Shown piece by piece: positions 1 through 64,000 of a stretch of DNA of 64,000 bases. The notes under the pieces are model-generated. The model saw only the letters and a program-made list of their open reading frames with translations, was not told where the DNA came from and searched no databases. A program made the translations under genes and the position numbers. The stretch's first letter is position 1. Each line of letters begins with the position of its first letter. The stretch comes from Rebecca billardiae RCC1528. Taxonomy: Eukaryota; Protista; Haptophyta. The stretch is from NCBI GenBank assembly GCA_965240325.2, contig OZ251244.1, positions 1 through 64,000 on the forward strand, written 5' to 3'.

Positions 1-235
1 CTACCAACCCCTAACCCTAACCCTAACCCCCTACCCTAACCCTAACCCTAACCCCTAACCCTAACCCTAACCCTAACCCTAACCCTAACCCTAACCCTAA
101 CCCTAACCCTAACCCTAACCCTAACCCTAACCTAACCCTAACCCTAACCCTAACCCTAACCCTAACCACCTAACCCTAAACCCTAACCCTAACCTAAACC
201 CCTAACCCTAACCCTAACCCTAACCCTAACCCCTA

Positions 236-268
<33 letters not shown>

Positions 269-421
269 CCCTAACCCTAACCCTAACCCTAACCCTAACC
301 CTAACCCTAACCCTAACCCTAACCCTAACCCTAACCCTAACCCTAACCCTAACCCTAACCCTAACCCTAACCCCTAACCCTAACCCTAACCCTAACCCTA
401 ACCCTAACCCTAACCCTAACC

Positions 422-458
<37 letters not shown>

Positions 459-541
459 TAACCCTAACCCTAACCCTAACCCTAACCCTAACCCTAACCC
501 TAACCCTAACCCTAACCCTAACCCTAACCCTAACCCTAACC

Positions 542-582
<41 letters not shown>

Positions 583-672
583 CCCTAACCCTAACCCTAA
601 CCCTAACCCCTAACCCTAACCCTAACCCTAACCCCTAACCCTAACCCCTAACCCTAACCCCTAACCCTAACC

Positions 673-713
<41 letters not shown>

Positions 714-776
714 CCCTAACCCTAACCCTAACCCTAACCCCTAACCCTAACCCTAACCCTAACCCTAACCCTAACC

Positions 777-817
<41 letters not shown>

Positions 818-909
818 CCCTAACCCTAACCCTAACCCTAACCCTAACCCTAACCCTAACCCTAACCCTAACCCTAACCCTAACCCTAACCCTAACCCTA
901 ACCCTAACC

Positions 910-950
<41 letters not shown>

Positions 951-959
951 CCCCTAACC

Positions 960-1000
<41 letters not shown>

Positions 1001-1010
1001 CCCTAACCCT

Positions 1011-1048
<38 letters not shown>

Positions 1049-1316
1049 CCCTAACCCTAACCCTAACCCTAACCCTAACCCCTAACCCTAACCCCTAACC
1101 CTAACCCTAACCCTAACCCTAACCCTAACCCTAACCCTAACCCTAACCCTAACCCTAACCCTAACCCTAACCCTAACCCTAACCCTAACCCTAACCCTAA
1201 CCCTAACCCTAACCCTAACCCTAACCCTAACCCTAACCCTAACCCTAACCCTAACCCTAACCCTAACCCTAACCCTAACCCTAACCCTAACCCTAACCCT
1301 AACCCTAACCCTAACC

Positions 1317-1357
<41 letters not shown>

Positions 1358-1518
1358 CCCTAACCCTAACCCTAACCCTAAACCTAAACCCTAACCTAAC
1401 CCTAACCCTAACCCTAACCCTAACCCTAACCCTAACCCTAACCCTAACCCTAACCCTAACCCTAACCCTAACCCTAACCCTAACCCTAACCCTAACCCTA
1501 ACCCTAACCCTAACCCTA
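1..1518. repeat. Telomeric array (CCCTAA)n, i.e. TTAGGG telomere at the chromosome end
   Basis: About 250 tandem CCCTAA units with scattered 1-nt indel variants, starting at window position 1. Confidence 0.99.
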
Positions 1519-2153
1519 GAGCCAAGCCAAGCACGCGCCGCTCTCACCTCTACCCGGCGGATCGGAGCCGCCCGACACATATGCTCGACGGCCAGCAAGC
1601 GCTCGCTCGAGAGCGGGCCCTGCGTGACCGTCCCTACGCACCTGTTTGCTCTCACAGTCACTCGCCGACCCCGCCGAGCGCGCGCGCGGCCGGTAGGTGA
1701 CCAGAGCCAAGCCAAGCACGCGCCGCTCTCACCTCTACCTGGCGGTTCGGAGCCGCCCGACACATATGCTCGACGGCCAGCGAGCGCTGGCTCGAGAGCG
1801 GGCCCTGCGTGACCGTCCCTACGACTACGCAGCTATTTGCTTCCTTAGTCGCTACTCGCCCTTGAGCCGCCGAGCGCGCGCACGGCCGGTAGGTGACCAG
1901 AGCCAAGCCAAGCACGCGCCGCTCTCACCTCTACCCGGCGGTTCGGAGCTACCCGACACATATATTCTCGACGGCCAACGAGCGTGTGCTCGAGCGCGGG
2001 CCTTGCGTGACCCCCTTCGCCTCGCGGCTATTTGCTCTAACTGCCACTGCTGAACCGGCGCCGACGGCGCGCGCGCGGCTGGTGAGGGGCGCTGAGTCTG
2101 ACGAGGCCGCGCCCAGCACATATTCTCGCGACGGCCATCGGGCGTGCTGCTCG
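1518..2153. repeat. Telomere-adjacent ~185-196 bp tandem repeat (3 copies plus a degenerate 4th)
   Basis: AGAGCCAAGCCAAGCACGCGCCGCTCTCACCTCTACC starts at 1518, 1703 and 1899; divergence increases inward. Confidence 0.9.
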
Positions 2154-2179
2154 TACCACCCGGCACGAAGCCGACACGC

Positions 2180-2880
2180 GCCAGCTTTCGCCGAGCCGAA
2201 GGCGAGCGAGAGCTGACGCGCGCTCGCGGCCGCGCAGGCCGCTGCTGCTGCTGCTTCGTGGTGCGCGGCCGAGCCGGCCACGCGTGCGCGCCCTCGCCCG
2301 AGCGCGGCGGCGACAGGTCGGTGCGAGGTGATGGGGCGGCTCATATGCACCCCGTGCGGCGCTGTGCCGCCGCACACCACCTTTCGCCGAGCCGAAGGCG
2401 AGCAAGAGCTGGCGTGCGGTCGCGGCCGCGCAGGCTGCTGCTGCTGCTGCCGAGCACACTGCCGAGCCGGCCGCGCGCGCATTACCGCCGCCACCTCGCG
2501 GCGCGATCTTGGCGGAGGCGAGGGAGCGGCCCATCGGGACCCCGTGCGGCGCTGGCCCGCAGCGCGCAAGATCGCGCAGCGCAGTTGGCGAGCGCGGGCC
2601 GCGGCGCCGACGCGGCCGCGCGCGTGCCGGCTGCCGCTGCTGCTGCTGCCGCTGCTGCTGCTGCCGAGTGCACGGCCGCGCGCGCATCATCGCCGCCACC
2701 TCGCGGCGCGATCTTGGCGGAGGCGAGGGAGCGGCCCATCGGGACCCCGTGCGGCGCTGGCCCGCAGCGCGCAAGCTCGCGCAGCGCCGTTGGCGAGCGC
2801 AAGCTGCGGCGCCGACGCGGACGCGAGCGCGCTGGCTGCCGCTGCTGCTGCCGAGCGCACGGCCGAGCCGGCGGCGGCGC
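2180..2880. repeat. Degenerate ~200-bp tandem repeats with CTG-rich tracts
   Basis: CTTTCGCCGAGCCGAAGGCGAG at ~2185 and ~2381; an ~85-bp block CGCCGCCACCTCGCGGCGCGATCTTGG... at ~2486 and ~2691. Confidence 0.75.
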
Positions 2881-2914
2881 CGGGGCAGGGCGTGCGCGGC
2901 GCGAGCGCCGGAGC

Positions 2915-3940
2915 TTCGGCTTCGCATGCAGCCCGGAGCAGCGCAAACATCGTAACACTATCGGCCGGCGCTGCCCCGCACGCCGCGCGCGCGCTCGCGC
3001 CGCACGAGGCGGCGCGGAGGCGCCGGCCCGCGGCCGGGCGCGGCGCCAACGCGCGCCACTGCCGCGCGCAGGCAGCCGTCACACCGCGCACGCGAAATCC
3101 AACGGGCTCGCCACCGCGCCCCGTGAGCGCCGAGCCGCCGCTGCGCGCGCCTCCGCGCGGCGCACGCCCGAGAGATGACGCCCACACCCGCCCCGCCGGA
3201 GGAGAGGGCCGGCCGCCATCATCGCATTCTGACTGTTGAGCGGCGCCGCTCTGCAAATCTCGCCGAGCAGATCTCGAGCTCTCGGCACGATCTCGGCAGG
3301 CGACGAGCTCACGATGGCGGCTGCCCGCCGCCGCCGCCTCGAGCGCACGCAGCGGCGGGCCGCGTGCACGCGCCGCGCCATCCGGGACACGGCGAGGCGA
3401 TGGGCCGCGCCCGACCGGCGGTCCGCCTTGCGACACGCCGACACACCGTGAGGGCAACAACCATCCCCTGACACAGCACGCCCGCGCCCGCGCCAGCGCG
3501 CTGACGTGTGCGCCGCGCGGTGGGACGAGAGGGCTCCAGCGAGCGCGGTGCGCGGCGCGAAGCCTAAAGGCACGCGTGTGGACCGCGCTGTCCAACAACG
3601 CCCGTTTCATCTCCACCCGCGCCGACGCGCTCTCGTGAGGCCGCGCCGAGGGGCGCGCGGCGGCGCGCGGCGGGACGGGCGCGAGCGCCGGCGGCTCAGC
3701 CTCACGTGCAGTCTGGAGCAGCGCACGAACCGTGGCCCACTCGGCCCGCGTCGCCAAAGTACGCCGCGCGCGCGCACTCGCGCCGCGCGCGCCGCGCCAG
3801 GCAGCGTGGAGACGCGCGCCCGTGCGCGAGCAGCCGCCGCTGGGCACACGCGAGAAGAGGCGGGCCGACCGCTGCGGTGCGTGAGCGCCGCCGCGCGCCT
3901 CCGCGTGGCGCCCGCCCGCGAGAGGACGCCCAAACGGCCG
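2915..3940. repeat. Old direct duplication with ~760 bp offset
   Basis: TGCAGxCxGGAGCAGCGCA at ~2927 and ~3707; GTGAGCGCCG...GCGCGCCTCCGCG...GACGCCCA at ~3123 and ~3881. Confidence 0.6.
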
Positions 3941-3997
3941 CCCCGCTGGAGAGGGTCGACCAGCGAGCGCCATCTCAGGCCGCGCCAGGGGCCGCTC

Positions 3998-4200
3998 TGC
4001 CTGGTTGTCACCGCGGATGGCGGCGTGCGCACGTGCGTCGCACCGCTACCTCGCCACCGAGTCCCGCCTGCTCGTGCCGACGCGCTGGAGGCGGTGCGCG
4101 CGGCGGCCGGTCACGCGCGCCTGCTCACGCTGAGCGAGGCGGGCGCCGTATACGCGCGCGGCCGCAACCAGTGCGGCCAGCTGGGGCTGGTCAGCACGGT
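3998..4200 (+). pseudogene. RCC1-repeat fragment (decayed)
   Basis: Translation AAAGHARLLTLSEAGAVYARGRNQCGQLGL fits the RCC1 pattern xAGxxHxLxLxxxGxVYxWGxNxxGQLG with W replaced by R; no complete gene context. Confidence 0.6.
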
Positions 4201-4564
4201 CGAGCGGCAGGCCTCGGTGCAGCGCCGGGCGCGCGGCCCTAGATCTTACCGTACACGATCACGAGCGCGCACGGCAGCAGTCGTCGTAGACGGTGCAGCA
4301 GCTGCTGCGCACGCCGAGGGCAGGTCGACGAAGTGTTCGATGGGGGGGCGGGGCGGGGGCAGCCTTGACAGACGCGCAGCGCTCGAGCGGCCAGCCTCTC
4401 CGACGCGGGCTCGCGCTCGTCCGCGCCGTCGCCGCGTACAATCCAACGCCCCGAAAGGCAGTAGGCCTCCGTCACTCCGTGTAGCACGATCCACCGGAGG
4501 GCGGCATCCCACCGCTCCATCGCGACCGTGCGGCAGCACCGCCCCGCACTCGGCTACGCTGCCA

Positions 4565-4777
4565 CGGCGGACCACTCGTCCCTCGTCAGCCGCGACGACG
4601 TAGTCTCGGCCGGTTTCTTTAGTCGGCGGTGACTATGCGTATAGCGCGAACCAGCTAGCCAATCGCTAGTCTCATATAGTTTCTAGGCGCCGAATCCGCA
4701 GATCAGATAGCAAGCCCCAGTTTATTCTTAACGTGACAGCTACTCCTTATTGCCCGCTATTATTGCGCCTGCTGAAT
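4565..4777 (-). mobile_element. Decayed partial copy of the MITE at 62453-62960 (left arm, inverted)
   Basis: Collinear with the reverse complement of 62453-62614, with 11 small insertions over 4565-4757. Confidence 0.9.
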
Positions 4778-5164
4778 ACATCAGCACCATTGTCTAAGTC
4801 GATCGCGGGCGGACCGCAAGTCCGCGCCGCGGCCACCGTCGCGTCACGGGCGCGCGCCGCGAGCAGTAGCTAGTACTCGAAGTTGCGGCGCCGTGCAGCA
4901 CTATCGGGCACTTATGCTATCCGCGCGTACTGACTACTGGCGGCGGCGGCGAGCGACTAGGTGAGTAGGCTACTACTACTAGGACGCGCACCGAGGACGG
5001 GCCCCGGGCGCAGCGCCCTACTACGACGCTTCAGAGTCGGTTTACCGGTGGTATATAGAGAGGCACTGCACCGCCGCTTGCTTCGGCGCGCGCCGCCCTC
5101 CGAGCTGATAGCGCGTCGGCTGCACGGCGTCGGCAGAGCCAGTGATAGTCCGCCAGACACAAGC

Positions 5165-8100
5165 GCCCGCGCGCCGAGCGCAGCTGCTCGAGCGCGGAGC
5201 GGCCGCGCGGAAGCTCGGCGCTGCGGGAGCCCACGCGCCTCGACGCGTACGACAAATCGCCGCAGCGCGTTTCCAGCACCGTCCGCCGACTCGAGGCGCC
5301 GCTGGGCGGCGCGCGGCACCGCGCGCACCAGTCTGCAGCCTCGCTCGAGTGCGCGCGCAGCTGCGCGCGCGCCCGTGCGCGCGCCGAGCCCAGCGGCTCG
5401 AGCGCGGAGCGGCCACGCGGAAGCTCGGAGCGGCGGGAGCCCACGTCCCTCGACGCGTACGTCAAATTGCCGCAGCGCGTTTCCAGCACCGTTCGCCGCC
5501 TCGACGCGCCGCTGGGCGGCGCGCGGCACCGCGCGCACCAGTCTGCAGCCTCGCTCGAGTGCGCGCGCAGCTGCGCGCGCGCCCGTGCGCGCGCGCCGAG
5601 CCCAGCGGCTCGAGCGCGGAGCGGCCACGCAGAAGCTCGGCGCGGCGGGAGCCCACGTCCCTCGACGCGAACGTCAAATTGCCGCAGCGCGTTTCCAGCA
5701 CCGTTCGCCGCCTCGACGCGCCGCTGGGCGGCGCGCGGCACCGCGCGCACCAGTTGGCAAGTCTGCAGCCTCGCTCGAGTGCGCGCGCAGCTGCGCGCGC
5801 GCCCGTGCGCGCGCGCCGAGCCCAGCGGCTCGAGCGCGGAGCGGCCGCGCGGAAGCTCGGCGCGGCGGGAGCCCACGCGCCTCGACGCGTACGACAAATC
5901 GCCGCAGCGCGTTTCCAGCACCGTCCGCCGACTCGAGGCGCCGCTGGGCGGCGCGCGGCACCGCGCGCACCAGTCTGCAGCCTCGCTCGAGTGCGCGCGC
6001 AGCTGCGCGCGCGCCCGTGCGCGCGCGCCGAGCCCAGCGGCTCGAGCGCGGAGCGGCCACGCAGAAGCTCGGCGCGGCGGGAGCCCACGTCCCTCGACGC
6101 GAACGTCAAATTGCCGCAGCGCGTTTCCGGCACCGTCCGCCGCCTCGAGGCGCCACTGGGCGGCGCGCGGCACCGCGCGCACCGCCCGGCAAGTCTCGAG
6201 TGCGCGCGCAGCTGCGCGCGCGCCCGTGCGCGCGCGCCGAGCCCAGCGGCTCGAGCGCGGAGCGGCCGCGCGGAAGCTCGGCGCGGCGGGAGCCCACGCG
6301 CCTCGACGCGTACGACAAATCGCCGCAGCGCGTTTCCAGCACCGTCCGCCGACTCGAGGCGCCGCTGGGCGGCGCGCGGCACCGCGCGCACCAGTTGGCA
6401 AGTCTGCAGCCTCGCTCGAGTGCGCGCAGCTGCGCGCGCGCCCGTGCGCGCGCGCCGAGCCCAGCGGCTCGAGCGCGGAGCGGCCACGCAGAAGCTCGGC
6501 GCGGCGGGAGCCCACGTCCCTCGACGCGCACATCAAATTGCCGCAGCGCGTTTCGAGCACCGTCCGCCGACTCGAGGCGCCGCTGGGCGGCGCGCGGCAC
6601 CGCGCGCACCGCCCGGCAAGTCTCGAGTGCGCGCGCAGCTGCGCGCGCCCGTGCGCGCGCGCCGAGCGCAGCGGCTCAAGCGCGGAGCGGCCGCGCAGAA
6701 GCTCGGCGCGGCGGGAGCCCACGTCCCTCGACGCGAACGTCAAATTGCCGCAGCGCGTTTCCGGCACCGTCCGCCGACTCGAGGCGCCGCTGGGCGGCGC
6801 GCGGCACCGCGCGCACCGCCCGGCAAGTCTGCAGCCTCGAGTGCGCGCGCAGCTGCGCGCGCGCCCGTGCGCGCGCGCCGAGCCCAGCTGCTCGAGCGCG
6901 GAGCGGCCGCGCAGAAGCTCGGCGCGGCGGGTGCCCACGTCCCTCGACGCGTACGTCAAATTGCCGCAGCGCGTTTCCAGCACCGTTCGCCGCCTCGAGG
7001 CGCCGCTGGGCGGCGTGCGGCACCGCGCGCACCGCCTGGCAAGTCTGCAGCCTCGAGTGCGCGCGCAGCTGCGCGCGCGCCCGCGCGCGCGCGCCGAGCC
7101 CAGCGGCTCGAGCGCGGAGCGGCCGCGCGGAAGCTCGGCGCGGCGGGAGCCCACGTCCCTCGACGCGAACGTCAAATTGCCGCAGCGCGTTTCCGGCACC
7201 GTCCGCCGACTCGAGGCGCCGCTGGGCGGCGCGCGGCACCGCGCGCACCGCCCGGCAAGTCTGCAGCCTCGAGTGCGCGCGCAGCTGCGCGCGCGCCCGT
7301 GCGCGCGCGCCGAGCCCAGCTGCTCGAGCGCGGAGCGGCCGCGCAGAAGCTCGGCGCGGCGGGTGCCCACGTCCCTCGACGCGTACGTCAAATCGCCGCA
7401 GCGCGTTTCCAGCACCGTTCGCCGCCTCGACGCGCCGCTGGGCGGCGCGCGGCACCGCGCGCACCGCCCGGCAAGTCTGCAGCCTCGAGTGCGCGCGCAG
7501 CTGCGCGCGCGCCCGTGCGCGCGCGCCGAGCCCAGCTGCTCGAGCGCGGAGCGGCCGCGCAGAAGCTCGGCGCGGCGGGTGCCCACGTCCCTCGACGCGT
7601 ACGTCAAATCGCCGCAGCGCGTTTCCAGCACCGTTCGCCGCCTCGACGCGCCGCTGGGCGGCGCGCGGCACCGCGCGCACCGCCCGGCAAGTCTGCAGCC
7701 TCGAGTGCTGCGCGCGCGCCCGTGCGCGCGCGCCGAGCCCAGCGGCTCGAGCGCGGAGCGGCCACGCAGAAGCTCGGCGCGGCGGGAGCCCACGTCCCTC
7801 GACGCGAACGTCAAATTGCCGCAGCGCGTTTCCGGCACCGTTCGCCGCCTCGACGCGCCGCTGGGCGGCGCGCGGCACCGCGCGCGGCAGTCTGCAAGTC
7901 TGCAGCCTCGCTCGGGTGCGCGCGCAGCTGCGCGCGCGCCCGTGCGCGCGCGCCGAGCCCAGCGGCTCGAGCGCGGAGCGGCCGCGCAGAAGCTCGGCGC
8001 GGCGGGAGCCCACGTCCCTCGACGCGTACGTCAAATCGCCGCAGCGCGTTTCCAGCACCGTTCGCCGCCTCGACGCGCCGCTGGGCGGCGCGCGGCACCG

Positions 8101-11100
8101 CGCGCACCGCCCGGCAAGTCTGCAGCCTCGAGTGCGCGCGCAGCTGCGCGCGCGCCCGTGCGCGCGCGCCGAGCCCAGCGGCTCGAGCGCGGAGCGGCCA
8201 CGCAGAAGCTCGGCGCGGCGGGAGCCCACGTCCCTCGACGCGAACGTCAAATTGCCGCAGCGCGTTTCCAGCACCGTCCGCCGCCTCGAGGCGCCGCTGG
8301 GCGGCGCGCGGCACCGCGCGCACCAGTCTGCAGCCTCGCTCGAGTGCGCGCGCAGCTGCGCGCGCCCGTGCGCGCGCGCCGAGCCCAGCGGCTCGAGCGC
8401 GGAGCGGCCGCGCGGAAGCTCGGCGCGGCGGGAGCCCACGCGCCTCGACGCGTACGACAAATCGCCGCAGCGCGTTTCCAGCACCGTCCGCCGCCTCGAC
8501 GCGCCGCTGGGCGGCGCGCGGCACCGCGCGCACCGCCCGGCAAGTCTGCAGCCTCGAGTGCGCGCGCAGCTGCGCGCGCGCCCGTGCGCGCGCGCCGAGC
8601 CCAGCGGCTCGAGCGCGGAGCGGCCACGCAGAAGCTCGGCGCGGCGGGAGCCCACGTCCCTCGACGCGAACGTCAAATTGCCGCAGCGCGTTTCCAGCAC
8701 CGTCCGCCGCCTCGACGCGCCGCTGGGCGGCGCGCGGCACCGCGCGCACCAGTCTGCAGCCTCGCTCGAGTGCGCGCGCAGCTGCGCGCGCGCCCGTGCG
8801 CGCGCGCCGAGCCCAGCGGCTCGAGCGCGGAGCGGCCACGCAGAAGCTCGGCGCGGCGGGAGCCCACGTCCCTCGACGCGAACGTCAAATTGCCGCAGCG
8901 CGTTTCCGGCACCGTCCGCCGACTCGAGGCGCCGCTGGGCGGCGCGCGGCACCGCGCGCACCGCCCGGCAAGTCTGCAGCCTCGAGTGCGCGCGCAGCTG
9001 CGCGCGCGCCCGTGCGCGCGCGCCGAGCCCAGCTGCTCGAGCGCGGAGCGGCCGCGCAGAAGCTCGGCGCGGCGGGTGCCCACGTCCCTCGACGCGTACG
9101 TCAAATCGCCGCAGCGCGTTTCCAGCACCGTTCGCCGCCTCGACGCGCCGCTGGGCGGCGCGCGGCACCGCGCGCACCGCCCGGCAAGTCTGCAGCCTCG
9201 AGTGCGCGCGCAGCTGCGCGCGCGCCCGTGCGCGCGCGCCGAGCCCAGCTGCTCGAGCGCGGAGCGGCCGCGCAGAAGCTCGGCGCGGCGGGAGCCCACG
9301 TCCCTCGACGCGAACGTCAAACTGCCGCAGCGCGTTTCCGGCACCGTCCTTCGACTCGAGGCGCCGCTGGGCGGCGCGCGGCACCGCGCGCACCGCCCGG
9401 CAAGTCTGCAGCCTCGAGTGCTGCGCGCGCGCCCGTGCGCGCGCGCCGAGCCCAGCGGCTCGAGCGCGGAGCGGCCACGCAGAAGCTCGGCGCGGCGGGA
9501 GCCCACGTCCCTCGACGCGAACGTCAAATTGCCGCAGCGCGTTTCCGGCACCGTTCGCCGCCTCGACGCGCCGCTGGGCGGCGCGCGGCACCGCGCGCGG
9601 CAGTCTGCAAGTCTGCAGCCTCGCTCGGGTGCGCGCAGCTGCGCGCGCGCCCGTGCGCGCGCGCCGAGCCCAGCGGCTCGAGCGCGGAGCGGCCGCGCAG
9701 AAGCTCGGCGCGGCGGGAGCCCACGTCCCTCGACGCGTACGTCAAATCGCCGCAGCGCGTTTCCAGCACCGTTCGCCGCCTCGACGCGCCGCTGGGCGGC
9801 GCGCGGCACCGCGCGCACCGCCCGGCAAGTCTGCAGCCTCGAGTGCGCGCGCAGCTGCGCGCGCGCCCGTGCGCGCGCGCCGAGCCCAGCGGCTCGAGCG
9901 CGGAGCGGCCGCGCAGAAGCTCGGCGCGGCGGGAGCCCACGTCCCTCGACGCGAACGTCAAATTGCCGCAGCGCGTTTCCGGCACCGTTCGCCGCCTCGA
10001 GGCGCCGCTGGGCGGCGCGCGGCACCGCGCGCACCAGTCTGCAGCCTCGCTCGAGTGCGCGCGCAGCTGCGCGCGCCCGTGCGCGCGCGCTGAGCCCAGC
10101 GGCTCGAGCGCGGAGCGGCCGCGCAGAAGCTCGGCGCGGCGGGAGCCCACGTCCCTCGACGCGAACGTCAAATTGCCGCAGCGCGTTTCCGGCACCGTTC
10201 GCCGCCTCGAGGCGCCGCTGGGCGGCGCGCGGCACCGCGCGCACCAGTCTGCAGCCTCGCTCGAGTGCGCGCGCAGCTGCGCGCGCCCGTGCGCGCGCGC
10301 TGAGCCCAGCGGCTCGAGCGCGGAGCGGCCGCGCAGAAGCTCGGCGCGGCGGGAGCCCACGTCCCTCGACGCGTACGTCAAATCGCCGCAGCGCGTTTCC
10401 AGCACCGTTCGCCGCCTCGACGCGCCGCTGGGCGGCGCGCGGCACTGCGCGCACCGCCCGGCAAGTCTGCAGCCTCGAGTGCGCGCGCAGCTGCGCGCGC
10501 GCCCGTGCGCGCGCGCCGAGCCCAGCGGCTCGAGCGCGGAGCGGCCACGCAGAAGCTCGTCGCGGCGGGAGCCCACGTCCCTCGACGCGCACGTCAAATT
10601 GCCGCAGCGCGTTTCGAGCACCGTCCGCCGACTCGAGGCGCCGCTGGGCGGCGCGCGGCACCGCGCGCACCGCCCGGCAAGTCTGCAGCCTCGAGTGCGC
10701 GCGCAGCTGCGCGCGCGCCCGTGCGCGCGCGCCGAGCCCAGCTGCTCGAGCGCGGAGCGGCCGCGCAGAAGCTCGGCGCGGCGGGAGCCCACGTCCCTCG
10801 ACGCGTACGTCAAATTGCCGCAGCGCGTTTCCAGCACCGTTCGCCGCCTCGACGCGCCGCTGGGCGGCGCGCGGCACCGCGCGCACCAGTTGGCAAGTCT
10901 GCAGCCTCGCTCGAGTGCGCGCGCAGCTGCGCGCGCGCCCGTGCGCGCGCGCCGAGCCCAGCTGCTCGAGCGCGGAGCGGCCGCGCAGAAGCTCGGCGCG
11001 GCGGGAGCCCACGTCCCTCGACGCGTACGTCAAATTGCCGCAGCGCGTTTCCAGCACCGTTCGCCGCCTCGACGCGCCGCTGGGCGGCGCGCGGCACCGC

Positions 11101-12450
11101 GCGCACCAGTCTGCAGCCTCGCTCGAGTGCGCGCGCAGCTGCGCGCGCCCGTGCGCGCGCGCCGAGCCCAGCGGCTCGAGCGCGGAGCGGCCGCGCGGAA
11201 GCTCGGCGCGGCGGGAGCCCACGCGCCTCGACGCGTACGACAAATCGCCGCAGCGCGTTTCCAGCACCGTCCGCCGCCTCGAGGCGCCGCTGGGCGGCGT
11301 GCGGCACCGCGCGCACCGCCTGGCAAGTCTGCAGCCTCGAGTGCGCGCGCAGCTGCGCGCGCGCCCGTGCGCGCGCGCCGAGCCCAGCGGCTCGAGCGCG
11401 GAGCGGCCACGCAGAAGCTCGGCGCGGCGGGAGCCCACGTCCCTCGACGCGCACGTCAAATTGCCGCAGCGCGTTTCCAGCACCGTTCGCCGCCTCGACG
11501 CGCCGCTGGGCGGCGCGCGGCACCGCGCGCACCAGTTGCCAAGTCTGCAGCCTAGTGCGCGCAGCTGCGCGCGCGCCCGTGCGCGCGCGCCGAGCCCAGC
11601 GGCTCGAGCGCGGAGCGGCCGCGCGGAAGCTCGGCGCGGCGGGAGCCCACGTCCCTCGACGCGTACGTCAAATTGCCGCAGCGCGTTCCGAGCACCGTCC
11701 GCCGACTCGAGGCGCCGCTGGGCGGCGTGCGGCACCGCGCGCACCGCCCGGCAAGTCTGCAGCCTCGAGTGCGCGCGCAGCTGCGCGCGCGCCCGTGCGC
11801 GCGCGCCGAACCCAGCGGCTCGAGCGCGGAGCGGCCGCGCGGAAGCTCGGCGCGGCGGGAGCCCACGTCCCTCGACGCGTACGTCAAATCGCCGCAGCGC
11901 GTTTCCAGCACCGTTCGCCGACTCGAGGCGCCGCTGGGCGGCGCGCGGCACCGCGCGCACCAGTTGGCAAGTCTGCAGCCTCGCTCGAGTGCGCGCGCAG
12001 CTGCGCGCGCGCCCGTGCGCGCGCGCCGAGCCCAGCGGCTCGAGCGCGGAGCGGCCGCGCAGAAGCTCGGCGCGGCGGGAGCCCACGTCCCTCGACACGT
12101 ACGTCAAATCGCCGCAGCGCGTTCCGAGCACCGTCCGCCGACTCGAGGCGCCGCTGGGCGGCGCGCGGCACCGCGCGCACCACCTGGCAAGTCAGTTGGC
12201 GCGCGCAGCTGCGCGCGCGCCCGTGCGCGCGCGCCGAGCGCAGCGGCTCGAGCGCGGAGCGGCCGCGCGGAAGCTCGGCGCGGCGGGAGCCCACGCGCCT
12301 CGACGCGTACGACCGATTGCCGCAGCGCGATTCGATCGCCGTCCGCCGCCTCGACGCGCCGCTGGGCGGCGCGCGGCACCGTGCGCGGCACTCGGCAAGT
12401 TGCACTCGGCTGCACTCGCGGCGCGCGCGGAGCACACGGCTCGAGCGCGG
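5165..12450. repeat. Subtelomeric GC-rich satellite, ~207-220 bp unit, ~34 copies
   Basis: Unit core CTCGACGCGxACGxCAAATxGCCGCAGCGCGTTTCC counted 34 times from ~5240 to ~12330; the last copy is degenerate. Confidence 0.97.
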
Positions 12451-12599
12451 GGCGGCCGCGAGGAGGTGCTCGGCGGTGGCGCTCGGCGGAGGCGGTGCTC
12501 AGCGGTGGCGCGCCCACGGGCGCACCCAAAGCCGCAGCCGCGCGGGGCGCGGCTGCGCAGCCGCTTGCGGCGCCACACAATCGGCCCTCGTCGGCCGGC

Positions 12600-13200
12600 G
12601 CTGTGGCGAGGGAAGGCGGCTGGGACGGCGGCTGACTCGGTGGCTCTGCGGTGGGCTCGGCGGCGGCGGCGGCCGGGTCAGAGGTGGAGAGGGCGGCAGG
12701 CTTGGCGGCGGGCTGGGCGGCGGGCTGGGCGGCGGGCGGCAGCGGTGGCGGCGAAGGCGGTGGCGATGGCGGTGGGCTCGGCGCCGCCGCCAGCGACGAG
12801 GGCGGCGATAAGAGCGGGGGCGGCGAGCGTGGCGACGGGCTCGGCGGTGGCGATGGTGGTGGCGAGGGCGATGGCGCGGGCTGCGCGACGGGCTGGCCGA
12901 GCTGGGCGGCGAGGGCGGCGGTGGCGACGGACTCGGCGGCGGGTAGGGTGGGCGGCGGGCCTCGGTGGGCTCGGTGGCGGGCTCGGCGGCGGCGAAGGCG
13001 ACGGGCGAGGCGGCAGGCCGGGCGGCGCACTCGGTGGCAGGGGAAGATGGGCTCGGCGTGGGGCTGCGGTGGGAGCGGGGCGGCGACGCGGGAGCGGGAC
13101 CGGCAGCGACATGCGCAGTGGCCAGCGAGGGCTCGAGCTCGGCGGCGCCGCGGCGACGGCGACGGGGGTGGGTCTGGCAGCGAGGGCGGTGACGACGGCG
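12600..13200 (-). pseudogene. Ser/Pro-rich (SPPP) coding remnant, probably from an extracellular-type protein gene
   Basis: PSPPPSPPP tracts are split across two minus-strand frames (12104..13237 and 12499..13209), implying frameshifts. Confidence 0.35.
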
Positions 13201-14289
13201 GACAGGCACGACGGCGTGCGGGAAGGCCGGACCGCACGCGCGCGCGTCACGAGCGCCGCGGCGGCACGGGCGCTCTCCCCCTCGCGCGATCGAACGCTTC
13301 GCCCGCCGCGGCGCGCGGCGCCATCCGCGCGATCAGGCCGGGCCTCGCGTGACGCACCGGCGGGCGGCGGTCTTGAGGTGCGCGTCCTTGCCAAGCGTGA
13401 TTGACGCCATCCAACACTGACCTAGCCCGTAACGGCCTGCTAGTGTACGGTCCCGAATCAAATTCCTTTGATCAAAATAATACCGCCGGTCATTTGCTGG
13501 GCGAGGGGGCTCGGCAAGAAGCAGCGCGGCAAATCAATTCGATCGCCGGCGAATGCCAGGCGAATGTCCGGCCGGATCGGCCCCCACACATGGTCGGCGA
13601 GTGCTCCGCGCACTACGGGCGCGGATGCGCCCGCGGAGCCGGCGCGGGCGGACGGGCTGTTGCGGGCGAGCACCCGGCACCCTTCTGCGCCGCGCGTCTT
13701 GCACCACGCCTCCTTCGCCTCGGCTCGGGGCAGCGCGCACGCGCGCGCCGCCTCGAGCGGCCAACCGCTCGCCCGCGCCGCAACCGACCGCGCGCCGTGC
13801 GCGGCGTGGTCGGGAAGGGAAGGGTGCTGCGTGCCGGGCGAGATGGCGACGCCATGCGCGCGCGCCAAGCAGACCCGCGACGCCGCGAAAGGGCACGACA
13901 GTAGATCCGCACGGCCGTGGCGGCGGCCCATCGGTCGCCGTGCCGACTGCCAGACCTGGGCTCGATGCAAGAGCCCCAGCGCGAGAGCAGCGTCGCATCG
14001 CGCACTTCGGCACGGCCGCACGGGGATACACGTTCACTCGAGCGTAGCCCGCGTGCCCGTCTGGCACTGCTCCGTGTCTCTGTGATCGTCCTGGCGGCAG
14101 GGGCCACCGCGCGGCCGCGCACTCACCCGGCCCGTGCGGGTATTGGTCAAAAGAGACACGCAAACGGGCCGACGACTCGTCCGCTGGCACCGCACGCGAG
14201 CCACTCGTCGCGCGCAGTGCAGCTCGTGCCCTCCCGGACCGAGCCGGCGCCACGCCTCGCGCTCGTGCTCGGGCTGAGGCGGCGCGTGT

Positions 14290-14490
14290 GACGTGTAGTC
14301 GCCCGAGCCGGCGGGTTCGGGGGCGGCGCTAGTACTGATTGATGAGTGAGCTCCGGCTGGGTGGGCCGGAGCCGAGTGGCATCTATCATGCTAAGCCGTC
14401 TCGGCGCCGCCGTATTCCGTATGCGGATGACCCAGCAGCAAGTGTATATAGGCGGCACACACTCGAATACACTCATATATATATATATAT
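14290..14490 (+). mobile_element. Decayed segment homologous to the interior (58150-58320) of the hAT-type element
   Basis: GCCGTCTCGGCGCCGCCGTAxTCCGTATxCGGATGACCCAGCA shared between ~14395 and ~58228. Confidence 0.8.
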
Positions 14491-14619
14491 GTCTAGCCGT
14501 CCTCGAAGCGCCTGCGCCATCCAGATCGGCAGCGAGGAGGCGAGGCACACGCCGGGCAGGGCGGAGCCACGCGGCGAGATACCAGACTTTATACATTGCT
14601 GTATCATATGGGGTTTTGT

Positions 14620-14850
14620 TCCTTGGAAACAAAGTGCGAGCGGCAGCCAGCGCTCGGGCCGAGCGCGCGGCAGGACTGGCCGACGCGCCGACTGCGAGCG
14701 GCGCAGCCACCGTGGCAGCTTGGAAGGCGCAGCTCGAGAGCTGCCAAGCCGCACCAGAGCAAGGCACGAAGCACCATCGTGCAGAGGGCATCGCGAAGAT
14801 GCGGGCCGGAAACAGCTGCAGCCACCATGCCAGTGGGCACTTCCGAAGGG
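14620..14850 (-). pseudogene. Decayed hAT transposase C-terminal dimerisation domain fragment
   Basis: Minus strand reads CPLAWW..LFP...AR..FVP.S, then GAG-C(T)GC-GCC-TTC (ERAF with a 1-nt insertion), then LFxxN; fits hATC consensus PLxWW..FPxL..AR..LxxPxSS...ERxFS. Confidence 0.45.
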
Positions 14851-15326
14851 CGTTCGCTGCGAGTGAGCGAGAGGCACTGGACTGCGTCGGTTCGCTCGGC
14901 GCCTGATGATAAACCCAGTTCACCAATTGGCCGTCCTGTGCCGCCGCCAACCTTGCCTATTTGCCTAAGGCCCAGGAGCATCACAGCGAGTAGGTTGTTC
15001 GGGGTCGTTGTGCGAGCGCACAGAGCAGGCTCGAAAGTCCTTCGTGGCACGAGAAGAGGGTGGCCAAGATGGCAGCCGGACTTGAGCTCGGCCGCCTGGC
15101 TCGGGCCGAATGGCAGGCAGGTGTTGATACGGCGCATTGCGCTCCCACCGTCCTCTTAGACAATCAGCACAGCAACGACTTCTTTTTTAAAGCGGCCGTT
15201 AGCGTGTCCATCGGCCGGATTATTTTACGGAAAATTACTATGCGCTGCGCGCGCGCGCCCAGCGGGCGGCGCGCGCGCGCGACTAGTCCCCCCTGCATGC
15301 CCTAACCGTCAGCTGCCTGATTCCCG

Positions 15327-18300
15327 CTACCCAGCCCCGCTGCCGTCGCGCGCGACATCCGCGCCGTCGCTCACCGTCGCCGAGGCCGAGCGCGCCGCCG
15401 CCCTCAATTTGCTCTTGAGTGCCGACAAGTCCTCCTCCGGAAGCCCAGCCTCCTCGCGCACGAGCTTGCGCGCCGCGATGTACTCGTCGACCAGGTCGTG
15501 CGCGCCGGCCTTCGCCTTGCGCTGCCATTCGCGCTGCCGCTTGCCCTCCTTCTTCAGCCAGAGCCGCCGCACCTTGTCGCCGAACTCCTCCTCCGCCCAC
15601 GTCGCAAGCGACACGCGGCGCAGGAGCTGCGCGGCCGTCGAGATGTGCGGCTGCACCGTCGACTTCTTCCCCTCGGCATACTCGCGGACGAACGAGTCGA
15701 GCGACTTGCGCGCGTTCACGAGCGGCATCGCCCGCTTGGTCACCTGCACGAAGTGCTCCTGCACCTGCTCGTCCGCGAGCTGCACGAGGTGGCCCCACCG
15801 CCTGATCAGCAGAGGCAAGACGAACCGCGCGATCGTCTTGTACTGCGAGGTGACCGGCTTGAGGACGAACAGGTCGAGCGCCTCGACCCACGCCGTCGCG
15901 GCTGCCTCAACCTCGTCCGCACGCTTCGCGCGGCCATCGTCATCGTCCGTGTAGCCGCGCGAGGAGACGAGGTCGTGCAGCTGCCACGTGAGCATGAGCA
16001 GGCGGCAGAAGAGTGCCATGCGCGGCATGTCCGCGATCTCGGCCTTCAACTGCGCCTCGTCGTCAAAGCCGATCTCGTCCATCATCTCGCGCTCCTCCTC
16101 GTCCTGCATGTCCGAGATGCGCGCGTCCTCGTCGCCGCTGTCCGCCGCGCCCGCGCTGCTCGCGCCGTCGAGATCCGCGTCGATCTTCCACACGACCTGC
16201 ACCAACGCCCAGAAGACCGCGTGCGTGCGCAGCAGCGAGATGCCGTCGCCGCGGAGGTCGGGCACGCCGATCTCGTTGGTGCGCGTGCGCCGCTTGGGCA
16301 CTCGCACAGGCACGCCCGCGTTCTTGAACAGGACGATCAGGTCGTACTTGGTGAGCGGCGCGTCGCGGCCGTACAGCTCGTCCACCTCCCTCCACAGCGC
16401 CGACAGCACCGGCTTGAAAGTGTCGTGCTTGAAGTGCATGATGCCGGGGAAGTAGTTGACGTGCTCGAGCTCCAGCTGCGGTAGCAGCCACTGGTTCTCG
16501 TGCAGCTTCTGGTCGACGATGCGCTCGGCGTCCTTCGAGTCGTCGGCGAGAAGGCGGCGGCGCTTGGTCATCTCGGCGTCGCACTCGCCCTGGTCGGCAG
16601 GCGTGACCTTGCACGCAGGGCACGTCACGCCCGGGTCCGCGTGGCACAGCGCGCGCGCGCGCTTGTACGTGCGCAGCCGCCACTGAGGCGAGCCGCCGTC
16701 CGCGCCCGCCTCCTTGACCGCCCACACGTTGAAGCGGAGCGGCGAGACGTTGTGCGAGCCCTGGCCGGCGAGGCTGGCAAGGTTGACATAATCGCCGGTG
16801 TACGTGATGATGGCCTTCTGCTCCTCCGCGTAGTCGGCCGCCTCGCCGCCGCCGCCAAAACCGCCGCCGGCCGCGCCGCCCGCCGCGCCGGCAGCGCCGG
16901 CCGCGCCGGCCGCGCCGGCCGCGCCGGCCGCGCCGCCGGCCGCGGCGGCCGCGGCGGCCGCGGCGGCCGCGCCGCCGGCCGTGCCCGCGCTCGGGTTGCC
17001 AGCCGCGCTGCTCGCCGCGCCGCCGGCCGCGCCACCGGCCGCGCGGACGCCAGCGCCGGCGGTGCCGCCAGCCACGCCGCTGCCGCTGCCGCTGCCGCCC
17101 GCGCCGCCCGCGCCGCCCGCGCCGCCGCCAGCGCCCGCGCCCGCGTTACCAGCCGCGCCGCCGGCCGCGCCGCCGGCCGCGCGGACGCCAGCGCCGGCGG
17201 TGCCGCCAGCCACGCCGCTGCCGCTGCCGCCCGCGCCGCCCGCGCCGCCCGTGCCGCCGGCCGTGCCGCCGGCCGTGCCGCCGGCCGCGCCGCCGGCCGC
17301 GCCGCGGGCCTCGCCGCGGCCCGCGCCGCCGGCCGCGCCGGCTGTGACGGCCGCGGCCGCGCCGCCGGCCGCGCCGGCCACACGTGCGGTGGCGGCAGCA
17401 GGCGGCGTCGGTCGCGGCGGAAGCAGGCCGCTCCGGATCACGTCATTGATCGCGTCGGCGTGCGCACTCCATAACTCGGACATGTCCGAGTCCGGCCGCT
17501 CCGAGATGGCGATCGCCTCTGACGACGCGAGCGCGCCGTAGTTGACGCCCCAGCCGTTGCGCACGATGGCGATCGTGGCCGTGCGCGAGTGAGCCGTGTT
17601 GCCCGCGTCCGCCGAGAGGAGGAGGACGTGCGGCTGCCCGCGCGGGCGCGCGGACTTGCCGTTGCGCTCCGAGCGATCCAGCACGGCGTGCACGGCCTGC
17701 GCCCACGGCCGCGCCGCCGACTCGCTGCCGATCATGAGCACGCCCGCGCCCGCGTGCTCGCGATCGCGCTGCGCGACCTCTCGAGAGCCAGCCGCCGGCG
17801 GCGGGATCGGGTGGCGGATCGGCTCGCGGCCGAAGCCGCCGCGGAAGACGGTGCGGGCCGAGTGCTCGCCCGTCACCGGGTGGATCTCCTTCCCCACCCA
17901 CTCGCGCCACGTGTCGAACTGCGCGTCCGTGACGTTCTTCGAGACGAGGTAGCCGGCGACGTCGTGGTGCGTCTGATGAGATTGAATCTCGCGCACAACG
18001 CCCACTGCGCCGCGGCGCTGCTGGAGGTAGGCGTGCCTCGCCCACGGCTTGCGCGAGCCGTCGTCTGCGCCCTCGAGCATCTCGTGCAGCACGAGGTCCA
18101 TCACGTCGTCGGGCGTGCCACGCAGGATGTGCTCGATATGGTCCGCCTCCCCCCGCCTGCGCTTGCGGCACGCGTTGCTCGAGACCGAGAGAGATGGGCG
18201 CTGAGCGCGCTGCCGATGAGCGCCGTCCAGCCCGTTCAGCTCGGCGAGGTGCTCGAACTTGCCGGCGGCTCGGTCGGCGCGCTTGCGCGCGGCGTCCTTG

Positions 18301-19634
18301 TCGCGCTTGAGCTCGACAAGCTGCGACTGCTGCTCGTCGCAGAGCGACTGGGCGTGCGCGCACTGCTGCTCGAGCAGCTGCTGCGCGTGCAGCGCAGCCG
18401 CGAGCTCGTGCTCGACGCCGCTCAGCGCGTCAGCGGCGATGTGCTCGGTCGCGGTGAGGCGGCGCTCCAACTCGAGGGCCCGATCGCGCTGCGCGTCGGC
18501 GGCGCGCTGCGCAGCTGCGGCCCGCGCGTTCGCCTCTTCGAGATCGCGCCGAAGCTTCGCCTGCGCCTGCTCCGCCTCGGCGTCGTGGCGGGTGCGCGCA
18601 TCCGCGCTGTGCCCGGCGCGGTACCCGGCGAGCACAGCGCGCCTCTCCGCGGCAGCAGCGGCGGCGCGCGCGGCGGCGATCCGGTCGAGGGCCTCGCGCT
18701 CGATGTTCTCGCACTCGAGCTTGACGGCGGCGATCACCACGTCGAGAACCGGCTCGAGATCGACGGCGGCCGAGTTGACGATGTCCTCGCGCTGCCGCAC
18801 CGCGTCGTCGCGCTCGCGCTCGAGCTCGCCGTTGAAGTGCTCGAGCTCGGTCACACGTGTGCGCAGCGAGGTGAGCTCGAGCTCGGAAGGGACGCTGCGC
18901 GTGCTGTGCGAGCGCCGCAACTGCTGCTCGAGCTCGGCCACGTGCTGCAGCTCGGCCATGCGCCTTCGACCCCGTGCTGTCTGCTCGTCCGCCTCTGCCT
19001 CGGGCGTCGGCGCCACGCTGCCAGCCGAGCGCGTGAGAGGCCGCTGGCGGGTGGGCGCGGCCGAGAGCAGCACGGCAGGCGGCGGCGACATGAAGGCGGG
19101 CGAGGCGACGGCAGGTGACCTCGGCGGCAGCAGCTCTTCCGCCGACCCACCGACGAACGACTGCGCCGCCGCGCCAGCGAGGAGGAGTGGCGGCGCGGGC
19201 TGGCGGGAGGCGCTGCGCGTGACCGCGGGCGACGGCGCAGCGGCAGCAGGAAAGCTCAAGGCGGAGGAGGCGTTGGTAGTGGCGGGCGAGAAGACGAGGT
19301 GGTCGGCGTGAGCGGGAAGAGACGAGAAGCGGGCAGCGACGACGGCGGGAGACAAATCGGCGGCGGCGGCGGCGGCTGATGCCGCCGCCTCGCCGCCATC
19401 AGCTCGAAGGAGAGCGAGCGCGCGCGCGGTCGGTGGACGGGCGGCATCATGCGGCGAGGACAGCGGCTGCGGCTGCGGCCGCGGCCGCGGCCGCGGCCGC
19501 GGCTGCGGCGGCTGCACGAGCGGCGGAGGCAGGTGCGGAGGCGCCGACGGCAGCTGCGGCGGTGGCGGAAGCGACGGCAGCGGCGGCGGCCCCAACGGAG
19601 GCAGCGGCTGGGTGTCCGCGACCGCGTAGGGCAT
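15327..19634 (-). CDS. RAG1/Transib-like DDE transposase with N-terminal Pro-rich and coiled-coil region; start uncertain (first ATG 19634, frame open to 20063, possible splice from ORF1)
   Basis: Ordered motifs RPSLSVSSNACRKRRR, VTDAQFDTWR, LLLSADAG (D 17607-9), YTGDY (D 16791-3), PGIMHF, LRGDG, TSQY..LPLLIRRWGHL..ADEQVQEH (E 15756-8) parallel the RAG1 core. Confidence 0.75.
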   Translation of the reverse strand: MPYAVADTQPLPPLGPPPLPSLPPPPQLPSAPPHLPPPLVQPPQPRPRPRPRPQPQPLSSPHDAARPPTARALALLRADGGEAAASAAAAAADLSPAVVAARFSSLPAHADHLVFSPATTNASSALSFPAAAAPSPAVTRSASRQPAPPLLLAGAAAQSFVGGSAEELLPPRSPAVASPAFMSPPPAVLLSAAPTRQRPLTRSAGSVAPTPEAEADEQTARGRRRMAELQHVAELEQQLRRSHSTRSVPSELELTSLRTRVTELEHFNGELERERDDAVRQREDIVNSAAVDLEPVLDVVIAAVKLECENIEREALDRIAAARAAAAAAERRAVLAGYRAGHSADARTRHDAEAEQAQAKLRRDLEEANARAAAAQRAADAQRDRALELERRLTATEHIAADALSGVEHELAAALHAQQLLEQQCAHAQSLCDEQQSQLVELKRDKDAARKRADRAAGKFEHLAELNGLDGAHRQRAQRPSLSVSSNACRKRRRGEADHIEHILRGTPDDVMDLVLHEMLEGADDGSRKPWARHAYLQQRRGAVGVVREIQSHQTHHDVAGYLVSKNVTDAQFDTWREWVGKEIHPVTGEHSARTVFRGGFGREPIRHPIPPPAAGSREVAQRDREHAGAGVLMIGSESAARPWAQAVHAVLDRSERNGKSARPRGQPHVLLLSADAGNTAHSRTATIAIVRNGWGVNYGALASSEAIAISERPDSDMSELWSAHADAINDVIRSGLLPPRPTPPAAATARVAGAAGGAAAAVTAGAAGGAGRGEARGAAGGAAGGTAGGTAGGTGGAGGAGGSGSGVAGGTAGAGVRAAGGAAGGAAGNAGAGAGGGAGGAGGAGGSGSGSGVAGGTAGAGVRAAGGAAGGAASSAAGNPSAGTAGGAAAAAAAAAAAGGAAGAAGAAGAAGAAGAAGGAAGGGFGGGGEAADYAEEQKAIITYTGDYVNLASLAGQGSHNVSPLRFNVWAVKEAGADGGSPQWRLRTYKRARALCHADPGVTCPACKVTPADQGECDAEMTKRRRLLADDSKDAERIVDQKLHENQWLLPQLELEHVNYFPGIMHFKHDTFKPVLSALWREVDELYGRDAPLTKYDLIVLFKNAGVPVRVPKRRTRTNEIGVPDLRGDGISLLRTHAVFWALVQVVWKIDADLDGASSAGAADSGDEDARISDMQDEEEREMMDEIGFDDEAQLKAEIADMPRMALFCRLLMLTWQLHDLVSSRGYTDDDDGRAKRADEVEAAATAWVEALDLFVLKPVTSQYKTIARFVLPLLIRRWGHLVQLADEQVQEHFVQVTKRAMPLVNARKSLDSFVREYAEGKKSTVQPHISTAAQLLRRVSLATWAEEEFGDKVRRLWLKKEGKRQREWQRKAKAGAHDLVDEYIAARKLVREEAGLPEEDLSALKSKLRAAARSASATVSDGADVARDGSGAG

Positions 19635-19999
19635 CACGGCGGCGGACGATGGATCGGATGGCGCGTCGGCGCAGAGGCCGGGCGTGAGACCGAGGACTGG
19701 AACATGCGAGAGAGGCTGAGAATGAGAATGCAGATGGGCATGCGTGGGATCGAGGGCAGAGAGATCGAGGGGGGGATGCGGCGCGACCGCGCCGTCACCA
19801 GCTGGCGCGCGACGCCATCGGGCGCTGCTCGCTGCTCGGCGAGTGGCGGTCAGCTGCTCGCGCTGCGCGCGGCGCGCTCTCCAGTCCGCGCGCTTGCGCC
19901 GTGAGACGTCGGACTCGGGCGGCGCCGCCGGTGCCGCCGCGGCGGGCGCCGCGGCAGGCGCTGCCGGCGGCGCGCCCGTGAGCTCCGACGGGCCCTTCG

Positions 20000-20857
20000 T
20001 CACAGACGGCGTGCGCCGCCAGCCCCGCCTCCGCCGCGGCGCATCGAGACGCCCTGCGCGCACACCTTGAGCAGCTCGCCGCTCACGTCAGCGCGCCCCT
20101 TCTCCTTCTTGAAGCGCCATGGCTGCATCAGCGCGTAGCGCTCGGCGTCGACGCTCACGCCGCCCTGCGCGTCCTGTGGCGCGTGCAGGCCGCCCTGCGC
20201 GTTGAGCGAGATCACGCCCACGCGCACGTGCGCGAACTGCTGGTACGCGCCGTCCGGATCGAGCCGATGCATCTCGGTGTGCTCGATCGAGAGCGAGTGC
20301 ACCGTGTTGATCGCCGAGAGGTGCCGGTCCGTGCGCGCGCCGCCGAGCGCGTTCGCCCGCAGCGGCTTCGGGACGCGGCGCATGCCCAGGTTGAGCCACG
20401 TCGAGATGCGCTCGGGCTGGTACGAGCTCACGGTGCGCCGCGTGCGGTCCTTCTCTCGCGTCTCGTGCACGACGCCCTGGTCGTCGAGCGAGGTGAACAT
20501 CGGCGAGTAGAGGGCGTCACGCGGGAACAGCGCCAGCTTGGCCTTGCGCAGCAGGTTGCCCTTCTTCCGGCTGCCCTTGATGGCGACGAAGTTGTTGACC
20601 TTGCGCTTGACCTCCGCCAGGTAGTTCTCGTTCGGCATGATCGAGTGGTCCACCTCGCTCGCCGCCTCGCGCGCGCGCAGCATGAGCGTCTCGTGCTCAG
20701 CCGCCTTCTCCGCGGCCGCCGCGGCCATGCGCCGCCGCACAGATGCGGCAGAGACCTTGCGCCCGATGCCGTAGCCGCCCTTCCGCTGCAGCTTGACCTT
20801 CTTCGGCTTCGCGCAGGAACGCTTGCCCTTGCCCACGGTAAGCACAGCCGTCGTCAT
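20000..20857 (-). CDS. Transposon ORF1, 285-aa basic protein of unknown function (or first exon of the transposase)
   Basis: ATG start, GC3-biased coding-like codons, Lys/Arg-rich N-terminus; AAG|GTGTGC donor-like site at 20065. Confidence 0.75.
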   Translation of the reverse strand: MTTAVLTVGKGKRSCAKPKKVKLQRKGGYGIGRKVSAASVRRRMAAAAAEKAAEHETLMLRAREAASEVDHSIMPNENYLAEVKRKVNNFVAIKGSRKKGNLLRKAKLALFPRDALYSPMFTSLDDQGVVHETREKDRTRRTVSSYQPERISTWLNLGMRRVPKPLRANALGGARTDRHLSAINTVHSLSIEHTEMHRLDPDGAYQQFAHVRVGVISLNAQGGLHAPQDAQGGVSVDAERYALMQPWRFKKEKGRADVSGELLKVCAQGVSMRRGGGGAGGARRL

Positions 20858-21419
20858 TGCTGCGCGCGGCGAGCGCGGTCCCGCGCGGCCGTGCCAGGCG
20901 CAGCCGCAGCAAGTTAGTCTGATGCAAATTCCCGGTCACCCATGCAAAAGTAAGCGTTCCCGCTGAGCATGTGCGTGGATCACGAGTAACCCGCCGCCTG
21001 AATACAAACTCCGCGCCCCTCCATACACTTCCTGCATCCCCGCGCGCGGCGGCGTGCAGGCGGGCGCAGATTCGCACCGTGTTACGAACAGACCTAGCAA
21101 AGTAGATCGGCGTGGCGGGTCGGGACGCGGAGCGGGTGCGGGGCAGGTGGGGGATAGGTTGGGGAACACCCGCGATTAGAGCACCGGTGGCGCAGCGGCG
21201 ACGTGGACGCCGCCACACGCGCACGCACGGCGCACGCGCGCACCGGGACTTTCAACTTCGCGTCGGAGCTCTGGACGACCGTCGGTTGGTCCGAGGCGGC
21301 GCGAGGAGGCTCTCGGGATTGTGGCCGGACGCCCGGGTTGAGCCGTTAACGGCCGAAAATCAATTTGTTGGAGTTTCCTTAACGGCCGCTTTAAAAAAGA
21401 AATCGTTGCTGTGAGTTAT

Positions 21420-21605
21420 TATTGTGCCAATAACCCCACATATATATATATTAATATATATGCATCATCAGCATATCGGATATTATAAAGTAGCTGCGGC
21501 TAGTGCCTAATGAGTAATGGTCAGGTGACTGTCACTCAGAACAACATCAATATATGCGGGTACGTACATCCCCATAATTATATTATTTACAAATGATGGG
21601 AATCC
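21420..21605 (+). mobile_element. Decayed continuation of the hAT-interior homology (58317-58400)
   Basis: TAACC(CC)ACAT..TATATATA and TATATGCGGGTA..CCCATAATTA..AAATG..GG occur in the same order in both places. Confidence 0.6.
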
Positions 21606-21827
21606 GAAGAAGGCTTTTTCAGTGATGGCGAAAATGGGTCTAATGCTGCGGAAACTCAAAGTCAAAGGGCTGCGTGGATGCGGGCGCAGACTCAGCGTCC
21701 GACTCGCCGTCGGAGTCGCCAGCGGCACCGCCGGCGCCGTCGTCGCCATCGTCGTCGGCACAATCGTCATCAGCGTCATCGCCGCCCGTCGCGGATGAGC
21801 TGCAGGTGGGGGAGGACTGCTATGCTC

Positions 21828-22280
21828 GTTAAATATCCGATTTTCGAGGTGGGCGTCGCACCCGGCGTGGACGGATGAATAATCCGCTGCCCCCTCGCGT
21901 GCGATCAGCCCAGGGGGTGCCCTCGGCAGCGCGCGTGGGCGCAGGCCATTATTCATTAGTATTCAGCCGGCGCGCAGCACCACGGCTGGTCGGCGGCGGC
22001 CCTCCTGCCAGTTATAAAACTCCGATTTTCGAGGTGGGCGTCGCACCCGGCGTGGACGGGTGAATAATCCGCTGCCCCCTCGCGTGCGATCAGCCCTGGG
22101 GGTGCCCTCGGCGGCGCACGCGGGCGCAGGCCATTATTCATTAGTATTCAGCCGGCGCGCGCCGCACCGCGCCTGCGGCGGCCAGCCTGGCGGTTATAAA
22201 AATCCGATTTTCGAGCAGAGCGTCGCACCCGGCGTGGACGGATGAATAATGCGCTGCCCCCTCGCGTGCGATCAGCCATG
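21828..22280. repeat. ~183-bp tandem repeat (2.5 copies) with internal inverted repeats
   Basis: TCCGATTTTCGAG..GCGTCGCACCCGGCGTGGACGGxTGAATAAT at 21836, 22021 and 22203. Confidence 0.9.
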
Positions 22281-22439
22281 CAGCGAGGTGGAGCAGCTTC
22301 CGCATCGCCGTCAGCTGAAGTCTCACGCGAACCGCCGCGTAGGCACGCCCCAGCCACCACAGCTGGCGAGCCGACCGTGGGCGCGCGCCGCGCTGCGAAC
22401 TGGCGCGCCTAGCGCGGGATGACGCACGTGGACACGCCC

Positions 22440-25130
22440 GACTGACGTCTCGACCGCCACGCGCCACGGCAACGGACGGCCGCTCCCTCGAAGCGAGGCG
22501 CGTGCGCGAGCAGCGGCACCCAGCAGCGTGCGCAGCACGGCAGTGATGGCGCGCAGTGGAGGCAGCTCTGACGAGGTGTAAGATGGGGGTGCGGGGGCGG
22601 GGGCGGGCTGGGCCGGCGCGTTGCGCTGGACACGACCGCTGCTCGCCGCCGCGATGATCGCGCTCGACAGTGCTTCGACAGTGCTCGTCGCGGCCGCCGC
22701 TGCAAGGCGCGCCCGCTCCTTCGACGTGAGGCGCGCGCGCGCCCGGCCGCACCGCAGTGGGACGGCCGTGCGCAGATGAGCTGGCGCTCACGCGCAATGA
22801 GGAGCGCCCTGATGCTTGCCGCGCGCTCACTACGCGGCCCACCAGGCGCAGGCTTGACGGAGGGTAAGATGGGGGGCCGGGGCGGGGGCAGCATCGACCG
22901 GTGCGAGGCGCTGGGCCGGCTGCGGCGCTCCACATCCGCAGCGCCCGGCCGCGCGGCCCGCCTCTCCGGCGCGGCCCAGCCAGCAGCGCTCGGCGGTAGC
23001 TGCCACAGCAGCAGCACCCGGCAGGCGGCGCCGCGCGCGCCGCGCGATCTGCTCGGGCGCGGAGCGGCAGCCTCGGTACCGCAGGAGCGTGCGCGGTGGG
23101 GCTCACACACGTCCCACCGTGCAAGAGCCGCGCAATTGGCAGCCGTGACGCGCCGCTCGGCGCGGCCGCGCCCCCGCCCTGACTGGGCCGCCCTTGCTGC
23201 ACGCTGGGATGCCCTCGCGGGCGTGGCCCGTTCACCCACCAACTCGGCCATCCAAGGGGCCAGATTGCCATGCTGTGCTGCGCCACGCGAAGCGCAACAG
23301 CACCTAGCCAGCCACAACGGCACAAGCCAGCTGCAGGTTTAGCAGAGAGAGGTGGCATTGCCACCTCTCTCGGCTGCAGTTGCTGAGTGGTCCGCGGGAC
23401 ACTCGCAGGCCGCGCTGCGACAGAGACCACAAATGGCGGCGGTGGGCGGCGAAGCGGGCGATGGCTGCTGATTCGACGGTGTGCACAAAGCATCAGCCAA
23501 GGCTCGTCGATAGACGCCCGCCATCGCCGCCTGCCTCCCCAAACCGCCCGGCGCGGCTATCGGACGGCCCGCGCCGCTCGCCGGAGACAGGTCGGATGGC
23601 GAGTGAGACTGGGCTGGGACAGATACGCACCTTGGGCTCGTGCGAGGCGCAGGGGCGGATACGGCGCTCCACGTACGCGCCTCCAGGCGCACGACCGCCT
23701 CGTCCGACGCGGGCTCGCGCCCATCTTGCGCCGCGGGATGCAGACTCGTGGGGAGAGGCCATGCTGATTCGCGCGCAGCCGCGACCAACGGTCGTCGGTG
23801 ACGTCGCGAAAAAATGATTACCACCGATATTCCAGGCGAGGGAAAAGTCAACTGGGCCTCGGAAGCCAGCATGGCGGCGCCGCTTCCCGGCCGTCCGCCG
23901 GAGGGCGGCTCTCGTGCGCGTCGCGTGCGCGCGCACGGCGCGGCCCAGTGGTGCGCGAGAGGATCCACGCGCCGTCGAAGCACGCGCCCAGAGCGCCGCT
24001 CACGACGTCCCACGCGCTGCCATCGCGACAGTGCGCGGCGGCGCGAGCGCACCGCCACTCCCCTCGCTCGGCCGCGCTGCCACGCAAACGCAGCCGGCCG
24101 CGCGCGGCCGCGCGGGTGCACGGCCGAGCGGCCGAGTGCGCGTACTGGGGGGATGCACTCGCGTTTCCGTCGCTTGCACGACGCAGCACAGTGCGCGGTG
24201 CCCGTCAGCAACGCGTGAACAGCTGCCAAGTCTGCGCGCAGAGCTCGGCCCGGCGGCGTCCAACATGTAGACTGCTCTTCTGCTGCTCGCCACTGCCGAC
24301 CCGCGCTGACCGCGCTGGGGTGTGCTGGTCTCGGTCGCCACGTGCACGCGTCCCTGTAAGGGGCGGCCGCGCCTTCGACGTGAGGCGCGTGCGCGACCAG
24401 CGGCCTGCAGCAGCTGCGCGTAGGCGGCTCACTGCAGTGATGGTGCGCACTAGAGGCAGCTCGGACGAGGTGGAAGATGGGGGCGCGGGGGCGGAGGCAG
24501 GCTGGGCCGGTGCGTGACGCCAGCCACGCGGCCGCAACGCTCTCGTGCCACGCGCCGCCGAGCGGCATGCGCTGCGGTCGCTCGGCTGGCCCACCCCACG
24601 CGTCGCCATCGCGCGGGCGGACGCTGGCGATGGCTGCGCTTGACTAGACGATGCGCACGGCGCGGCTAAGCCTCGCCAGCAGACGCCTGTCGTCGCTGAT
24701 CCGCCGCCCAGCCCGCCCCACCAAGACTGCACCCAGACGAGGGCGGCCGGCCAGGCGCGAGTGGCGATGGCGTGACTTCCAGCGCGGTGGGATAGGGCGG
24801 CGTCTGTGCGACTGGTGCTCACCGCCGCTGACCCGAAATGATCGCTCTCGGGTGTGCTCGTCTCGACCGCCACGTGCCCGCGCTCGCGGCGAGGCGCGCC
24901 CGCTCTCTCGACGTGAGGCGCGAGCAGCTGCACTGCAGTGGGCGCGTATATCGTACGCGGGACTGCTGTGCGCCGAGAGCGGTTGCAGCTCACTACGCGC
25001 ACCAGGCGCAGGTTGGATGAAGGGCAAGATGGGGGGCCGGGGCGGGGGCAGCTTCGACGAGGACGAGGCGCTGGGTCGGCTGCTGCGCTCCCTGGCGCAC
25101 CGTGCCCGCCTCTCCGGCGCAGGCTAGTTC
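22440..25130. repeat. Degenerate direct duplication with a repeated module
   Basis: 22540-22620 matches 24434-24510 and 22848-22922 matches 25008-25082; core GATGGGGG..GGGGCGGGGGCAGC also at ~4339. Confidence 0.7.
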
Positions 25131-25631
25131 GCGTCGGCCGACTCAGCAGCAGTAAGTACTCTGCGCAGCAGCGGCACTTGGCTGGCGCGCGCTCAGCTCG
25201 GTCGCCGGCGCGGCCACGGCAGCCCTTGTGCAGCAGGCGGAGCGCGCGCAGTCGTGCGCGGATACAGCCAATAAATATAAATTCGACGCGATCGACGACG
25301 ACGATGACGGATATGTGTACCGGACGCAGCCAAGGCTCACGTCGTCGAATCGGCGTCGTCGATATAGACGCGCCCGTCATCGCCCGGCGCGCCGCCTGCC
25401 CGCCCATTATAAACCGCCGTCGCCCTGCGCTGCTATCGGATAATTTATAAGCGGTCCGCGCGCGCGCTGATAAGTAGTATCGGACATATGGTCCTGACGA
25501 CGCAGCTTGTCATGGCCCGACGACAGCGTATACTGTAGTTTGCCAGTAGTGCTCCCGCGCTGGACCGACTCGGCGTAGTCGTATACAGCTGCTTGCTGCT
25601 GCTGAGGGCTGCTGCCGCTGCTGCGCGCTCC

Positions 25632-27242
25632 TCAGAGCAGCGCCAGCGCCTCGCTCTGATGCTTCGCCTTGGCGCGCAGCACGGCGGCTGCGCCCAGCCG
25701 GCCCAGCCAGCACACGCCAAACAGACACGCTGCGCCCACCAGCAAGCCGGTGGGCTGCGCTGCGCGCCAGGGCGACGGCGCGCCGAGCGCGGCGGCGCCG
25801 AGCGCGAGCTCGACCGCCGCCGTCCACGCGACGATGCGCGCTTCGCCGCGCGCGCTGGTGACGTCCCGCAGCAGCACAATGGGCGTGGCGGCGTAGTAGA
25901 GGAAGGACCAGAGCACTGCATAGCCCCACGCCCCACACCCGCTCTCGTCCTCCAGCGCGAAGCGTGCAAGGGCGACGAGCACGGCAAACGCGCCGAGCAG
26001 CGGCGGCGCCAGCCAGTTGCCGAAAGCGCAGCCGAACAGCGCGATCGGCAGCGCGCGGCTCACCACGCCGAGCGGACCGAGCGTGCGCGCCGCCCACACC
26101 GCGCCGCCCCCGCTGCCGTCGCGCGCGCCAGGGTAGTGCGAGGTGCGCATATCGTCGGCGCGGACGTCGGCTAGCACGAGGCTCATGCCCGCGACGGAGA
26201 CGGCGAGCGAGACCCACGACAGCGCCGACGCGCGCTCCGCGCCCGGCCACAGCAGCACGCACCCCTGCACGAACACCTGCGGCGCCGCCTCGAGTGCCAC
26301 CTCAAACTGCTTGAGGCCGAGCACATCCTCTGCCTTAGCCGGGTCGACGTGCTCGCCGCGCCACACGCGCAGCACCGCAGCGTGCACGGCGCCGAGCTGC
26401 AGCACGCTCGTCACGGCCGCCCCTGCGCGCTCGCTCCAGCTCCCGCCCCTGCCAATGATCATGTTGTCCCCCCACACGCCGATGCCGAGCGCCGCCAGCG
26501 TGTTCAGCCCGACGCAGCCGAGTGCGATCGCCGCCCAGCCGTGCTGGCCGCAGCGGTACCACTCGGTCGCGAGCAGCACGTCCGTCACGCCGTCTGTGGT
26601 TGCGAGCAGCGCGCCGCCGAGCATCATTACCGCCTTCGTGAAGGGCTTTCGGCCGCCGCGGCGATACGTCCGCATCACCAGCCAGCCCATGGCCATGGCG
26701 CCCGCCGCGGCCAGGAGCACCACCGCCGCAAGGCAGAGCTTCTCGAGCACCGTCTCGGGCGAGCGGAGGAAGTGCTTGTCCTCCCGGCCGATGCGCTGGA
26801 GGCACATCGCCGTCTCCAGCCGCTCATCGTGCGCCTCGGGCTCGCCCGCATCGCCCTCCGTCGGCAGCGTCTCGTCTGCAGCCGCGGGGGCGCTCGGCTC
26901 GCGCGCCGGGCGGTTGGGCGGCGGCGGCGGGGCAGGCGCGGCCGCGTGCTCGGTGGTGTTGTCGGATGACTTCGCGTCGTCTTGGGGCGTGGCAGCGGCC
27001 GTCGCGTTCGTCTCGCACGCGCCGCCGTCACACGCCGCCGCCTTCGCGCCGTCGTGCAGCTCGTCAGCCGCGGCCGCCGCGAGCAGGGCGCGCGCTCGCG
27101 CGTGACGCGTAGTGTGCGCCGAGCGCGCAGCCGCCGCGTCGCCGAGCGGCAGGGCGAGGAGCGGCGCGGGCACGCACGCGAGCGCGAGCACGAGCAGCGG
27201 GGCCACGCGCGCAGCCGAGATGCGCGAGGTGCCGAGGGCCAT
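25632..27242 (-). CDS. XK-related (Xkr family) multipass membrane protein with N-terminal signal-like peptide
   Basis: DGVTDVLLATEWY..G..GWAAIAL and FEVALEAAPQVFVQ fit the XK family DxxTD and ExxxESAPQ motifs; several hydrophobic segments. Confidence 0.8.
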   Translation of the reverse strand: MALGTSRISAARVAPLLVLALACVPAPLLALPLGDAAAARSAHTTRHARARALLAAAAADELHDGAKAAACDGGACETNATAAATPQDDAKSSDNTTEHAAAPAPPPPPNRPAREPSAPAAADETLPTEGDAGEPEAHDERLETAMCLQRIGREDKHFLRSPETVLEKLCLAAVVLLAAAGAMAMGWLVMRTYRRGGRKPFTKAVMMLGGALLATTDGVTDVLLATEWYRCGQHGWAAIALGCVGLNTLAALGIGVWGDNMIIGRGGSWSERAGAAVTSVLQLGAVHAAVLRVWRGEHVDPAKAEDVLGLKQFEVALEAAPQVFVQGCVLLWPGAERASALSWVSLAVSVAGMSLVLADVRADDMRTSHYPGARDGSGGGAVWAARTLGPLGVVSRALPIALFGCAFGNWLAPPLLGAFAVLVALARFALEDESGCGAWGYAVLWSFLYYAATPIVLLRDVTSARGEARIVAWTAAVELALGAAALGAPSPWRAAQPTGLLVGAACLFGVCWLGRLGAAAVLRAKAKHQSEALALL

Positions 27243-27514
27243 GCGTTCGCGGGCCGTGGCCGGAAGGTTGAGACGCTCACTGTATTGATGACGACGATCG
27301 ATATATATGAATACGACGCCTGTATTCTTTATAAGATTCGTTCGAGGACGAATCCAGCGCAGCAGGCCGAGCGCAGGCGCTGGGCTACCTGGGTATGTTG
27401 GTCTTGGTGGCCTCTTTCAGTGGCTGTCCGGAAGGGCTTGGGCAGGACTGAGCATCGACGGCGGTGATGATATGCGCGGGCGCCTACAAGTAGTCATCAT
27501 CCCCACGTCGACGG

Positions 27515-30331
27515 CTAGTCCTCGCCCCCGTCCACCACGAGCGCGGGCGGCGCCGGCCGGCCGCCCGCGCCGCCGCGCGGCGGCGGCGGCGAGTGGCCGG
27601 CGCGCGGCGACGCGAGCGCGCCGCCCGCCTCGCGGCCGGCGCGCGGCGGCGTCTGCGCGCGCTGCCGCTGCGCGCGCACCGCGCCCAGCTCGAGGCTCAG
27701 CGCGCCGCTGTGCCGCGCGTCGACGAGCGCGCGCGCCGCGGCGGAGAGCGAGTGCATGGACGGCAGCGCGCCCTCGAGCTCGTGCCGCCGCGCGTCGCCC
27801 TCGCCGCCGCCCGGCGCGGCGGCGCGCCGCGGCGGCGTGCCGCCGAGCAGCGCGCCGACGCCGCCCGCCTGCGACGCGCGCTTGAGCGTGCGGCCCGCGG
27901 GCACGCCGAGCGCGCCGCTCGCGCCCGCGTCCGAGCCCGGCGCGCCGCCGCCGCCGCCGCCGCCGCCCATCAGCCCGGCGCGCGCGAGCTTGGCCGCCAG
28001 CTGCTCCGCCGCGAGCACGTGCGGCCCGCGCCGCTCCGTCTGGTAGGGCGGCTCGAGCGCGTAGCCCTTGGCGTACTCGTGCTCCGAGCACACCCGGGGC
28101 GAGGAGGGGCGCGCCGGGCTGAACTGGTCGCGCGCGCGCCCGCCGCCGCGCGGCGCGCTCGCCGGCCGGCGCGCGCGGCGCGCGCGCGCGGCGTGCACGG
28201 CGGGCGAGCGCAGCCCGGCGGTGGGCGCGCGCTCCGCGCCCTCGCGCGGCGCCGCGTCGGGCAGCAGGCCGGCCGCGCGCCCCGGCTGCGCGAGCGCGGC
28301 CTGCGCGCCCTCGGCCGAGCCGTTGCGCGCGCCGTGCCCGCGCGGGCTCGCGCGCCGCCCGCGCCACAGCGCGGCGTGCGCGTCCGCCGAGTCGAGCCCG
28401 GCGGGCGCGGCGCGCGCGCGCGGCGAGTCGTGCGCGGCGCGCGCGCGCGCCGCCTCCCTCCGCGCGGCCGCGGCCTGCAGCTGCTCGTCGAGCGCGAGCG
28501 CGAGCGCCGCGCCGGGCGCGCTCGCCGTGCGGCCCGCGCCGGGCGAGCGGCCGCGGCGCAGCGAGGCGTGCCGCCCCGCGCTCGAGAGCCCGGCCACGTC
28601 CGCGCCCGGCGGCGGCGGCGCGGCGCGGCGGCGCGGCGCGTCCTCGCCGGCGCCGCCGGCGCGGCCCGCCCAGTCCGCGCCGCCGTACTCGGCGGCGCGC
28701 GCGGCCGCGGCCGCGCCGCCGCGCGCCGCGGGCGTGGGCGCGGCCGCGCCCGCCTCGAGGTGCGACGCGCCGCCCCAGCACCCCGCGCCGTGCCGCCGCT
28801 CGCGCCGCCGCCGCGCGTCCGCGCCGCCGCCGCCCTCCTCGCCGCCGCCGCCGCCCTCGCCCTCGCCCTCCCAGCCCCACAGCCGCGTGCGGCGCAGCGG
28901 GTTGCTTGCGCCCGCGGCCGGCTGGCCGCGCGCCTGCCTGCGCTGTAGCTCGAGCAGCGCGCGCGCCGCGGCGAGCGAGCCCGCGGGGATGCCCGCCGCG
29001 CCGGCGGCGCGCGCGCCCGGCGGCGCGCGCGCGCCCGCAAAGTGCTCCGGCGCGTCCGCCGAGAGCGCCGACGCCGCGTGCGCGCCGCCGCTCGCCTCGA
29101 AGCGCGTGCGCGTGCGCGGCCGCCCGTGCGGCAGCCCGAGCCCGCCCCCCTCCTGCCGCTCGCGCGCGTCCAACTCGGAGGTGGACGCGCCCGCCGCGCC
29201 GACGAACGGGCCGGTGCGCGGCGCGAAGGGCTCCGCCTCGGCGGCGCCGCCGGGCCCGTGGTCCAGCGCCGCGCCCATCACCGACGCGCGCGCGCCCGCG
29301 CCGCCGCGCGCGCGCAGCGGCCGCTGCGGCTGCGCGCCGCCGCCGCCGCCGCCCGGCGGTTGGCGCGCGCCCGCCGCGTCGGCGCCGTACAGCGCGCCGC
29401 CGCGGTGCGCGACGCGCGCGGCGTGCGCGTCCCACAGCTCGGCGTGCGCGCGCGCGTACGCGCCCCAGCCCTCGGGCGCGCCGGCGCTCGTGTGCGTCGG
29501 CGAGCGCGCCGCGCCGTCGGGCCACACGCCGGGCGCGCGCCCGCGGCCGCCGCCGTGCGCGGCCGCGGCCGCCTTCGCCTCGCCGTCCGCGCGCGCCGCC
29601 GAGACGCCGGCGGGGCGCGGCGTGCGCGGCGCGCCGTCGGCGCCGGGCGGCGTGGGCGCGCGCGCGTGCGCGTCGGTCAGCCGCCCCTCCCACACCGCGC
29701 CGCGCGTGTGCGCGCGCGCGGCGTGGAAGAAGGACGGCGCGTCGTTGGACGTGAGGCCGAGCCCGTGCGCAGCGCCCGAGTGCGCGTGCACAATGTGCAG
29801 CCGCTTGCCGCCCGACGGGACGGCGGGCTGCGAGCGGTGCGCGGGGGGCACGAGCGACGCGGGCAGCGGCGAGTGCAGGTCGCGCGCGCGCGCGCTCGCC
29901 GCGGGCGAGCCGGCGTCGGACGCGGACGCGGACGCGGCGGCCGAGCGGCCGCGCGGCGTGCGCGCGCCGCCGCGCTCGCTGAGCGCCTCGGTGCGCACGC
30001 CCGCCGCGTCCCAGTGCGGGTCGGGCGTGAGCGCGGCGACGAGCGGCGGCACCTCGCCGCCCCACGCGAGCAGCCCGCCGCCCGCCTCCTCGCCGCCGCC
30101 GCCGACCACGCGCGCCGAGCCGCCAAACGCGCGCTCGCGCGACGCGCGGAACGCGCCCGAGCCGCGCGCGGACGCGCGCGCCTCGTCGCGCTCGGCGCGC
30201 GCGCTCGAGGGCACGCCCGCCGCGTCGGCGTCGGGCCGCGGCGGCGCGGACATCGAGCGGCGCGGCGACTTGGACGCGTCGCGGCCGACCATCGAGAGCC
30301 GCTTGGGCGAGCGCGGCAGCGAGAGGTCCAT
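27515..30331 (-). CDS. Hypothetical low-complexity protein (938 aa)
   Basis: ATG-initiated ORF with GC3-rich codons bounded by AT-richer intergenic DNA; no domain recognised. Confidence 0.6.
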   Translation of the reverse strand: MDLSLPRSPKRLSMVGRDASKSPRRSMSAPPRPDADAAGVPSSARAERDEARASARGSGAFRASRERAFGGSARVVGGGGEEAGGGLLAWGGEVPPLVAALTPDPHWDAAGVRTEALSERGGARTPRGRSAAASASASDAGSPAASARARDLHSPLPASLVPPAHRSQPAVPSGGKRLHIVHAHSGAAHGLGLTSNDAPSFFHAARAHTRGAVWEGRLTDAHARAPTPPGADGAPRTPRPAGVSAARADGEAKAAAAAHGGGRGRAPGVWPDGAARSPTHTSAGAPEGWGAYARAHAELWDAHAARVAHRGGALYGADAAGARQPPGGGGGGAQPQRPLRARGGAGARASVMGAALDHGPGGAAEAEPFAPRTGPFVGAAGASTSELDARERQEGGGLGLPHGRPRTRTRFEASGGAHAASALSADAPEHFAGARAPPGARAAGAAGIPAGSLAAARALLELQRRQARGQPAAGASNPLRRTRLWGWEGEGEGGGGGEEGGGGADARRRRERRHGAGCWGGASHLEAGAAAPTPAARGGAAAAARAAEYGGADWAGRAGGAGEDAPRRRAAPPPPGADVAGLSSAGRHASLRRGRSPGAGRTASAPGAALALALDEQLQAAAARREAARARAAHDSPRARAAPAGLDSADAHAALWRGRRASPRGHGARNGSAEGAQAALAQPGRAAGLLPDAAPREGAERAPTAGLRSPAVHAARARRARRPASAPRGGGRARDQFSPARPSSPRVCSEHEYAKGYALEPPYQTERRGPHVLAAEQLAAKLARAGLMGGGGGGGGAPGSDAGASGALGVPAGRTLKRASQAGGVGALLGGTPPRRAAAPGGGEGDARRHELEGALPSMHSLSAAARALVDARHSGALSLELGAVRAQRQRAQTPPRAGREAGGALASPRAGHSPPPPRGGAGGRPAPPALVVDGGED

Positions 30332-30489
30332 GCTGCCGCTCGGCTTTGGCCCAAAATTTGGGCGGACGACTCGAAACAGCCGTTCGTTTGCTGACGTTAC
30401 ACCGCCTTCTATTCGTGGTCGGACCTAGGACCGTTACGCCGTGCACTCTGATCTATCAGCTATTCGTCAGCTGTCGTCAGCATACGTGG

Positions 30490-33248
30490 TCACTTCTTGC
30501 GCCCCTTCGGCGGCGGCGGCGGCGCGGCGGCGGGCGCGGCGACGGCGGCGGGGTCGCGGTACGGCCGCTCCCTCGCCGCCCGCTCGAGCACCTCCGAGAG
30601 CCGCGCCTTCTCCGACGTGAGCGACGCGTCGCGCGGCAGCTGCGCGCGCACGCCCACGAGGTTGGCCACCCAGTTGCGCGCGTCGCCCGTCGGCGAGGGC
30701 AGGCCGTAGCCGTACGGGTCGGGCTTGCCCAGCTCGGCGAGGCCGGCGAGCAGCGCCATCGAGCCGCTGCCCAGCGGCGAGAGCGGCTCGGCCTCCGCCG
30801 CGTCGGCTGGCGGCGCGTCGGCCGGCGGCGCCGCGGCCGCGGGCGCGGCCGCCTGCTGCTGCTGCTGCTGCTGCTGCTGCCGCTGCTGCTGCGCGAGCGC
30901 GCCCGCCCGCGCGGCCTCAAAGTCGGCGCGGAGGCGCTCGTCGCGCATCAGCGCCTGCGGGGGGCGGCGCGGGGTCGGGCGCGGCGCGCGCGTGAGCGCA
31001 CACGCCGCCCGCCGCGGCCCGCTGCGCGCGCGCGCGCGCGCGCGCGCACCTCCCTGCGGCCGTCGCGCAGCGCGAGCAGCGCGCCCGCGCGCGCCACGTC
31101 GCGCGGCAGCGGCGGGTTGGTGGCGGTGCGCACGATCGCCACGTCGGCGGGGGTGACGCCGGGGCGCAGCATGCTGGGCGGCGACGCGGCGGCCAGCCCC
31201 AACGCCGTGCGCTCGCGCGTGTCGTGCGGCCCGTCGTAGTCGTAGTGCCACGACGAGCGCGCGCGCGCCGGCAGCGCGGCCGGCAGCGCGCCGTACTCGA
31301 GCTGCGGCGCGGAGCCCGAGTGGCGGGGCGCGATGGCGGACATGCCCGCCACGCGCGCCGTCGCGTTGGAGAGCGGGTCGGGCGGGGGCCGCGCCTTGGC
31401 CACCGTCGTCCAGCCGCGCGCGCCGCGCTTGCCCGCCTCGGGCACGCCCCCCTTTTGCGCCGCGCGCGCCATGGCGGGCGTGGTGGGCGTGAGGCCCATG
31501 CGGCTCATCTGCGCGGCCGCGTTCAGCAGCTGCGCCCGCACACGGCACGCGCGCGCGCGCGCGCGCACGGGGCGCGGGGCAGGGGCGGGCGGGCCCACGG
31601 TGAGCGCGGGAGCGCGCGCGGGGGCGCGCGCGTGTGCGCGCACCCTCTGCTCGCGGTGCGCCCTGATGGCGGCCTCCAGCAGGTCGGTGGCCTCGCGCTG
31701 CCGGCCCGCGCGCTCGAGCTGGCGCATGCGCAGCTCGAGGGACCCGTCGATCGGCGGGGGCGGCGCGGCCGGCAGCGGCGAGACGAGCACGCTCGGCTTC
31801 TGCTCGAGCGGCAGCGGGCGGCCGCCGCGCGGGTCTGCGCGCAGCGCGAGCACGGACGCGGCGGCGAACGCGCTCGCGCGCGCGCTCAGCCCGCCCTCGC
31901 TCGAGGGCGGGCGCTGCGAGCCCCCGCCAAAGCCGTGCGCGCCGCCGGGCCCGGCGCGCGCGCGCCGGCCGGGCGAGCCCTTGGCGGGCGAGCGCGGGCC
32001 CGAGGGCGAGCCCTTCGCGCCGGGCGAGCGCGGGCCTGCGGCCGCGCCCTTGGCTGGGGGCACGAGCACGGTGCGAGGCGCCGCGCGCCCCGCCGCCGCC
32101 GCCGCCGCGCGCGCGGCGCTCTCCGCCGAGCCGTACCCGTGCGTGCCGTGCGTGCCGTGCGTGCTCGCCGTGGCGCCCGAGAGCGCAGAGAGGCGCGACG
32201 CCTCCGCGCCCAGCACGCTGCCCTCCGCCACCGGCCGCGCGTGCAGGTAGCCGCTGCCCGCGGGCCAGCGCACGTCCGCCGTGCGGCGCGCGTACGCGGC
32301 TGTGGTGACGAGCAGCACGCCGCTCTCAGCACCGCTCTCAGCACCCTCCCAGCCAACGCCGGACACGCGGGGCGCACCCGCGGGCGCGGAGGCGGCGGGC
32401 GCGGGCGCGGGCGCGTCGGCCGGCTCCTCGCCCTCGCCCGCCTCGCCGCCCGCCCCTTCGACGCTCGGCGGCCGCGGCGCCGCCGCCGCGGCGGCGGCCT
32501 CCGCCGCCGCCTCCGCCTCGTCCGCGCGCGCGCGCGCGGCCGCCTCGGCGGCCTCGCGCGCGTACTCGGCGGCCTCGCGCGCGCCGCGCGCGCCCACCGT
32601 CTCCTCCACGCGAGGCGGCTGCTTGTGCGCCTGCAGGTACGGGAAGTGCGCGTACGGCTGCAGCAGCGCGCCCACGGTCGGGTCGGGCAGCTCGGCCGAG
32701 CCCGCGTCGTACTGCGAGGCGCGCGCGCGCACGGCGCGCTCCCACCGCTCGCGCTCGACGAGGTGCTCGGCGTTCGCGCGCTCCCACCGCCGCGCGTACT
32801 CCGCCGCGCCGAAGCCCAGCGCGTCCACCGCCGCGGGCTGCGTCTGCGCGCACGCCAGCAGCGCGTGCGCCGCGCGCGCGTGCCCGCACATGGCCGCGTA
32901 CATGAGCGCGGTGCGGCCGACGGCGCAGCGCGCCTCCGCCGCGGGCGCGGAGCTGGCGAGCAGCGCCTCCACCAGCGCCGCGTCGCCCTGCGCCGCGGCC
33001 ACGTGGATCGGCGCGACGCTCGCGCCGGGCACGAGGTGCGCGGGGTCTGCGCCCCGCAGCAGCGCCACCTTGGCCGCCTTGAGCTGGCAGCCGAGCACGG
33101 CGGCGCCGAGCGCGGCCGCCGCGGCGTCGGGCGCCTCGTCCAGCGCGGCGACGAGGTCGGGCAGCCGCCCGCCCGTCGCCGCGAGCACCGCGCGCTCCTG
33201 CGCGCCGCGCGGCACCGCGCGGGCGGGCGGCGGCACGGTCGCGGCCAT
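30490..33248 (-). CDS. Ankyrin-repeat protein, 3 exons (33248-31644, 31529-31050, 30954-30490)
   Basis: APIHVAAAQGDAALVEALL, GRTALMYAAMCGH and DALGFGAAEYA ankyrin motifs; GT-AG introns give a continuous frame. Confidence 0.8.
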
Positions 33249-33436
33249 GATGCCTGCGTGCAGGCTCTTGCAAACAAGCTGTGTGCCTGTGTCTCCTCCC
33301 CCGCCAGGCGTCAAGAGCGCCTGTAACAGCCGGCGGAAGCCATCGCCGGGCGCGGGCCGGGCTGTGCTGCACGAATCGAAATCGGCCGTGGGCCTGGTAA
33401 CGACACGGCGGGGAGAGGGCGCACGCTGCGCTCGCC

Positions 33437-34233
33437 ATGTCGGAGATGTGGAGCCGCGGCACGGGGCAGGGCATCGGGCTGTCCGGGCACAAGAACACGT
33501 ACTCGGGGCAGGCGACCCTCATCGACAACTGGACGGAGGAGCTCTACGGCGTGCAGCTCGCCGCCAACTGGGATGTACGCGGCCGCGCGCACGGCGCGCG
33601 GGGCTGCGCGCGCGCGCGCGTGGCCGCGCGCTCACCCCGCGACGGCGGCGCGCGCGCCGCCTCCGCGCCGCGCAGCCGCAGCACGTCTCGCACCACTCGA
33701 CCGAGTCGGCCGAGTACGTCGCGCCGCCGCTCGAGTCGTTCGAGCGCGGGCACGCGCCCGCCACCGGCATGAGCGCGGAGGCGCTCTTCCGGCACGGCGT
33801 GCCCGCCGACCCGGAGCGCTACTTTGGCGGGGTGTCCGAGCTCGCGTTCACGGACCCGGGGAACCGCGTGCTCGGGTACAAGTCGGTGCCGCGCGTGGGC
33901 AAGCTCCTCTGGGCGGGCTCGAAGCACAACGACAAGACGGTGCCCGCCGCCAAGCAGGACGCGCCGCGCTCGCTGCTGAGCAAGAAGCGGCAGGAGTGGG
34001 AGCAGACGCGCGCCGTACCCGCGCCGCCGCTCGTCGGCGCCGACGGCACCGAGACGCAGACGCTGATGGCGACGCTCACCGCCGACCCGGCGTCCACGCT
34101 CGCCCTCTCGCGCACGACGGTGCCGGCGGGCGGCAACCCGCCCGCGCAGCACCCAAACTTTGGGCGCACGCGCGGCGTGGCCGACGACGCGGCCGCGTCG
34201 CGCAACGCCGCGACGATGTGGCTCCGATCGTAG
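33437..34233 (+). CDS. NWE-motif microtubule inner protein-like (CFAP107/CFAP95/CFAP68 type), 2 exons (33437-33574, 33676-34233)
   Basis: YSGQATLIDNWTEE resembles the YSxxxLIGNWxEE motif of ciliary MIPs; phase-0 GT-AG intron. Confidence 0.65.
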
Positions 34234-34551
34234 CTCGGCGGCTGCGCGGCGGTGCTGTGCGGGGGACGCCCCAGCTAGGGCCCCTCCCCGACGATCCGAG
34301 CCATGCATCGGAGTGGCTGACACTGCCTGCGCAGCTCGTCAGCATCATGTACTCCACTCGGTGTCAGTCAGTCAGTAGACAGTCACCGGAGTCAGACGGA
34401 TGGGCTGATGACGTTCGTCAGTTGGCGCCGCTCGTCATCAAGCGCTGGCTCCCCAGCAGTGGCAGCGCCGAATCGTGAGAGCCGCGCGCTTAGGAGGGCG
34501 CCGCAACGCGCCGGCCTTGTGCTTGGCTCCCACGCGCGCACCCGCCGCCGA

Positions 34552-36255
34552 ATGCGGCTGCCGCCGACGCCGCGCTGGGGCAGCGCGTCGTGGCGCGGGG
34601 CCAGCGGCTCGGCGGCGTCGTTCGCCACCGCCGGCCCCTCCGCCGCCGACGAGCGCGCCGAGCCGCCGCGCGCCGCGCGCGCGGCGACCGACTCGGACGC
34701 GGTGCGGCTGCTGCGCGTCGGCGGCGCCGTCACGGTCGTGTCCAAGGCGCCGATGCGCGAGCAGCACGCCTTCGTCGCGCGGGTGTACGGGATGTGCACC
34801 GCGCTCGCCGTCGTCGTGCTCGCCGTCTTCTGGGCGCTCCGCGCCGCGCTGTACGCCGAGCCCGGTCCGGGCGCTCTGCTCGAGGGCGCGGCCGACGCCG
34901 TGTGCGAGGACGCGTCGCTCTGGCTGGCGTTCGCGCTGGTGATGGGCGTGGCGTGCTACCAGCGGTTCTGGCTGCTGCGCGCCCACGAGATCCCGCCGCC
35001 GCCGCCGCCGCCGCTCGCGCCGCCGCCGCCGCCGCCGCCGCCCGCCGCCGCGGCGGCCTCGGCGCGCGGCGGCGGCGGCTGGCGTTCGCCGCGCACCGGC
35101 GGCGGCAGCGCGCCCAAGAGCCAGCCGGCGGCGGCGCGCGCGCCGCCGCCGCCGTTCGCCGCGCCCGCGCGGCACGCGATCGTGCCGCACGGCCCGCTGG
35201 TGCTCGCGTTCTGGGCGTTCGTCGCGAGCGGCGTGTGGAGCATGGCGTGGTTCCCGTGCGTGGTGACGCGCCCCTTCTTCCTGATGGCCGTGCACGGCAC
35301 GGTCGCGGCCGCGCTCGCCTACGGCGCGGTGGCCGCGGCCGCGCTGTGCCGCGTCGACCTGTGCACCGCGCACTCGGCGGCGCAGCTGTACGGCTCGCTC
35401 GCGGCGATCCTCGCGCTCGCGTACCTCTCGTGCGCCGTGGGCGAGGGCGGGCGCGTGCGCGTGCCGCCCGACGTGCTGCTGGGCGCGATGGGCATGGGCG
35501 CCTTCTACTGGGCGGTGGTGCTCTCCATGTCCAGCGTCGTGCACCTGCTGCCCGCCGACGCGTACGTGCTCGCCTTCACGCTCGTCGTCGCGGACGCGTT
35601 CCTGCTCAACGCGTGCGCGTGGGCGTGGGCGCGCGCGCGCCGCGCGTGCGGCCACCCCGGGCCGCACACGCTCGCCGCGCGCCGCGCGCTCGCCGCCGCG
35701 GTCGGCGGGCGCGACGGCGGCGCGTTTGACCGGCGGCACACGGCCGCGAGCGTGACGACGCCGCACGCCGCGCACGCCGCGCGCCGCGCCGCGCTGCTCG
35801 CCGCGGCGGAGGAGGCGGACGACGACGTGTACTGGCCGACGCTCGACCTCGCGCAGCTCGCCGCGGCCAACGTCGGCGGGCGCGCCGCCGCGACGCGCGC
35901 GCTCAAGGCGGGCGTTGCAGACGCGCAGCAGCAGCAGCACGAGGCGGCGCGCTCCGAGGCGGGCGCGCCCTCCGCGCCCGCGGGGCCGCGCGCGCCCTCG
36001 GTCGTCCGCTTCGCCTCCGAGCCCGCGCAGCACCGCGCGCCGCGCGCGCGCTTCCGCGTGCCGCTGCTCGCGCGCATGCGCAGCGGCGGCGCGTGCGACG
36101 GCAGCGCGGCGCGCGCCGCCACGCCCGGCGCCCAGCCCGCCTCGGCGGGCAGCAGGCGAGCGCGCTCGCCCAAGCGCGGCGGCGCGGGCGCCGCGCCGCC
36201 GCCGCCGGGCGGCGCGGCGGCGCAGAGCAAGTACACGCCGCGCGACATCGTCTGA
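34552..36255 (+). CDS. Divergent Bax inhibitor-1/TMBIM-like membrane protein
   Basis: QHAFVARVYGM resembles RxxFIRKVY; LPADAYVLAFTLVVADAFLL resembles eeYixAalxLYxDiinlF; about 7 hydrophobic helices. Confidence 0.6.
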   Translation: MRLPPTPRWGSASWRGASGSAASFATAGPSAADERAEPPRAARAATDSDAVRLLRVGGAVTVVSKAPMREQHAFVARVYGMCTALAVVVLAVFWALRAALYAEPGPGALLEGAADAVCEDASLWLAFALVMGVACYQRFWLLRAHEIPPPPPPPLAPPPPPPPPAAAAASARGGGGWRSPRTGGGSAPKSQPAAARAPPPPFAAPARHAIVPHGPLVLAFWAFVASGVWSMAWFPCVVTRPFFLMAVHGTVAAALAYGAVAAAALCRVDLCTAHSAAQLYGSLAAILALAYLSCAVGEGGRVRVPPDVLLGAMGMGAFYWAVVLSMSSVVHLLPADAYVLAFTLVVADAFLLNACAWAWARARRACGHPGPHTLAARRALAAAVGGRDGGAFDRRHTAASVTTPHAAHAARRAALLAAAEEADDDVYWPTLDLAQLAAANVGGRAAATRALKAGVADAQQQQHEAARSEAGAPSAPAGPRAPSVVRFASEPAQHRAPRARFRVPLLARMRSGGACDGSAARAATPGAQPASAGSRRARSPKRGGAGAAPPPPGGAAAQSKYTPRDIV

Positions 36256-36495
36256 TGGCCGAGCGCCTGGGGCGCGGCCTCCGCCGGCGCTGGCGAGCGA
36301 CGACTGCAGCAGCTCGTGCGCGGCGTCGTTCCGAGCAGGCCCGCCGCCATCAAACGAACGCGTTGTGACTACTGACTACGCGCTGAGCGCGGCTGCCGAC
36401 TGCAGACGCCGTGCGTGCAGACACGCGCGAAAAGCTTATTAGCAGCGCTATACAGAGAGAGAGAGAGAGAGAGATCACAGCAGCTAGCAGCGAGC

Positions 36496-36623
<128 letters not shown>

Positions 36624-36918
36624 GGTGCGCATGCAGACTACGCGCGCGCGCCCGCGCCAAGCTAGGGCGGTTTCATCATCACGATGCTGTCAATCACGCG
36701 AGCGACAGTAGCGCGGGCATCATCGCCGCCCATGGCCTCAGATTGACAGATTGCGGTGGCGACCATCATCGGCCCTCGACGGCAGCAGCAGCAATAACTT
36801 CAGACGTGATGCGGCATCAGCACTGATGCTCGCCTGCTGCTCACCTCCCCGCCGGTCGGCGCTCGCCTGCCCGCCGGCCGGCGGCGGCGGCGCGTCCGCG
36901 GGCCGCGCCCGGCGGCCG

Positions 36919-37938
36919 TCAGCGCGGCGCGGCGGCGGCATCCGCGCCGCCGGCGGGCGGCGGCGCGGGTGCCGCGCGCTCCAGCTCCAGCTCCTGCTTG
37001 GCGCGCCGGCCACGCGCCTTCTTGGGCCCGCGCACGCCCGCCGAGCCCAGCAGGGGCGGCGCGGGCCCCGCCGCGCCGAAGACGGCGGCGGCGCAGCGCT
37101 TGTCCGGGTGCAGCGAGCGCGGCCGGCCGACGAGCAGCGGCGACACCTCCTCGTTCGGCACGAAGATCTGCGGCTTGCGCCGCGCGACGAGCGCGGCCGC
37201 GACGCGCGCAATGTTGCGCGCGTCGTCGATGCCCGAGTGCGGCCGCCCCTCGTACCGCAGCCCGAGCTTGGCGAGCTGGCGCTTGAGCGACATGCCGCGC
37301 GGCCCGCGCAGCTTGTACGCCTTGCAGAACGCCTTGCGCACGTTCACGTACGTGCGCAGGTACGCGGGCTGCGCGATCCGCTTGCGCGCGCACTCGGCGG
37401 CGGTGAAGTGGCACAGGTCCCACGGGCCGTCCGTGCACAGCGCGAACCGCGCGGCGGGCGAGCCGTCGGGCGCGAGGTAGCCGCGCTCGACGAGCCACGC
37501 GTCGAACTCGGCGAGCACCACGTCGAGCGGCTGCGCCGCGTCCACCTCCGCCTGCGTGATCCCCGTCAGCTCGGTGCAGAAGCGCGAGAGCGTGCCGTTC
37601 TCAGTCGGCCGCACGATGCGGCGGAACTCGGCCACGACGGAGCAGCTGCGCACGTCGAGCGCGACGACGGGCCACTCGATGATCTCGTGCGGCGCCTCCT
37701 GCTGCGGGCTGTCGCACGTCGCCTCGATGTCCAGCACGAGCAGCGCCTCGAGCGCGTGCGCGGGCAGCCAGTCGCGCGGCGCCGCCGCCGCCGGCTCGCG
37801 CGGCGCGACCGACGCGAGCGCGCGCGCGCGCACGGCCGCGGGGCGCAGCGGCCGGCCGCGCAGCCCGCCGATGGCCGGCGCGACGAGCACCGCGAGCGAG
37901 GCCGAGAGCCCGAGCAGCGGCGCGCGCCGGCCGCGCAT
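36919..37938 (-). CDS. ERI1-family DEDDh 3'-5' exoribonuclease
   Basis: VLDIEATC, EIIEWP, LSRFCTELTGITQ, TDGPWDL and EGRPHSGIDDARNIA motifs are all present. Confidence 0.93.
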   Translation of the reverse strand: MRGRRAPLLGLSASLAVLVAPAIGGLRGRPLRPAAVRARALASVAPREPAAAAPRDWLPAHALEALLVLDIEATCDSPQQEAPHEIIEWPVVALDVRSCSVVAEFRRIVRPTENGTLSRFCTELTGITQAEVDAAQPLDVVLAEFDAWLVERGYLAPDGSPAARFALCTDGPWDLCHFTAAECARKRIAQPAYLRTYVNVRKAFCKAYKLRGPRGMSLKRQLAKLGLRYEGRPHSGIDDARNIARVAAALVARRKPQIFVPNEEVSPLLVGRPRSLHPDKRCAAAVFGAAGPAPPLLGSAGVRGPKKARGRRAKQELELERAAPAPPPAGGADAAAAPR

Positions 37939-38146
37939 CGATCGGCAGCGCGCCGCAGCGTCGTCGGGCTCGGCCGCGCCTTGGCCGCCGCGCGTACAGC
38001 GTCTTGTACAAAGTCACTACTGGCTCGAAAAGACGTGGACGCGCGGCCGCCATCGTGCGCCCAACACTCCCGTCAGGCGGGGCGCTGGCGACGGCTGGCT
38101 GTCGAGGCGCCGTGCTGCGCGGCTGGCCGCGGCGGGCGGACGCCCC

Positions 38147-38750
38147 ATGAGCGGCGGGCGCATCCTCTCGCTGTACATCAACAACAAGTCGGGCGGCCTC
38201 ATCTACCAGCGCGTGCGCGCACCGCCCGAGGCCGCGGCGCGCGCACGCACGCGTGCGCCGCCTTGACAAGGGCGGCCGGCGCCTCCTGCGCGCGCGCGCA
38301 CAGAACTTCTCGCCGCGAGCCGCCGAGCTGCGCGACAATGACCAGATGATGGTATCGTCCACGTTCAACTCGATCACGCTCATCCTCCAGGAGCTCTGCC
38401 CCGCCAAGGGCTCGCGCCCCATGCGCGTGCTCGAGGCGTCCGGCTTCACGCTCGCCACGCACGACACGCTCACCGGACTCAAGCTCTTCATGCTCGCCGA
38501 GCCCGGCACGCAGGGTGCGCCGCGCCGCCGCGCCGCCGCCGTGCACCGCCCACCGCGCGCGCCGCGCCCACGCCCCGCCTGCCCTCCCCCCTGCGCCCCC
38601 TGCCCAGGGCTGGAGCTGCTGCTGCGCGCCATCTTCTCGCTGTACTGCGACTACGCGCTCAAGAGCCCCTTCTACGAGCTCGACATGCCCGTGCACTGCG
38701 ACAAGTTCGACGAGCGGCTCACCAAGCTCATCGCCGACTTCCAGCGCTGA
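38147..38750 (+). CDS. TRAPPC4: TRAPP complex subunit 4 (Trs23/sybindin family), 3 exons (38147-38212, 38304-38514, 38608-38750)
   Basis: SLYINNKSGGLIY, TLTGLK and YCDYALKSPFYELDMPVHCDKFD. Confidence 0.92.
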
Positions 38751-39003
38751 GCCGCATGCGGGCCGGCGGCTCTCGGTAGCCGGATGCTGATGGCCCGGCC
38801 TGCGTCGCCGCCCGACCAGGGAGATGAGGTAGAGTGATCAAGTGATGAGCCGCGGGCAGCTGCCCCCCGGAACGGGCGCGGCTGGTGTCAATATAATATA
38901 GACGCGCTACTGATGTCGCGTCTCCGACACTCTGCGCCACGACCGCGTGACGAGTGACTCTCACTACTGATTGACCCGCCCCGGCCGCAGTCAAGCCGCC
39001 CAG

Positions 39004-41263
39004 TCAGTCAGCCGCCGCGCGACGCCGCGCCCGGCCGCCGCCGCCGCCGCCACCGCCGGCGGCGGCCGCGCCACCGCCGCCGGCGGCGGCCGCGCCGCCT
39101 CCGCCGCCGTCGTCGTCGGCGCCGATGACGCCGCCGCCCGCGCGCATCCACGCCAGCACCGCCTCGTCGCTGCCCGCCGTGCCCGCGCGCGAGGCGCGGC
39201 GGCCGGCGCCGGGCGCGTCGGTGCTGGGCGCGCGCTCGGAGGTCGCGCTGCTCGAGGGCGGCGTCGCGCCCGTGCCGGCGAGCGGCAGCGCGGGCGCGCC
39301 GCCCACGACGCTCCGGCGGCCGGCGGGCGAGCCGGCGGCGGCGGCGGCGGCGGGCGGCGGGCGGCCGCGCGCGCCGTCCGCCGCGCCGTCGGGCGGCGCG
39401 TCGCGCGCGCGCGGCCGCGCGAACTGCTCGCCCTTGGAGTGCGCCGAGTGCGCGAGCGCGAGCGTCTCCACGTGCGCCTTGCGCCGCGCGCGCTCGAGGT
39501 GGCGCAGCGCGACGCGCGTGCCGCTCGGGAGCGCGGCGAGCGCGGCGGCGGCGGCGGCGGCGGCGGCCGCGCCGCTGTCCTGCTCCGCGCGCGCGCGCTC
39601 GGCGAGCACGCTCGCGGCGGCGCTCGGCGGCGCGTTGGCCGCCGCGGCGAGCTGCGCGGCGTACGCCGCGTTCGCCTCCTTGAGCCTGCGCTCGACGCGC
39701 TGCTGCAGCGACGTGGCGGCCGAGAGGCGCATCGACGAGGGCGCGCGCGCCATCAGCGCCGCCTGCTGCATCGCAGAGTCCACCGCGCCGCCGTCCGCAC
39801 ACGCGGCGGCGGTGATCGCGGCGGCGGCGGCCGAGCGCGAGGGCGAGGGCGGCGCCGCCGGGTTGGCGGCGGAGGGCAGCGCCTGCGCGGGCGTGTACAG
39901 GTGCTCAAGCACCGCGCGCGTCTGGCGCTCCGCCATCGCCGCGTCCAACGCCTGCCGGGGAAGCGCGCGCGCGCGCGCAGCCGCCGGGCGCGCAGCGCGC
40001 GGCCGCGTCCGTGAGCGCGGCGCAGCCGAGGGCGCGCGGGAGGGAGGGCGCAGGGCGCGCACCAGCTTGCGCTCCGCCTTGGTCGCGAGCGGCGTGGTGG
40101 GCATGAGCCAGCTGTCGAGCGAGGCGCCGCCGCCGCCGCTGCCGCCGCTGCCGCCGCTGCCGCCGCTCCGCGCCGCCTCGTCCGCGTCACTGCCGTCGCC
40201 GTCGCCGTCGTCCGCGCCGTCGTCCGCGCGCGGCACCTTCACGCTCAGGCTGCGGCGCAGCGTGGCGCCCGGCGGGGCGAGCGAGGGCGTGCGGGGCAGC
40301 GCGGCCGAGCGGCGCGCCGCCAGCGCCTCGGCCACCGTGCCCGCGGGCTGCGCGCCCTCCGCCGCCGACCCCTCCGCCGCCGAGCGCGGCGAGGGCTGCG
40401 GCGACGGCTTGGGCGAGCGCGCCGCGCGCCACGACTGGGCGCGCGCGCGGATCGAGGCGGCGCGCTTGAAGGAGGCGGCGCGCGAGCCCGCGCGCGAGCC
40501 GGCGGGGGTCTCGTCGACGTCGGCGCGGCTGATGCCGAGCAGGTCGGTGGGCAGCAGCCCGGCCGCGCGCATGAACGCGGGCAGCTGCCCCGCGGGCACC
40601 GCCAGCAGCTCCACGCCCTCGCCGCCACCGCCCGGCAGCGCCACGGCCGTGTGGTCGTGCGGCCGGTGGGTGAGGCAGCCGCGCGCGCCCACGTACTCGG
40701 AGGCGCCCTCGAGCAGCGCGGCGCGCGGGGGCTCGGCGGCGCCGTCGGGCGGCGGCTGCTGCGCCTGCTGCGCCTGCTGCCGCTCGGGCGGCGGCGGCGC
40801 GTGCACGCGCGTCACGCCCAGCTCGACGATCGGCGTCGCGCCGCCGCCGCCGCCGCCGCCGCCCACGGTCGCAAACGTGCGCACCGCGCCGCGCAGCAGC
40901 ACGAAGAGCGCGGCGGCGGGCGCGCCCTGCTCGTACAGCCGGATGCCCGGCGGCACGGAGTGCCACTCGCCCAGCAGCGCCGCGCGCAGCACCGCCCTCG
41001 GCTCCGCGTGCGCCATGCTCGGCAGCAGCGCCAGCATGGCCGCCTTGGCCTGCGCGCTCGGCCGCCCTGCCAGCACCGCCTCCTCGACCAGCCAGCCCCA
41101 GGGGGCGGAGGCCAGCGCGCGGCGGGAGAGCGTGAGGACGAGGCACGGCTGCGCGGCGCACACGCTGTCCTCGTACACGTGCGGCATCTCCGCGCTCGGC
41201 GGCGGCAGCAGCGCGCGCTCGCCGTACGCGTCGCCGCTGCGCAGCGTGCGCTGCCGCGGCCGC

Positions 41264-41317
<54 letters not shown>

Positions 41318-42639
41318 GCGAGCTCGTCGTCCGCGCCGCCGTCGGCCGACGCGTCGGCGGCGGCGGCGCCGCCGGCGGCGATGACCGAGAGCGTGCCCAC
41401 GACGACCACCACGTACGCCGTGCACGGCATCCCGATCCGCGCGAGCAGCTGGTAGCGCGCGCACAGCCGCAGCGTGCACAGCGCGGCGCACTCTGCGAGC
41501 GCGGGCGCTGACAGCCGCGAGAACGGCCGCAGCGGCCGGAGCAGCGCGACGCGCGTGGCGGCGGAGACGGTGACGCCGGTGGCGAGCGAGCGCAGGCCGG
41601 TGCGCGCGCGCCGGCGCAGCAGCTGCCGCCGGTGCAGCTCCTCCTGGAAGGGGCGCGAGAGGAAGACGCGCTGCCAGACGTTGACCGCGCCTCCGAGCGT
41701 GGCCACGTGCGTGGACACGCGCACGGACGCGCCGCCAGGTGGCAGCGGCTGCGCGCGGTAGCCCATCGGCATGCCGTGCAGCCGCACGGCGCGCTCGCGC
41801 GCCGTCTCGCGCGCGCCGCCGCCGCCGCGCGTCGGGCTGGGCGGCGCGCCGCCGCCGCGCAGCGGCTCGTCGCGCGCCACCGCCTCGAGCGCGCCGCGGC
41901 CGGCGGCGGCCGCGCCGCGGCCGGCGGCGGCGCCGCCGCTGGCCGCGGCGACCGCGGCTGCGAGCGCGCGCATCTCCTGCGCGAAGAGGACGGACTCGGC
42001 GGGCGGGTCCGAGCTGGCGCGCACGAGCTCGGCCCCGCCCGGGCCCGCCTCGCTGCCGCCGCGCCCGGCCGAGCGCCCGTCGGACGGCGGCGGCTGCCTC
42101 TGCGGCTGCGGCTCCTCTGACCCCTCCGCGCGCGCGCGGCCGCGCGCCGCGGCGCGGCGCGGCGAGGGCGCGGTGTACGGGTGGGCGGGCGAGGGGACGA
42201 TGCGCTCGGGCGGCGCCTGCACCGAGCCGCGCCGGATCGTGCCGCGCAGCGCGCCCGACGGCGGCGGCGGCGGCGCGTCCGCAGAGCGCGAGCGCGCCAG
42301 CCCGAGCGCCGCGCCGCCGAGCGCGTGCGGGTCCGGCACGCGGTGGGCGATGGAGTGGCCCTGGCGCGTGAGCCGGCCGCGCGCGATGAGCACGCCGTTG
42401 GGCAGCATCACCACCGGCCCGCGCGAGCCGCTCACGCCGGGCGCCTCCGCGACGCACGAGCGGTCGACCGGCGGCGGCGCGGCCGCGGCGGCCGCGCGCG
42501 CGTGGTGCAGCATCGGCATGGCGAGGCGCGTGAGCTCGGCGCGCGGCGGCGAGGGCGAGCGCACGGCCGAGCCCGCGCGCGTGCGGTGCGCTCCGCGCCG
42601 CGCCGCCGCGAGCGGCGGGCGCGCGGCCGGGCTGCTCAT
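39004..42639 (-). CDS. Protein with two cyclic-nucleotide-binding (cNMP) domains; probable in-frame intron 39952-40062; start uncertain
   Basis: LRPFSRLS..GTLSV..GDAYGERALL..SVCAAQPCLVLTLSR and LYEQGAPAAALFVLLRGAV..YVG..HTAVA..ELLAV. Confidence 0.75.
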
Positions 42640-42909
42640 GCTGCCAAGCTCTCAGAGGGGCGCGATGCGCGCCGCCATGCCTCGTGTGGCTTTTGTGGCG
42701 CACCCGCGCACCAGCGGCGATGATGAAAGTATGAAACCGTGAGTCCGGCCGGGCGCCTCGAGAGACTTGTTTACCGTAGAGCGTCCGGCGCCGCCATGCT
42801 GCGCCGCCGGGCAGTTCAACTCGCGTCTTTCTGTTTCAGCAGCGCCGCAGCAGCTCAGCCGCCCCGGGGCCCCCAGCGGGCGCAGACCAGCGAGCCGAGC
42901 TCGCGCGCG

Positions 42910-44757
42910 ATGGCGGCGACATTCGCGTCGACGGGCCCGCGCACGCGCATGGGCGGGAGCACGCGCCAGGTCGACGAGTCCCTCTTCGGCAGCGCCAAGG
43001 GCGCGTCCCTCGCCAAGGGCGGCACGCGCCGCTCGTCGGACGTGGCGATCGTGTCCGCCTCGCAGCTCAAGTCTGTGCTCGCGCCCGCGGCGCACGCGGC
43101 GGTGGTGCGCGAGACAGACCTCGAGCGGATCCGCGCGTCGGCGCAGATCAAGACGTGGGACGACGAGAAGCGCGAGCTCCGCTCCGCCGCCGAGGCCCTC
43201 GCCGCGAAGAAGGCCAAGGCGAACGCGCGCAAGGCGTACATGCTGCAGAAGGAGGAGGAGCGCAAGAAGAACGTGCCGCTCACGGACCTGGAGAGGGCGG
43301 ACCTGGAGAAGCGCGAGGTGGTGCTCTCGAACGCCGCGCTCAAGCTCGCCGAGGGGCTCGACGACGTCAAGCAGGTGCGCGCCGCGCGCCGCGCGCCGCG
43401 GCCGCGCCGAGCCGTGCGCCGAGCCGCCGAGCCGCTCCGCCGCGTGCGCCCCGCCGCGTGCGCGCGCGCGCCGCCGCCGCGCAGATGAACGCGATGGCCG
43501 CGGCTGCGAAGACGATGACGATCCGCGACATGCAGCTCGACGAGAAGAAGGAGCTCGAGTTCCGCGAGCTCGAGGAGCAGCGCCGGCTGGACGAGCAGAT
43601 GGAGGGCGAGCGGCTGAAGGCGCTCTCCATGTACGACACGCGCGAGCACAAGCGCGCACTCGACCGGCAGCACGGGGCGAGCGTGCTGCGCATGCAGATG
43701 GCGGACCGCGAGCGGCAGCGGCTGGCGCAGCTGCAGCTGCAGGACCAGGAGCGCGAGGCGATGGTCAAGCAGATCCAGCTCCTCAAGGAGGAGGAGGGCC
43801 GCGCGCAGGCCGAGCGGCGCGAGCAGAACCGCCGGCTGATGGAAGAGGTCGCGCTGGCCAACGCCGAGCAGATCCGGCTCAAGAACCTGCTGGCGGTGGC
43901 GGACAAGGAGGAGGAGCGGCGGATCATGGCGTACAACAAGGAGCGCGAGGCGCGCGAGCGCGAGGAGGCCTTCAACAAGGAGCGCATCCGCGTGGAGAAG
44001 GAGGCGGAGGTGGAGCGCATGAGGTCCGCGCAGCAGCGCATGCAGGACGTGGCCTCCGAGCTCGACGCGCTGCGCATGAAGCGAGCCGACGAGGACAAGG
44101 AGCGGCAGTGGCGGCGCAAGGAGCGCGCGGAGGCGGAGCGGCTGCGCGCGATGCACGCGCAGCTCGCGGAGGCGCGCGAGGCGCAGCGCGAGGAGAAGGT
44201 GCGCGCGCGCCCGCGCCGCGCCCGCCGCCGCCGCGCCCTCGCCGCCGCGCCGCTGAGCCGCGCGCCCCGCCGCGCCGCCGCGCCGCCGTGCGCGCGCGCG
44301 CGCAGGAGCGGCGGATGATCGAGGCGACGCTGCTCGACAAGGAGGAGTTCGACTACACGCTCGCCGTGCAGGCTGAGCAGGAGGCGCGTGACCGCGCGGC
44401 GGCGGAGGCCAAGAAGTCGGCGCAGACCGCGTACAAGGAGGAGCTGCAGGTGCGCCGCCAGCGCCGCCCCGCCATCCAGCGGCACGGCATGCGACCGAGC
44501 GCCCCACGCGCCTCACCCACGCCCGCCCTCCGCCCACTCCGCGGCGCCCCCCTCCGCAGGCCCAGATCGTGATGAACGCGGTGGCGCGCAAGGAGAACAG
44601 GCTGCAGTTCCTCAACGAGGGGCGCTCCTCCGCAGCCGACGCGTTGCACGAAAAGGCAAAGCTCGAGCACATCAAGCAGCGCAAGCTCGCAGAGCTGCGC
44701 ACGCAGGGCGTCACGGGCAAGTATCTCGTCGACCTCGAGAAGAAGACCTTCACCTGA
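42910..44757 (+). CDS. CFAP45: Cilia- and flagella-associated protein 45 (TPH coiled coil), 4 exons; introns 43375-43484, 44199-44305, 44450-44559
   Basis: DDVKQMN..AK..IRDMQ..EKK..EE.RRLDEQME.ERLKAL, ELDALRMKR..E.KERQWRRKE and C-terminal KL.ELR..GV..KY. Confidence 0.88.
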
Positions 44758-45212
44758 CACGGCGCACGGACAGGCGGACCGCCCACCGAGGGCGCCGGCT
44801 GCCCGGGCAGTTGTGGCCGCGAGCCGGATCTGCCATTCCGCCGAGCCGGGCGCGGGCAGTGACCGATTAGTGAAACACGCTGACTGACGCTTGCGGTCGT
44901 CGGGCGTGAGGGCGTCGGACGGTGGGGCGACAAATGACTCGATCTACTGCTAGTTCGCGAAGCCGTACGCGCGCCGGTCCGTGGCGCGCCGGCTGCTGCT
45001 GCTGCCGATGCGATGACGACTGTGACTGCCACGGTCAGGCGACCGTTCCACCGCCGGCCGGAACCGCTCGCGTCAAAACCAGTAGTAGTAGTCGTCGTAT
45101 ACGTCGTAGCGACTCGTCAACCCCACGGCCACGGCCCCGCCGCGCCAGCCGCCTCTCACTGCAGGTCTGCTCGGGCTCTGTCGGCGACAGTCAGCACGAC
45201 AGCTAGTGCCGA

Positions 45213-46831
45213 TCACGTGGCGCTGCCGCCCTCGCTGGCCCGCGGCAGCGCGGCGGGCGCGAGGCCCGCACTGTTGGCCTTGACGGCCATCGGCGCCATG
45301 GGCTCGGCGGCGGCACCGACGTCCGCGTCGGACGGCCCCGCACCGTCGGCTGTCGGCCACGGCGCGCGCGCTGCCCCCGCCTGGGCGATCGCGCGGATCG
45401 TCGCCGGCGGCGGGGGCCACGCGTCGGCGGCGAGGCAGCCGGGGCGATGCGGCGCGGGGCCGAGCGGGGCGGACGGCGAGTGCGCGCGCTCGGCCGCCAT
45501 CTGCGCGACGGCGTGCAGCGGCGGCCGCGCGCCCGCGCACACGCCCGCGACTGCCACGTCCACGTCATCCGCGGACGCCTCTGCGGGCGCGGCGTCCGCG
45601 TCCGCGTCCGCGTCCGCGTCCAAGTCCGCGTCCGCGCCCGCGGGCGCGGGCGCGGCGTCCGCCACCTCCGCCTCCACCTCCGCCTCCGCCTCCGCCTCCG
45701 CCTCCGCCTCCGCCTCCGCCTCCGCCTCCGCCTCCGCCTCCGCCTCCGCCTCCGCCTCCGCCTCCGCCTCCGCCTCCGCCTCCGCCTCCGCCTCCGCCTC
45801 CGCCTCCGCGGGCGTGGCGTCCGCCGCCGCCGCCTGCGCGAGCGCCGCGTCGGCGGGTGCGTCGGTGGGCGAGCCGGCCACGCCGGCCGCCGGCGACGCG
45901 GCGGGCGCGCCGTGCGCGTCCGCGCCGCGCTCGGCGGCAGGCGGCTCGGCGGCGGCGCGCGGCGACGCGGCGGCGGACGCGCGCGCGGCCGTGGGGCTGC
46001 GCGGGCTGCGCGCGCCACGCGCCAGCCTGCCGCCCGCGTGGCGCGCGGCGGATGCGCGCGCGCGCGCCGCCCTCCGCGCCGCCTCGCGCTGCGCGGCCTC
46101 CGCCGCGTCGGCGTGCGCGAGCGCGGCGCGCGCCACGTCAAACTCGGCGGCGGTGGGCGCGCGCGGCGCGGGCGTCGGCAGCGCGCCGCCGCCTCCCAGC
46201 TGCGCACGGGCGCGCGCGCACGGCGCGGGGCGCGGTCGCGGCTGAGCGGCGCGGCGCGGCGCGGCGCGGCGCGTTGCGCGCGCGCGTTGCGTGCGCGTGC
46301 CTGCAGCGTGGCCTGCATGAGCTGGCTCCCCTCGAAGTGCCCCACGCCCCAGTGGTAGCGCGAGGGCGGCAGCGCGCCGCGCGGAGCGAGGCCGAACCCG
46401 TGCCTGCGCGCGCACACGCGCGCGCACGCGCACACGTGCACAGGGCGCGGGGCGGGGAGCGGCGGTGGGCGGCGTGTGCGCGCAGCAGCAGCGCAGCACG
46501 GCGCGGCGCTGCGCCGGCCCTCCGCGCCCGCGCCGCGCGCGCACCGCTCGAAGAAGCGCGTGGCGTTGTTGTCCGCGTACGTGAGCACGTGCAGGCAGCC
46601 GAGCGAGCGGCAGTGGCGCAGCGCCGCGCGCATCAGCACGCTGCCCTTGCCGCGGCGCTGCTCGTCCACGCGCAGCGCGCAGAAGGCCATCTCGGCGAAG
46701 CAGCGCGCCACGGCGGGCTTGAGCACGATCACGCCGAGCACGCGGCGCAGCGTGACGTGGCAGCCGCAGCCGGGCCGCGTGCACGCGTCCGCGCCGCCGC
46801 AGCCGCCGCACTCGGCGCCGCCGCCCTCCGG

Positions 46832-46874
<43 letters not shown>

Positions 46875-47989
46875 TCGGCCGCGCCCGGCGCGGCCGCCAC
46901 GCCCGCCGCGCCCGCGGGCACCCGCTTGGTCCGGACGAGCAGCACGCTCTGGTGGTCCGGCGAGAAGATGGTGTTGGCGGCGTGCGCGCGCGTCATGAGG
47001 GGCAGCGCTGCCGCCACCACGTCCACGGCCTGCGCCATCAGACCCACGTCCTGCTGCGCCGTGCAGAGGCTGCCGAGCACGAGCACGCGCTCGGAGCCGC
47101 CCGCCGTCGCGGCCGCCACCGCCGCCTCGTCGCGGATCTCCTGCGCGACGCGCACGCCCGTCGCGACGCACACGCCGCAGCGCCACGCGCCCTCCGGCAC
47201 GGTCTCGAGCGGCGGGTGTGCGCAGCGCTGGTGGTACGCGCGCCCGCAGCCCTCGCCGTCGCACAGCAGGATCTCGTCGCACGCGCGCGCGTCGCCGCCG
47301 CCTGCGCGCGCGCGCGCGCGCGCGCGCGGGTGCGGGTGCGCGCGCCGTGAGCGCGACGGCGGGCGGTCGCGTGGCGCGCGCGCGCGCGTGCGCGTGCGGC
47401 GCTGGCTGGCTCACCGCACGTGGCGCAGAGCGGGTCGTGCGCATTGTGCACCACCGCCGCGGCCTCGGAGGCGGCCATGCTGCCGCCCTCCGCCTCGAGC
47501 GCGGCGAGCGAGGTGGCCGGGTCCTCGTACAGCACGATCGACGAGTACGGCCGGTTCAGCTTCGAGCCCGCCGCGCTCGCGAACTGCGAGGGCGAGAGCA
47601 GTCGCTGGCGCGAGAGCTCGAGCACGCTGCCGTCCGCCTGGTACACGCCGCGCACGCACGGCGGCATGGGCGGCGCGGGCGCGGCGGGCGCGGGCGCGGC
47701 GGCGGCGGCGGGCGCGCCGCCGGCCGCCGCCGCGTCCTTGGAGAGCTTGGCGGCGCGCTCGGCCGCGAGCTCCGCCGCCACCGCCGCCTTGAGCGCGCGC
47801 AGCGTGTGCGCGGACACTGACGGCAGGCCGAGCACGCGCCGCCCGACCGCGCGCGTGATCACGCGGTCGGCCAGGGGCGGGCGCGCGGCGCGGCGCACGC
47901 CGTCGGCGGCGGCGCACGGCGGCGCGGGCGGCGCGGGCGCGGGCGCGTCGGCGCACGGCGCGGGCGCGCCCGCCGCCGCCGCCGCCGAC

Positions 47990-48026
<37 letters not shown>

Positions 48027-49316
48027 GCCCTCCGCGCGCGCGCTGCCGCTCGAGCAGCTGCTGCAGCGCGCACGCCGCGCGCCGCGCCGCCTCGCGCGCG
48101 TCCGCCGAGCGCAGCAGCGCGGGCGCGCGCGGCTGCCACGGCATCGCGCCCGCCTCGTGCGCGGCCCAGCCGGGCGGCACGGGCGGCACGTTGGGCGCGC
48201 CCAGCGCCTCGAGCAGCGCCAGCCGCACCTCGGCGGGCAGCAGCTCGAGCGCGCGCTCGGGCAGGCACGCGGGCAGCGCGGCGCGCACGGCGCGCGCGCT
48301 CGGCCGCACCGCCGCGCCGCCGCCGCCCGGCGCGGCCTCGTCGGCGCGCGGCGCCCAGACGCGCGCGGCGGGGCAGAGCCGCGCGAGCACGCCGCGCGTC
48401 GCGCGCGCGTACGCGCCGCGCACGGCGTCGAGCTCGGCGCGCGACTCGGCCGCCGGCTCGGCGGCGGGCGCGCCGCCGCCGGGCGCGGCGGCGGGCGCGC
48501 ACGCGGGCGCGCACGCGGGCGCCGCCGCCGCCGCCGCCTCCGGCGTGTGCGCCGGCTCGGGCTTGGGCTCGGCGCGCGCGTCGGCGGCGGCGTCGGCGGC
48601 GCCCGCCTCCGCGCCGGCGGCGCGCCTCGCGTGCGCCGGCGCGGCGGGCAGCACGTACCGCGCCCACAGCGCGGCCCACTCCTGCGCCAGCGCGCCCGCG
48701 TCCGCGACGATGGCGGAGCGCGGCTGGTTGAACTGCCGGCAGTTGGCCCAGAGCAGAGCGACGTCCTCGGCGAGGGCGAGCGCGCCGCCCCAGCCGCCGT
48801 CCGGCGCCCACTCGGCCGCCTCGAGCGCCTCGAGCGCGCCGCCCTCTGCGCGCAGGAACGGGTACCCGCCGCGCAGCAGCTTGGCGCAGATCGCGCTGAG
48901 GTCGATGGGCGTGCGCACGCACGCGGCGTAGGCCGGGTACGCGCGCTGGTCCACCGGCTGCAGGAAGGGGCCGGCGCGCACGTCCGCGGCGAGGGCGCCG
49001 AGCGCGCACACGCAGCGGTCGCGCAGGCCCGCGCTGAACGGGCGGCGGCTCGCGCGCGCCGCCGCGCGCGCGCGCCCCTCCGCGCCGCCGCCGCCACTCG
49101 CGCCGCCCTCGCCGCCGCGCCGCCAGCGCGCGGGCAGCCTCCGCCCGAGCGCGAGCTCTCGGAACGAGCCGCCGCCGCCGCCGCCGCCGCGCACGCGCCG
49201 CGCGCGCCCGGCCGCGGGCTCGTCGGCCGAGTCGGAGTCGTCGCTGTCGTGCGCGTGCGCGGGCAGCCGCAGCACCACCGCGCGGCGCGAGCGGCGGCAG
49301 GCGAGGCTGTCGCCAG

Positions 49317-49347
<31 letters not shown>

Positions 49348-51381
49348 GCGGCCGCTCGGGCGGCGCTCGCGCGCGCCGCGCCGCGGGCGCGCGGCGGTGC
49401 CGCCCTTCAGCTTGGCGGTGGGCGCGGCCTCGGCCTCCGCCTCCTCCTCCGAGTCCGAGTCGGCGCTGCCGCGCTCCGACGGCGGCGTGAAGGCCGACTC
49501 GTCCTCGTCCTCGCTGCCGTCGCCGCCCCGCCCGCCGCCCTCCGCCGCAGAGCCGGCGCGGCTGTCAGCGCCCGACTCGCTGCCAGCGCCGCCGCTGCTG
49601 CTGCTGCCGCGCCCCTGGGCGCGGCGGCGGCGGCGGCGCGGCGCCGAGTGCAGGACATCCGCGTCGCCCTCGTCCTCGTCCTCGTCCTCCTCCTCCTCCT
49701 CCTCCTCCTCGTCCTCGCTGCTGCTGCTGCCGCTGCTGCTGCTGCTGCTCATCGCGACGCGCCGCGCCGGCCGGCGCGCGCGCGCCGCCGCGATGCGCTC
49801 GCTGCCGCCGCCGAGCCGCGCGCGCTTGGGGGAGGGGGGCTTGCGCGAGGCGCCGGCACGCGCGCGCGCGGCGGCGCGCGAGCGGGGCGCGGCCGCAGCG
49901 CCGCGCGCCGCGCCGCCCTCCTCCTCCTCGCCCTGCTGCGCGGCGTGCGCGCGGCGTGCGTGCGTGGGCGCGCGGCCATGCGCGCCCGCGCGCGCGGCCG
50001 CGCCGGGCGTGTGCGTGCGCGTGCGCGTGGGCGTGGGCGGCTCGTCCGCGGGCACCGGCTCGAGTGGCGGGAGCGAGGGCGCGCCGAGCGGCGGCGGGAT
50101 GCGCGGCGGCGGCGAGGCCGGCCCCTCGCGCGGCCTCAGCCCGAGCAGCGCGCGCAGCCGCGCCTCGAGCCCGGCGTGCGCCCCGCCCTCCGCCAGCGCC
50201 CGCGCCGCCTCCGCGCTCTGCAGCAGCGCGCACGCGTCCAGCACCGCCTCCGAGAGGCAGGGCAGCGGAGGCAGCGGAGGCAGCGGAGGGGCGGCGGCCG
50301 GGGCGGGCGCGGCGGGCGGCGCGGCGGCATCCTCGGACGCCGGGGCCGCGTCCGCGGCGAGCAGCTCCGCGCCGTGGCCCTCGCCCGGCACGGCGTCCGC
50401 GTCCACGTCCGCGCCGCCGCCCCCGCGCCACGCGTGCACGGCGTCGGGCCTGAGCCGCCCTTTCCAGAAAAGGGGCCGGTGCCGCTCGCAGCAGTAGTAG
50501 TGCTCGAGCTCAGGGCAGCCGCGGTACAGAGGACACAGCGGGCCCGCCGGCGGCGGCGCGTGCCCCTGCTGCGCCTGCCAGCGCGGCGGCGGCTGCTGCG
50601 CGCCCGCCAGCTCGGCGGGCGCGGCGGCGGGTGTGCGCGGTGCTGCAGGTGCGCGCGGGGCCGCCTTTGGCTTGGCGCGCGAGCGCGCGCAGCCCGGCGC
50701 GCGCGGCAGCTTGCATTGGCCCACGTGCCGGTCCGGCCGCGTGCAGCCCGCGTGCTTCGCGCACTGGATCGGCTCGCGCTGGCAGTCCGGCACGCTGCGG
50801 CCAGGCGGCATGCTGCGGCCGGACGGGTGCGCGCCCGGCGGCCGCTTGCGCGAGACGGCGGTGGAGGGTGCGGTGGGGAGTGCGGTGGGGAGTGCGGTGG
50901 AGACGGTGCGCGCGAGCGCCTGGGCGAGCTCGGCGGGCGCAAAGGGCTCGGCCACCGGGCCCGACGCCAGCGCCGCCGGGCCCGCCGCCAGCGCCGCGGG
51001 CGGCCGCACCGGCTGCTCCCCCGCGTCGAAGTGCTCCGCGCCGCCGTGCTCGCAGCCGAGCGCGAGCACCAGCCCGGGCGTGCCGCCGCCCTCGTCCTTG
51101 CCGTCGCTCGCGCCGCTGGGCGTGCGCTCGCTCGACGGGCCCGCGGCCGCGTGCGCGCGCGGCGCCCCGCCCGCGCCGGGCGGCGGCGCGCCCGCCGGCC
51201 CGTCCTCGCACAGCTCGAGCCGCTGCCGCTTGGCCGCGGCGCCGTCGGCCGGCTGCGGCAGCTTGCCGGCTGCGCCGAGCTCGAGCTCCGGGAGGTCGCG
51301 CTGCGCGAGGAAGAGCTTGCGCAGCTCGGCGCGGCGCGTGGCGCGCTCGGCGGGCGTGGGCGGCGACGTGCCGTGCGGCAT
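45213..51381 (-). CDS. Chromatin protein: bromodomain + SAND/TDBD-like + PHD finger + GCN5-type acetyltransferase; introns 47302-47414, 46404-46544, 46200-46300 (GC-AG)
   Basis: PFLQPVD..YPAY..VRTPIDL..NCRQFN (bromo); LSPSQF..AG..RPYSSI; CxxC..LLCD..C..YHQRC..PPL..VPEGAWRCxxC (PHD); FAEMAFCA..EQRRGKGS.LM..LTYADNNA..FF..GF (GCN5). Confidence 0.88.
45661..45808. repeat. (GCCTCC)n hexamer encoding an (AE)n tract in the acetyltransferase C-terminus
   Basis: About 24 near-perfect units. Confidence 0.9.
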
Positions 51382-51924
51382 GGCGCGGTCCGAGCGCCGC
51401 TGCGAGACGCGGCGCGACGGCGTGCGCGCGCGCCCCCCCGGCAGCGTGCGCCCGTCGGCGCTTTGTGCTTACGCTGCCTCGCGTCTGCTCGCCCGCCCAC
51501 TGCCCAGTGGCCGCGCGCACGCGCGCTCACGCCCTTGGACCGTGACCGCCGCCCCTTGCGCCCCCCGCGCCGGCCAGTGAAAACAGAGCGGGCGCCCCCG
51601 AGATGCGATCTGCGCATCATTTCGGGCGGAAAACGGCGCCTTCTGATTGGGCCGCGCCAGCATGCACGAGCGCACTCGAATCGCCATCATGCAGTTTTCC
51701 CCTTGAGGCGGCGCAAATTGCGCCAGCCCGCCTAGTCAGCAGCTGCGCTGAATCAAGCATCGATACATCCTCATCAGGGCCACCGCGCTAAAGTTTAGGG
51801 CTAAAGTTTACCGCTCAACGGGTCGGTGGGTACCCGGGGCCGCCGGCAACCCGAGACGTGCAAAAATGGCGCCGCTCTCTGCTGGTCATCTGCCCGAGGC
51901 TAACAAGGTGGGCGCGCGCCGCCC

Positions 51925-53845
51925 TCACACGTAGCCCTCGCCCTGCAGCTTGGCCATCGGATCCTCCGTGCGGCGCTTCGCCAGGTAGTACGCCTCCATG
52001 TCCTCCGCCGTCGTCTCGTCCGCCGCCATCGAGTTGTACGCGCGCTTGCGCTCGCCGCCGCCGCCGTCGGCCGCGTGCCGCTGCCGCTCGCGCTCGAGCG
52101 CGGCGGCGAGCTTGGACGAGTCGAGCTCCTGCTCGGCGAGGGCCTCGCCGATGCCGAAGAGCGTCTTGATCGGCACCGACGCGCTCCCGTTCGCCGCGCC
52201 GTTCGCCGCGCCGCTCGGCGCCGCGTCGGCGCCGCCGCCGCCCGCCGCGGGCGGCGCCCCGCCCGCGGCGAGCGTGGCCTCCGCGAGCTCGCGCGCGCGC
52301 CTGCCCGCCGCGCCGGTGGAGTACGAGTTGCGCTGCGTGGAGTGGTCGTCAGCGTAGCCCCAGCGCAGCGTGCGCCGGTCGAAGAAGGAGCCCCACACCG
52401 CCGTGTGGTTGTGCGCGAGCACGTCCTCCTCGTACCGCGAGCGCACGGGCGCGCGCGGGCCGAGCGCGCCGCCGTCCTTAGCGCGCACGCGCCCCGCGCG
52501 GTCGTACTCCACGTACGCCTCGGACTGCGCGAGGAGGAGGCGCGCGTCGGGGGCGTGCAGGTGCTCCTGCCCGCCGTACTTGCTCAGCACCGAGTTCGCC
52601 TTGCTCTCCTGCCGAGGGCGGGGGGGGGGGGGGGGGGCGGGCACGCGAGGGCGCCGACGGGCGGGGCGGGGCGAGGCGTGAGCGGGCGGCGCGGCGCGCG
52701 CGCACCGCCGCCGCCGCTCGCGCGCGCTCGCGCGCGCGCTCGGCCGCTGCTGCCGCTGCGGCGCACGGCGCGGGGCGGCGGCGCACCTGCAGCTTCTCCT
52801 TCTTCTCGCGGTACAGCCGGTTCATCAGCTCCACCTGCGTCGGCTCCGCGTTCAGGTGTATCTCCTGCCCGCGCGCGTTCGCCTCGCGCGCGTAGGTCTC
52901 GATCTGCTGCAGGGTGGTCGAGTCGCCGCCCATCCGCACGAAGTTGTCGCCCGCGAACGCGCCGCCCGCGCCGTCGCCCTCGTCGCCGGGCTCGCGGTCG
53001 GGGCGCGGGTTCTGCCGCATCGAGCGCGTCTTCGGGTCGTAGTACGCGCTGTTCACGTCGAGGTTGAGCAGGTACTTGGCCGTGTCCTCGCGGATGCGCA
53101 GGTTGCGCACCGTCATGCGCAGCGCGCCCGGACGGGTGCCGCCGCCCTCGCGCGCGGCGACGACCGCGTCCTCCTCGCGCATGCGCACGCCGTCGCCCTC
53201 GTCCGACGCGCCGCCGCCCGCGCCGCCGCCGCCGCCCTCCGCCCCCGCCGGCGCGCCCTCCGCGCCGCCGTCCGGCATGGCCTTGGCCTGCGCGTCGAGC
53301 GCGCTCAGCCGCTGCGTGTGCAGGTGCTGCGCGCGCGCCGCCTCCTCGAGCTCAAAGCGCGTGCGCACGACGGCCTCGTGCTGCGACGGGTCGTACCCGG
53401 CGAAGCGGTCGCGCTTGCCCTCGTACGACAGGTTCGGCGCGTCGGCGAGGTACTCGTCCGGCTTGATGTCGCGCCCCGTCAGCCGCGCGCCGCGCGCGCG
53501 CGGCCGGTCGACGCAGTCCTTGGCGCCGTGCGTCATCGCGCCGCAGTTGGGGCACGCGCCCTTGCGGTACTTGGTGGCCGCGTCCTTCTTGGTGCCGCGG
53601 ACGTACCACGCGTCGATCCCCGCCGTCTCCTCCTTCTGCTTCGAGTTGCGCTGATGCTTGAGCCCGGGCGCGCCCTGGTTGAGGTACCACGGCGCCTTGG
53701 CCATGAACTCGGGGATGTGCGGGTTGATCTCGCGGCCCTCCTCATCGCGCTCGGCGGGGAGCGTGCCCGCCTTGCGCGCCTCCTCGAGCTCGCGCGCCTT
53801 CTTGTGGTCCGTGCGCGAGAGGAACTGCCCCGTCGACGACGCCAT
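51925..53845 (-). CDS. SLU7: Pre-mRNA splicing factor SLU7, 2 exons (intron 52609-52786)
   Basis: LEEARKAG..INPHIP..APWY, zinc knuckle RKGACPNCGAMTH..KDC, VRNLRIREDTAKYL.NL..SAYYDPKTRSMR, NHTAVWGS. Confidence 0.97.
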
Positions 53846-54105
53846 GGCGGCCGAGCGCGGGGCGGATGACCCCTGTCTCGACCGGAGCCCCGCGCGCGTG
53901 CAAGCCGCCTTCCACCAAGGGAGTTCACCCACCCGGCTAGGTCTTGGCGGGTCTCGTCAAAAGCGCCGCCATCGTGGGCCGTTTCCGCGGCAGCTTGAGA
54001 CGAACGACATCACAGCGGGAGGCAGCGCAACCTCTCGCCCTCTTCGCGCGCGCGCGGCAGCAGCAGCAGCACAGCCAGCCGGGGCGGGCGCGGTCGCCCG
54101 CGCCG

Positions 54106-54641
54106 ATGGAGGGGTATGGGGCAGGCGGCATCGCGCTGCGCCAGGCCGTGCGCATGAGCGACCTCGGCGCCATCCGCAAGGTGTGCAAGGAGGCGGCGGA
54201 CAGCAAGGACGCGGGCGCGCTGCTCGAGAAGGGCGACACCTTCCGCGCGTGGACGCCGCTGCACATCGCCGCGTGGGGCAACGTGAAGGACCCGAAGAAG
54301 TGCAAGTGCGCGCGCATGCCCCGCCCGCCGCCGCGCGCGCCGCGCCCCGCCCGCCCTGCGCCCACGCCCCGCGCCCCCCGCGCGCGCGCTCGCGCGGCCG
54401 CCCGTGTGCGGTGTGTCTCAGGGACGTCATCGAGCTGCTGCTGCAGACGGCGAAGAAGCTGGACAAGGAGAAGGAGCTGCTCAAGGTGGAGGCGTCGGAC
54501 AAGGCGACGGCGCTCGACCTGGCCAAGGAGCGCAAGGAGCAGCTGATGCAGCAGCGCACCGACGAGCCGGACGCGATCGAGAGCCGGAAGAACCTCGAGA
54601 AGGTGATCGAGTGGCTCGACCAGGGGCTGCCGCCGGAGTGA
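54106..54641 (+). CDS. Small ankyrin-repeat protein, 2 exons (intron 54306-54421)
   Basis: WTPLHIAAWG..DVIELLL..TALDLA; the splice restores the frame. Confidence 0.8.
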
Positions 54642-55048
54642 GCGCGCCCTCGCACCCTCGGCGCACGCCTGGGCGCAGCGGCGCGCTGGGGGGGAGGGGG
54701 TTGGCGCGCCGCCTGGCCGCACGGAGAGCGTCGGTCAGCAGCTCAGTCGCCGGTGCGACCGCACGCGCAAGGCGCGCGCGGCGCCGTGCTCGCATTGACA
54801 CTCTCGTCTCTCGAGTAAACCGCTGCGCGAAACTTTTCAGATTCTCCGAAAGCGGCTTTTTAGAAAGCCATTCATCTCAAGAGTCGGTTACGGCCCGCGT
54901 TTCCTATTGCGAGGCCCCCACGAACCAATCGTTGCGCAGCAGCAACAGCGAGTCCGACGGCGCCCCTGGCGCGGCGGCCCCCCGCCGAGCCGGCTCTCGA
55001 GGCCGCGCACGGACTGCCCGGCCGGACGCGGCGCGTCCGGCCGCCACC

Positions 55049-56542
55049 ATGCCGCTCGACGCGAAGGGCGTGTCCATCTCGCCGCTCAAGGGCGCGCTCG
55101 CAGACGCGTCCGCGGCCGCGCTGCAGCTCGAGGTGCTGGCGCGCGACGACGTGCTGCGCGGCGCGTTCGCGCGGCACCGCACGAACAAGGGCGGGATACT
55201 GCTCGAGAAGGTGCGCGAGGAGCGTCTCGCCGCGCCCCACCCCTCGGCGTGCGCGCGCTGCGCGCCAGCCGCGCGCGCGCGTGCCCACCCGCCCGCCCGC
55301 TCGCGCGCCGCCGCGCCCCGCGCCGCCGCGCGCGCCGCGCGCCGCGCGCGCCGCAGGAGATGGAGGCGATGCTGGTCGCGATGGCCGCGTCGGGCGCGCA
55401 CAGCTACGGCACGACGGCCGCGCAGGTGAAGGAGTTCCTCTGGGCCGAGATGAACATGCTCGGCGACGACTCGGACGAGGAGGAGGAGGAGGAGGAGGAG
55501 GGGGGCGAGGGCGAGGGCGGGGGCGGGGCGGCCGCGGGCGCGGCCGCGGCCAAGCCGCAGCACAGCGCCGAGCTCGCGGCGGCGATTGAGGAGGCGCAGA
55601 CGTACACGAAGCTGGTCGAGGTGTACAACCGCATGGTAGACAACCAGATCACGCTCGCGCGGCTGAAGAGTGCGCGCGCGCGCCACCGCAGCGCGCGGCG
55701 CGCGAGGGCGCGCGCGCGCGCGCTCGGCTGCGCGGCTCACGCGCCGCCGCGCGCGCCGCCGGGCGCAGGCAAGCTGGCGGCGCGGTCGGGCGAGGGCGGC
55801 AACGTGCGCAAGGCGCGCACGTCGCGTGCCTTCCAGGGGGAGATCGGCGCGGACGGCACCGTGGGCGACACGGGCGAGATCGCCGGGTGCGCGCGCGCGT
55901 GCGCCGCTCGCCGGCGCCGCGCGCTGGCGCAGCGCGGCCGCGCACGCGCGCAGCCGAGCGCGAGCGCACGCGCGCGCGCGCTCGCTCACCTGCGGAGCGC
56001 CCCGGCGGCACGCCCCCGGGCGCAGGTACGACTCGGAGGAGGAGGCGGTGGCCAAGGCGCTGGGCATCAGCAAGGACGCCATGCCCACCACCTCCGCCGA
56101 CTACAAAAAGCCCAAGGCGGAGGCGGGCTCAGAGAGCGCGCGCTCGGAGCCCGAGGAGACGGTGGTGCTGGCGCCGCTGCCCTCGCCCATCGTGGGGCGG
56201 GTGCCGCTGCCGGGCGCGCCGGTGACGACGCTGCACCCGCTGCCCACCTCGGATGGCCCGAAGCTCGCGCTGCCCACCTCGGGCCAGCCCGTGCAGCTCA
56301 ACACGCGCCCGCCGCCGCCCCTGCCGCCGCCCGCTCCGGCGGGCGCAGACGCGGACGCGCCCGAGGCGGACGCGCCGCCGCCGCCCGTGGAGACGGTGTC
56401 TGGCGCCTCGCACGAGGACTTCCGCCGGCGCAGGCTCACGATGCCCGAGCGCAAGGGGGAGGCCAAGCCCACGGCCGCCGGCGTGGTTGTGGTGAGCGGG
56501 GTCGAGGGGGAGGACGACGGGGACGAGGACGGCACAGAGTAG
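55049..56542 (+). CDS. Hypothetical protein, 4 exons (55049-55210, 55357-55669, 55769-55886, 56026-56542)
   Basis: Three GT-AG introns with consistent phases (0, 1, 2) join coding-like segments; GCCACCATG start context. Confidence 0.75.
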
Positions 56543-56976
56543 CGGCACAGAGTAGCGCAGACCGGGCCCAGGCCCAGGCCGAGGCGCGCGCTGCCGACGG
56601 AGCTGGCTGCCACACGCCCGCCACACGCCCGCCGTGCCCGGGGGCGGCCGACGGCTCGAGCCGGCCGATGGCGGGCACGGCATGCGCCCAGCCGTCGCAG
56701 AGTGCTCCATCTGCCAGTGACATCTGCTCGCCGACTGGCGCCAGCGCCAGCCAGTCCCCGTCCCGCGTGCGCCTCGACGCCGCCCCTTGGCAGCGCACGG
56801 AGCCTCCCACCGCCACTCAGACTCGTCAGTCACTCTGAGTGGCAGACAGTGCCGCTCGTCTCGGCCTCTGCCTCTCCTGCGGGCTTAACGCCACTGTGGC
56901 CAACGGTGAAGCAGAGGCGGAGCAAGACGACTGGCGCACGCGACTCGTGACGCGAGTCGGAGGCAGAGGCGACTGG

Positions 56977-58775
56977 TAGGGGGTCCAAGCCGCGGAATTA
57001 AAAATCGAAAATCGACTGACCGATTTCGCGGTGACCATTTCCGAACATTGTTGGCTCGAATTGCGGCAGCACGGGCCGCGGCCGTTCAGAGCACGGTCGA
57101 GCCCGAGATCGGGCGAGTAGCACGCCTGGGCGGTGGACTTCATCGTCGCGTCGGCGCGGCGGAGCGCGCTCTGGCGTCAGAGGCGCGCGGGCGGGCGAGT
57201 CAGGGTGGCCATCATGACAGCGGTCGACCAAATGATCGCTGGCAGCTCGCTCTCACCGGACATCTTGAACCTCACAGCCCCGCTCTGCGCGCCGTTCGAA
57301 CTCTCATCCGGATGAGCGCGGACAACGCAGCCCCGGTTTCAGGTGAAGCGTGCACGCTGCGCGCTGGTTTACACCTGGTTTAGCTTGTCCATGATGAGCA
57401 TGAATGACCCCCCGGCGCTCGGCCTGGTGCGTGCAGTGCTCACCTCCCCACGCGCTGCGCATGCACTCGCGCGATCGCTGGCCGCTCGTTCGCAAACGGG
57501 AGTGCGCGGCAGTCGTGGGTGGTAAGCAAGCTCGGCGACCCTGTGTACGTGCGGGGCCTGTCGTCCAGCTCACAGTAGTACCGCCAGAAGCTCCAGCCGG
57601 CACGCGTCGGCTTGTTTGTTGTGCCACTTGGCGTGCCGCTTGGCTGCATGCAGCAGCCGCGCTGCGCTGAGAGCGTGCACCTTGTCACGAACGTCAAGCT
57701 TGCTGCGGAGCAAACGCGCGCCGCCAAGCTCCGCTATGACCGCTGCCACATCTGCACACCGTGTCTTCGTCTCGGGAGTGCCTGCGCCACTGTTGGCGGC
57801 CGTCTTGGAGCAGCGCGCGGACTGCATGATGCTCGGGGCAGGAGTGCTGCTGGGCACGGCAGTGGAGGCAGAGAGCTCAACGCTCGCCACCGAGCAGCTC
57901 GCAGAGTCAGAGGTAAGCTGGAGCAGCCTCGACTGCAAGCGCTGTAGCCGCAGCAGAGGTGGACCGGCGGCGGCCTCGCGTGAGCTGGGGTACGACGAAC
58001 GGCGACGGTGCCGGTGACACCTGAGTACGGGCAAGGAAGCCGCCCGGCACATGGCGAGCTAGTCTGCGCACGCCAGCCTCGACGGCGGAGAGGACTCTCA
58101 TGCCGGGATGGTGGCGGCATGTTCAGTGGCGGAGTTGGCCGTGTGCCGCAGCACGTGCAGCCCGCCACCGGCATCAGGCCCGCGTTCGCGGGCCGGCACT
58201 CACTGATGTGCTGAGTCCAGTGGCATGAGCCGTCTCGGCGCCGCCGTACTCCGTATTCGGATGACCCAGCAAGTAGTGAGCAAGGTACCCATGTATAGGC
58301 ACTCATTTGAATACATATGGCAAAATTAACCACATTATATATATAGTGGGTAACATGGTGCTTATATGCGGGTATATTCCCATAATTAAATGGGTAATGT
58401 GCTCGATCTTGGAGTAGTTTTTCATGGACGTCTACGCGCACAGCATTGTGCCCCACTTTTTCGGTATTTTCACCATAAAATCCTTTGGATAGAGGGCAGC
58501 GCTTGTCAATAAGTAAGTCCGACCGCGTATCGTCATCTAGCTGCCATGACAAGTAGGTAACATTTGGCTGAATCTCTATGTGACACAGCGGGCGCCGTTG
58601 CGTGCGCGCGCGACCGCGCGACGACACGCGGAGTCGGTTTTTAGTGCTTCTGGCGGCTGGGCTGGGCTCTGGGACATATTTGAGGGTGACTCCGCAAGCG
58701 TCACGCTCATCAGACGCCTACATGGCATGGTTGTCAAATATCACCAATCGGTGGGCTGCTGGCTTGGACCCCCTA
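56977..58775. mobile_element. Non-autonomous or decayed hAT-type DNA transposon (1.8 kb)
   Basis: Perfect 15-bp TIR TAGGGGGTCCAAGCC (56977-56991 and 58761-58775); CGACTGG on both flanks; weak hATC-like remnants on the minus strand at ~57370-57610. Confidence 0.85.
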
Positions 58776-59364
58776 CGACTGGCGAGTCGTCGGGCCGGCC
58801 GGGCGCGGCCGTGGCCGTCAGCCTGCTGGCTCTTGCGTCTGTTGCGAGGCATGCCGACCTGTGACACTGTAGTCACTGCTGACGATGATATGCTGCGAGC
58901 CACTCTTTATTGACTCAGGCGCATATCTTCTGAATTCATCATCTACTGCTACTGAGTATTATTTAACGTACTATATATGCCGTGTGACCGTACTATTGAC
59001 TCACTATCAGGAGCAGACAGTCCGGCTCGGACCTCACTGACTACACTAAGACGTACTGCCAAGCTCTGAAGCTGGCGACTGGCGGCCGACCGGCTCCCAG
59101 GTACTGTTCAGTCACAAGACAGTCATGAGACGTATTCATTATTTCATCAGTGTCAGGACTCAGGCATCGTGACAATGCATGATCGATAACATCGTCAGGC
59201 CGGCCAGACTCAAGAGTCAATCAAGAGCCACATAACGAACCCTCTCGAGTCTACCGGAACGCGCCGCGAGTCTGCTTGTCTGGAGCCCGAGCTGCCCACC
59301 GTCGCGCGGCAGGCGAGCACGGCGCAGAGCGGCGCCGAGGGGCGGAGCTGCCCACGCGCGGGCG

Positions 59365-62304
59365 ATGCGACGCCGCATGCTACGGGCCGTGGCCGCCGGC
59401 CCGACCCGCCCGCTCGCGCGCTGCGCCGCCGTGCGCTGGGCGGCGCGCATGCCCGCCGCGGCATGCGCGCCGCCGGCCGCGCGCGCGCTCTCGCTCACGC
59501 CGCCGCCGGGGCAGCACGAGGAGGCGCCGCGCCTGCGGCTGCGCCCAGGCATGATGCAGCACGCCGACCCCGCCACGCCCGGCGCCGAGCCGTACGCCGC
59601 GCGCCTGGCCAGCGAGCGCGAGCGCGCGGCTCTGCTGGCGGAGGTGGCGGCGGGTGGCGTCGGCGCGGCGCGCGCGCTCGCGCACGCGTGCGAGCTGGGC
59701 GCGTGCGAAGAGCTGCACGTGGACACGCTTGCTGAGATTGCGCTCGCGTTTGCCGCCCTCGGCCGTGCGCTCGACGCCGCGGAGCAGCGCGCCACCGGGA
59801 TGCTCGGCGCCCCGCCGCCGCCCAGCGCTCCCGCGCCCACGCCGGAGGGCGCCTCCACTCCCGCGCCCACGCCGGAGGGCGCCTCCACTCCCGCGCCCAC
59901 GCCGGAGGGCGCCTCCACTCCCGCGCCCACGCCGGAGGGCGCCTCCACTCCCGCGCCCACGCCGGAGGGCGCCTCCACTCCTGCGCCCACGCCGGAGGGC
60001 GCCTCCACTCCCGCGCCCACGCCGGAGGGCGCCTCCACTCCCGCGCCCACGCCGGAGGGCGCCTCCACTCCCGCGCCCACGCCGGAGGGCGCCTCCGCTC
60101 CCGCGCCCACGCCGGAGGGCGCCTCCACTCCCGCGCCCACGCCGGAGGGCGCCTCCACTCCCGCGCCCACGCCGGAGGGCGCCTCCACTCCCGCGCCCAC
60201 GCCGGAGGGCGCCTCCACTCCTGCGCCCACGCCGGAGGGCGCCTCCACTCCCGCGCCCACGCCGGAGGGCGCCTCCACTCCCGCGCCCACGCCGGAGGGC
60301 GCCTCCACTCCCGCGCCCACGCCGGAGGGCGCCTCCACTCCTGCGCCCACGCCGGAGGGCGCCTCCACTCCCGCGCCCACGCCGGAGGGCGCCTCCACTC
60401 CCGCGCCCACGCCGGAGGGCGCCTCCACTCCCGCGCCCACGCCGGAGGGCGCCTCCACTCCCGCGCCCACGCCGGAGGGCGCCTCCACTCCCGCGCCCAC
60501 GCCGGAGGGCGCCTCCACTCCCGCGCCCACGCCGGAGGGCGCCTCCACTCCCGCGCCCACGCCGGAGGGCGCCGCAGCGGACGCGGAGGCGGACGCGGAG
60601 GCGGAGGCGGAGGCGGAGGCGGAGGCGGAGGCGGAGGCGGGGGCGGAGGCGGAGGCGCAGGCGGTGGCGCGGCTGGGGCTGCTCGCGCTGCTGCCATACG
60701 TGCGGCAGCGGCTGGGCAGAGACGGCCCCGCGCGGGCCACGCGCACGGCCGCGGCGGCGGGCAGCGGCGCTGACACGCAGGCCGCGCACTCAGGGCAGCC
60801 GCAGCCGCAGCCGCAGCCGCAGCCGCAGCCGCAGCCGCAGCCGCAGCCGCAGCCGTCGCCGCAGCGTCCCTCGGCGCCGCGCGAGCTGGCCGTGCTGCCG
60901 TGCGCGCGGCAGCCGCCCACCCCGGCGGCACTGGTGGCGCTCGTGTGCGCGTACGCGCGCGGGCTGATGCCGCGCCCCTTCTCCGAGGCGCGGCCGCAAA
61001 CGGGCGCGCCGCACGCGCCGGGCGGCGGCGGCGGCGCGGCGGTGGCCGCCGCGGCGCTGCGCGAGCGCCAGTGCGCGGCGCGCGAGCTGCTGAGCGCGCT
61101 GGCGCGGCCGCTCACGCCTCGCGTGGACGAGCTGAGCCCCGCGCAGCTCGCGCTCGTGTGCGCCGCGTACGCGCACGCCGAGCCGCCCGCGTGCGGCAAG
61201 CTGTATGCCGCGCTGGGCGCGCACGCGCACGCGCGCGCGCCCGGCTACTCGGCCGCGCAGCTGTGCGCCGCCGGCTGCGGGCTGGCGCACCTGGGCGTGC
61301 ACGCGCCCGCGGTGTTTGCGGCGCTCGCGGACGCGGCGGCGGCGCTGCCGGTGGGCGCGGCCGAGCCGGCCGAGCTCGCGCGGCTGGCGTGCGCGTGCGT
61401 GCAGGTGCGGGCGCTGCACCCGCCGCTGCTGCGCGCCGCCGCGGACGCGGTGACGATGGGAGCGGCGCGGATGCCCGGCCGCGCGCTCGCCGAGGGCGCG
61501 CGCGCGCTCGCGCGCTGGCGCGGCGCGCCCGAGTCGGCGTGGCGCGCGCTCGCCGTGGCGACGGCCGCGCGCGCGGCGCAGATGCGCCCCGCCGACCTGG
61601 CGATCGCGCTGCAGGCGCACGCCGTCGGCGCGGCGGCAGGCGGCAACGGCGCCGCCTCCGCGCTCGGCCGCGGCGACGGGCCGTGCGCGCGCGCCATGTG
61701 GGACGCCGCGTGCGCGCACGGCGCGGGCGCGTACACGCGCGTGCAGCTGATCGCGCTGGCGAGCGCGCGCGTGCTGCCGCCGTGCGGCCCCGCCGCGCTG
61801 CCCGCGCCGCCGCCGCCGCTGCTCGACGCGATGCGCGCCGCCGCCGCCGCCGTGGGCCGCCGCACGCCCGCCGCCGAGGCCGCCCTCGCCGCCGCGCTCG
61901 CGCGCGCCGGCTGGGCGGACGCGGCCGTGGGCGTGCAGCTCGACGAGGAGGGGCTGCTGTGGGGCGCGCTCGCCAGCCCGGCGCGCCGGCTGGTGCTCGT
62001 GCTCGAGCGGCCGTCGCTCTCGCTGCACGACGTGAGCGCGGCGGGCGCGGCGCTCGGCGCCGCGCCCGACCCCGCGGCCGCGGCAGGCGCGGACGGCGCG
62101 CACGCCGACGGCGCGCACCTCGCGCGGCTCGGCGCGTGCGCGGCGCGCGGCTGGGCGGCGCTCACGCTGCCGCGCGCGCGCTGGCAGGAGGCGGCGCGCG
62201 CCGAGCCGGCGGCGGACGCGCTCGCCGCCGAGCTCGTCGCGCTCGTCGAGCAGCACGGCGCCGCGCAGCTGCTCGAGGACGCGCGGCGGCGGCAGCGGCC
62301 GTAG
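59365..62304 (+). CDS. Helical-repeat (OPR/HPR/FASTK-like) protein with C-terminal RAP-like domain, probably organelle-targeted
   Basis: Repeats LSPAQLALVCAAYA, YSAAQLCAAGCGLAHLG, MRPADLAIAL; C-terminal RLVLVLERP..RL..RGWAALTLP..RW; Arg-rich, acid-free N-terminus. Confidence 0.7.
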   Translation: MRRRMLRAVAAGPTRPLARCAAVRWAARMPAAACAPPAARALSLTPPPGQHEEAPRLRLRPGMMQHADPATPGAEPYAARLASERERAALLAEVAAGGVGAARALAHACELGACEELHVDTLAEIALAFAALGRALDAAEQRATGMLGAPPPPSAPAPTPEGASTPAPTPEGASTPAPTPEGASTPAPTPEGASTPAPTPEGASTPAPTPEGASTPAPTPEGASTPAPTPEGASTPAPTPEGASAPAPTPEGASTPAPTPEGASTPAPTPEGASTPAPTPEGASTPAPTPEGASTPAPTPEGASTPAPTPEGASTPAPTPEGASTPAPTPEGASTPAPTPEGASTPAPTPEGASTPAPTPEGASTPAPTPEGASTPAPTPEGASTPAPTPEGASTPAPTPEGAAADAEADAEAEAEAEAEAEAEAGAEAEAQAVARLGLLALLPYVRQRLGRDGPARATRTAAAAGSGADTQAAHSGQPQPQPQPQPQPQPQPQPQPSPQRPSAPRELAVLPCARQPPTPAALVALVCAYARGLMPRPFSEARPQTGAPHAPGGGGGAAVAAAALRERQCAARELLSALARPLTPRVDELSPAQLALVCAAYAHAEPPACGKLYAALGAHAHARAPGYSAAQLCAAGCGLAHLGVHAPAVFAALADAAAALPVGAAEPAELARLACACVQVRALHPPLLRAAADAVTMGAARMPGRALAEGARALARWRGAPESAWRALAVATAARAAQMRPADLAIALQAHAVGAAAGGNGAASALGRGDGPCARAMWDAACAHGAGAYTRVQLIALASARVLPPCGPAALPAPPPPLLDAMRAAAAAVGRRTPAAEAALAAALARAGWADAAVGVQLDEEGLLWGALASPARRLVLVLERPSLSLHDVSAAGAALGAAPDPAAAAGADGAHADGAHLARLGACAARGWAALTLPRARWQEAARAEPAADALAAELVALVEQHGAAQLLEDARRRQRP
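59821..60570 (+). repeat. 30-bp coding VNTR, 25 units (ASTPAPTPEG)
   Basis: GCCTCCACTCCCGCGCCCACGCCGGAGGGC repeated almost perfectly. Confidence 0.97.
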
Positions 62305-62452
62305 CTGCTAGTGACGATGACGACGCCGATGACGACTGCTTAGAATGATGGCGGCGCGCACGGCAGCGCAGCATTAAGATCAGAAGCCATCATCAGCGTA
62401 TGCGCGCATATCGCGTATGCTGATATGCGCGCGATATACTGATGAACGAATA

Positions 62453-62960
62453 CAGGCCATCGCGGGCAATAAGGAGCTGTCACGTTAAGAAACTGGGGCT
62501 TGCTATCTGCGGATCTGGCCTAGAAACTGAGGCTAGCGATTGGCTGGTTCGCTATACGCATAGTCACACTAAGAAACCGGGACTACGTCGTCCCGGCTGA
62601 CGAGTGGTCCGCCGAGGGGCGAGGCGCAGTCGGCCCGTCGGGGACGCGGCGCGCGGCCCGACTACGAGTACAGGCCAAGTCCCGACTTCTCCTGATGACT
62701 GACTCCTGGCCAGTGCACCGCAGCATCCATGCAACATCATGCCAGATTTGCTCCAAAAAGGCCCAAAATTTTCGTCGGCCTCGCCGGCCGGGCCTAAAGA
62801 CTCAGCGGGGGGCTCTGCCCCCCTTATGGGCCCCCCGCGCCTGCGCGGCGGGCGGACCTAGCTAAGAAACTGAGACTCCGTAGGCGCTCGGGCTACCGAA
62901 CGGCTAAGAAACTGAGGCTAGCCGTGAGATCTCTGACTTCTTATTGCCCGCGATTGCCTG
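62453..62960. mobile_element. 508-bp MITE with TA target duplication (Tc1/mariner-like ends)
   Basis: 24-bp TIR CAGGCMATCGCGGGCAATAAGRAG (2 mismatches); TA at 62451-2 and 62961-2; no convincing ORF. Confidence 0.9.
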
Positions 62961-63252
62961 TACTTAAGTTACAACGATAGCGACGACGACGACGCGAATG
63001 CATCAGCATCGAGTCCGCGACGCGTCCCCGGCCGGATATCACTACGTACTGCTACAGCATACGCTCGTCATCATCGTCATATATGCGTAGTCGTCATCAG
63101 CATATATATATATATATCATCATCATTCACGGGCTGTCACGGCCAGTGCGGCCCAGTCGGACTCACACGGTCCGATATACTCGGGCCGGCGGCAACACGC
63201 ACGGACATGTTGAGCCGCGTCCACCAACGGGCGGCAGTGCTCGCCGTCTGCA

Positions 63253-64000
63253 TCAGCCCTGGCTGCTGCTGTCGTCCGCCTCGCAGTGCTCGATGGTGGG
63301 CCAGAGCGCGGGGAGCGCCGCTGTGCACGCCGCGGCCTCGGCGGCCTCGGCGGCCTCGGCGCGGGGCCGCGGCCGCGCCCGAGCTGGCCCGCTCGGCGAG
63401 GCAGTCGAGGCGTCGTCCGCGCCCAGCTTGCGCTTGGGCGCCCGCTTGGGGTAAGCGCGGACCATGCCCGGCAGCATGTGCGTGCCGCACATGCTGGGCG
63501 ACTCGCCTGGTAGCCCGAACGTCCGGTGCTTGCCGCAGCCGGGCTCGGCACACATGCGCTGCTTCACGTTGACCATGCCCGCCAGCTTGTGCTTGCTGCA
63601 CCGGCTCGGCCGCTCTGCCGGCAGGCCGAATGAGGGCGCCCGCGTGCAGCCATCCTCCACGCAGGATGGCTGCTTAGTGCAGGCGGCAGGCTTCCTCCCC
63701 AGATGCCTGTGCGCTGCGCACCAACGGCCCACTTTGGCCGTCCTGACCGCACACGGCGGCTCTTTGCACCCTGGTGCTGCGCAGCGTCGGCTGCTACGGC
63801 TCACCATGCCTGCGAGCTTGTGCGCGCTGCATCGGCTGCACCGCTTCTCGTCCGGCATGCCGTAGCTCGGCCGCGCCCGGCAGCCAGCAGCCTCGCATCT
63901 GGGGCTCTTGACGTTCTCCATGCCCGCCAGCCTGTGCTTGCCGCACCGGCTGGCGTGCGCACCGCCCGGCAGGCCGTAAATTGCCTGCTTGAAGCAGCCA
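63253..64000 (-). CDS. EsV-1-7-type cysteine-rich repeat protein (5' end lies beyond the window)
   Basis: At least 5 repeats of CxxxGCxxxPx(F/Y)GxP...CxxH(K/R)xxGMVNV; the frame stays open to the window end. Confidence 0.8.
   Translation of the reverse strand, partial: GCFKQAIYGLPGGAHASRCGKHRLAGMENVKSPRCEAAGCRARPSYGMPDEKRCSRCSAHKLAGMVSRSSRRCAAPGCKEPPCAVRTAKVGRWCAAHRHLGRKPAACTKQPSCVEDGCTRAPSFGLPAERPSRCSKHKLAGMVNVKQRMCAEPGCGKHRTFGLPGESPSMCGTHMLPGMVRAYPKRAPKRKLGADDASTASPSGPARARPRPRAEAAEAAEAAACTAALPALWPTIEHCEADDSSSQG

Follow-up and report, generated by a model that had tools for sequence, protein, structure and literature searches.

Insertion-dominated decay of a MITE family in a haptophyte genome: candidate scars of double-strand-break repair

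To our knowledge, substitutions and a net loss of bases are how neutral DNA decays in nearly all organisms that have been studied. A decayed MITE copy near the start of the window, by which we mean the whole stretch of 64,000 nucleotides analysed here, raises the question of whether a repeat can decay by gaining short insertions, and of what would make such insertions. Telomere repeats (CCCTAA) fill about the first 1.5 kb of the window, which is therefore a chromosome end; its GC content is about 77%. The telomere tract contains irregular units. Genes in the window, including those for Slu7 and a bromodomain protein, indicate a eukaryote. In the protein collection searched, the closest match to Slu7 was an MMETSP transcript (70% identical), and named matches included those in Prymnesium parvum (55%), in Emiliania huxleyi (49%) and in many fungi, plants and green algae.

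The decayed copy corresponds to consensus positions of about 3 to 177 of a 510-bp element, that is, to the left arm including the terminal inverted repeat. The match fails upstream of 4565, showing that the copy is truncated. We aligned it in two ways, with MAFFT to an intact copy and with affine gaps to a 510-bp consensus built from 30 young copies, and in both alignments all gaps lay on the side of the reference. Relative to the consensus, the copy has 13 insertions of 1 to 7 nt (between 4565 and 4766) and about five substitutions, including those at 4670, 4691 and 4758, and no deletion was found between 4565 and 4777 in either alignment. The individual insertions are listed in Table 1. An initial annotation had listed 11 insertions, no deletions and about four substitutions. 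Our alignments gave essentially the same set of insertions, and 4689 to 4693 alone was parsed otherwise, as a G, an A and a substitution in place of an inserted GC.

The direction of these changes had been read as insertion, and this reading holds. When the genome was searched with the decayed copy, its extra bases were found in no other copy (the best other match was 81% identical). Because the extra bases are absent from the other copies and the consensus is backed by about 100 copies, the insertions are derived in the window copy. It had also been noted that most insertions copy adjacent bases. This is true of the window copy, in which about 8 of the 13 do so, but not of the family as a whole, in which the share is about one third of the insertions of 3 nt or more.

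Table 1. Coordinates of the decayed MITE copy, its insertions and the other repeats discussed in the text (positions in the window; nt, nucleotides).
Feature	Position	Strand	Basis
185-bp subtelomeric repeat	1517-2100		
205-bp repeat	2468-2851		
Decayed, truncated copy of the 510-bp TA-flanked MITE	4545-4778	-	blastn to consensus, 77% over 4562-4761
Insertion CTCGTCC, 7 nt: 6-nt copy of the next bases (CTCGTC) plus 1 filler base	4575-4581		alignment
Insertion TCGG, 4 nt: imperfect copy of the CCGG that comes next	4606-4609		alignment
Insertion of one T in a run, 1 nt; disrupts the MITE's TAAGAAAC-type motif	4618-4620		alignment
Insertion CGGCG, 5 nt; neighbouring bases not copied	4624-4628		alignment
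Insertion GC, 2 nt: tandem copy	4644-4645		alignment
Insertion AGCT, 4 nt: AGC copy plus T (complement of the first copied base; fits the P-like rule)	4653-4656		alignment
Insertion ATAT, 4 nt; flanks not copied	4674-4677		alignment
Two 1-nt insertions (G at 4689, A at 4693) on either side of the substitution at 4691	4689-4693		alignment
Insertion CAGAT, 5 nt: exact tandem copy	4699-4703		alignment
Insertion TTA, 3 nt: TT copy plus A (complement of T); disrupts the TAAGAAACTG motif	4722-4724		alignment
Insertion CTA, 3 nt: CT copy plus A (complement of T)	4740-4742		alignment
Insertion ATTGC, 5 nt, within the terminal inverted repeat (ATT copy plus GC copy)	4762-4766		alignment
Possible further insertion CTGAA, just before the terminal TA	4772-4776		alignment
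GC-rich 216-bp satellite (34 units; 400 bp from the decayed MITE copy)	5168-12404		
Intact RAG1-fold transposon with 2-bp duplication AG/AG	15168-21413		
Intact young MITE copy, 98.6% to consensus (reference of the initial annotation)	62451-62962	+	alignment

The MITE family has a 510-bp consensus with 26-bp inverted ends, and TA bounds every aligned copy. In the assembly searched (72 Mb in 41 contigs), the 26-bp end gave 194 forward and 196 reverse matches, against none for a reversed control; a metagenome scan with the same end gave no hits. Being short and non-coding, with inverted ends, TA flanks and many copies, the MITE is Tc1/mariner-like (Stowaway-type).

For a family-wide spectrum of changes, we started from the first 100 sites identical to the 26-bp end, a sampling that is blind to the interior of the element; these yielded 67 elements. 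After alignment of each copy to the consensus, we scored a change only if a single copy carried it (a private change). Three unalignable copies (L071, L081 and L099, with poor alignment), three copies of a subfamily with a replaced internal segment (L086, L111 and L117) and duplicates were left out of the counts, as were both units of the C11 tandem duplication from the set of 59 copies. These 59 copies carried 319 private insertions, 48 private deletions and 139 private substitutions, and the corresponding numbers for 96 non-redundant copies were 582, 100 and 235. When each distinct event was counted once, with shared events included, we obtained 649 insertions, 117 deletions and 351 substitutions, or 548, 111 and 351 if possibly related insertions were collapsed. 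Insertions thus exceeded deletions by about 5-6 to 1 and substitutions by about 1.6-2.4 to 1, and the net change in the 96 copies was 2744 bp gained versus 408 bp lost. The counts describe fixed differences in one assembly and mainly in one family. They bear out the proposal, made from the single copy, that this repeat decays mainly by insertion.

The load of insertions depends on the age of the copy. The numbers of private insertions and private substitutions per copy were correlated (Spearman rho 0.76), and the insertion sites were near-uniform along the MITE (variance/mean 1.4), with a single mild hotspot at consensus positions 152-157. That insertions track substitutions and are evenly spread suggests that they accumulate in place. 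The copies without a private substitution (22 of 62) had only 22 private insertions among them, nine of which were in one copy. Among copies, the load was overdispersed, with a mean of 5.9 and a variance of 52. We had expected the neighbouring 216-bp satellite to repeat the bias, but its distinct changes were 37 substitutions, 10 deletions and 4 insertions, and it serves here as a control for the pipeline. Since this spectrum is ordinary under the identical pipeline, the method itself is without insertion bias. The insertion-dominated decay is real, polarised and common to the MITE family.

Similar events were found in other DNA of this genome. A second, unrelated TE family, with at least 1806 candidates in the genome, gave about 14 insertions, about 2 deletions and 47 substitutions as singletons in a small alignment, and its insertions included 5-plus-filler events as well as bare CG and TA. 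We dropped this family as a clean replicate because the older copies examined are other subfamilies with replaced segments, so that the singleton count alone is usable. A third repeat terminus showed similar insertion events, and so did the 185-bp subtelomeric repeat, in which unit 2 carries CTACG-A-CTACG. We examined 58 kb of low-GC DNA, non-repeated in the sample, in which 5-mers recurred after 1-3 spacer bases 1.6-1.9 times as often as in shuffled sequence (+4.5 to +7.5 sd), whereas with 0 spacer bases their recurrence was at the shuffle level. GC-rich, coding-like DNA showed codon periodicity alone in 5-mer recurrence. A spacing spectrum of repeated 5-7-mers over the whole window was swamped by codon periodicity and was therefore redone on low-GC segments; a count of duplicate-complement-duplicate 5-mers in unique DNA had a period of 3, was confounded by codons and was uninformative. 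The insertion process is not uniform, since the GC-rich 216-bp satellite and the 205-bp repeat, which has an ordinary spectrum, were spared and had no insertion excess. Repair of breaks from neighbouring units in tandem arrays may account for the spared satellite.

The anatomy of the 582 private insertions was then described by length, by copied bases and by filler. Insertions of 2-3 nt were the most frequent; the number of events dropped to 23 at 5 nt and rose again to a lesser peak of 36 at 6 nt. The commonest events family-wide were additions of 1-2 nt without a copy; 376 of the 582 insertions copied no base or one base, and a clear flank copy was absent in about 80%. Exact tandem copies accounted for 97 of the 582, and about 51-60 of these were 1-2 nt long, which is near the chance level. 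By length, exact copies made up 31 of 114 three-base insertions, 9 of 56 four-base insertions and 2 of 80 insertions of 6-8 nt. A recurrent build consisted of a copy of the adjacent X bases, a filler of mostly 1-3 nt and the original X. Of about 355 insertions at least 3 nt long, 120 began by copying three or more neighbouring bases, where chance would give about 21. The observed number of events (chance expectation in brackets) was 85 (63) for a copied length of 2 nt, 48 (17) for 3 nt, 21 (3) for 4 nt, 36 (1.2) for 5 nt, 7 (0.2) for 6 nt and 5 (0.2) for 7 nt. The copied length thus peaked at 2-3 and at 5 nt and fell sharply at 6.

The filler differed between these classes. When X was 2-3 nt and the filler 1-3 nt, 50 of 57 fillers were complementary to the end of X beside them (54% in random placements, p 5e-8), a pattern that we call P-like, and four-base insertions that are full inverted copies, such as GA-TC-GA and CC-GG-CC, were also seen. 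In the 5-nt class the filler was mostly 1-4 nt, most commonly 2, and P-like filler was found in 14 of 24 events, which is not significant; the fifth copied base favoured a purine (G 19, A 10, C 6, T 1). Of 78 inserted single bases, 47 complemented a neighbour (null 35 ± 4) and 22 repeated one (null 35), indicating that the extension of runs is rarer than chance. Two-base insertions were palindromic in 70 of 149 cases (CG 30, AT 16, TA 13 and GC 11; AA occurred once and TT four times), for which we have no clean explanation. The GC content of the inserted bases was 54%, that is, near-equimolar, versus 61% for the element. Among 102 insertions of 8 nt or more, a significant match within 100 bp was found in direct orientation in 11% and in inverted orientation in 6%. 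We searched the insertion sites for a cleavage motif or a cryptic context like a recombination signal and found none, the enrichments being 0.7-1.4-fold. Mariner-type strings were few: TA-C and TA-GT alone among the 2-nt copies with filler, a small number of TACAG or TACTG, and TA inserted by itself in 13 cases.

How could such insertions arise? With slightly better than even confidence, we read the stretch in the window as an old MITE copy that has decayed by base-adding scars of double-strand-break repair, with a mixed source of breaks. A break would form with a short stagger of 0-7 nt. Both ends would be retained rather than chewed back, and fill-in of the overhang would duplicate 2-7 bases. 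Between the filled ends, 1-3 bases would be added, often the complement of the terminal base, either by off-centre opening of a hairpin or by a polymerase turn-around, and the ends would be ligated by non-homologous end joining (NHEJ). On this proposal, insertions would outnumber deletions because ends are rarely resected, and they would outnumber substitutions because base substitution is slow. Both flanks kept, a few bases duplicated and a few bases added is, judged by its likeness to described junctions, the anatomy of end-joined staggered breaks. The complementary filler points to off-centre hairpin opening or to a polymerase turning at the end of its template, and part of the scar anatomy appears to match the footprints of hairpin-type transposon excision. 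By our own estimate, the breaks would come in about 45% from excision of cut-and-paste transposons and in about 55% from transposon-independent events, and quite possibly from both.

The build expected of fill-in and NHEJ, an overhang duplication with optional filler between flanks that are kept, is the one found in the 120 events described above, with few deletions. The genome encodes Ku70/80 (two Ku-domain genes), two family-X polymerases and three family-A polymerases. A survey of X-family polymerase and NHEJ genes had been suggested at the outset, and these genes are indeed there, but the presence of Ku, family-X and family-A genes constrains nothing as to the mechanism. Some of our observations count against the end-joining reading. 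The peaks at 2-3 and 5 nt fit fixed target-site duplications better than random nick spacing, the stagger step is unsupported for the roughly 80% of insertions that have no clear flank copy, and the 216-bp satellite and the 205-bp repeat show no insertion excess.

The alternatives were weighed with probabilities that overlap and need not sum to one. The initial annotation had named staggered cuts with fill-in end joining, or else transposon footprints, as the possible process, and with the duplicate-filler-duplicate build now found, these are the two leading candidates. That nearly all scars are serial excision footprints, made when cut-and-paste transposons enter MITE copies and depart, leaving both copies of their target-site duplication together with hairpin-derived or untemplated bases, we regard as possible rather than probable. 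The discrete peaks of copied length favour it, as does the P-like filler of the 2-3-nt copies, which is what hairpin excision would give (PMC5499845). The window also carries an intact RAG1-fold transposon, and the 90 termini of this family genome-wide all have 0-1 mismatch and none is decayed, as expected for high turnover; by our own estimate, the 2-3-nt class could be produced at about 1e-4 excisions per copy per generation. However, about 80% of the insertions have no target-like duplication, yet nibbling deletions are rare, and the fillers lack recurring element-end bases. Sites are near-uniform without a target motif, in the roughly 49 kb of MITE sequence we saw no nested element still in place, P-like filler does not characterise the 5-nt class, and accrual would need to beat the substitution rate. 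The abundant TA-type families would moreover be expected to leave mariner-type TA-CAG/CTG-TA scars, of which there is only a handful. A related scheme, in which a hairpin-forming nuclease (a RAG1-fold transposase or a domesticated relative) would cut widely, P-like and untemplated bases would be added, and V(D)J-like scarring would outpace substitution and lengthen neutral DNA, seems to us unlikely. Ac/Ds and P elements are known to undergo abortive gap repair that leaves filler DNA, and the insertions might likewise be made inside the MITE by error-prone gap-repair synthesis after excision, with copying from a sister or ectopic copy. The overdispersed load and the copy with nine private insertions and no private substitution are in line with this idea. 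It is nonetheless very unlikely, since a subtelomeric repeat that is not mobile and low-GC DNA that is non-repeated in the sample bear similar scars, the terminal inverted repeats are scarred as well (4762-4766), which would end mobility, and insertions correlate with substitutions, as they do in decay in place.

What we counted were fixed differences and not new mutations, and a bias in fixation and a bias in mutation are not separable from such counts. An ordinary input of indels could be turned into the observed spectrum if insertions fixed more often in a very large population, through insertion-biased gene conversion or otherwise. Such conversion has been reported in animals, a genome of about 77% GC suggests strong biased gene conversion, and the idea could account for the excess of insertions over deletions and over substitutions alike. 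It leaves the anatomy unexplained, however (few exact tandem copies, P-like filler and the 5-nt peak). Inserted bases are poorer in GC than the element and the genome, which opposes GC-biased conversion, and the satellite is without such a bias; we therefore consider this reading doubtful. A genome defence that, like RIP, recognises repeated DNA but mutates it by insertion would fit the heaviest loads being in dispersed transposon copies, and a repeat-inactivation process had been put forward in the initial annotation. This suggestion did not survive the tabulation. The 22 highly repeated copies without a private substitution are almost without private insertions, the 34-unit satellite is spared, sites are near-uniform, the duplicate-spacer-duplicate excess extends to low-GC DNA that is non-repeated in the sample, and substitutions show no C-to-T excess (C>T plus G>A, 42 of 153), all of which makes such a defence highly improbable here. 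Ordinary replication slippage in indel-prone simple DNA would yield exact tandem copies of 3-4 nt, which do occur, and the commonest short human insertions are tandem duplications (PMC8355091). But exact copies are a small part of the insertions, above all at 6-8 nt, one-base insertions avoid run extension, deletions would be predicted too in place of the 5-6 to 1 excess of insertions (319:48 and 582:100), and the MITE is not simple sequence, so slippage is extremely unlikely as the main source. Least credible are assembly or consensus errors of long reads. The irregular units in the telomere tract could be taken in their favour, but errors would need to load some copies and spare others (22 have almost none), to correlate with substitutions, and to avoid homopolymers yet make structured duplicate-plus-complement junctions. 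They would also have to explain 22 identical insertions in the two units of a 1159-bp tandem segmental duplication, and 63 insertions common to 2-5 or more copies, as if inherited via transposition.

If insertions arise or fix 5-6 times as often as deletions, and more often than substitutions, the dating of repeats by divergence would be misleading in this alga. Non-coding DNA would then tend intrinsically to grow, and large deletions or similar events must offset the growth. The bias points to an unusual way of breaking or mending DNA in this genome. On the reading that we prefer, repair of double-strand breaks by end joining that adds bases, the junctions would be a readable signature of end-processing, namely fill-in, hairpin opening or polymerase turn-around, and untemplated addition, in a lineage whose DNA repair is unstudied. 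The excision of the young RAG1-fold transposon in the same organism should leave one of the scar types observed.

The systems closest to these scars are those in which staggered breaks are filled in and joined. Tandem duplications made by fill-in and end joining at staggered breaks are documented in paired-nickase experiments (PMC8355091), and 'patch-mediated' natural insertions have been proposed in rice, where decayed retrotransposon copies served as the decayed MITE copies do here, according to the summary of Vaughn and Bennetzen (2014) in PMC7407515. As we propose for the MITE, fill-in/NHEJ duplications retain both ends and repeat the overhang sequence, sometimes with extra bases at the junction, and DNA is gained overall. 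Junctions of this kind would also be expected where a transposon has left its donor site. Unlike in those systems, the duplications in this genome are 2-7 nt and not tens of nucleotides long, exact ones are rare, the filler often complements the base next to it, and this class of scar dominates the spectrum, above deletions and substitutions. At the excision of hAT, Transib, RAG and MULE elements, hairpins form on the flanking DNA, are opened and are then joined by NHEJ (PMC5499845). The footprints of this type consist of two short copies of the target duplication around one or more bases complementary to the adjacent end, much like our 2-3-nt class, and a RAG1-fold element with 2-bp duplications is present in this genome as a candidate active element. 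They differ in that most insertions here have no duplication, the 5-nt class has no complementary filler, and the flux needed would exceed the substitution rate; no site occupied by an element was seen among the MITE copies examined (about 49 kb). Tc1/mariner footprints (TA, 2-3 end bases, TA) would suit a TA-flanked MITE, and a few insertions (TACAG, TACTG) fit, but such scars are a very small minority of the 582.

Polymerase-theta end joining, or SD-MMEJ (PMC7407515), also gives junctions that contain direct or inverted repeat motifs and bases with no apparent template. That pathway usually deletes flanks and copies a nearby template, whereas here deletions are rare and local templates were significant in only 11% (direct) and 6% (inverted) of the long insertions, which does not fit an origin by TMEJ or SD-MMEJ. 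RIP of fungi resembles the present case in that repeated transposon copies are heavily mutated; it acts by C-to-T changes and in duplicated DNA only, whereas what we see here is insertion, with young repeats unaffected and the satellite spared. A few organisms are reported to have spontaneous spectra that lean towards insertion, for example C. elegans, in whose mutation-accumulation lines small insertions reportedly outnumber deletions. Such spectra consist mostly of changes in run length and are dominated by substitutions, whereas the insertions described here avoid runs and exceed substitutions. A preprint on hypermutation in a chlorarachniophyte concerns substitutions only. In the literature searched, we found no eukaryote in which scars of this kind exceed deletions and substitutions in neutral repeats, and no indel spectrum for any haptophyte. 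The initial annotation had called the process possibly undescribed. As to the kind of scar this does not stand, since fill-in and end-joining duplications and hairpin footprints have been published; it does stand for their prevalence. The kinds of junction are known, and the new part is the dominance of these scars over deletions and substitutions.

Palindromic dinucleotides were strongly enriched among the two-base insertions of the MITE family (all loci, n = 149): CG was inserted 30 times, AT 16, TA 13 and GC 11, compared with 1 for the non-palindromic AA and 4 for TT. The majority of the CG insertions were not copies of neighbouring bases. A subfamily of three MITE copies carried about 300 bp of unrelated sequence in place of consensus positions ~141-295, and a MITE copy laden with insertions was included in a tandem segmental duplication, the two units of which were nearly identical except for ~260 bp at one boundary.

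Features of the window and of other loci (L) in the genome assembly (G000; C, its contigs)
Feature	Position	Description
Telomere tract (CCCTAA)n	window 1-1515	
Subtelomeric tandem repeat	window 1517-2100	period ~185 bp, 2.7 units, 87% alike
GC-rich satellite, 216 bp	window 5168-12404	~34 copies, unit length 207-220 bp, 92% alike
RAG1-fold transposon	window 15168-21413	intact, AG/AG on its flanks
Slu7 splicing-factor gene	window 52478-53932 (-)	
60-bp tandem repeat	window 59828-60573	~12 units, 99% identical
Very abundant repeat	L004:2234-3507 and relatives (G000:C3:2261725-2262998)	1.27 kb or longer
MITE subfamily with replaced segment	L086 (G000:C5:918409), L111 (C10:2941368), L117 (C11:1850870)	
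Tandem segmental duplication	L118/L119 (G000:C11:1923789-1926348)	period 1159 bp

Because the window opens with a telomere tract, it represents a chromosome end. Variant units with an additional C or A, or one base short, were dispersed in the tract. In unit 2 of the adjoining subtelomeric repeat we found CTACG-A-CTACG, a 5-nt copy with one filler base, together with further small insertions. The mutation spectrum of the 216-bp satellite is ordinary, with 37 substitutions, 10 deletions and 4 insertions counted as distinct events, and the very long ORFs that run over this satellite are by-products of the repeat. The 60-bp tandem repeat lies within a long ORF (window 59365-62304) and may be a coding repeat.

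The repeat of 1.27 kb or longer, for which a first look gave at least 1806 candidates, many of them 97-100% identical, often adjoined MITE copies; its terminus was also found as a separate element of ~200 bp.

Among the matches listed, none of the three transposon families matched contigs C2, C4, C6 and C9, which are expected to be among the largest in the assembly; these contigs may come from another organism or haplotype. The nearest relative of Slu7 among 5.8 billion proteins was an MMETSP transcript that is only 70% identical, and so it appears from this sequence match that no close relative of the source organism has been sequenced.

Genome-wide, the 30-nt end of the RAG1-fold transposon occurred 90 times, always with 0-1 mismatch, and no more diverged copies of this end were found. 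The spacing of paired ends suggests that the family consists of two size classes, of ~3.5 kb and ~6.2 kb.

Follow-up and report, generated by a model that had tools for sequence, protein, structure and literature searches.

Is the element bounded by inverted repeats that lies near one end of this Rebecca billardiae contig a young, potentially active transposon, and is its transposase a relative of the V(D)J recombinase from outside the animals, as a preliminary description of this DNA had proposed? The DNA is very GC-rich (76% GC), and the window, by which we mean the whole stretch of 64,000 nucleotides analyzed, carries a (CCCTAA)n array of the TTAGGG type at positions 1-1515, which places the element, 13.6 kb from the telomere, in a subtelomeric setting. 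The element measures 6,246 bp and is bounded by two 34-nt inverted repeats that differ by one mismatch and both start with CACAGCA, exactly as previously described (Table 1). The full inverted-repeat pattern occurs at these two positions and nowhere else, with 0 occurrences expected from shuffles.

Table 1. Features of the element in window coordinates; conservation counts are from the 45-sequence family alignment.
Feature	Position	Strand	Remarks
Left TSD copy, AG	15166..15167	.	AG directly outside both ends
Left terminal inverted repeat	15168..15201	+	Lies 3' of the genes; CACAGCA at its start, GCGGCCGTTA at its end
Transposase gene, M369 to stop, 1,210 aa	15327..18959	-	Codon periodicity, start of a relative, homologues, fold
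E1432 codon, predicted catalytic glutamate, (N/D)EQVQE	15768..15770	-	26/27 sequences; one residue before model helix 812-827
HFKH, conserved H(2)H inside G(V/I)MHxxHN	16425..16436	-	H1210 22/24, H1213 22/25
CxxC motif (CPAC), C1148 and C1151	16611..16622	-	C1148 23/24, C1151 21/23
D1091 codon, predicted second catalytic aspartate, YTGD	16791..16793	-	19/19; just after model strand 462-469
Degenerate 9/12-nt minisatellite, in-frame	16862..17379	-	TRF; putative Gly/Ala-rich disordered insert, D819 to D1091
D819 codon, predicted first catalytic aspartate, LSADAG	17607..17609	-	16/16; model strand 191-201
Open frame upstream of M369, probably a non-coding spacer between the two genes	18960..20063	-	Weak or no codon periodicity; no nucleotide similarity to L008
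ORF1, 285-aa accessory protein	20000..20857	-	GC3 0.94
Subterminal AACGGCCG, a further copy of the inner inverted-repeat block; putative transposase-binding site	21348..21355	.	
Right terminal inverted repeat	21380..21413	-	Also starts CACAGCA
Right TSD copy, AG	21414..21415	.	Filled and empty sites

The contigs of one public run (X1) document the movement of the element. One of them carries an empty site, in which a single AG links the left flank, up to 15167, with the right flank at 21419; we therefore conclude that the element integrated at this site and duplicated 2 bp of it. Since one TTA unit and a downstream (AT)n run set this contig apart from the window, it may represent a paralogous subtelomere or a different allele and not the exact ancestral site. 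Other contigs of the same run lead from 15168 into unrelated flanks, one is a deletion derivative that skips 881 bp inside the element, and 7 of the 19 aligned contigs are at least 99% alike. The search for copies and empty sites that had been suggested thus yielded multiple copies and one empty site, in agreement with the earlier view of a young, intact-looking transposon. The termini, CACAG...CTGTG, and the 2-bp AG duplication match the 5'-CA..TG-3' ends and 2-5 bp duplications which, together with a C(2)C motif, are hallmarks of the CACTA-Mirage-Chapaev-Transib (CMCT) clade (PMC12730594). It is highly probable that the element, with its two minus-strand genes, is a cut-and-paste DNA transposon of the CMCT supergroup that moves autonomously and has done so recently and, jointly, that its family is a sparsely sampled marine-algal lineage inside that supergroup.

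Related elements have similar ends. In L008, which shares 76% nucleotide identity with the element, the terminal repeat is almost the same and ends at the same CACAGCAACGA. A second complete element, the more distant L003, has perfect 33-nt repeats starting with CACTGC and the same two-gene layout, and its ends have CAC.GC and GCG.C(C)GTTA blocks in common with those of the element studied here. The flanks of L003 contain no matching 2-5 bp duplication; we left them out of the case for or against a 2-bp duplication because, for a multi-copy element, a single metagenome contig may combine flanks that belong to different copies. Two metagenome scans for the end pattern returned no match and the L003 contig only, respectively, with no further filled sites, and a Pavlovales locus (L002) is a truncated copy without recognizable ends.

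The preliminary description had also reported uninterrupted ORFs. The minus-strand frame is indeed open from 20063 to 15330 (1,578 codons), as is the 285-aa ORF (20857-20003), but in the long frame, codons 1 to ~368 are probably non-coding: they show no codon-position GC periodicity, and GC3 is 0.91-0.95 in residues 395-1578 and ORF1. Given this loss of periodicity before M369 and the gene start of one relative, which aligns with M369, coding probably begins there rather than at the start of the frame, and the transposase is probably 1,210 aa long (18959-15330). It is predicted to consist of an N-terminal coiled coil, a basic patch, and a RAG1-like catalytic core. Within the core, the minisatellite would encode an insert of ~190 residues with a pLDDT of 24-40 and no codon periodicity, which is present in no relative. 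One might suppose that the long ORF is a chance frame in 76% GC DNA and that the element is a relic that no longer moves or a gene domesticated by its host, since long chance ORFs are common (31 of at least 100 aa within 7.5 kb of this DNA) and the first 368 codons look non-coding. This supposition is largely refuted by the strong codon periodicity of the core, the conservation of the catalytic residues in homologues, the near-perfect inverted repeats, the empty site, the other flanks, and the near-identical contigs, and we give it hardly any credence.

The motif strings quoted in the preliminary description are all present in the order given, with RPSLSVSS at residue 622, VTDAQFDTW at 711, LSADAG at 816, TGDY at 1089, PGIMH at 1206, LRGD at 1270, TSQY at 1405, and DEQVQE at 1431. 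In the region likened to the RAG1 NBD, the model has a pLDDT of 46-65 and relatives share just the basic patch. The assignment of the D/D/E triad held: D819, D1091, and E1432 lie on strand 1, at the end of strand 4, and at the start of a helix of the AlphaFold model, where an RNase H fold expects them, so that a catalytic role is predicted. The CPAC motif follows the second aspartate, and HFKH, which stands ~60 residues past it, is its putative zinc partner. The zinc ligands of RAG1 are C727 and C730, after the second aspartate, and H937 and H942, shortly before the glutamate. In the family alignment, the 30 residues before E1432 contain no conserved histidine pair (consensus SQYxTxxxxxxPxxIxxWG).

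Sequence searches linked the transposase to its own family. Thirty-three representative homologues were recovered among 1.84 billion proteins; one comes from Pavlovales sp. CCMP2436, some are MMETSP transcripts, and the homologues keep the D, D, CxxC, MHxxH, and NEQVQE motifs. No Pfam match to a RAG1, Transib, or CACTA family was obtained with the window protein or 32 relatives, none to Transposase_21, DUF4218, or Transpos_assoc either, and with core segments from eight members of the family, the matches at E values up to 10 were all noise. Likewise, PDB sequences searched with the single sequence and with the family profile returned noise from linkers and ribosomal proteins, and neither RAG1 nor HzTransib. 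Word-indexed protein searches with the transposase core and the 45-sequence alignment found no matches; most of the words they used probably came from the Gly/Ala repeat. Judged by sequence, the transposase belongs to no described family and would add a branch to the CACTA-Transib assemblage, with Mirage, Chapaev, Lanisha, ESTA, and Plavaka compared by description. Without a sequence-level link to described families, its placement in the supergroup rests on the predicted fold and short motifs.

The suggested AlphaFold and Foldseek check yielded a predicted RNase H-type DDE fold. The model has an overall pLDDT of 65 and reaches 76-97 in the core, and in Foldseek against the PDB, the first 21 matches were all RAG1 chains, which made up 41 of the top 50. 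VIA-align superposed model residues 79-878 on about 460-1008 of RAG1 (Z 20.2, 434 residues aligned, rmsd 5.0), with Z scores of 17.2 for the amphioxus RAG1-like protein (BbRAGL), 16.5 for HzTransib, and 8.3 for Hermes, and a Foldseek-independent search ranked RAG1 (17.8) above HzTransib (11.8), the P element (10.7), and Hermes (8.3). These results bear out the earlier proposal that the enzyme is a DDE transposase, and its predicted fold resembles that of RAG1. The match covers the domains that define the RAG1 architecture (a DDBD/pre-RNase H domain, an RNase H domain carrying the DDE triad, and a Zn-binding insertion domain), a combination that is not exclusive to RAG1, as CACTA matches it equally: an Atlas shape search gave a TM of 0.44 over 535 residues for a predicted CACTA Transposase_21 cluster and 0.43 for full-length RAG1. 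Because a predicted CACTA transposase matches about equally well, the fold puts the element in CMCT and not next to RAG1, and because the solved-structure matches include no CACTA-type structure, the PDB ranking cannot favor Transib over CACTA. The best Atlas match was a eukaryotic cluster (778 aa, unnamed) that may be Lanisha-like; its few labeled members are streptophytes. Atlas feature searches with the piece from the second aspartate to the C terminus were uninformative, and a language-model feature search placed RAG1 clusters at 0.90 but with low recognition.

How close, then, is the element to Transib and RAG1? Like RAG1, the ProtoRAG RAG1-like protein, and Transib, it has a predicted domain arrangement extending over ~430 residues with D/D/E on equivalent elements, a CxxC after the second aspartate, termini that start with CAC, and bipartite ends. 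A position specifically in the Transib/RAG1 lineage, sister to or within Transib, would give the V(D)J recombinase a relative outside the animals; it would agree with these features, with the best solved-structure matches, and with the score of the RAG1 clusters in the feature search, which came with low recognition. The 2-bp duplication, compared to the canonical 5 bp of Transib, does not exclude such a position, because, according to a 2026 preprint, duplications of 3 bp or of TA also occur among Transib relatives (10.64898/2026.08.26.747230). However, the solved-structure matches include no CACTA-type competitor, the CACTA cluster fits equally, the profile and Pfam searches (0/32 family members) reveal no similarity to RAG1 or Transib, and the histidine pair of the H937/H942 type is missing before the glutamate; we thus consider this position unlikely. 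The long N-terminal coiled coil is a further difference from RAG1 and Transib. The resemblance of CACAGCA to the RSS heptamer in five of seven bases, put forward as evidence, carries little weight because the supergroup as a whole has CAC... termini (PMC12730594); between CACAGCA here and CACTGCT in L003, only the supergroup-wide CAC.G is shared when compared with a CACNNTG-like heptamer. Of the earlier assignment to a RAG1/Transib/Chapaev clade, the predicted fold stands, with a probable place in the CMCT supergroup, while a specific closeness to RAG1 and Transib is not supported.

Alternatively, the element could fall within the CMC group proper (EnSpm/CACTA, Mirage, and Chapaev) as a highly diverged member that most resembles Mirage or Plavaka; we regard this position as conceivable but do not incline to it. 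With CMC elements it shares CAC(T/A)G termini (the L003 repeats start with CACTG), the two-gene layout, C(2)C, a 2-bp duplication within their range of 2-4 bp and of the length made by Mirage and Plavaka (for Mirage, length only was compared), and the fit of the predicted CACTA cluster. The spacing MH-x3-N within GVMHxxHN also fits what we take to be the CACTA pattern, D.MH...N, better than that of RAG1, and we treat it as a lead only. On the other hand, the H(3)H before the glutamate is missing, matches to Transposase_21 and other CACTA Pfam families are absent at E values up to 10, and ORF1 is unrelated to any named family. The features by which EnSpm/CACTA elements are recognized, namely Transposase_21/TNP2, a 3-bp TSD, and CACTA/CACTG termini, are replaced here by a protein with no Pfam match, a 2-bp TSD, and CACAG. 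Lanisha of mosses and ESTA and Plavaka of fungi are tied to EnSpm and RAG1 by remote homology only and have CA..TG-type ends and 2-3 bp duplications (PMC12730594, PMC8245031). By description, the element resembles them in all three respects, but they are reported to keep H(3-4)H and their hosts are not haptophyte-type algae or marine plankton.

ORF1 is the only other gene of the element, and no kelch or RAG2-like partner was detected, as previously claimed; in ProtoRAG, by contrast, such a partner occupies the place of this unrelated ORF. The protein has no Pfam or Atlas match, and its low-confidence model (pLDDT 49.7) shows helices and about five strands but no propeller. A homologue with 50% identity (P0001) ends at the same stop, the C terminus and stop are also kept in L008, and L003 has an upstream ORF of like size with weak similarity.

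By analogy with the solved RAG1 and Transib complexes, we propose that a transposase dimer would bind the bipartite ends through the terminal CAC.GC and the inner GCGGCCGTTA block, nick at the CAC end, and release the element, probably via hairpins on the flanking DNA, before the 3' ends are joined to the target with a 2-nt stagger. We infer this chemistry, the hairpin formation, the binding of zinc, and a role for ORF1, whereas the ends, the duplication, the empty site, the multiple copies, the conserved triad, and the predicted fold are results of the analysis.

The element alone leaves the picture of V(D)J origins unchanged, with no direct link, and its suggested bearing on that ancestry is weak as it stands. 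Were its family the closest non-animal relative of Transib and RAG1, a haptophyte lineage branching with Transib and not of the CACTA type, which seems improbable to us, the RAG1-type recombinase architecture would be pushed back to early eukaryotes and would be seen to work with a 2-bp stagger, a coiled-coil N terminus, and a non-kelch partner. To our knowledge, the mobile elements of haptophyte-type algae have barely been described, and an apparently active DNA transposon in these organisms extends the diversity and host range of the CACTA-Transib supergroup. Pfam and profile searches do not reach the enzyme, although it is predicted to fold like RAG1, which makes it a test case for which features of this fold are ancestral and for whether the fold can do without the histidine pair that precedes the glutamate. 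The element is also a candidate genetic tool for very GC-rich microalgae, given its intact copies, its defined 34-nt ends, and the empty site.

The preliminary description had proposed a young, possibly active transposon, and Logan contigs from a single public run (X1), aligned to window 15050-21040, bear this out. Indeed, one contig runs through the left flank up to 15167 and continues with the window letters from 21419 on, which belong to the right flank. Since AG occurs once at this empty site but flanks the element left and right at the filled site, the target-site duplication is 2 bp (AG). The empty-site contig has one TTA unit fewer than the window and also differs in the downstream (AT)n run, so it is probably another allele or a paralogous subtelomere, as opposed to the very sequence that preceded the insertion. 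Other contigs of the run join unrelated flanks to the element at 15168, and one skips 881 bp (15801 to 16683), which suggests that this genome has a deletion derivative at another location; the skipped stretch starts at CxxC and stops just short of the catalytic glutamate. The aligned contigs fall into identity classes of ≥99%, 95-99%, and 90-95%, from which it follows that the element exists in several copies in this genome, together with older subfamilies and one or more deletion derivatives. The data thus show an element with defined ends that duplicates 2 bp of its target, is polymorphic for insertion, and is present in multiple copies as well as in deletion derivatives. It is a real and young transposon, and probably an active one.

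The element is 6,246 bp long and is bounded by the inverted repeats already recognized from the sequence, which are 34 nt with one mismatch (15168-15201 and 21380-21413); the full inverted-repeat pattern occurs at no third place in the window, and shuffles yielded none. Alignment of the family's ends revealed an outer conserved block at the tip, CAC.GC, and an inner one at positions 25-34, GCG.C(C)GTTA, and a further copy of the inner block lies subterminally at the element's right end. Outside the telomeric end, GC content is 70-86% over most of the window. Short AT-rich islands adjoin family members amid DNA of 75-80% GC, namely, in the right flank of the window element (21414-21640), in both flanks of the complete metagenomic relative L003 (380-443 and 6401-6440), and in the 3' flank of L008, an internally deleted copy (2243-2280), which suggests that family members prefer AT-rich targets.

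Features of the window and loci of two relatives
Feature	Coordinates	Strand	Remarks
Telomere array (CCCTAA)n	window 1-1515		
185-bp subtelomeric repeat	window 1518-2037		2.7 copies, directly after the telomere array
205-bp repeat	window 2468-2851		
Long frame	window 20063-15330	minus	open for 1,578 codons
Putative transposase gene	window 18959-15330	minus	1,210 aa; from codon periodicity and a start aligned with the L008 gene
Minisatellite, degenerate, 9/12 nt	window 16862-17379	minus	GC-rich, in frame; encodes a Gly/Ala-rich insert
ORF1	window 20857-20003	minus	open frame, ATG-initiated, 285 aa
L003 element	444-6400 of a 6,676-bp metagenome contig (JGI 3300017818, Ga0181565_10011449)		complete, 5,957 bp
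L008 copy	NCBI GCA_046766215.1, contig JBJNVX010059428.1, 1-2242		internally deleted, element 76% identical; from another assembly

The uninterrupted ORFs reported earlier correspond to two open minus-strand frames, but the first part of the long frame does not behave as coding sequence. Codon-position GC shows strong periodicity (GC3 of 0.91-0.95, GC2 of 0.42-0.50) in ORF1, the accessory ORF, and in long-frame residues 395-1578, weak periodicity in residues 143-394, and none in residues 1-142. The start of the gene called in L008 aligns with M369 of the long frame, and nucleotide similarity to L008 is absent from the ORF1 stop up to that point. Based on the poor periodicity upstream and on the L008 start, we place the probable start of the transposase at M369. 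In the window copy, the two catalytic aspartates are separated by the Gly/Ala-rich insert of ∼190 residues, which is found in none of the relatives in the family alignment and is disordered in the AlphaFold2 model. The minisatellite expansion interrupts the RNase H domain at a point that follows helix 1 and precedes strand 4. Because some relatives (P0036, P0038, P0015, and P0047) have a Cys-rich insert there, this is a point at which insertions are tolerated.

ORF1 has no match in Pfam or the Atlas, and its model, unreliable at a pLDDT of 49.7, contains helices and about five strands and is not a kelch propeller. The element has a second gene but no RAG2-like kelch partner, in agreement with the initial reading; ORF1 may function in end binding or regulation. 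A homolog of ORF1 is 50% identical and has the same stop position, L008 retains the ORF1 C terminus and stop, and the 296-aa ORF lying upstream in L003 shows a weak alignment to ORF1 (E of 0.024). From these comparisons, the two-gene layout looks like a family trait.

The motif strings listed in the preliminary description were all found, in the order given there. In a 45-sequence family alignment, conservation is complete for D819 in the motif xSxDAG (16/16) and for D1091 in (T/V)GD (19/19), and it is high for C1148 and C1151 in CPxC (23/24 and 21/23), for H1210 and H1213 in G(V/I)MHxxHN (22/24 and 22/25), and for E1432 and E1436 in (N/D)EQVQE (26/27 and 25/28). The AlphaFold2 model has a mean pLDDT of 65, with core stretches (model residues 150-265, 451-670, and 720-830) that score 76-97. 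In this model, D819 lies on a strand, D1091 comes directly after strand 4, and E1432 precedes a helix by one residue. The DDE fold on which the initial reading had been staked is therefore predicted, with the conserved triad on an RNase H core that is joined by accessory domains like those of RAG1. A Foldseek search of the PDB returned RAG1 chains as matches 1-21 (E of about 0.02-0.13) and as 41 of the top 50. In a second look with VIA-align, Z was 20.2 for RAG1 (434 residues aligned, rmsd of 5.0; model 79-878 versus RAG1 460-1007), 17.2 for the amphioxus RAG1-like protein (BbRAGL), 16.5 for HzTransib, and 8.3 for Hermes; a Foldseek-independent search gave 17.8, 17.2, 11.8, and 8.3, respectively, as well as 10.7 for the P element and 7.0 for Tn5. 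Together, these comparisons make a RAG1-like transposase fold well supported for the predicted model.

Since the solved structures matched include no CACTA-type transposase, their ranking in the PDB search cannot decide between Transib and CACTA. Among ESM Atlas models, the closest matches are unnamed eukaryotic clusters, and a CACTA (Transposase_21) cluster (TM of 0.44 over 535 residues) scores next to full-length RAG1 (TM of 0.43 over 494). None of 32 family members has a transposase-related Pfam domain. The CACTA-Mirage-Chapaev-Transib clade comprises EnSpm/CACTA, Mirage, Chapaev, Transib, Plavaka, ESTA, Lanisha, and RAG1 according to Kojima (PMC12730594). Of its hallmarks, C(2)C and the termini are present in the element family, and the duplication in this family is 2 bp. 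The family consensus SQYxTxxxxxxPxxIxxWG lacks a histidine pair just before the glutamate, and the family alignment contains a conserved H(2)H ∼60 residues past CxxC; C1148, C1151, H1210, and H1213 could conceivably form a joint zinc site. Canonical Transib elements generate a 5-bp duplication, as opposed to 2 bp here, a difference that is not decisive against Transib given that relatives with 3-bp and TA duplications have been described (10.64898/2026.08.26.747230, a 2026 preprint). The initial interpretation is thus partly supported: the predicted fold of the transposase is RAG1-like, but no evidence ties the element more closely to RAG1/Transib than to elements of the CACTA type. The most fitting description is a sequence-orphan, new lineage of the known CACTA-Transib supergroup in haptophyte-type algae.

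By analogy with the solved RAG1 and HzTransib complexes and with general DDE chemistry, a transposase dimer would bind the bipartite ends, the coiled coil being a possible dimerization module. The enzyme would then nick at the CAC tip and form hairpins on the flanks, and strand transfer with a 2-nt stagger would be the last step.

When residues 640-1578 were used in an exhaustive HMMER search of 1.84 billion representatives, only 33 proteins, most of them fragmentary, reached an E of ≤0.001. They originate from marine and other metagenomes, from MMETSP transcripts, and, in one case, from an annotated protein of Pavlovales sp. CCMP2436. These sources and the GC content would be consistent with a host resembling pavlovophytes, given that the GC content of Diacronema lutheri is 73% (PMC8379373). 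L003 has perfect 33-nt repeats beginning with CACTGC, and its transposase is broken by one frameshift. No matching duplication of 2-5 bp was found in its flanks, perhaps as the result of a metagenome assembly in which the flanks came from different copies. L008 retains the tail of ORF1 along with the transposase's coiled-coil start and last ∼220 residues but lacks the catalytic core, and is a typical non-autonomous derivative; its end reads CACAGCAACGAATTATTTTTTAATGCGGCCGTTAAC, followed by the AT-rich flank. Transposase relatives also occur among assembled culture transcripts (P0015 and P0043-P0046; MMETSP Transcript_5096/5098/5100), and some family members are therefore transcribed. Finally, a degraded family fragment lies amid genes encoding BTB domains on a long metagenome contig of eukaryotic origin (L007, 8775-10544 of the 363-kb contig ENA ERZ25073789).
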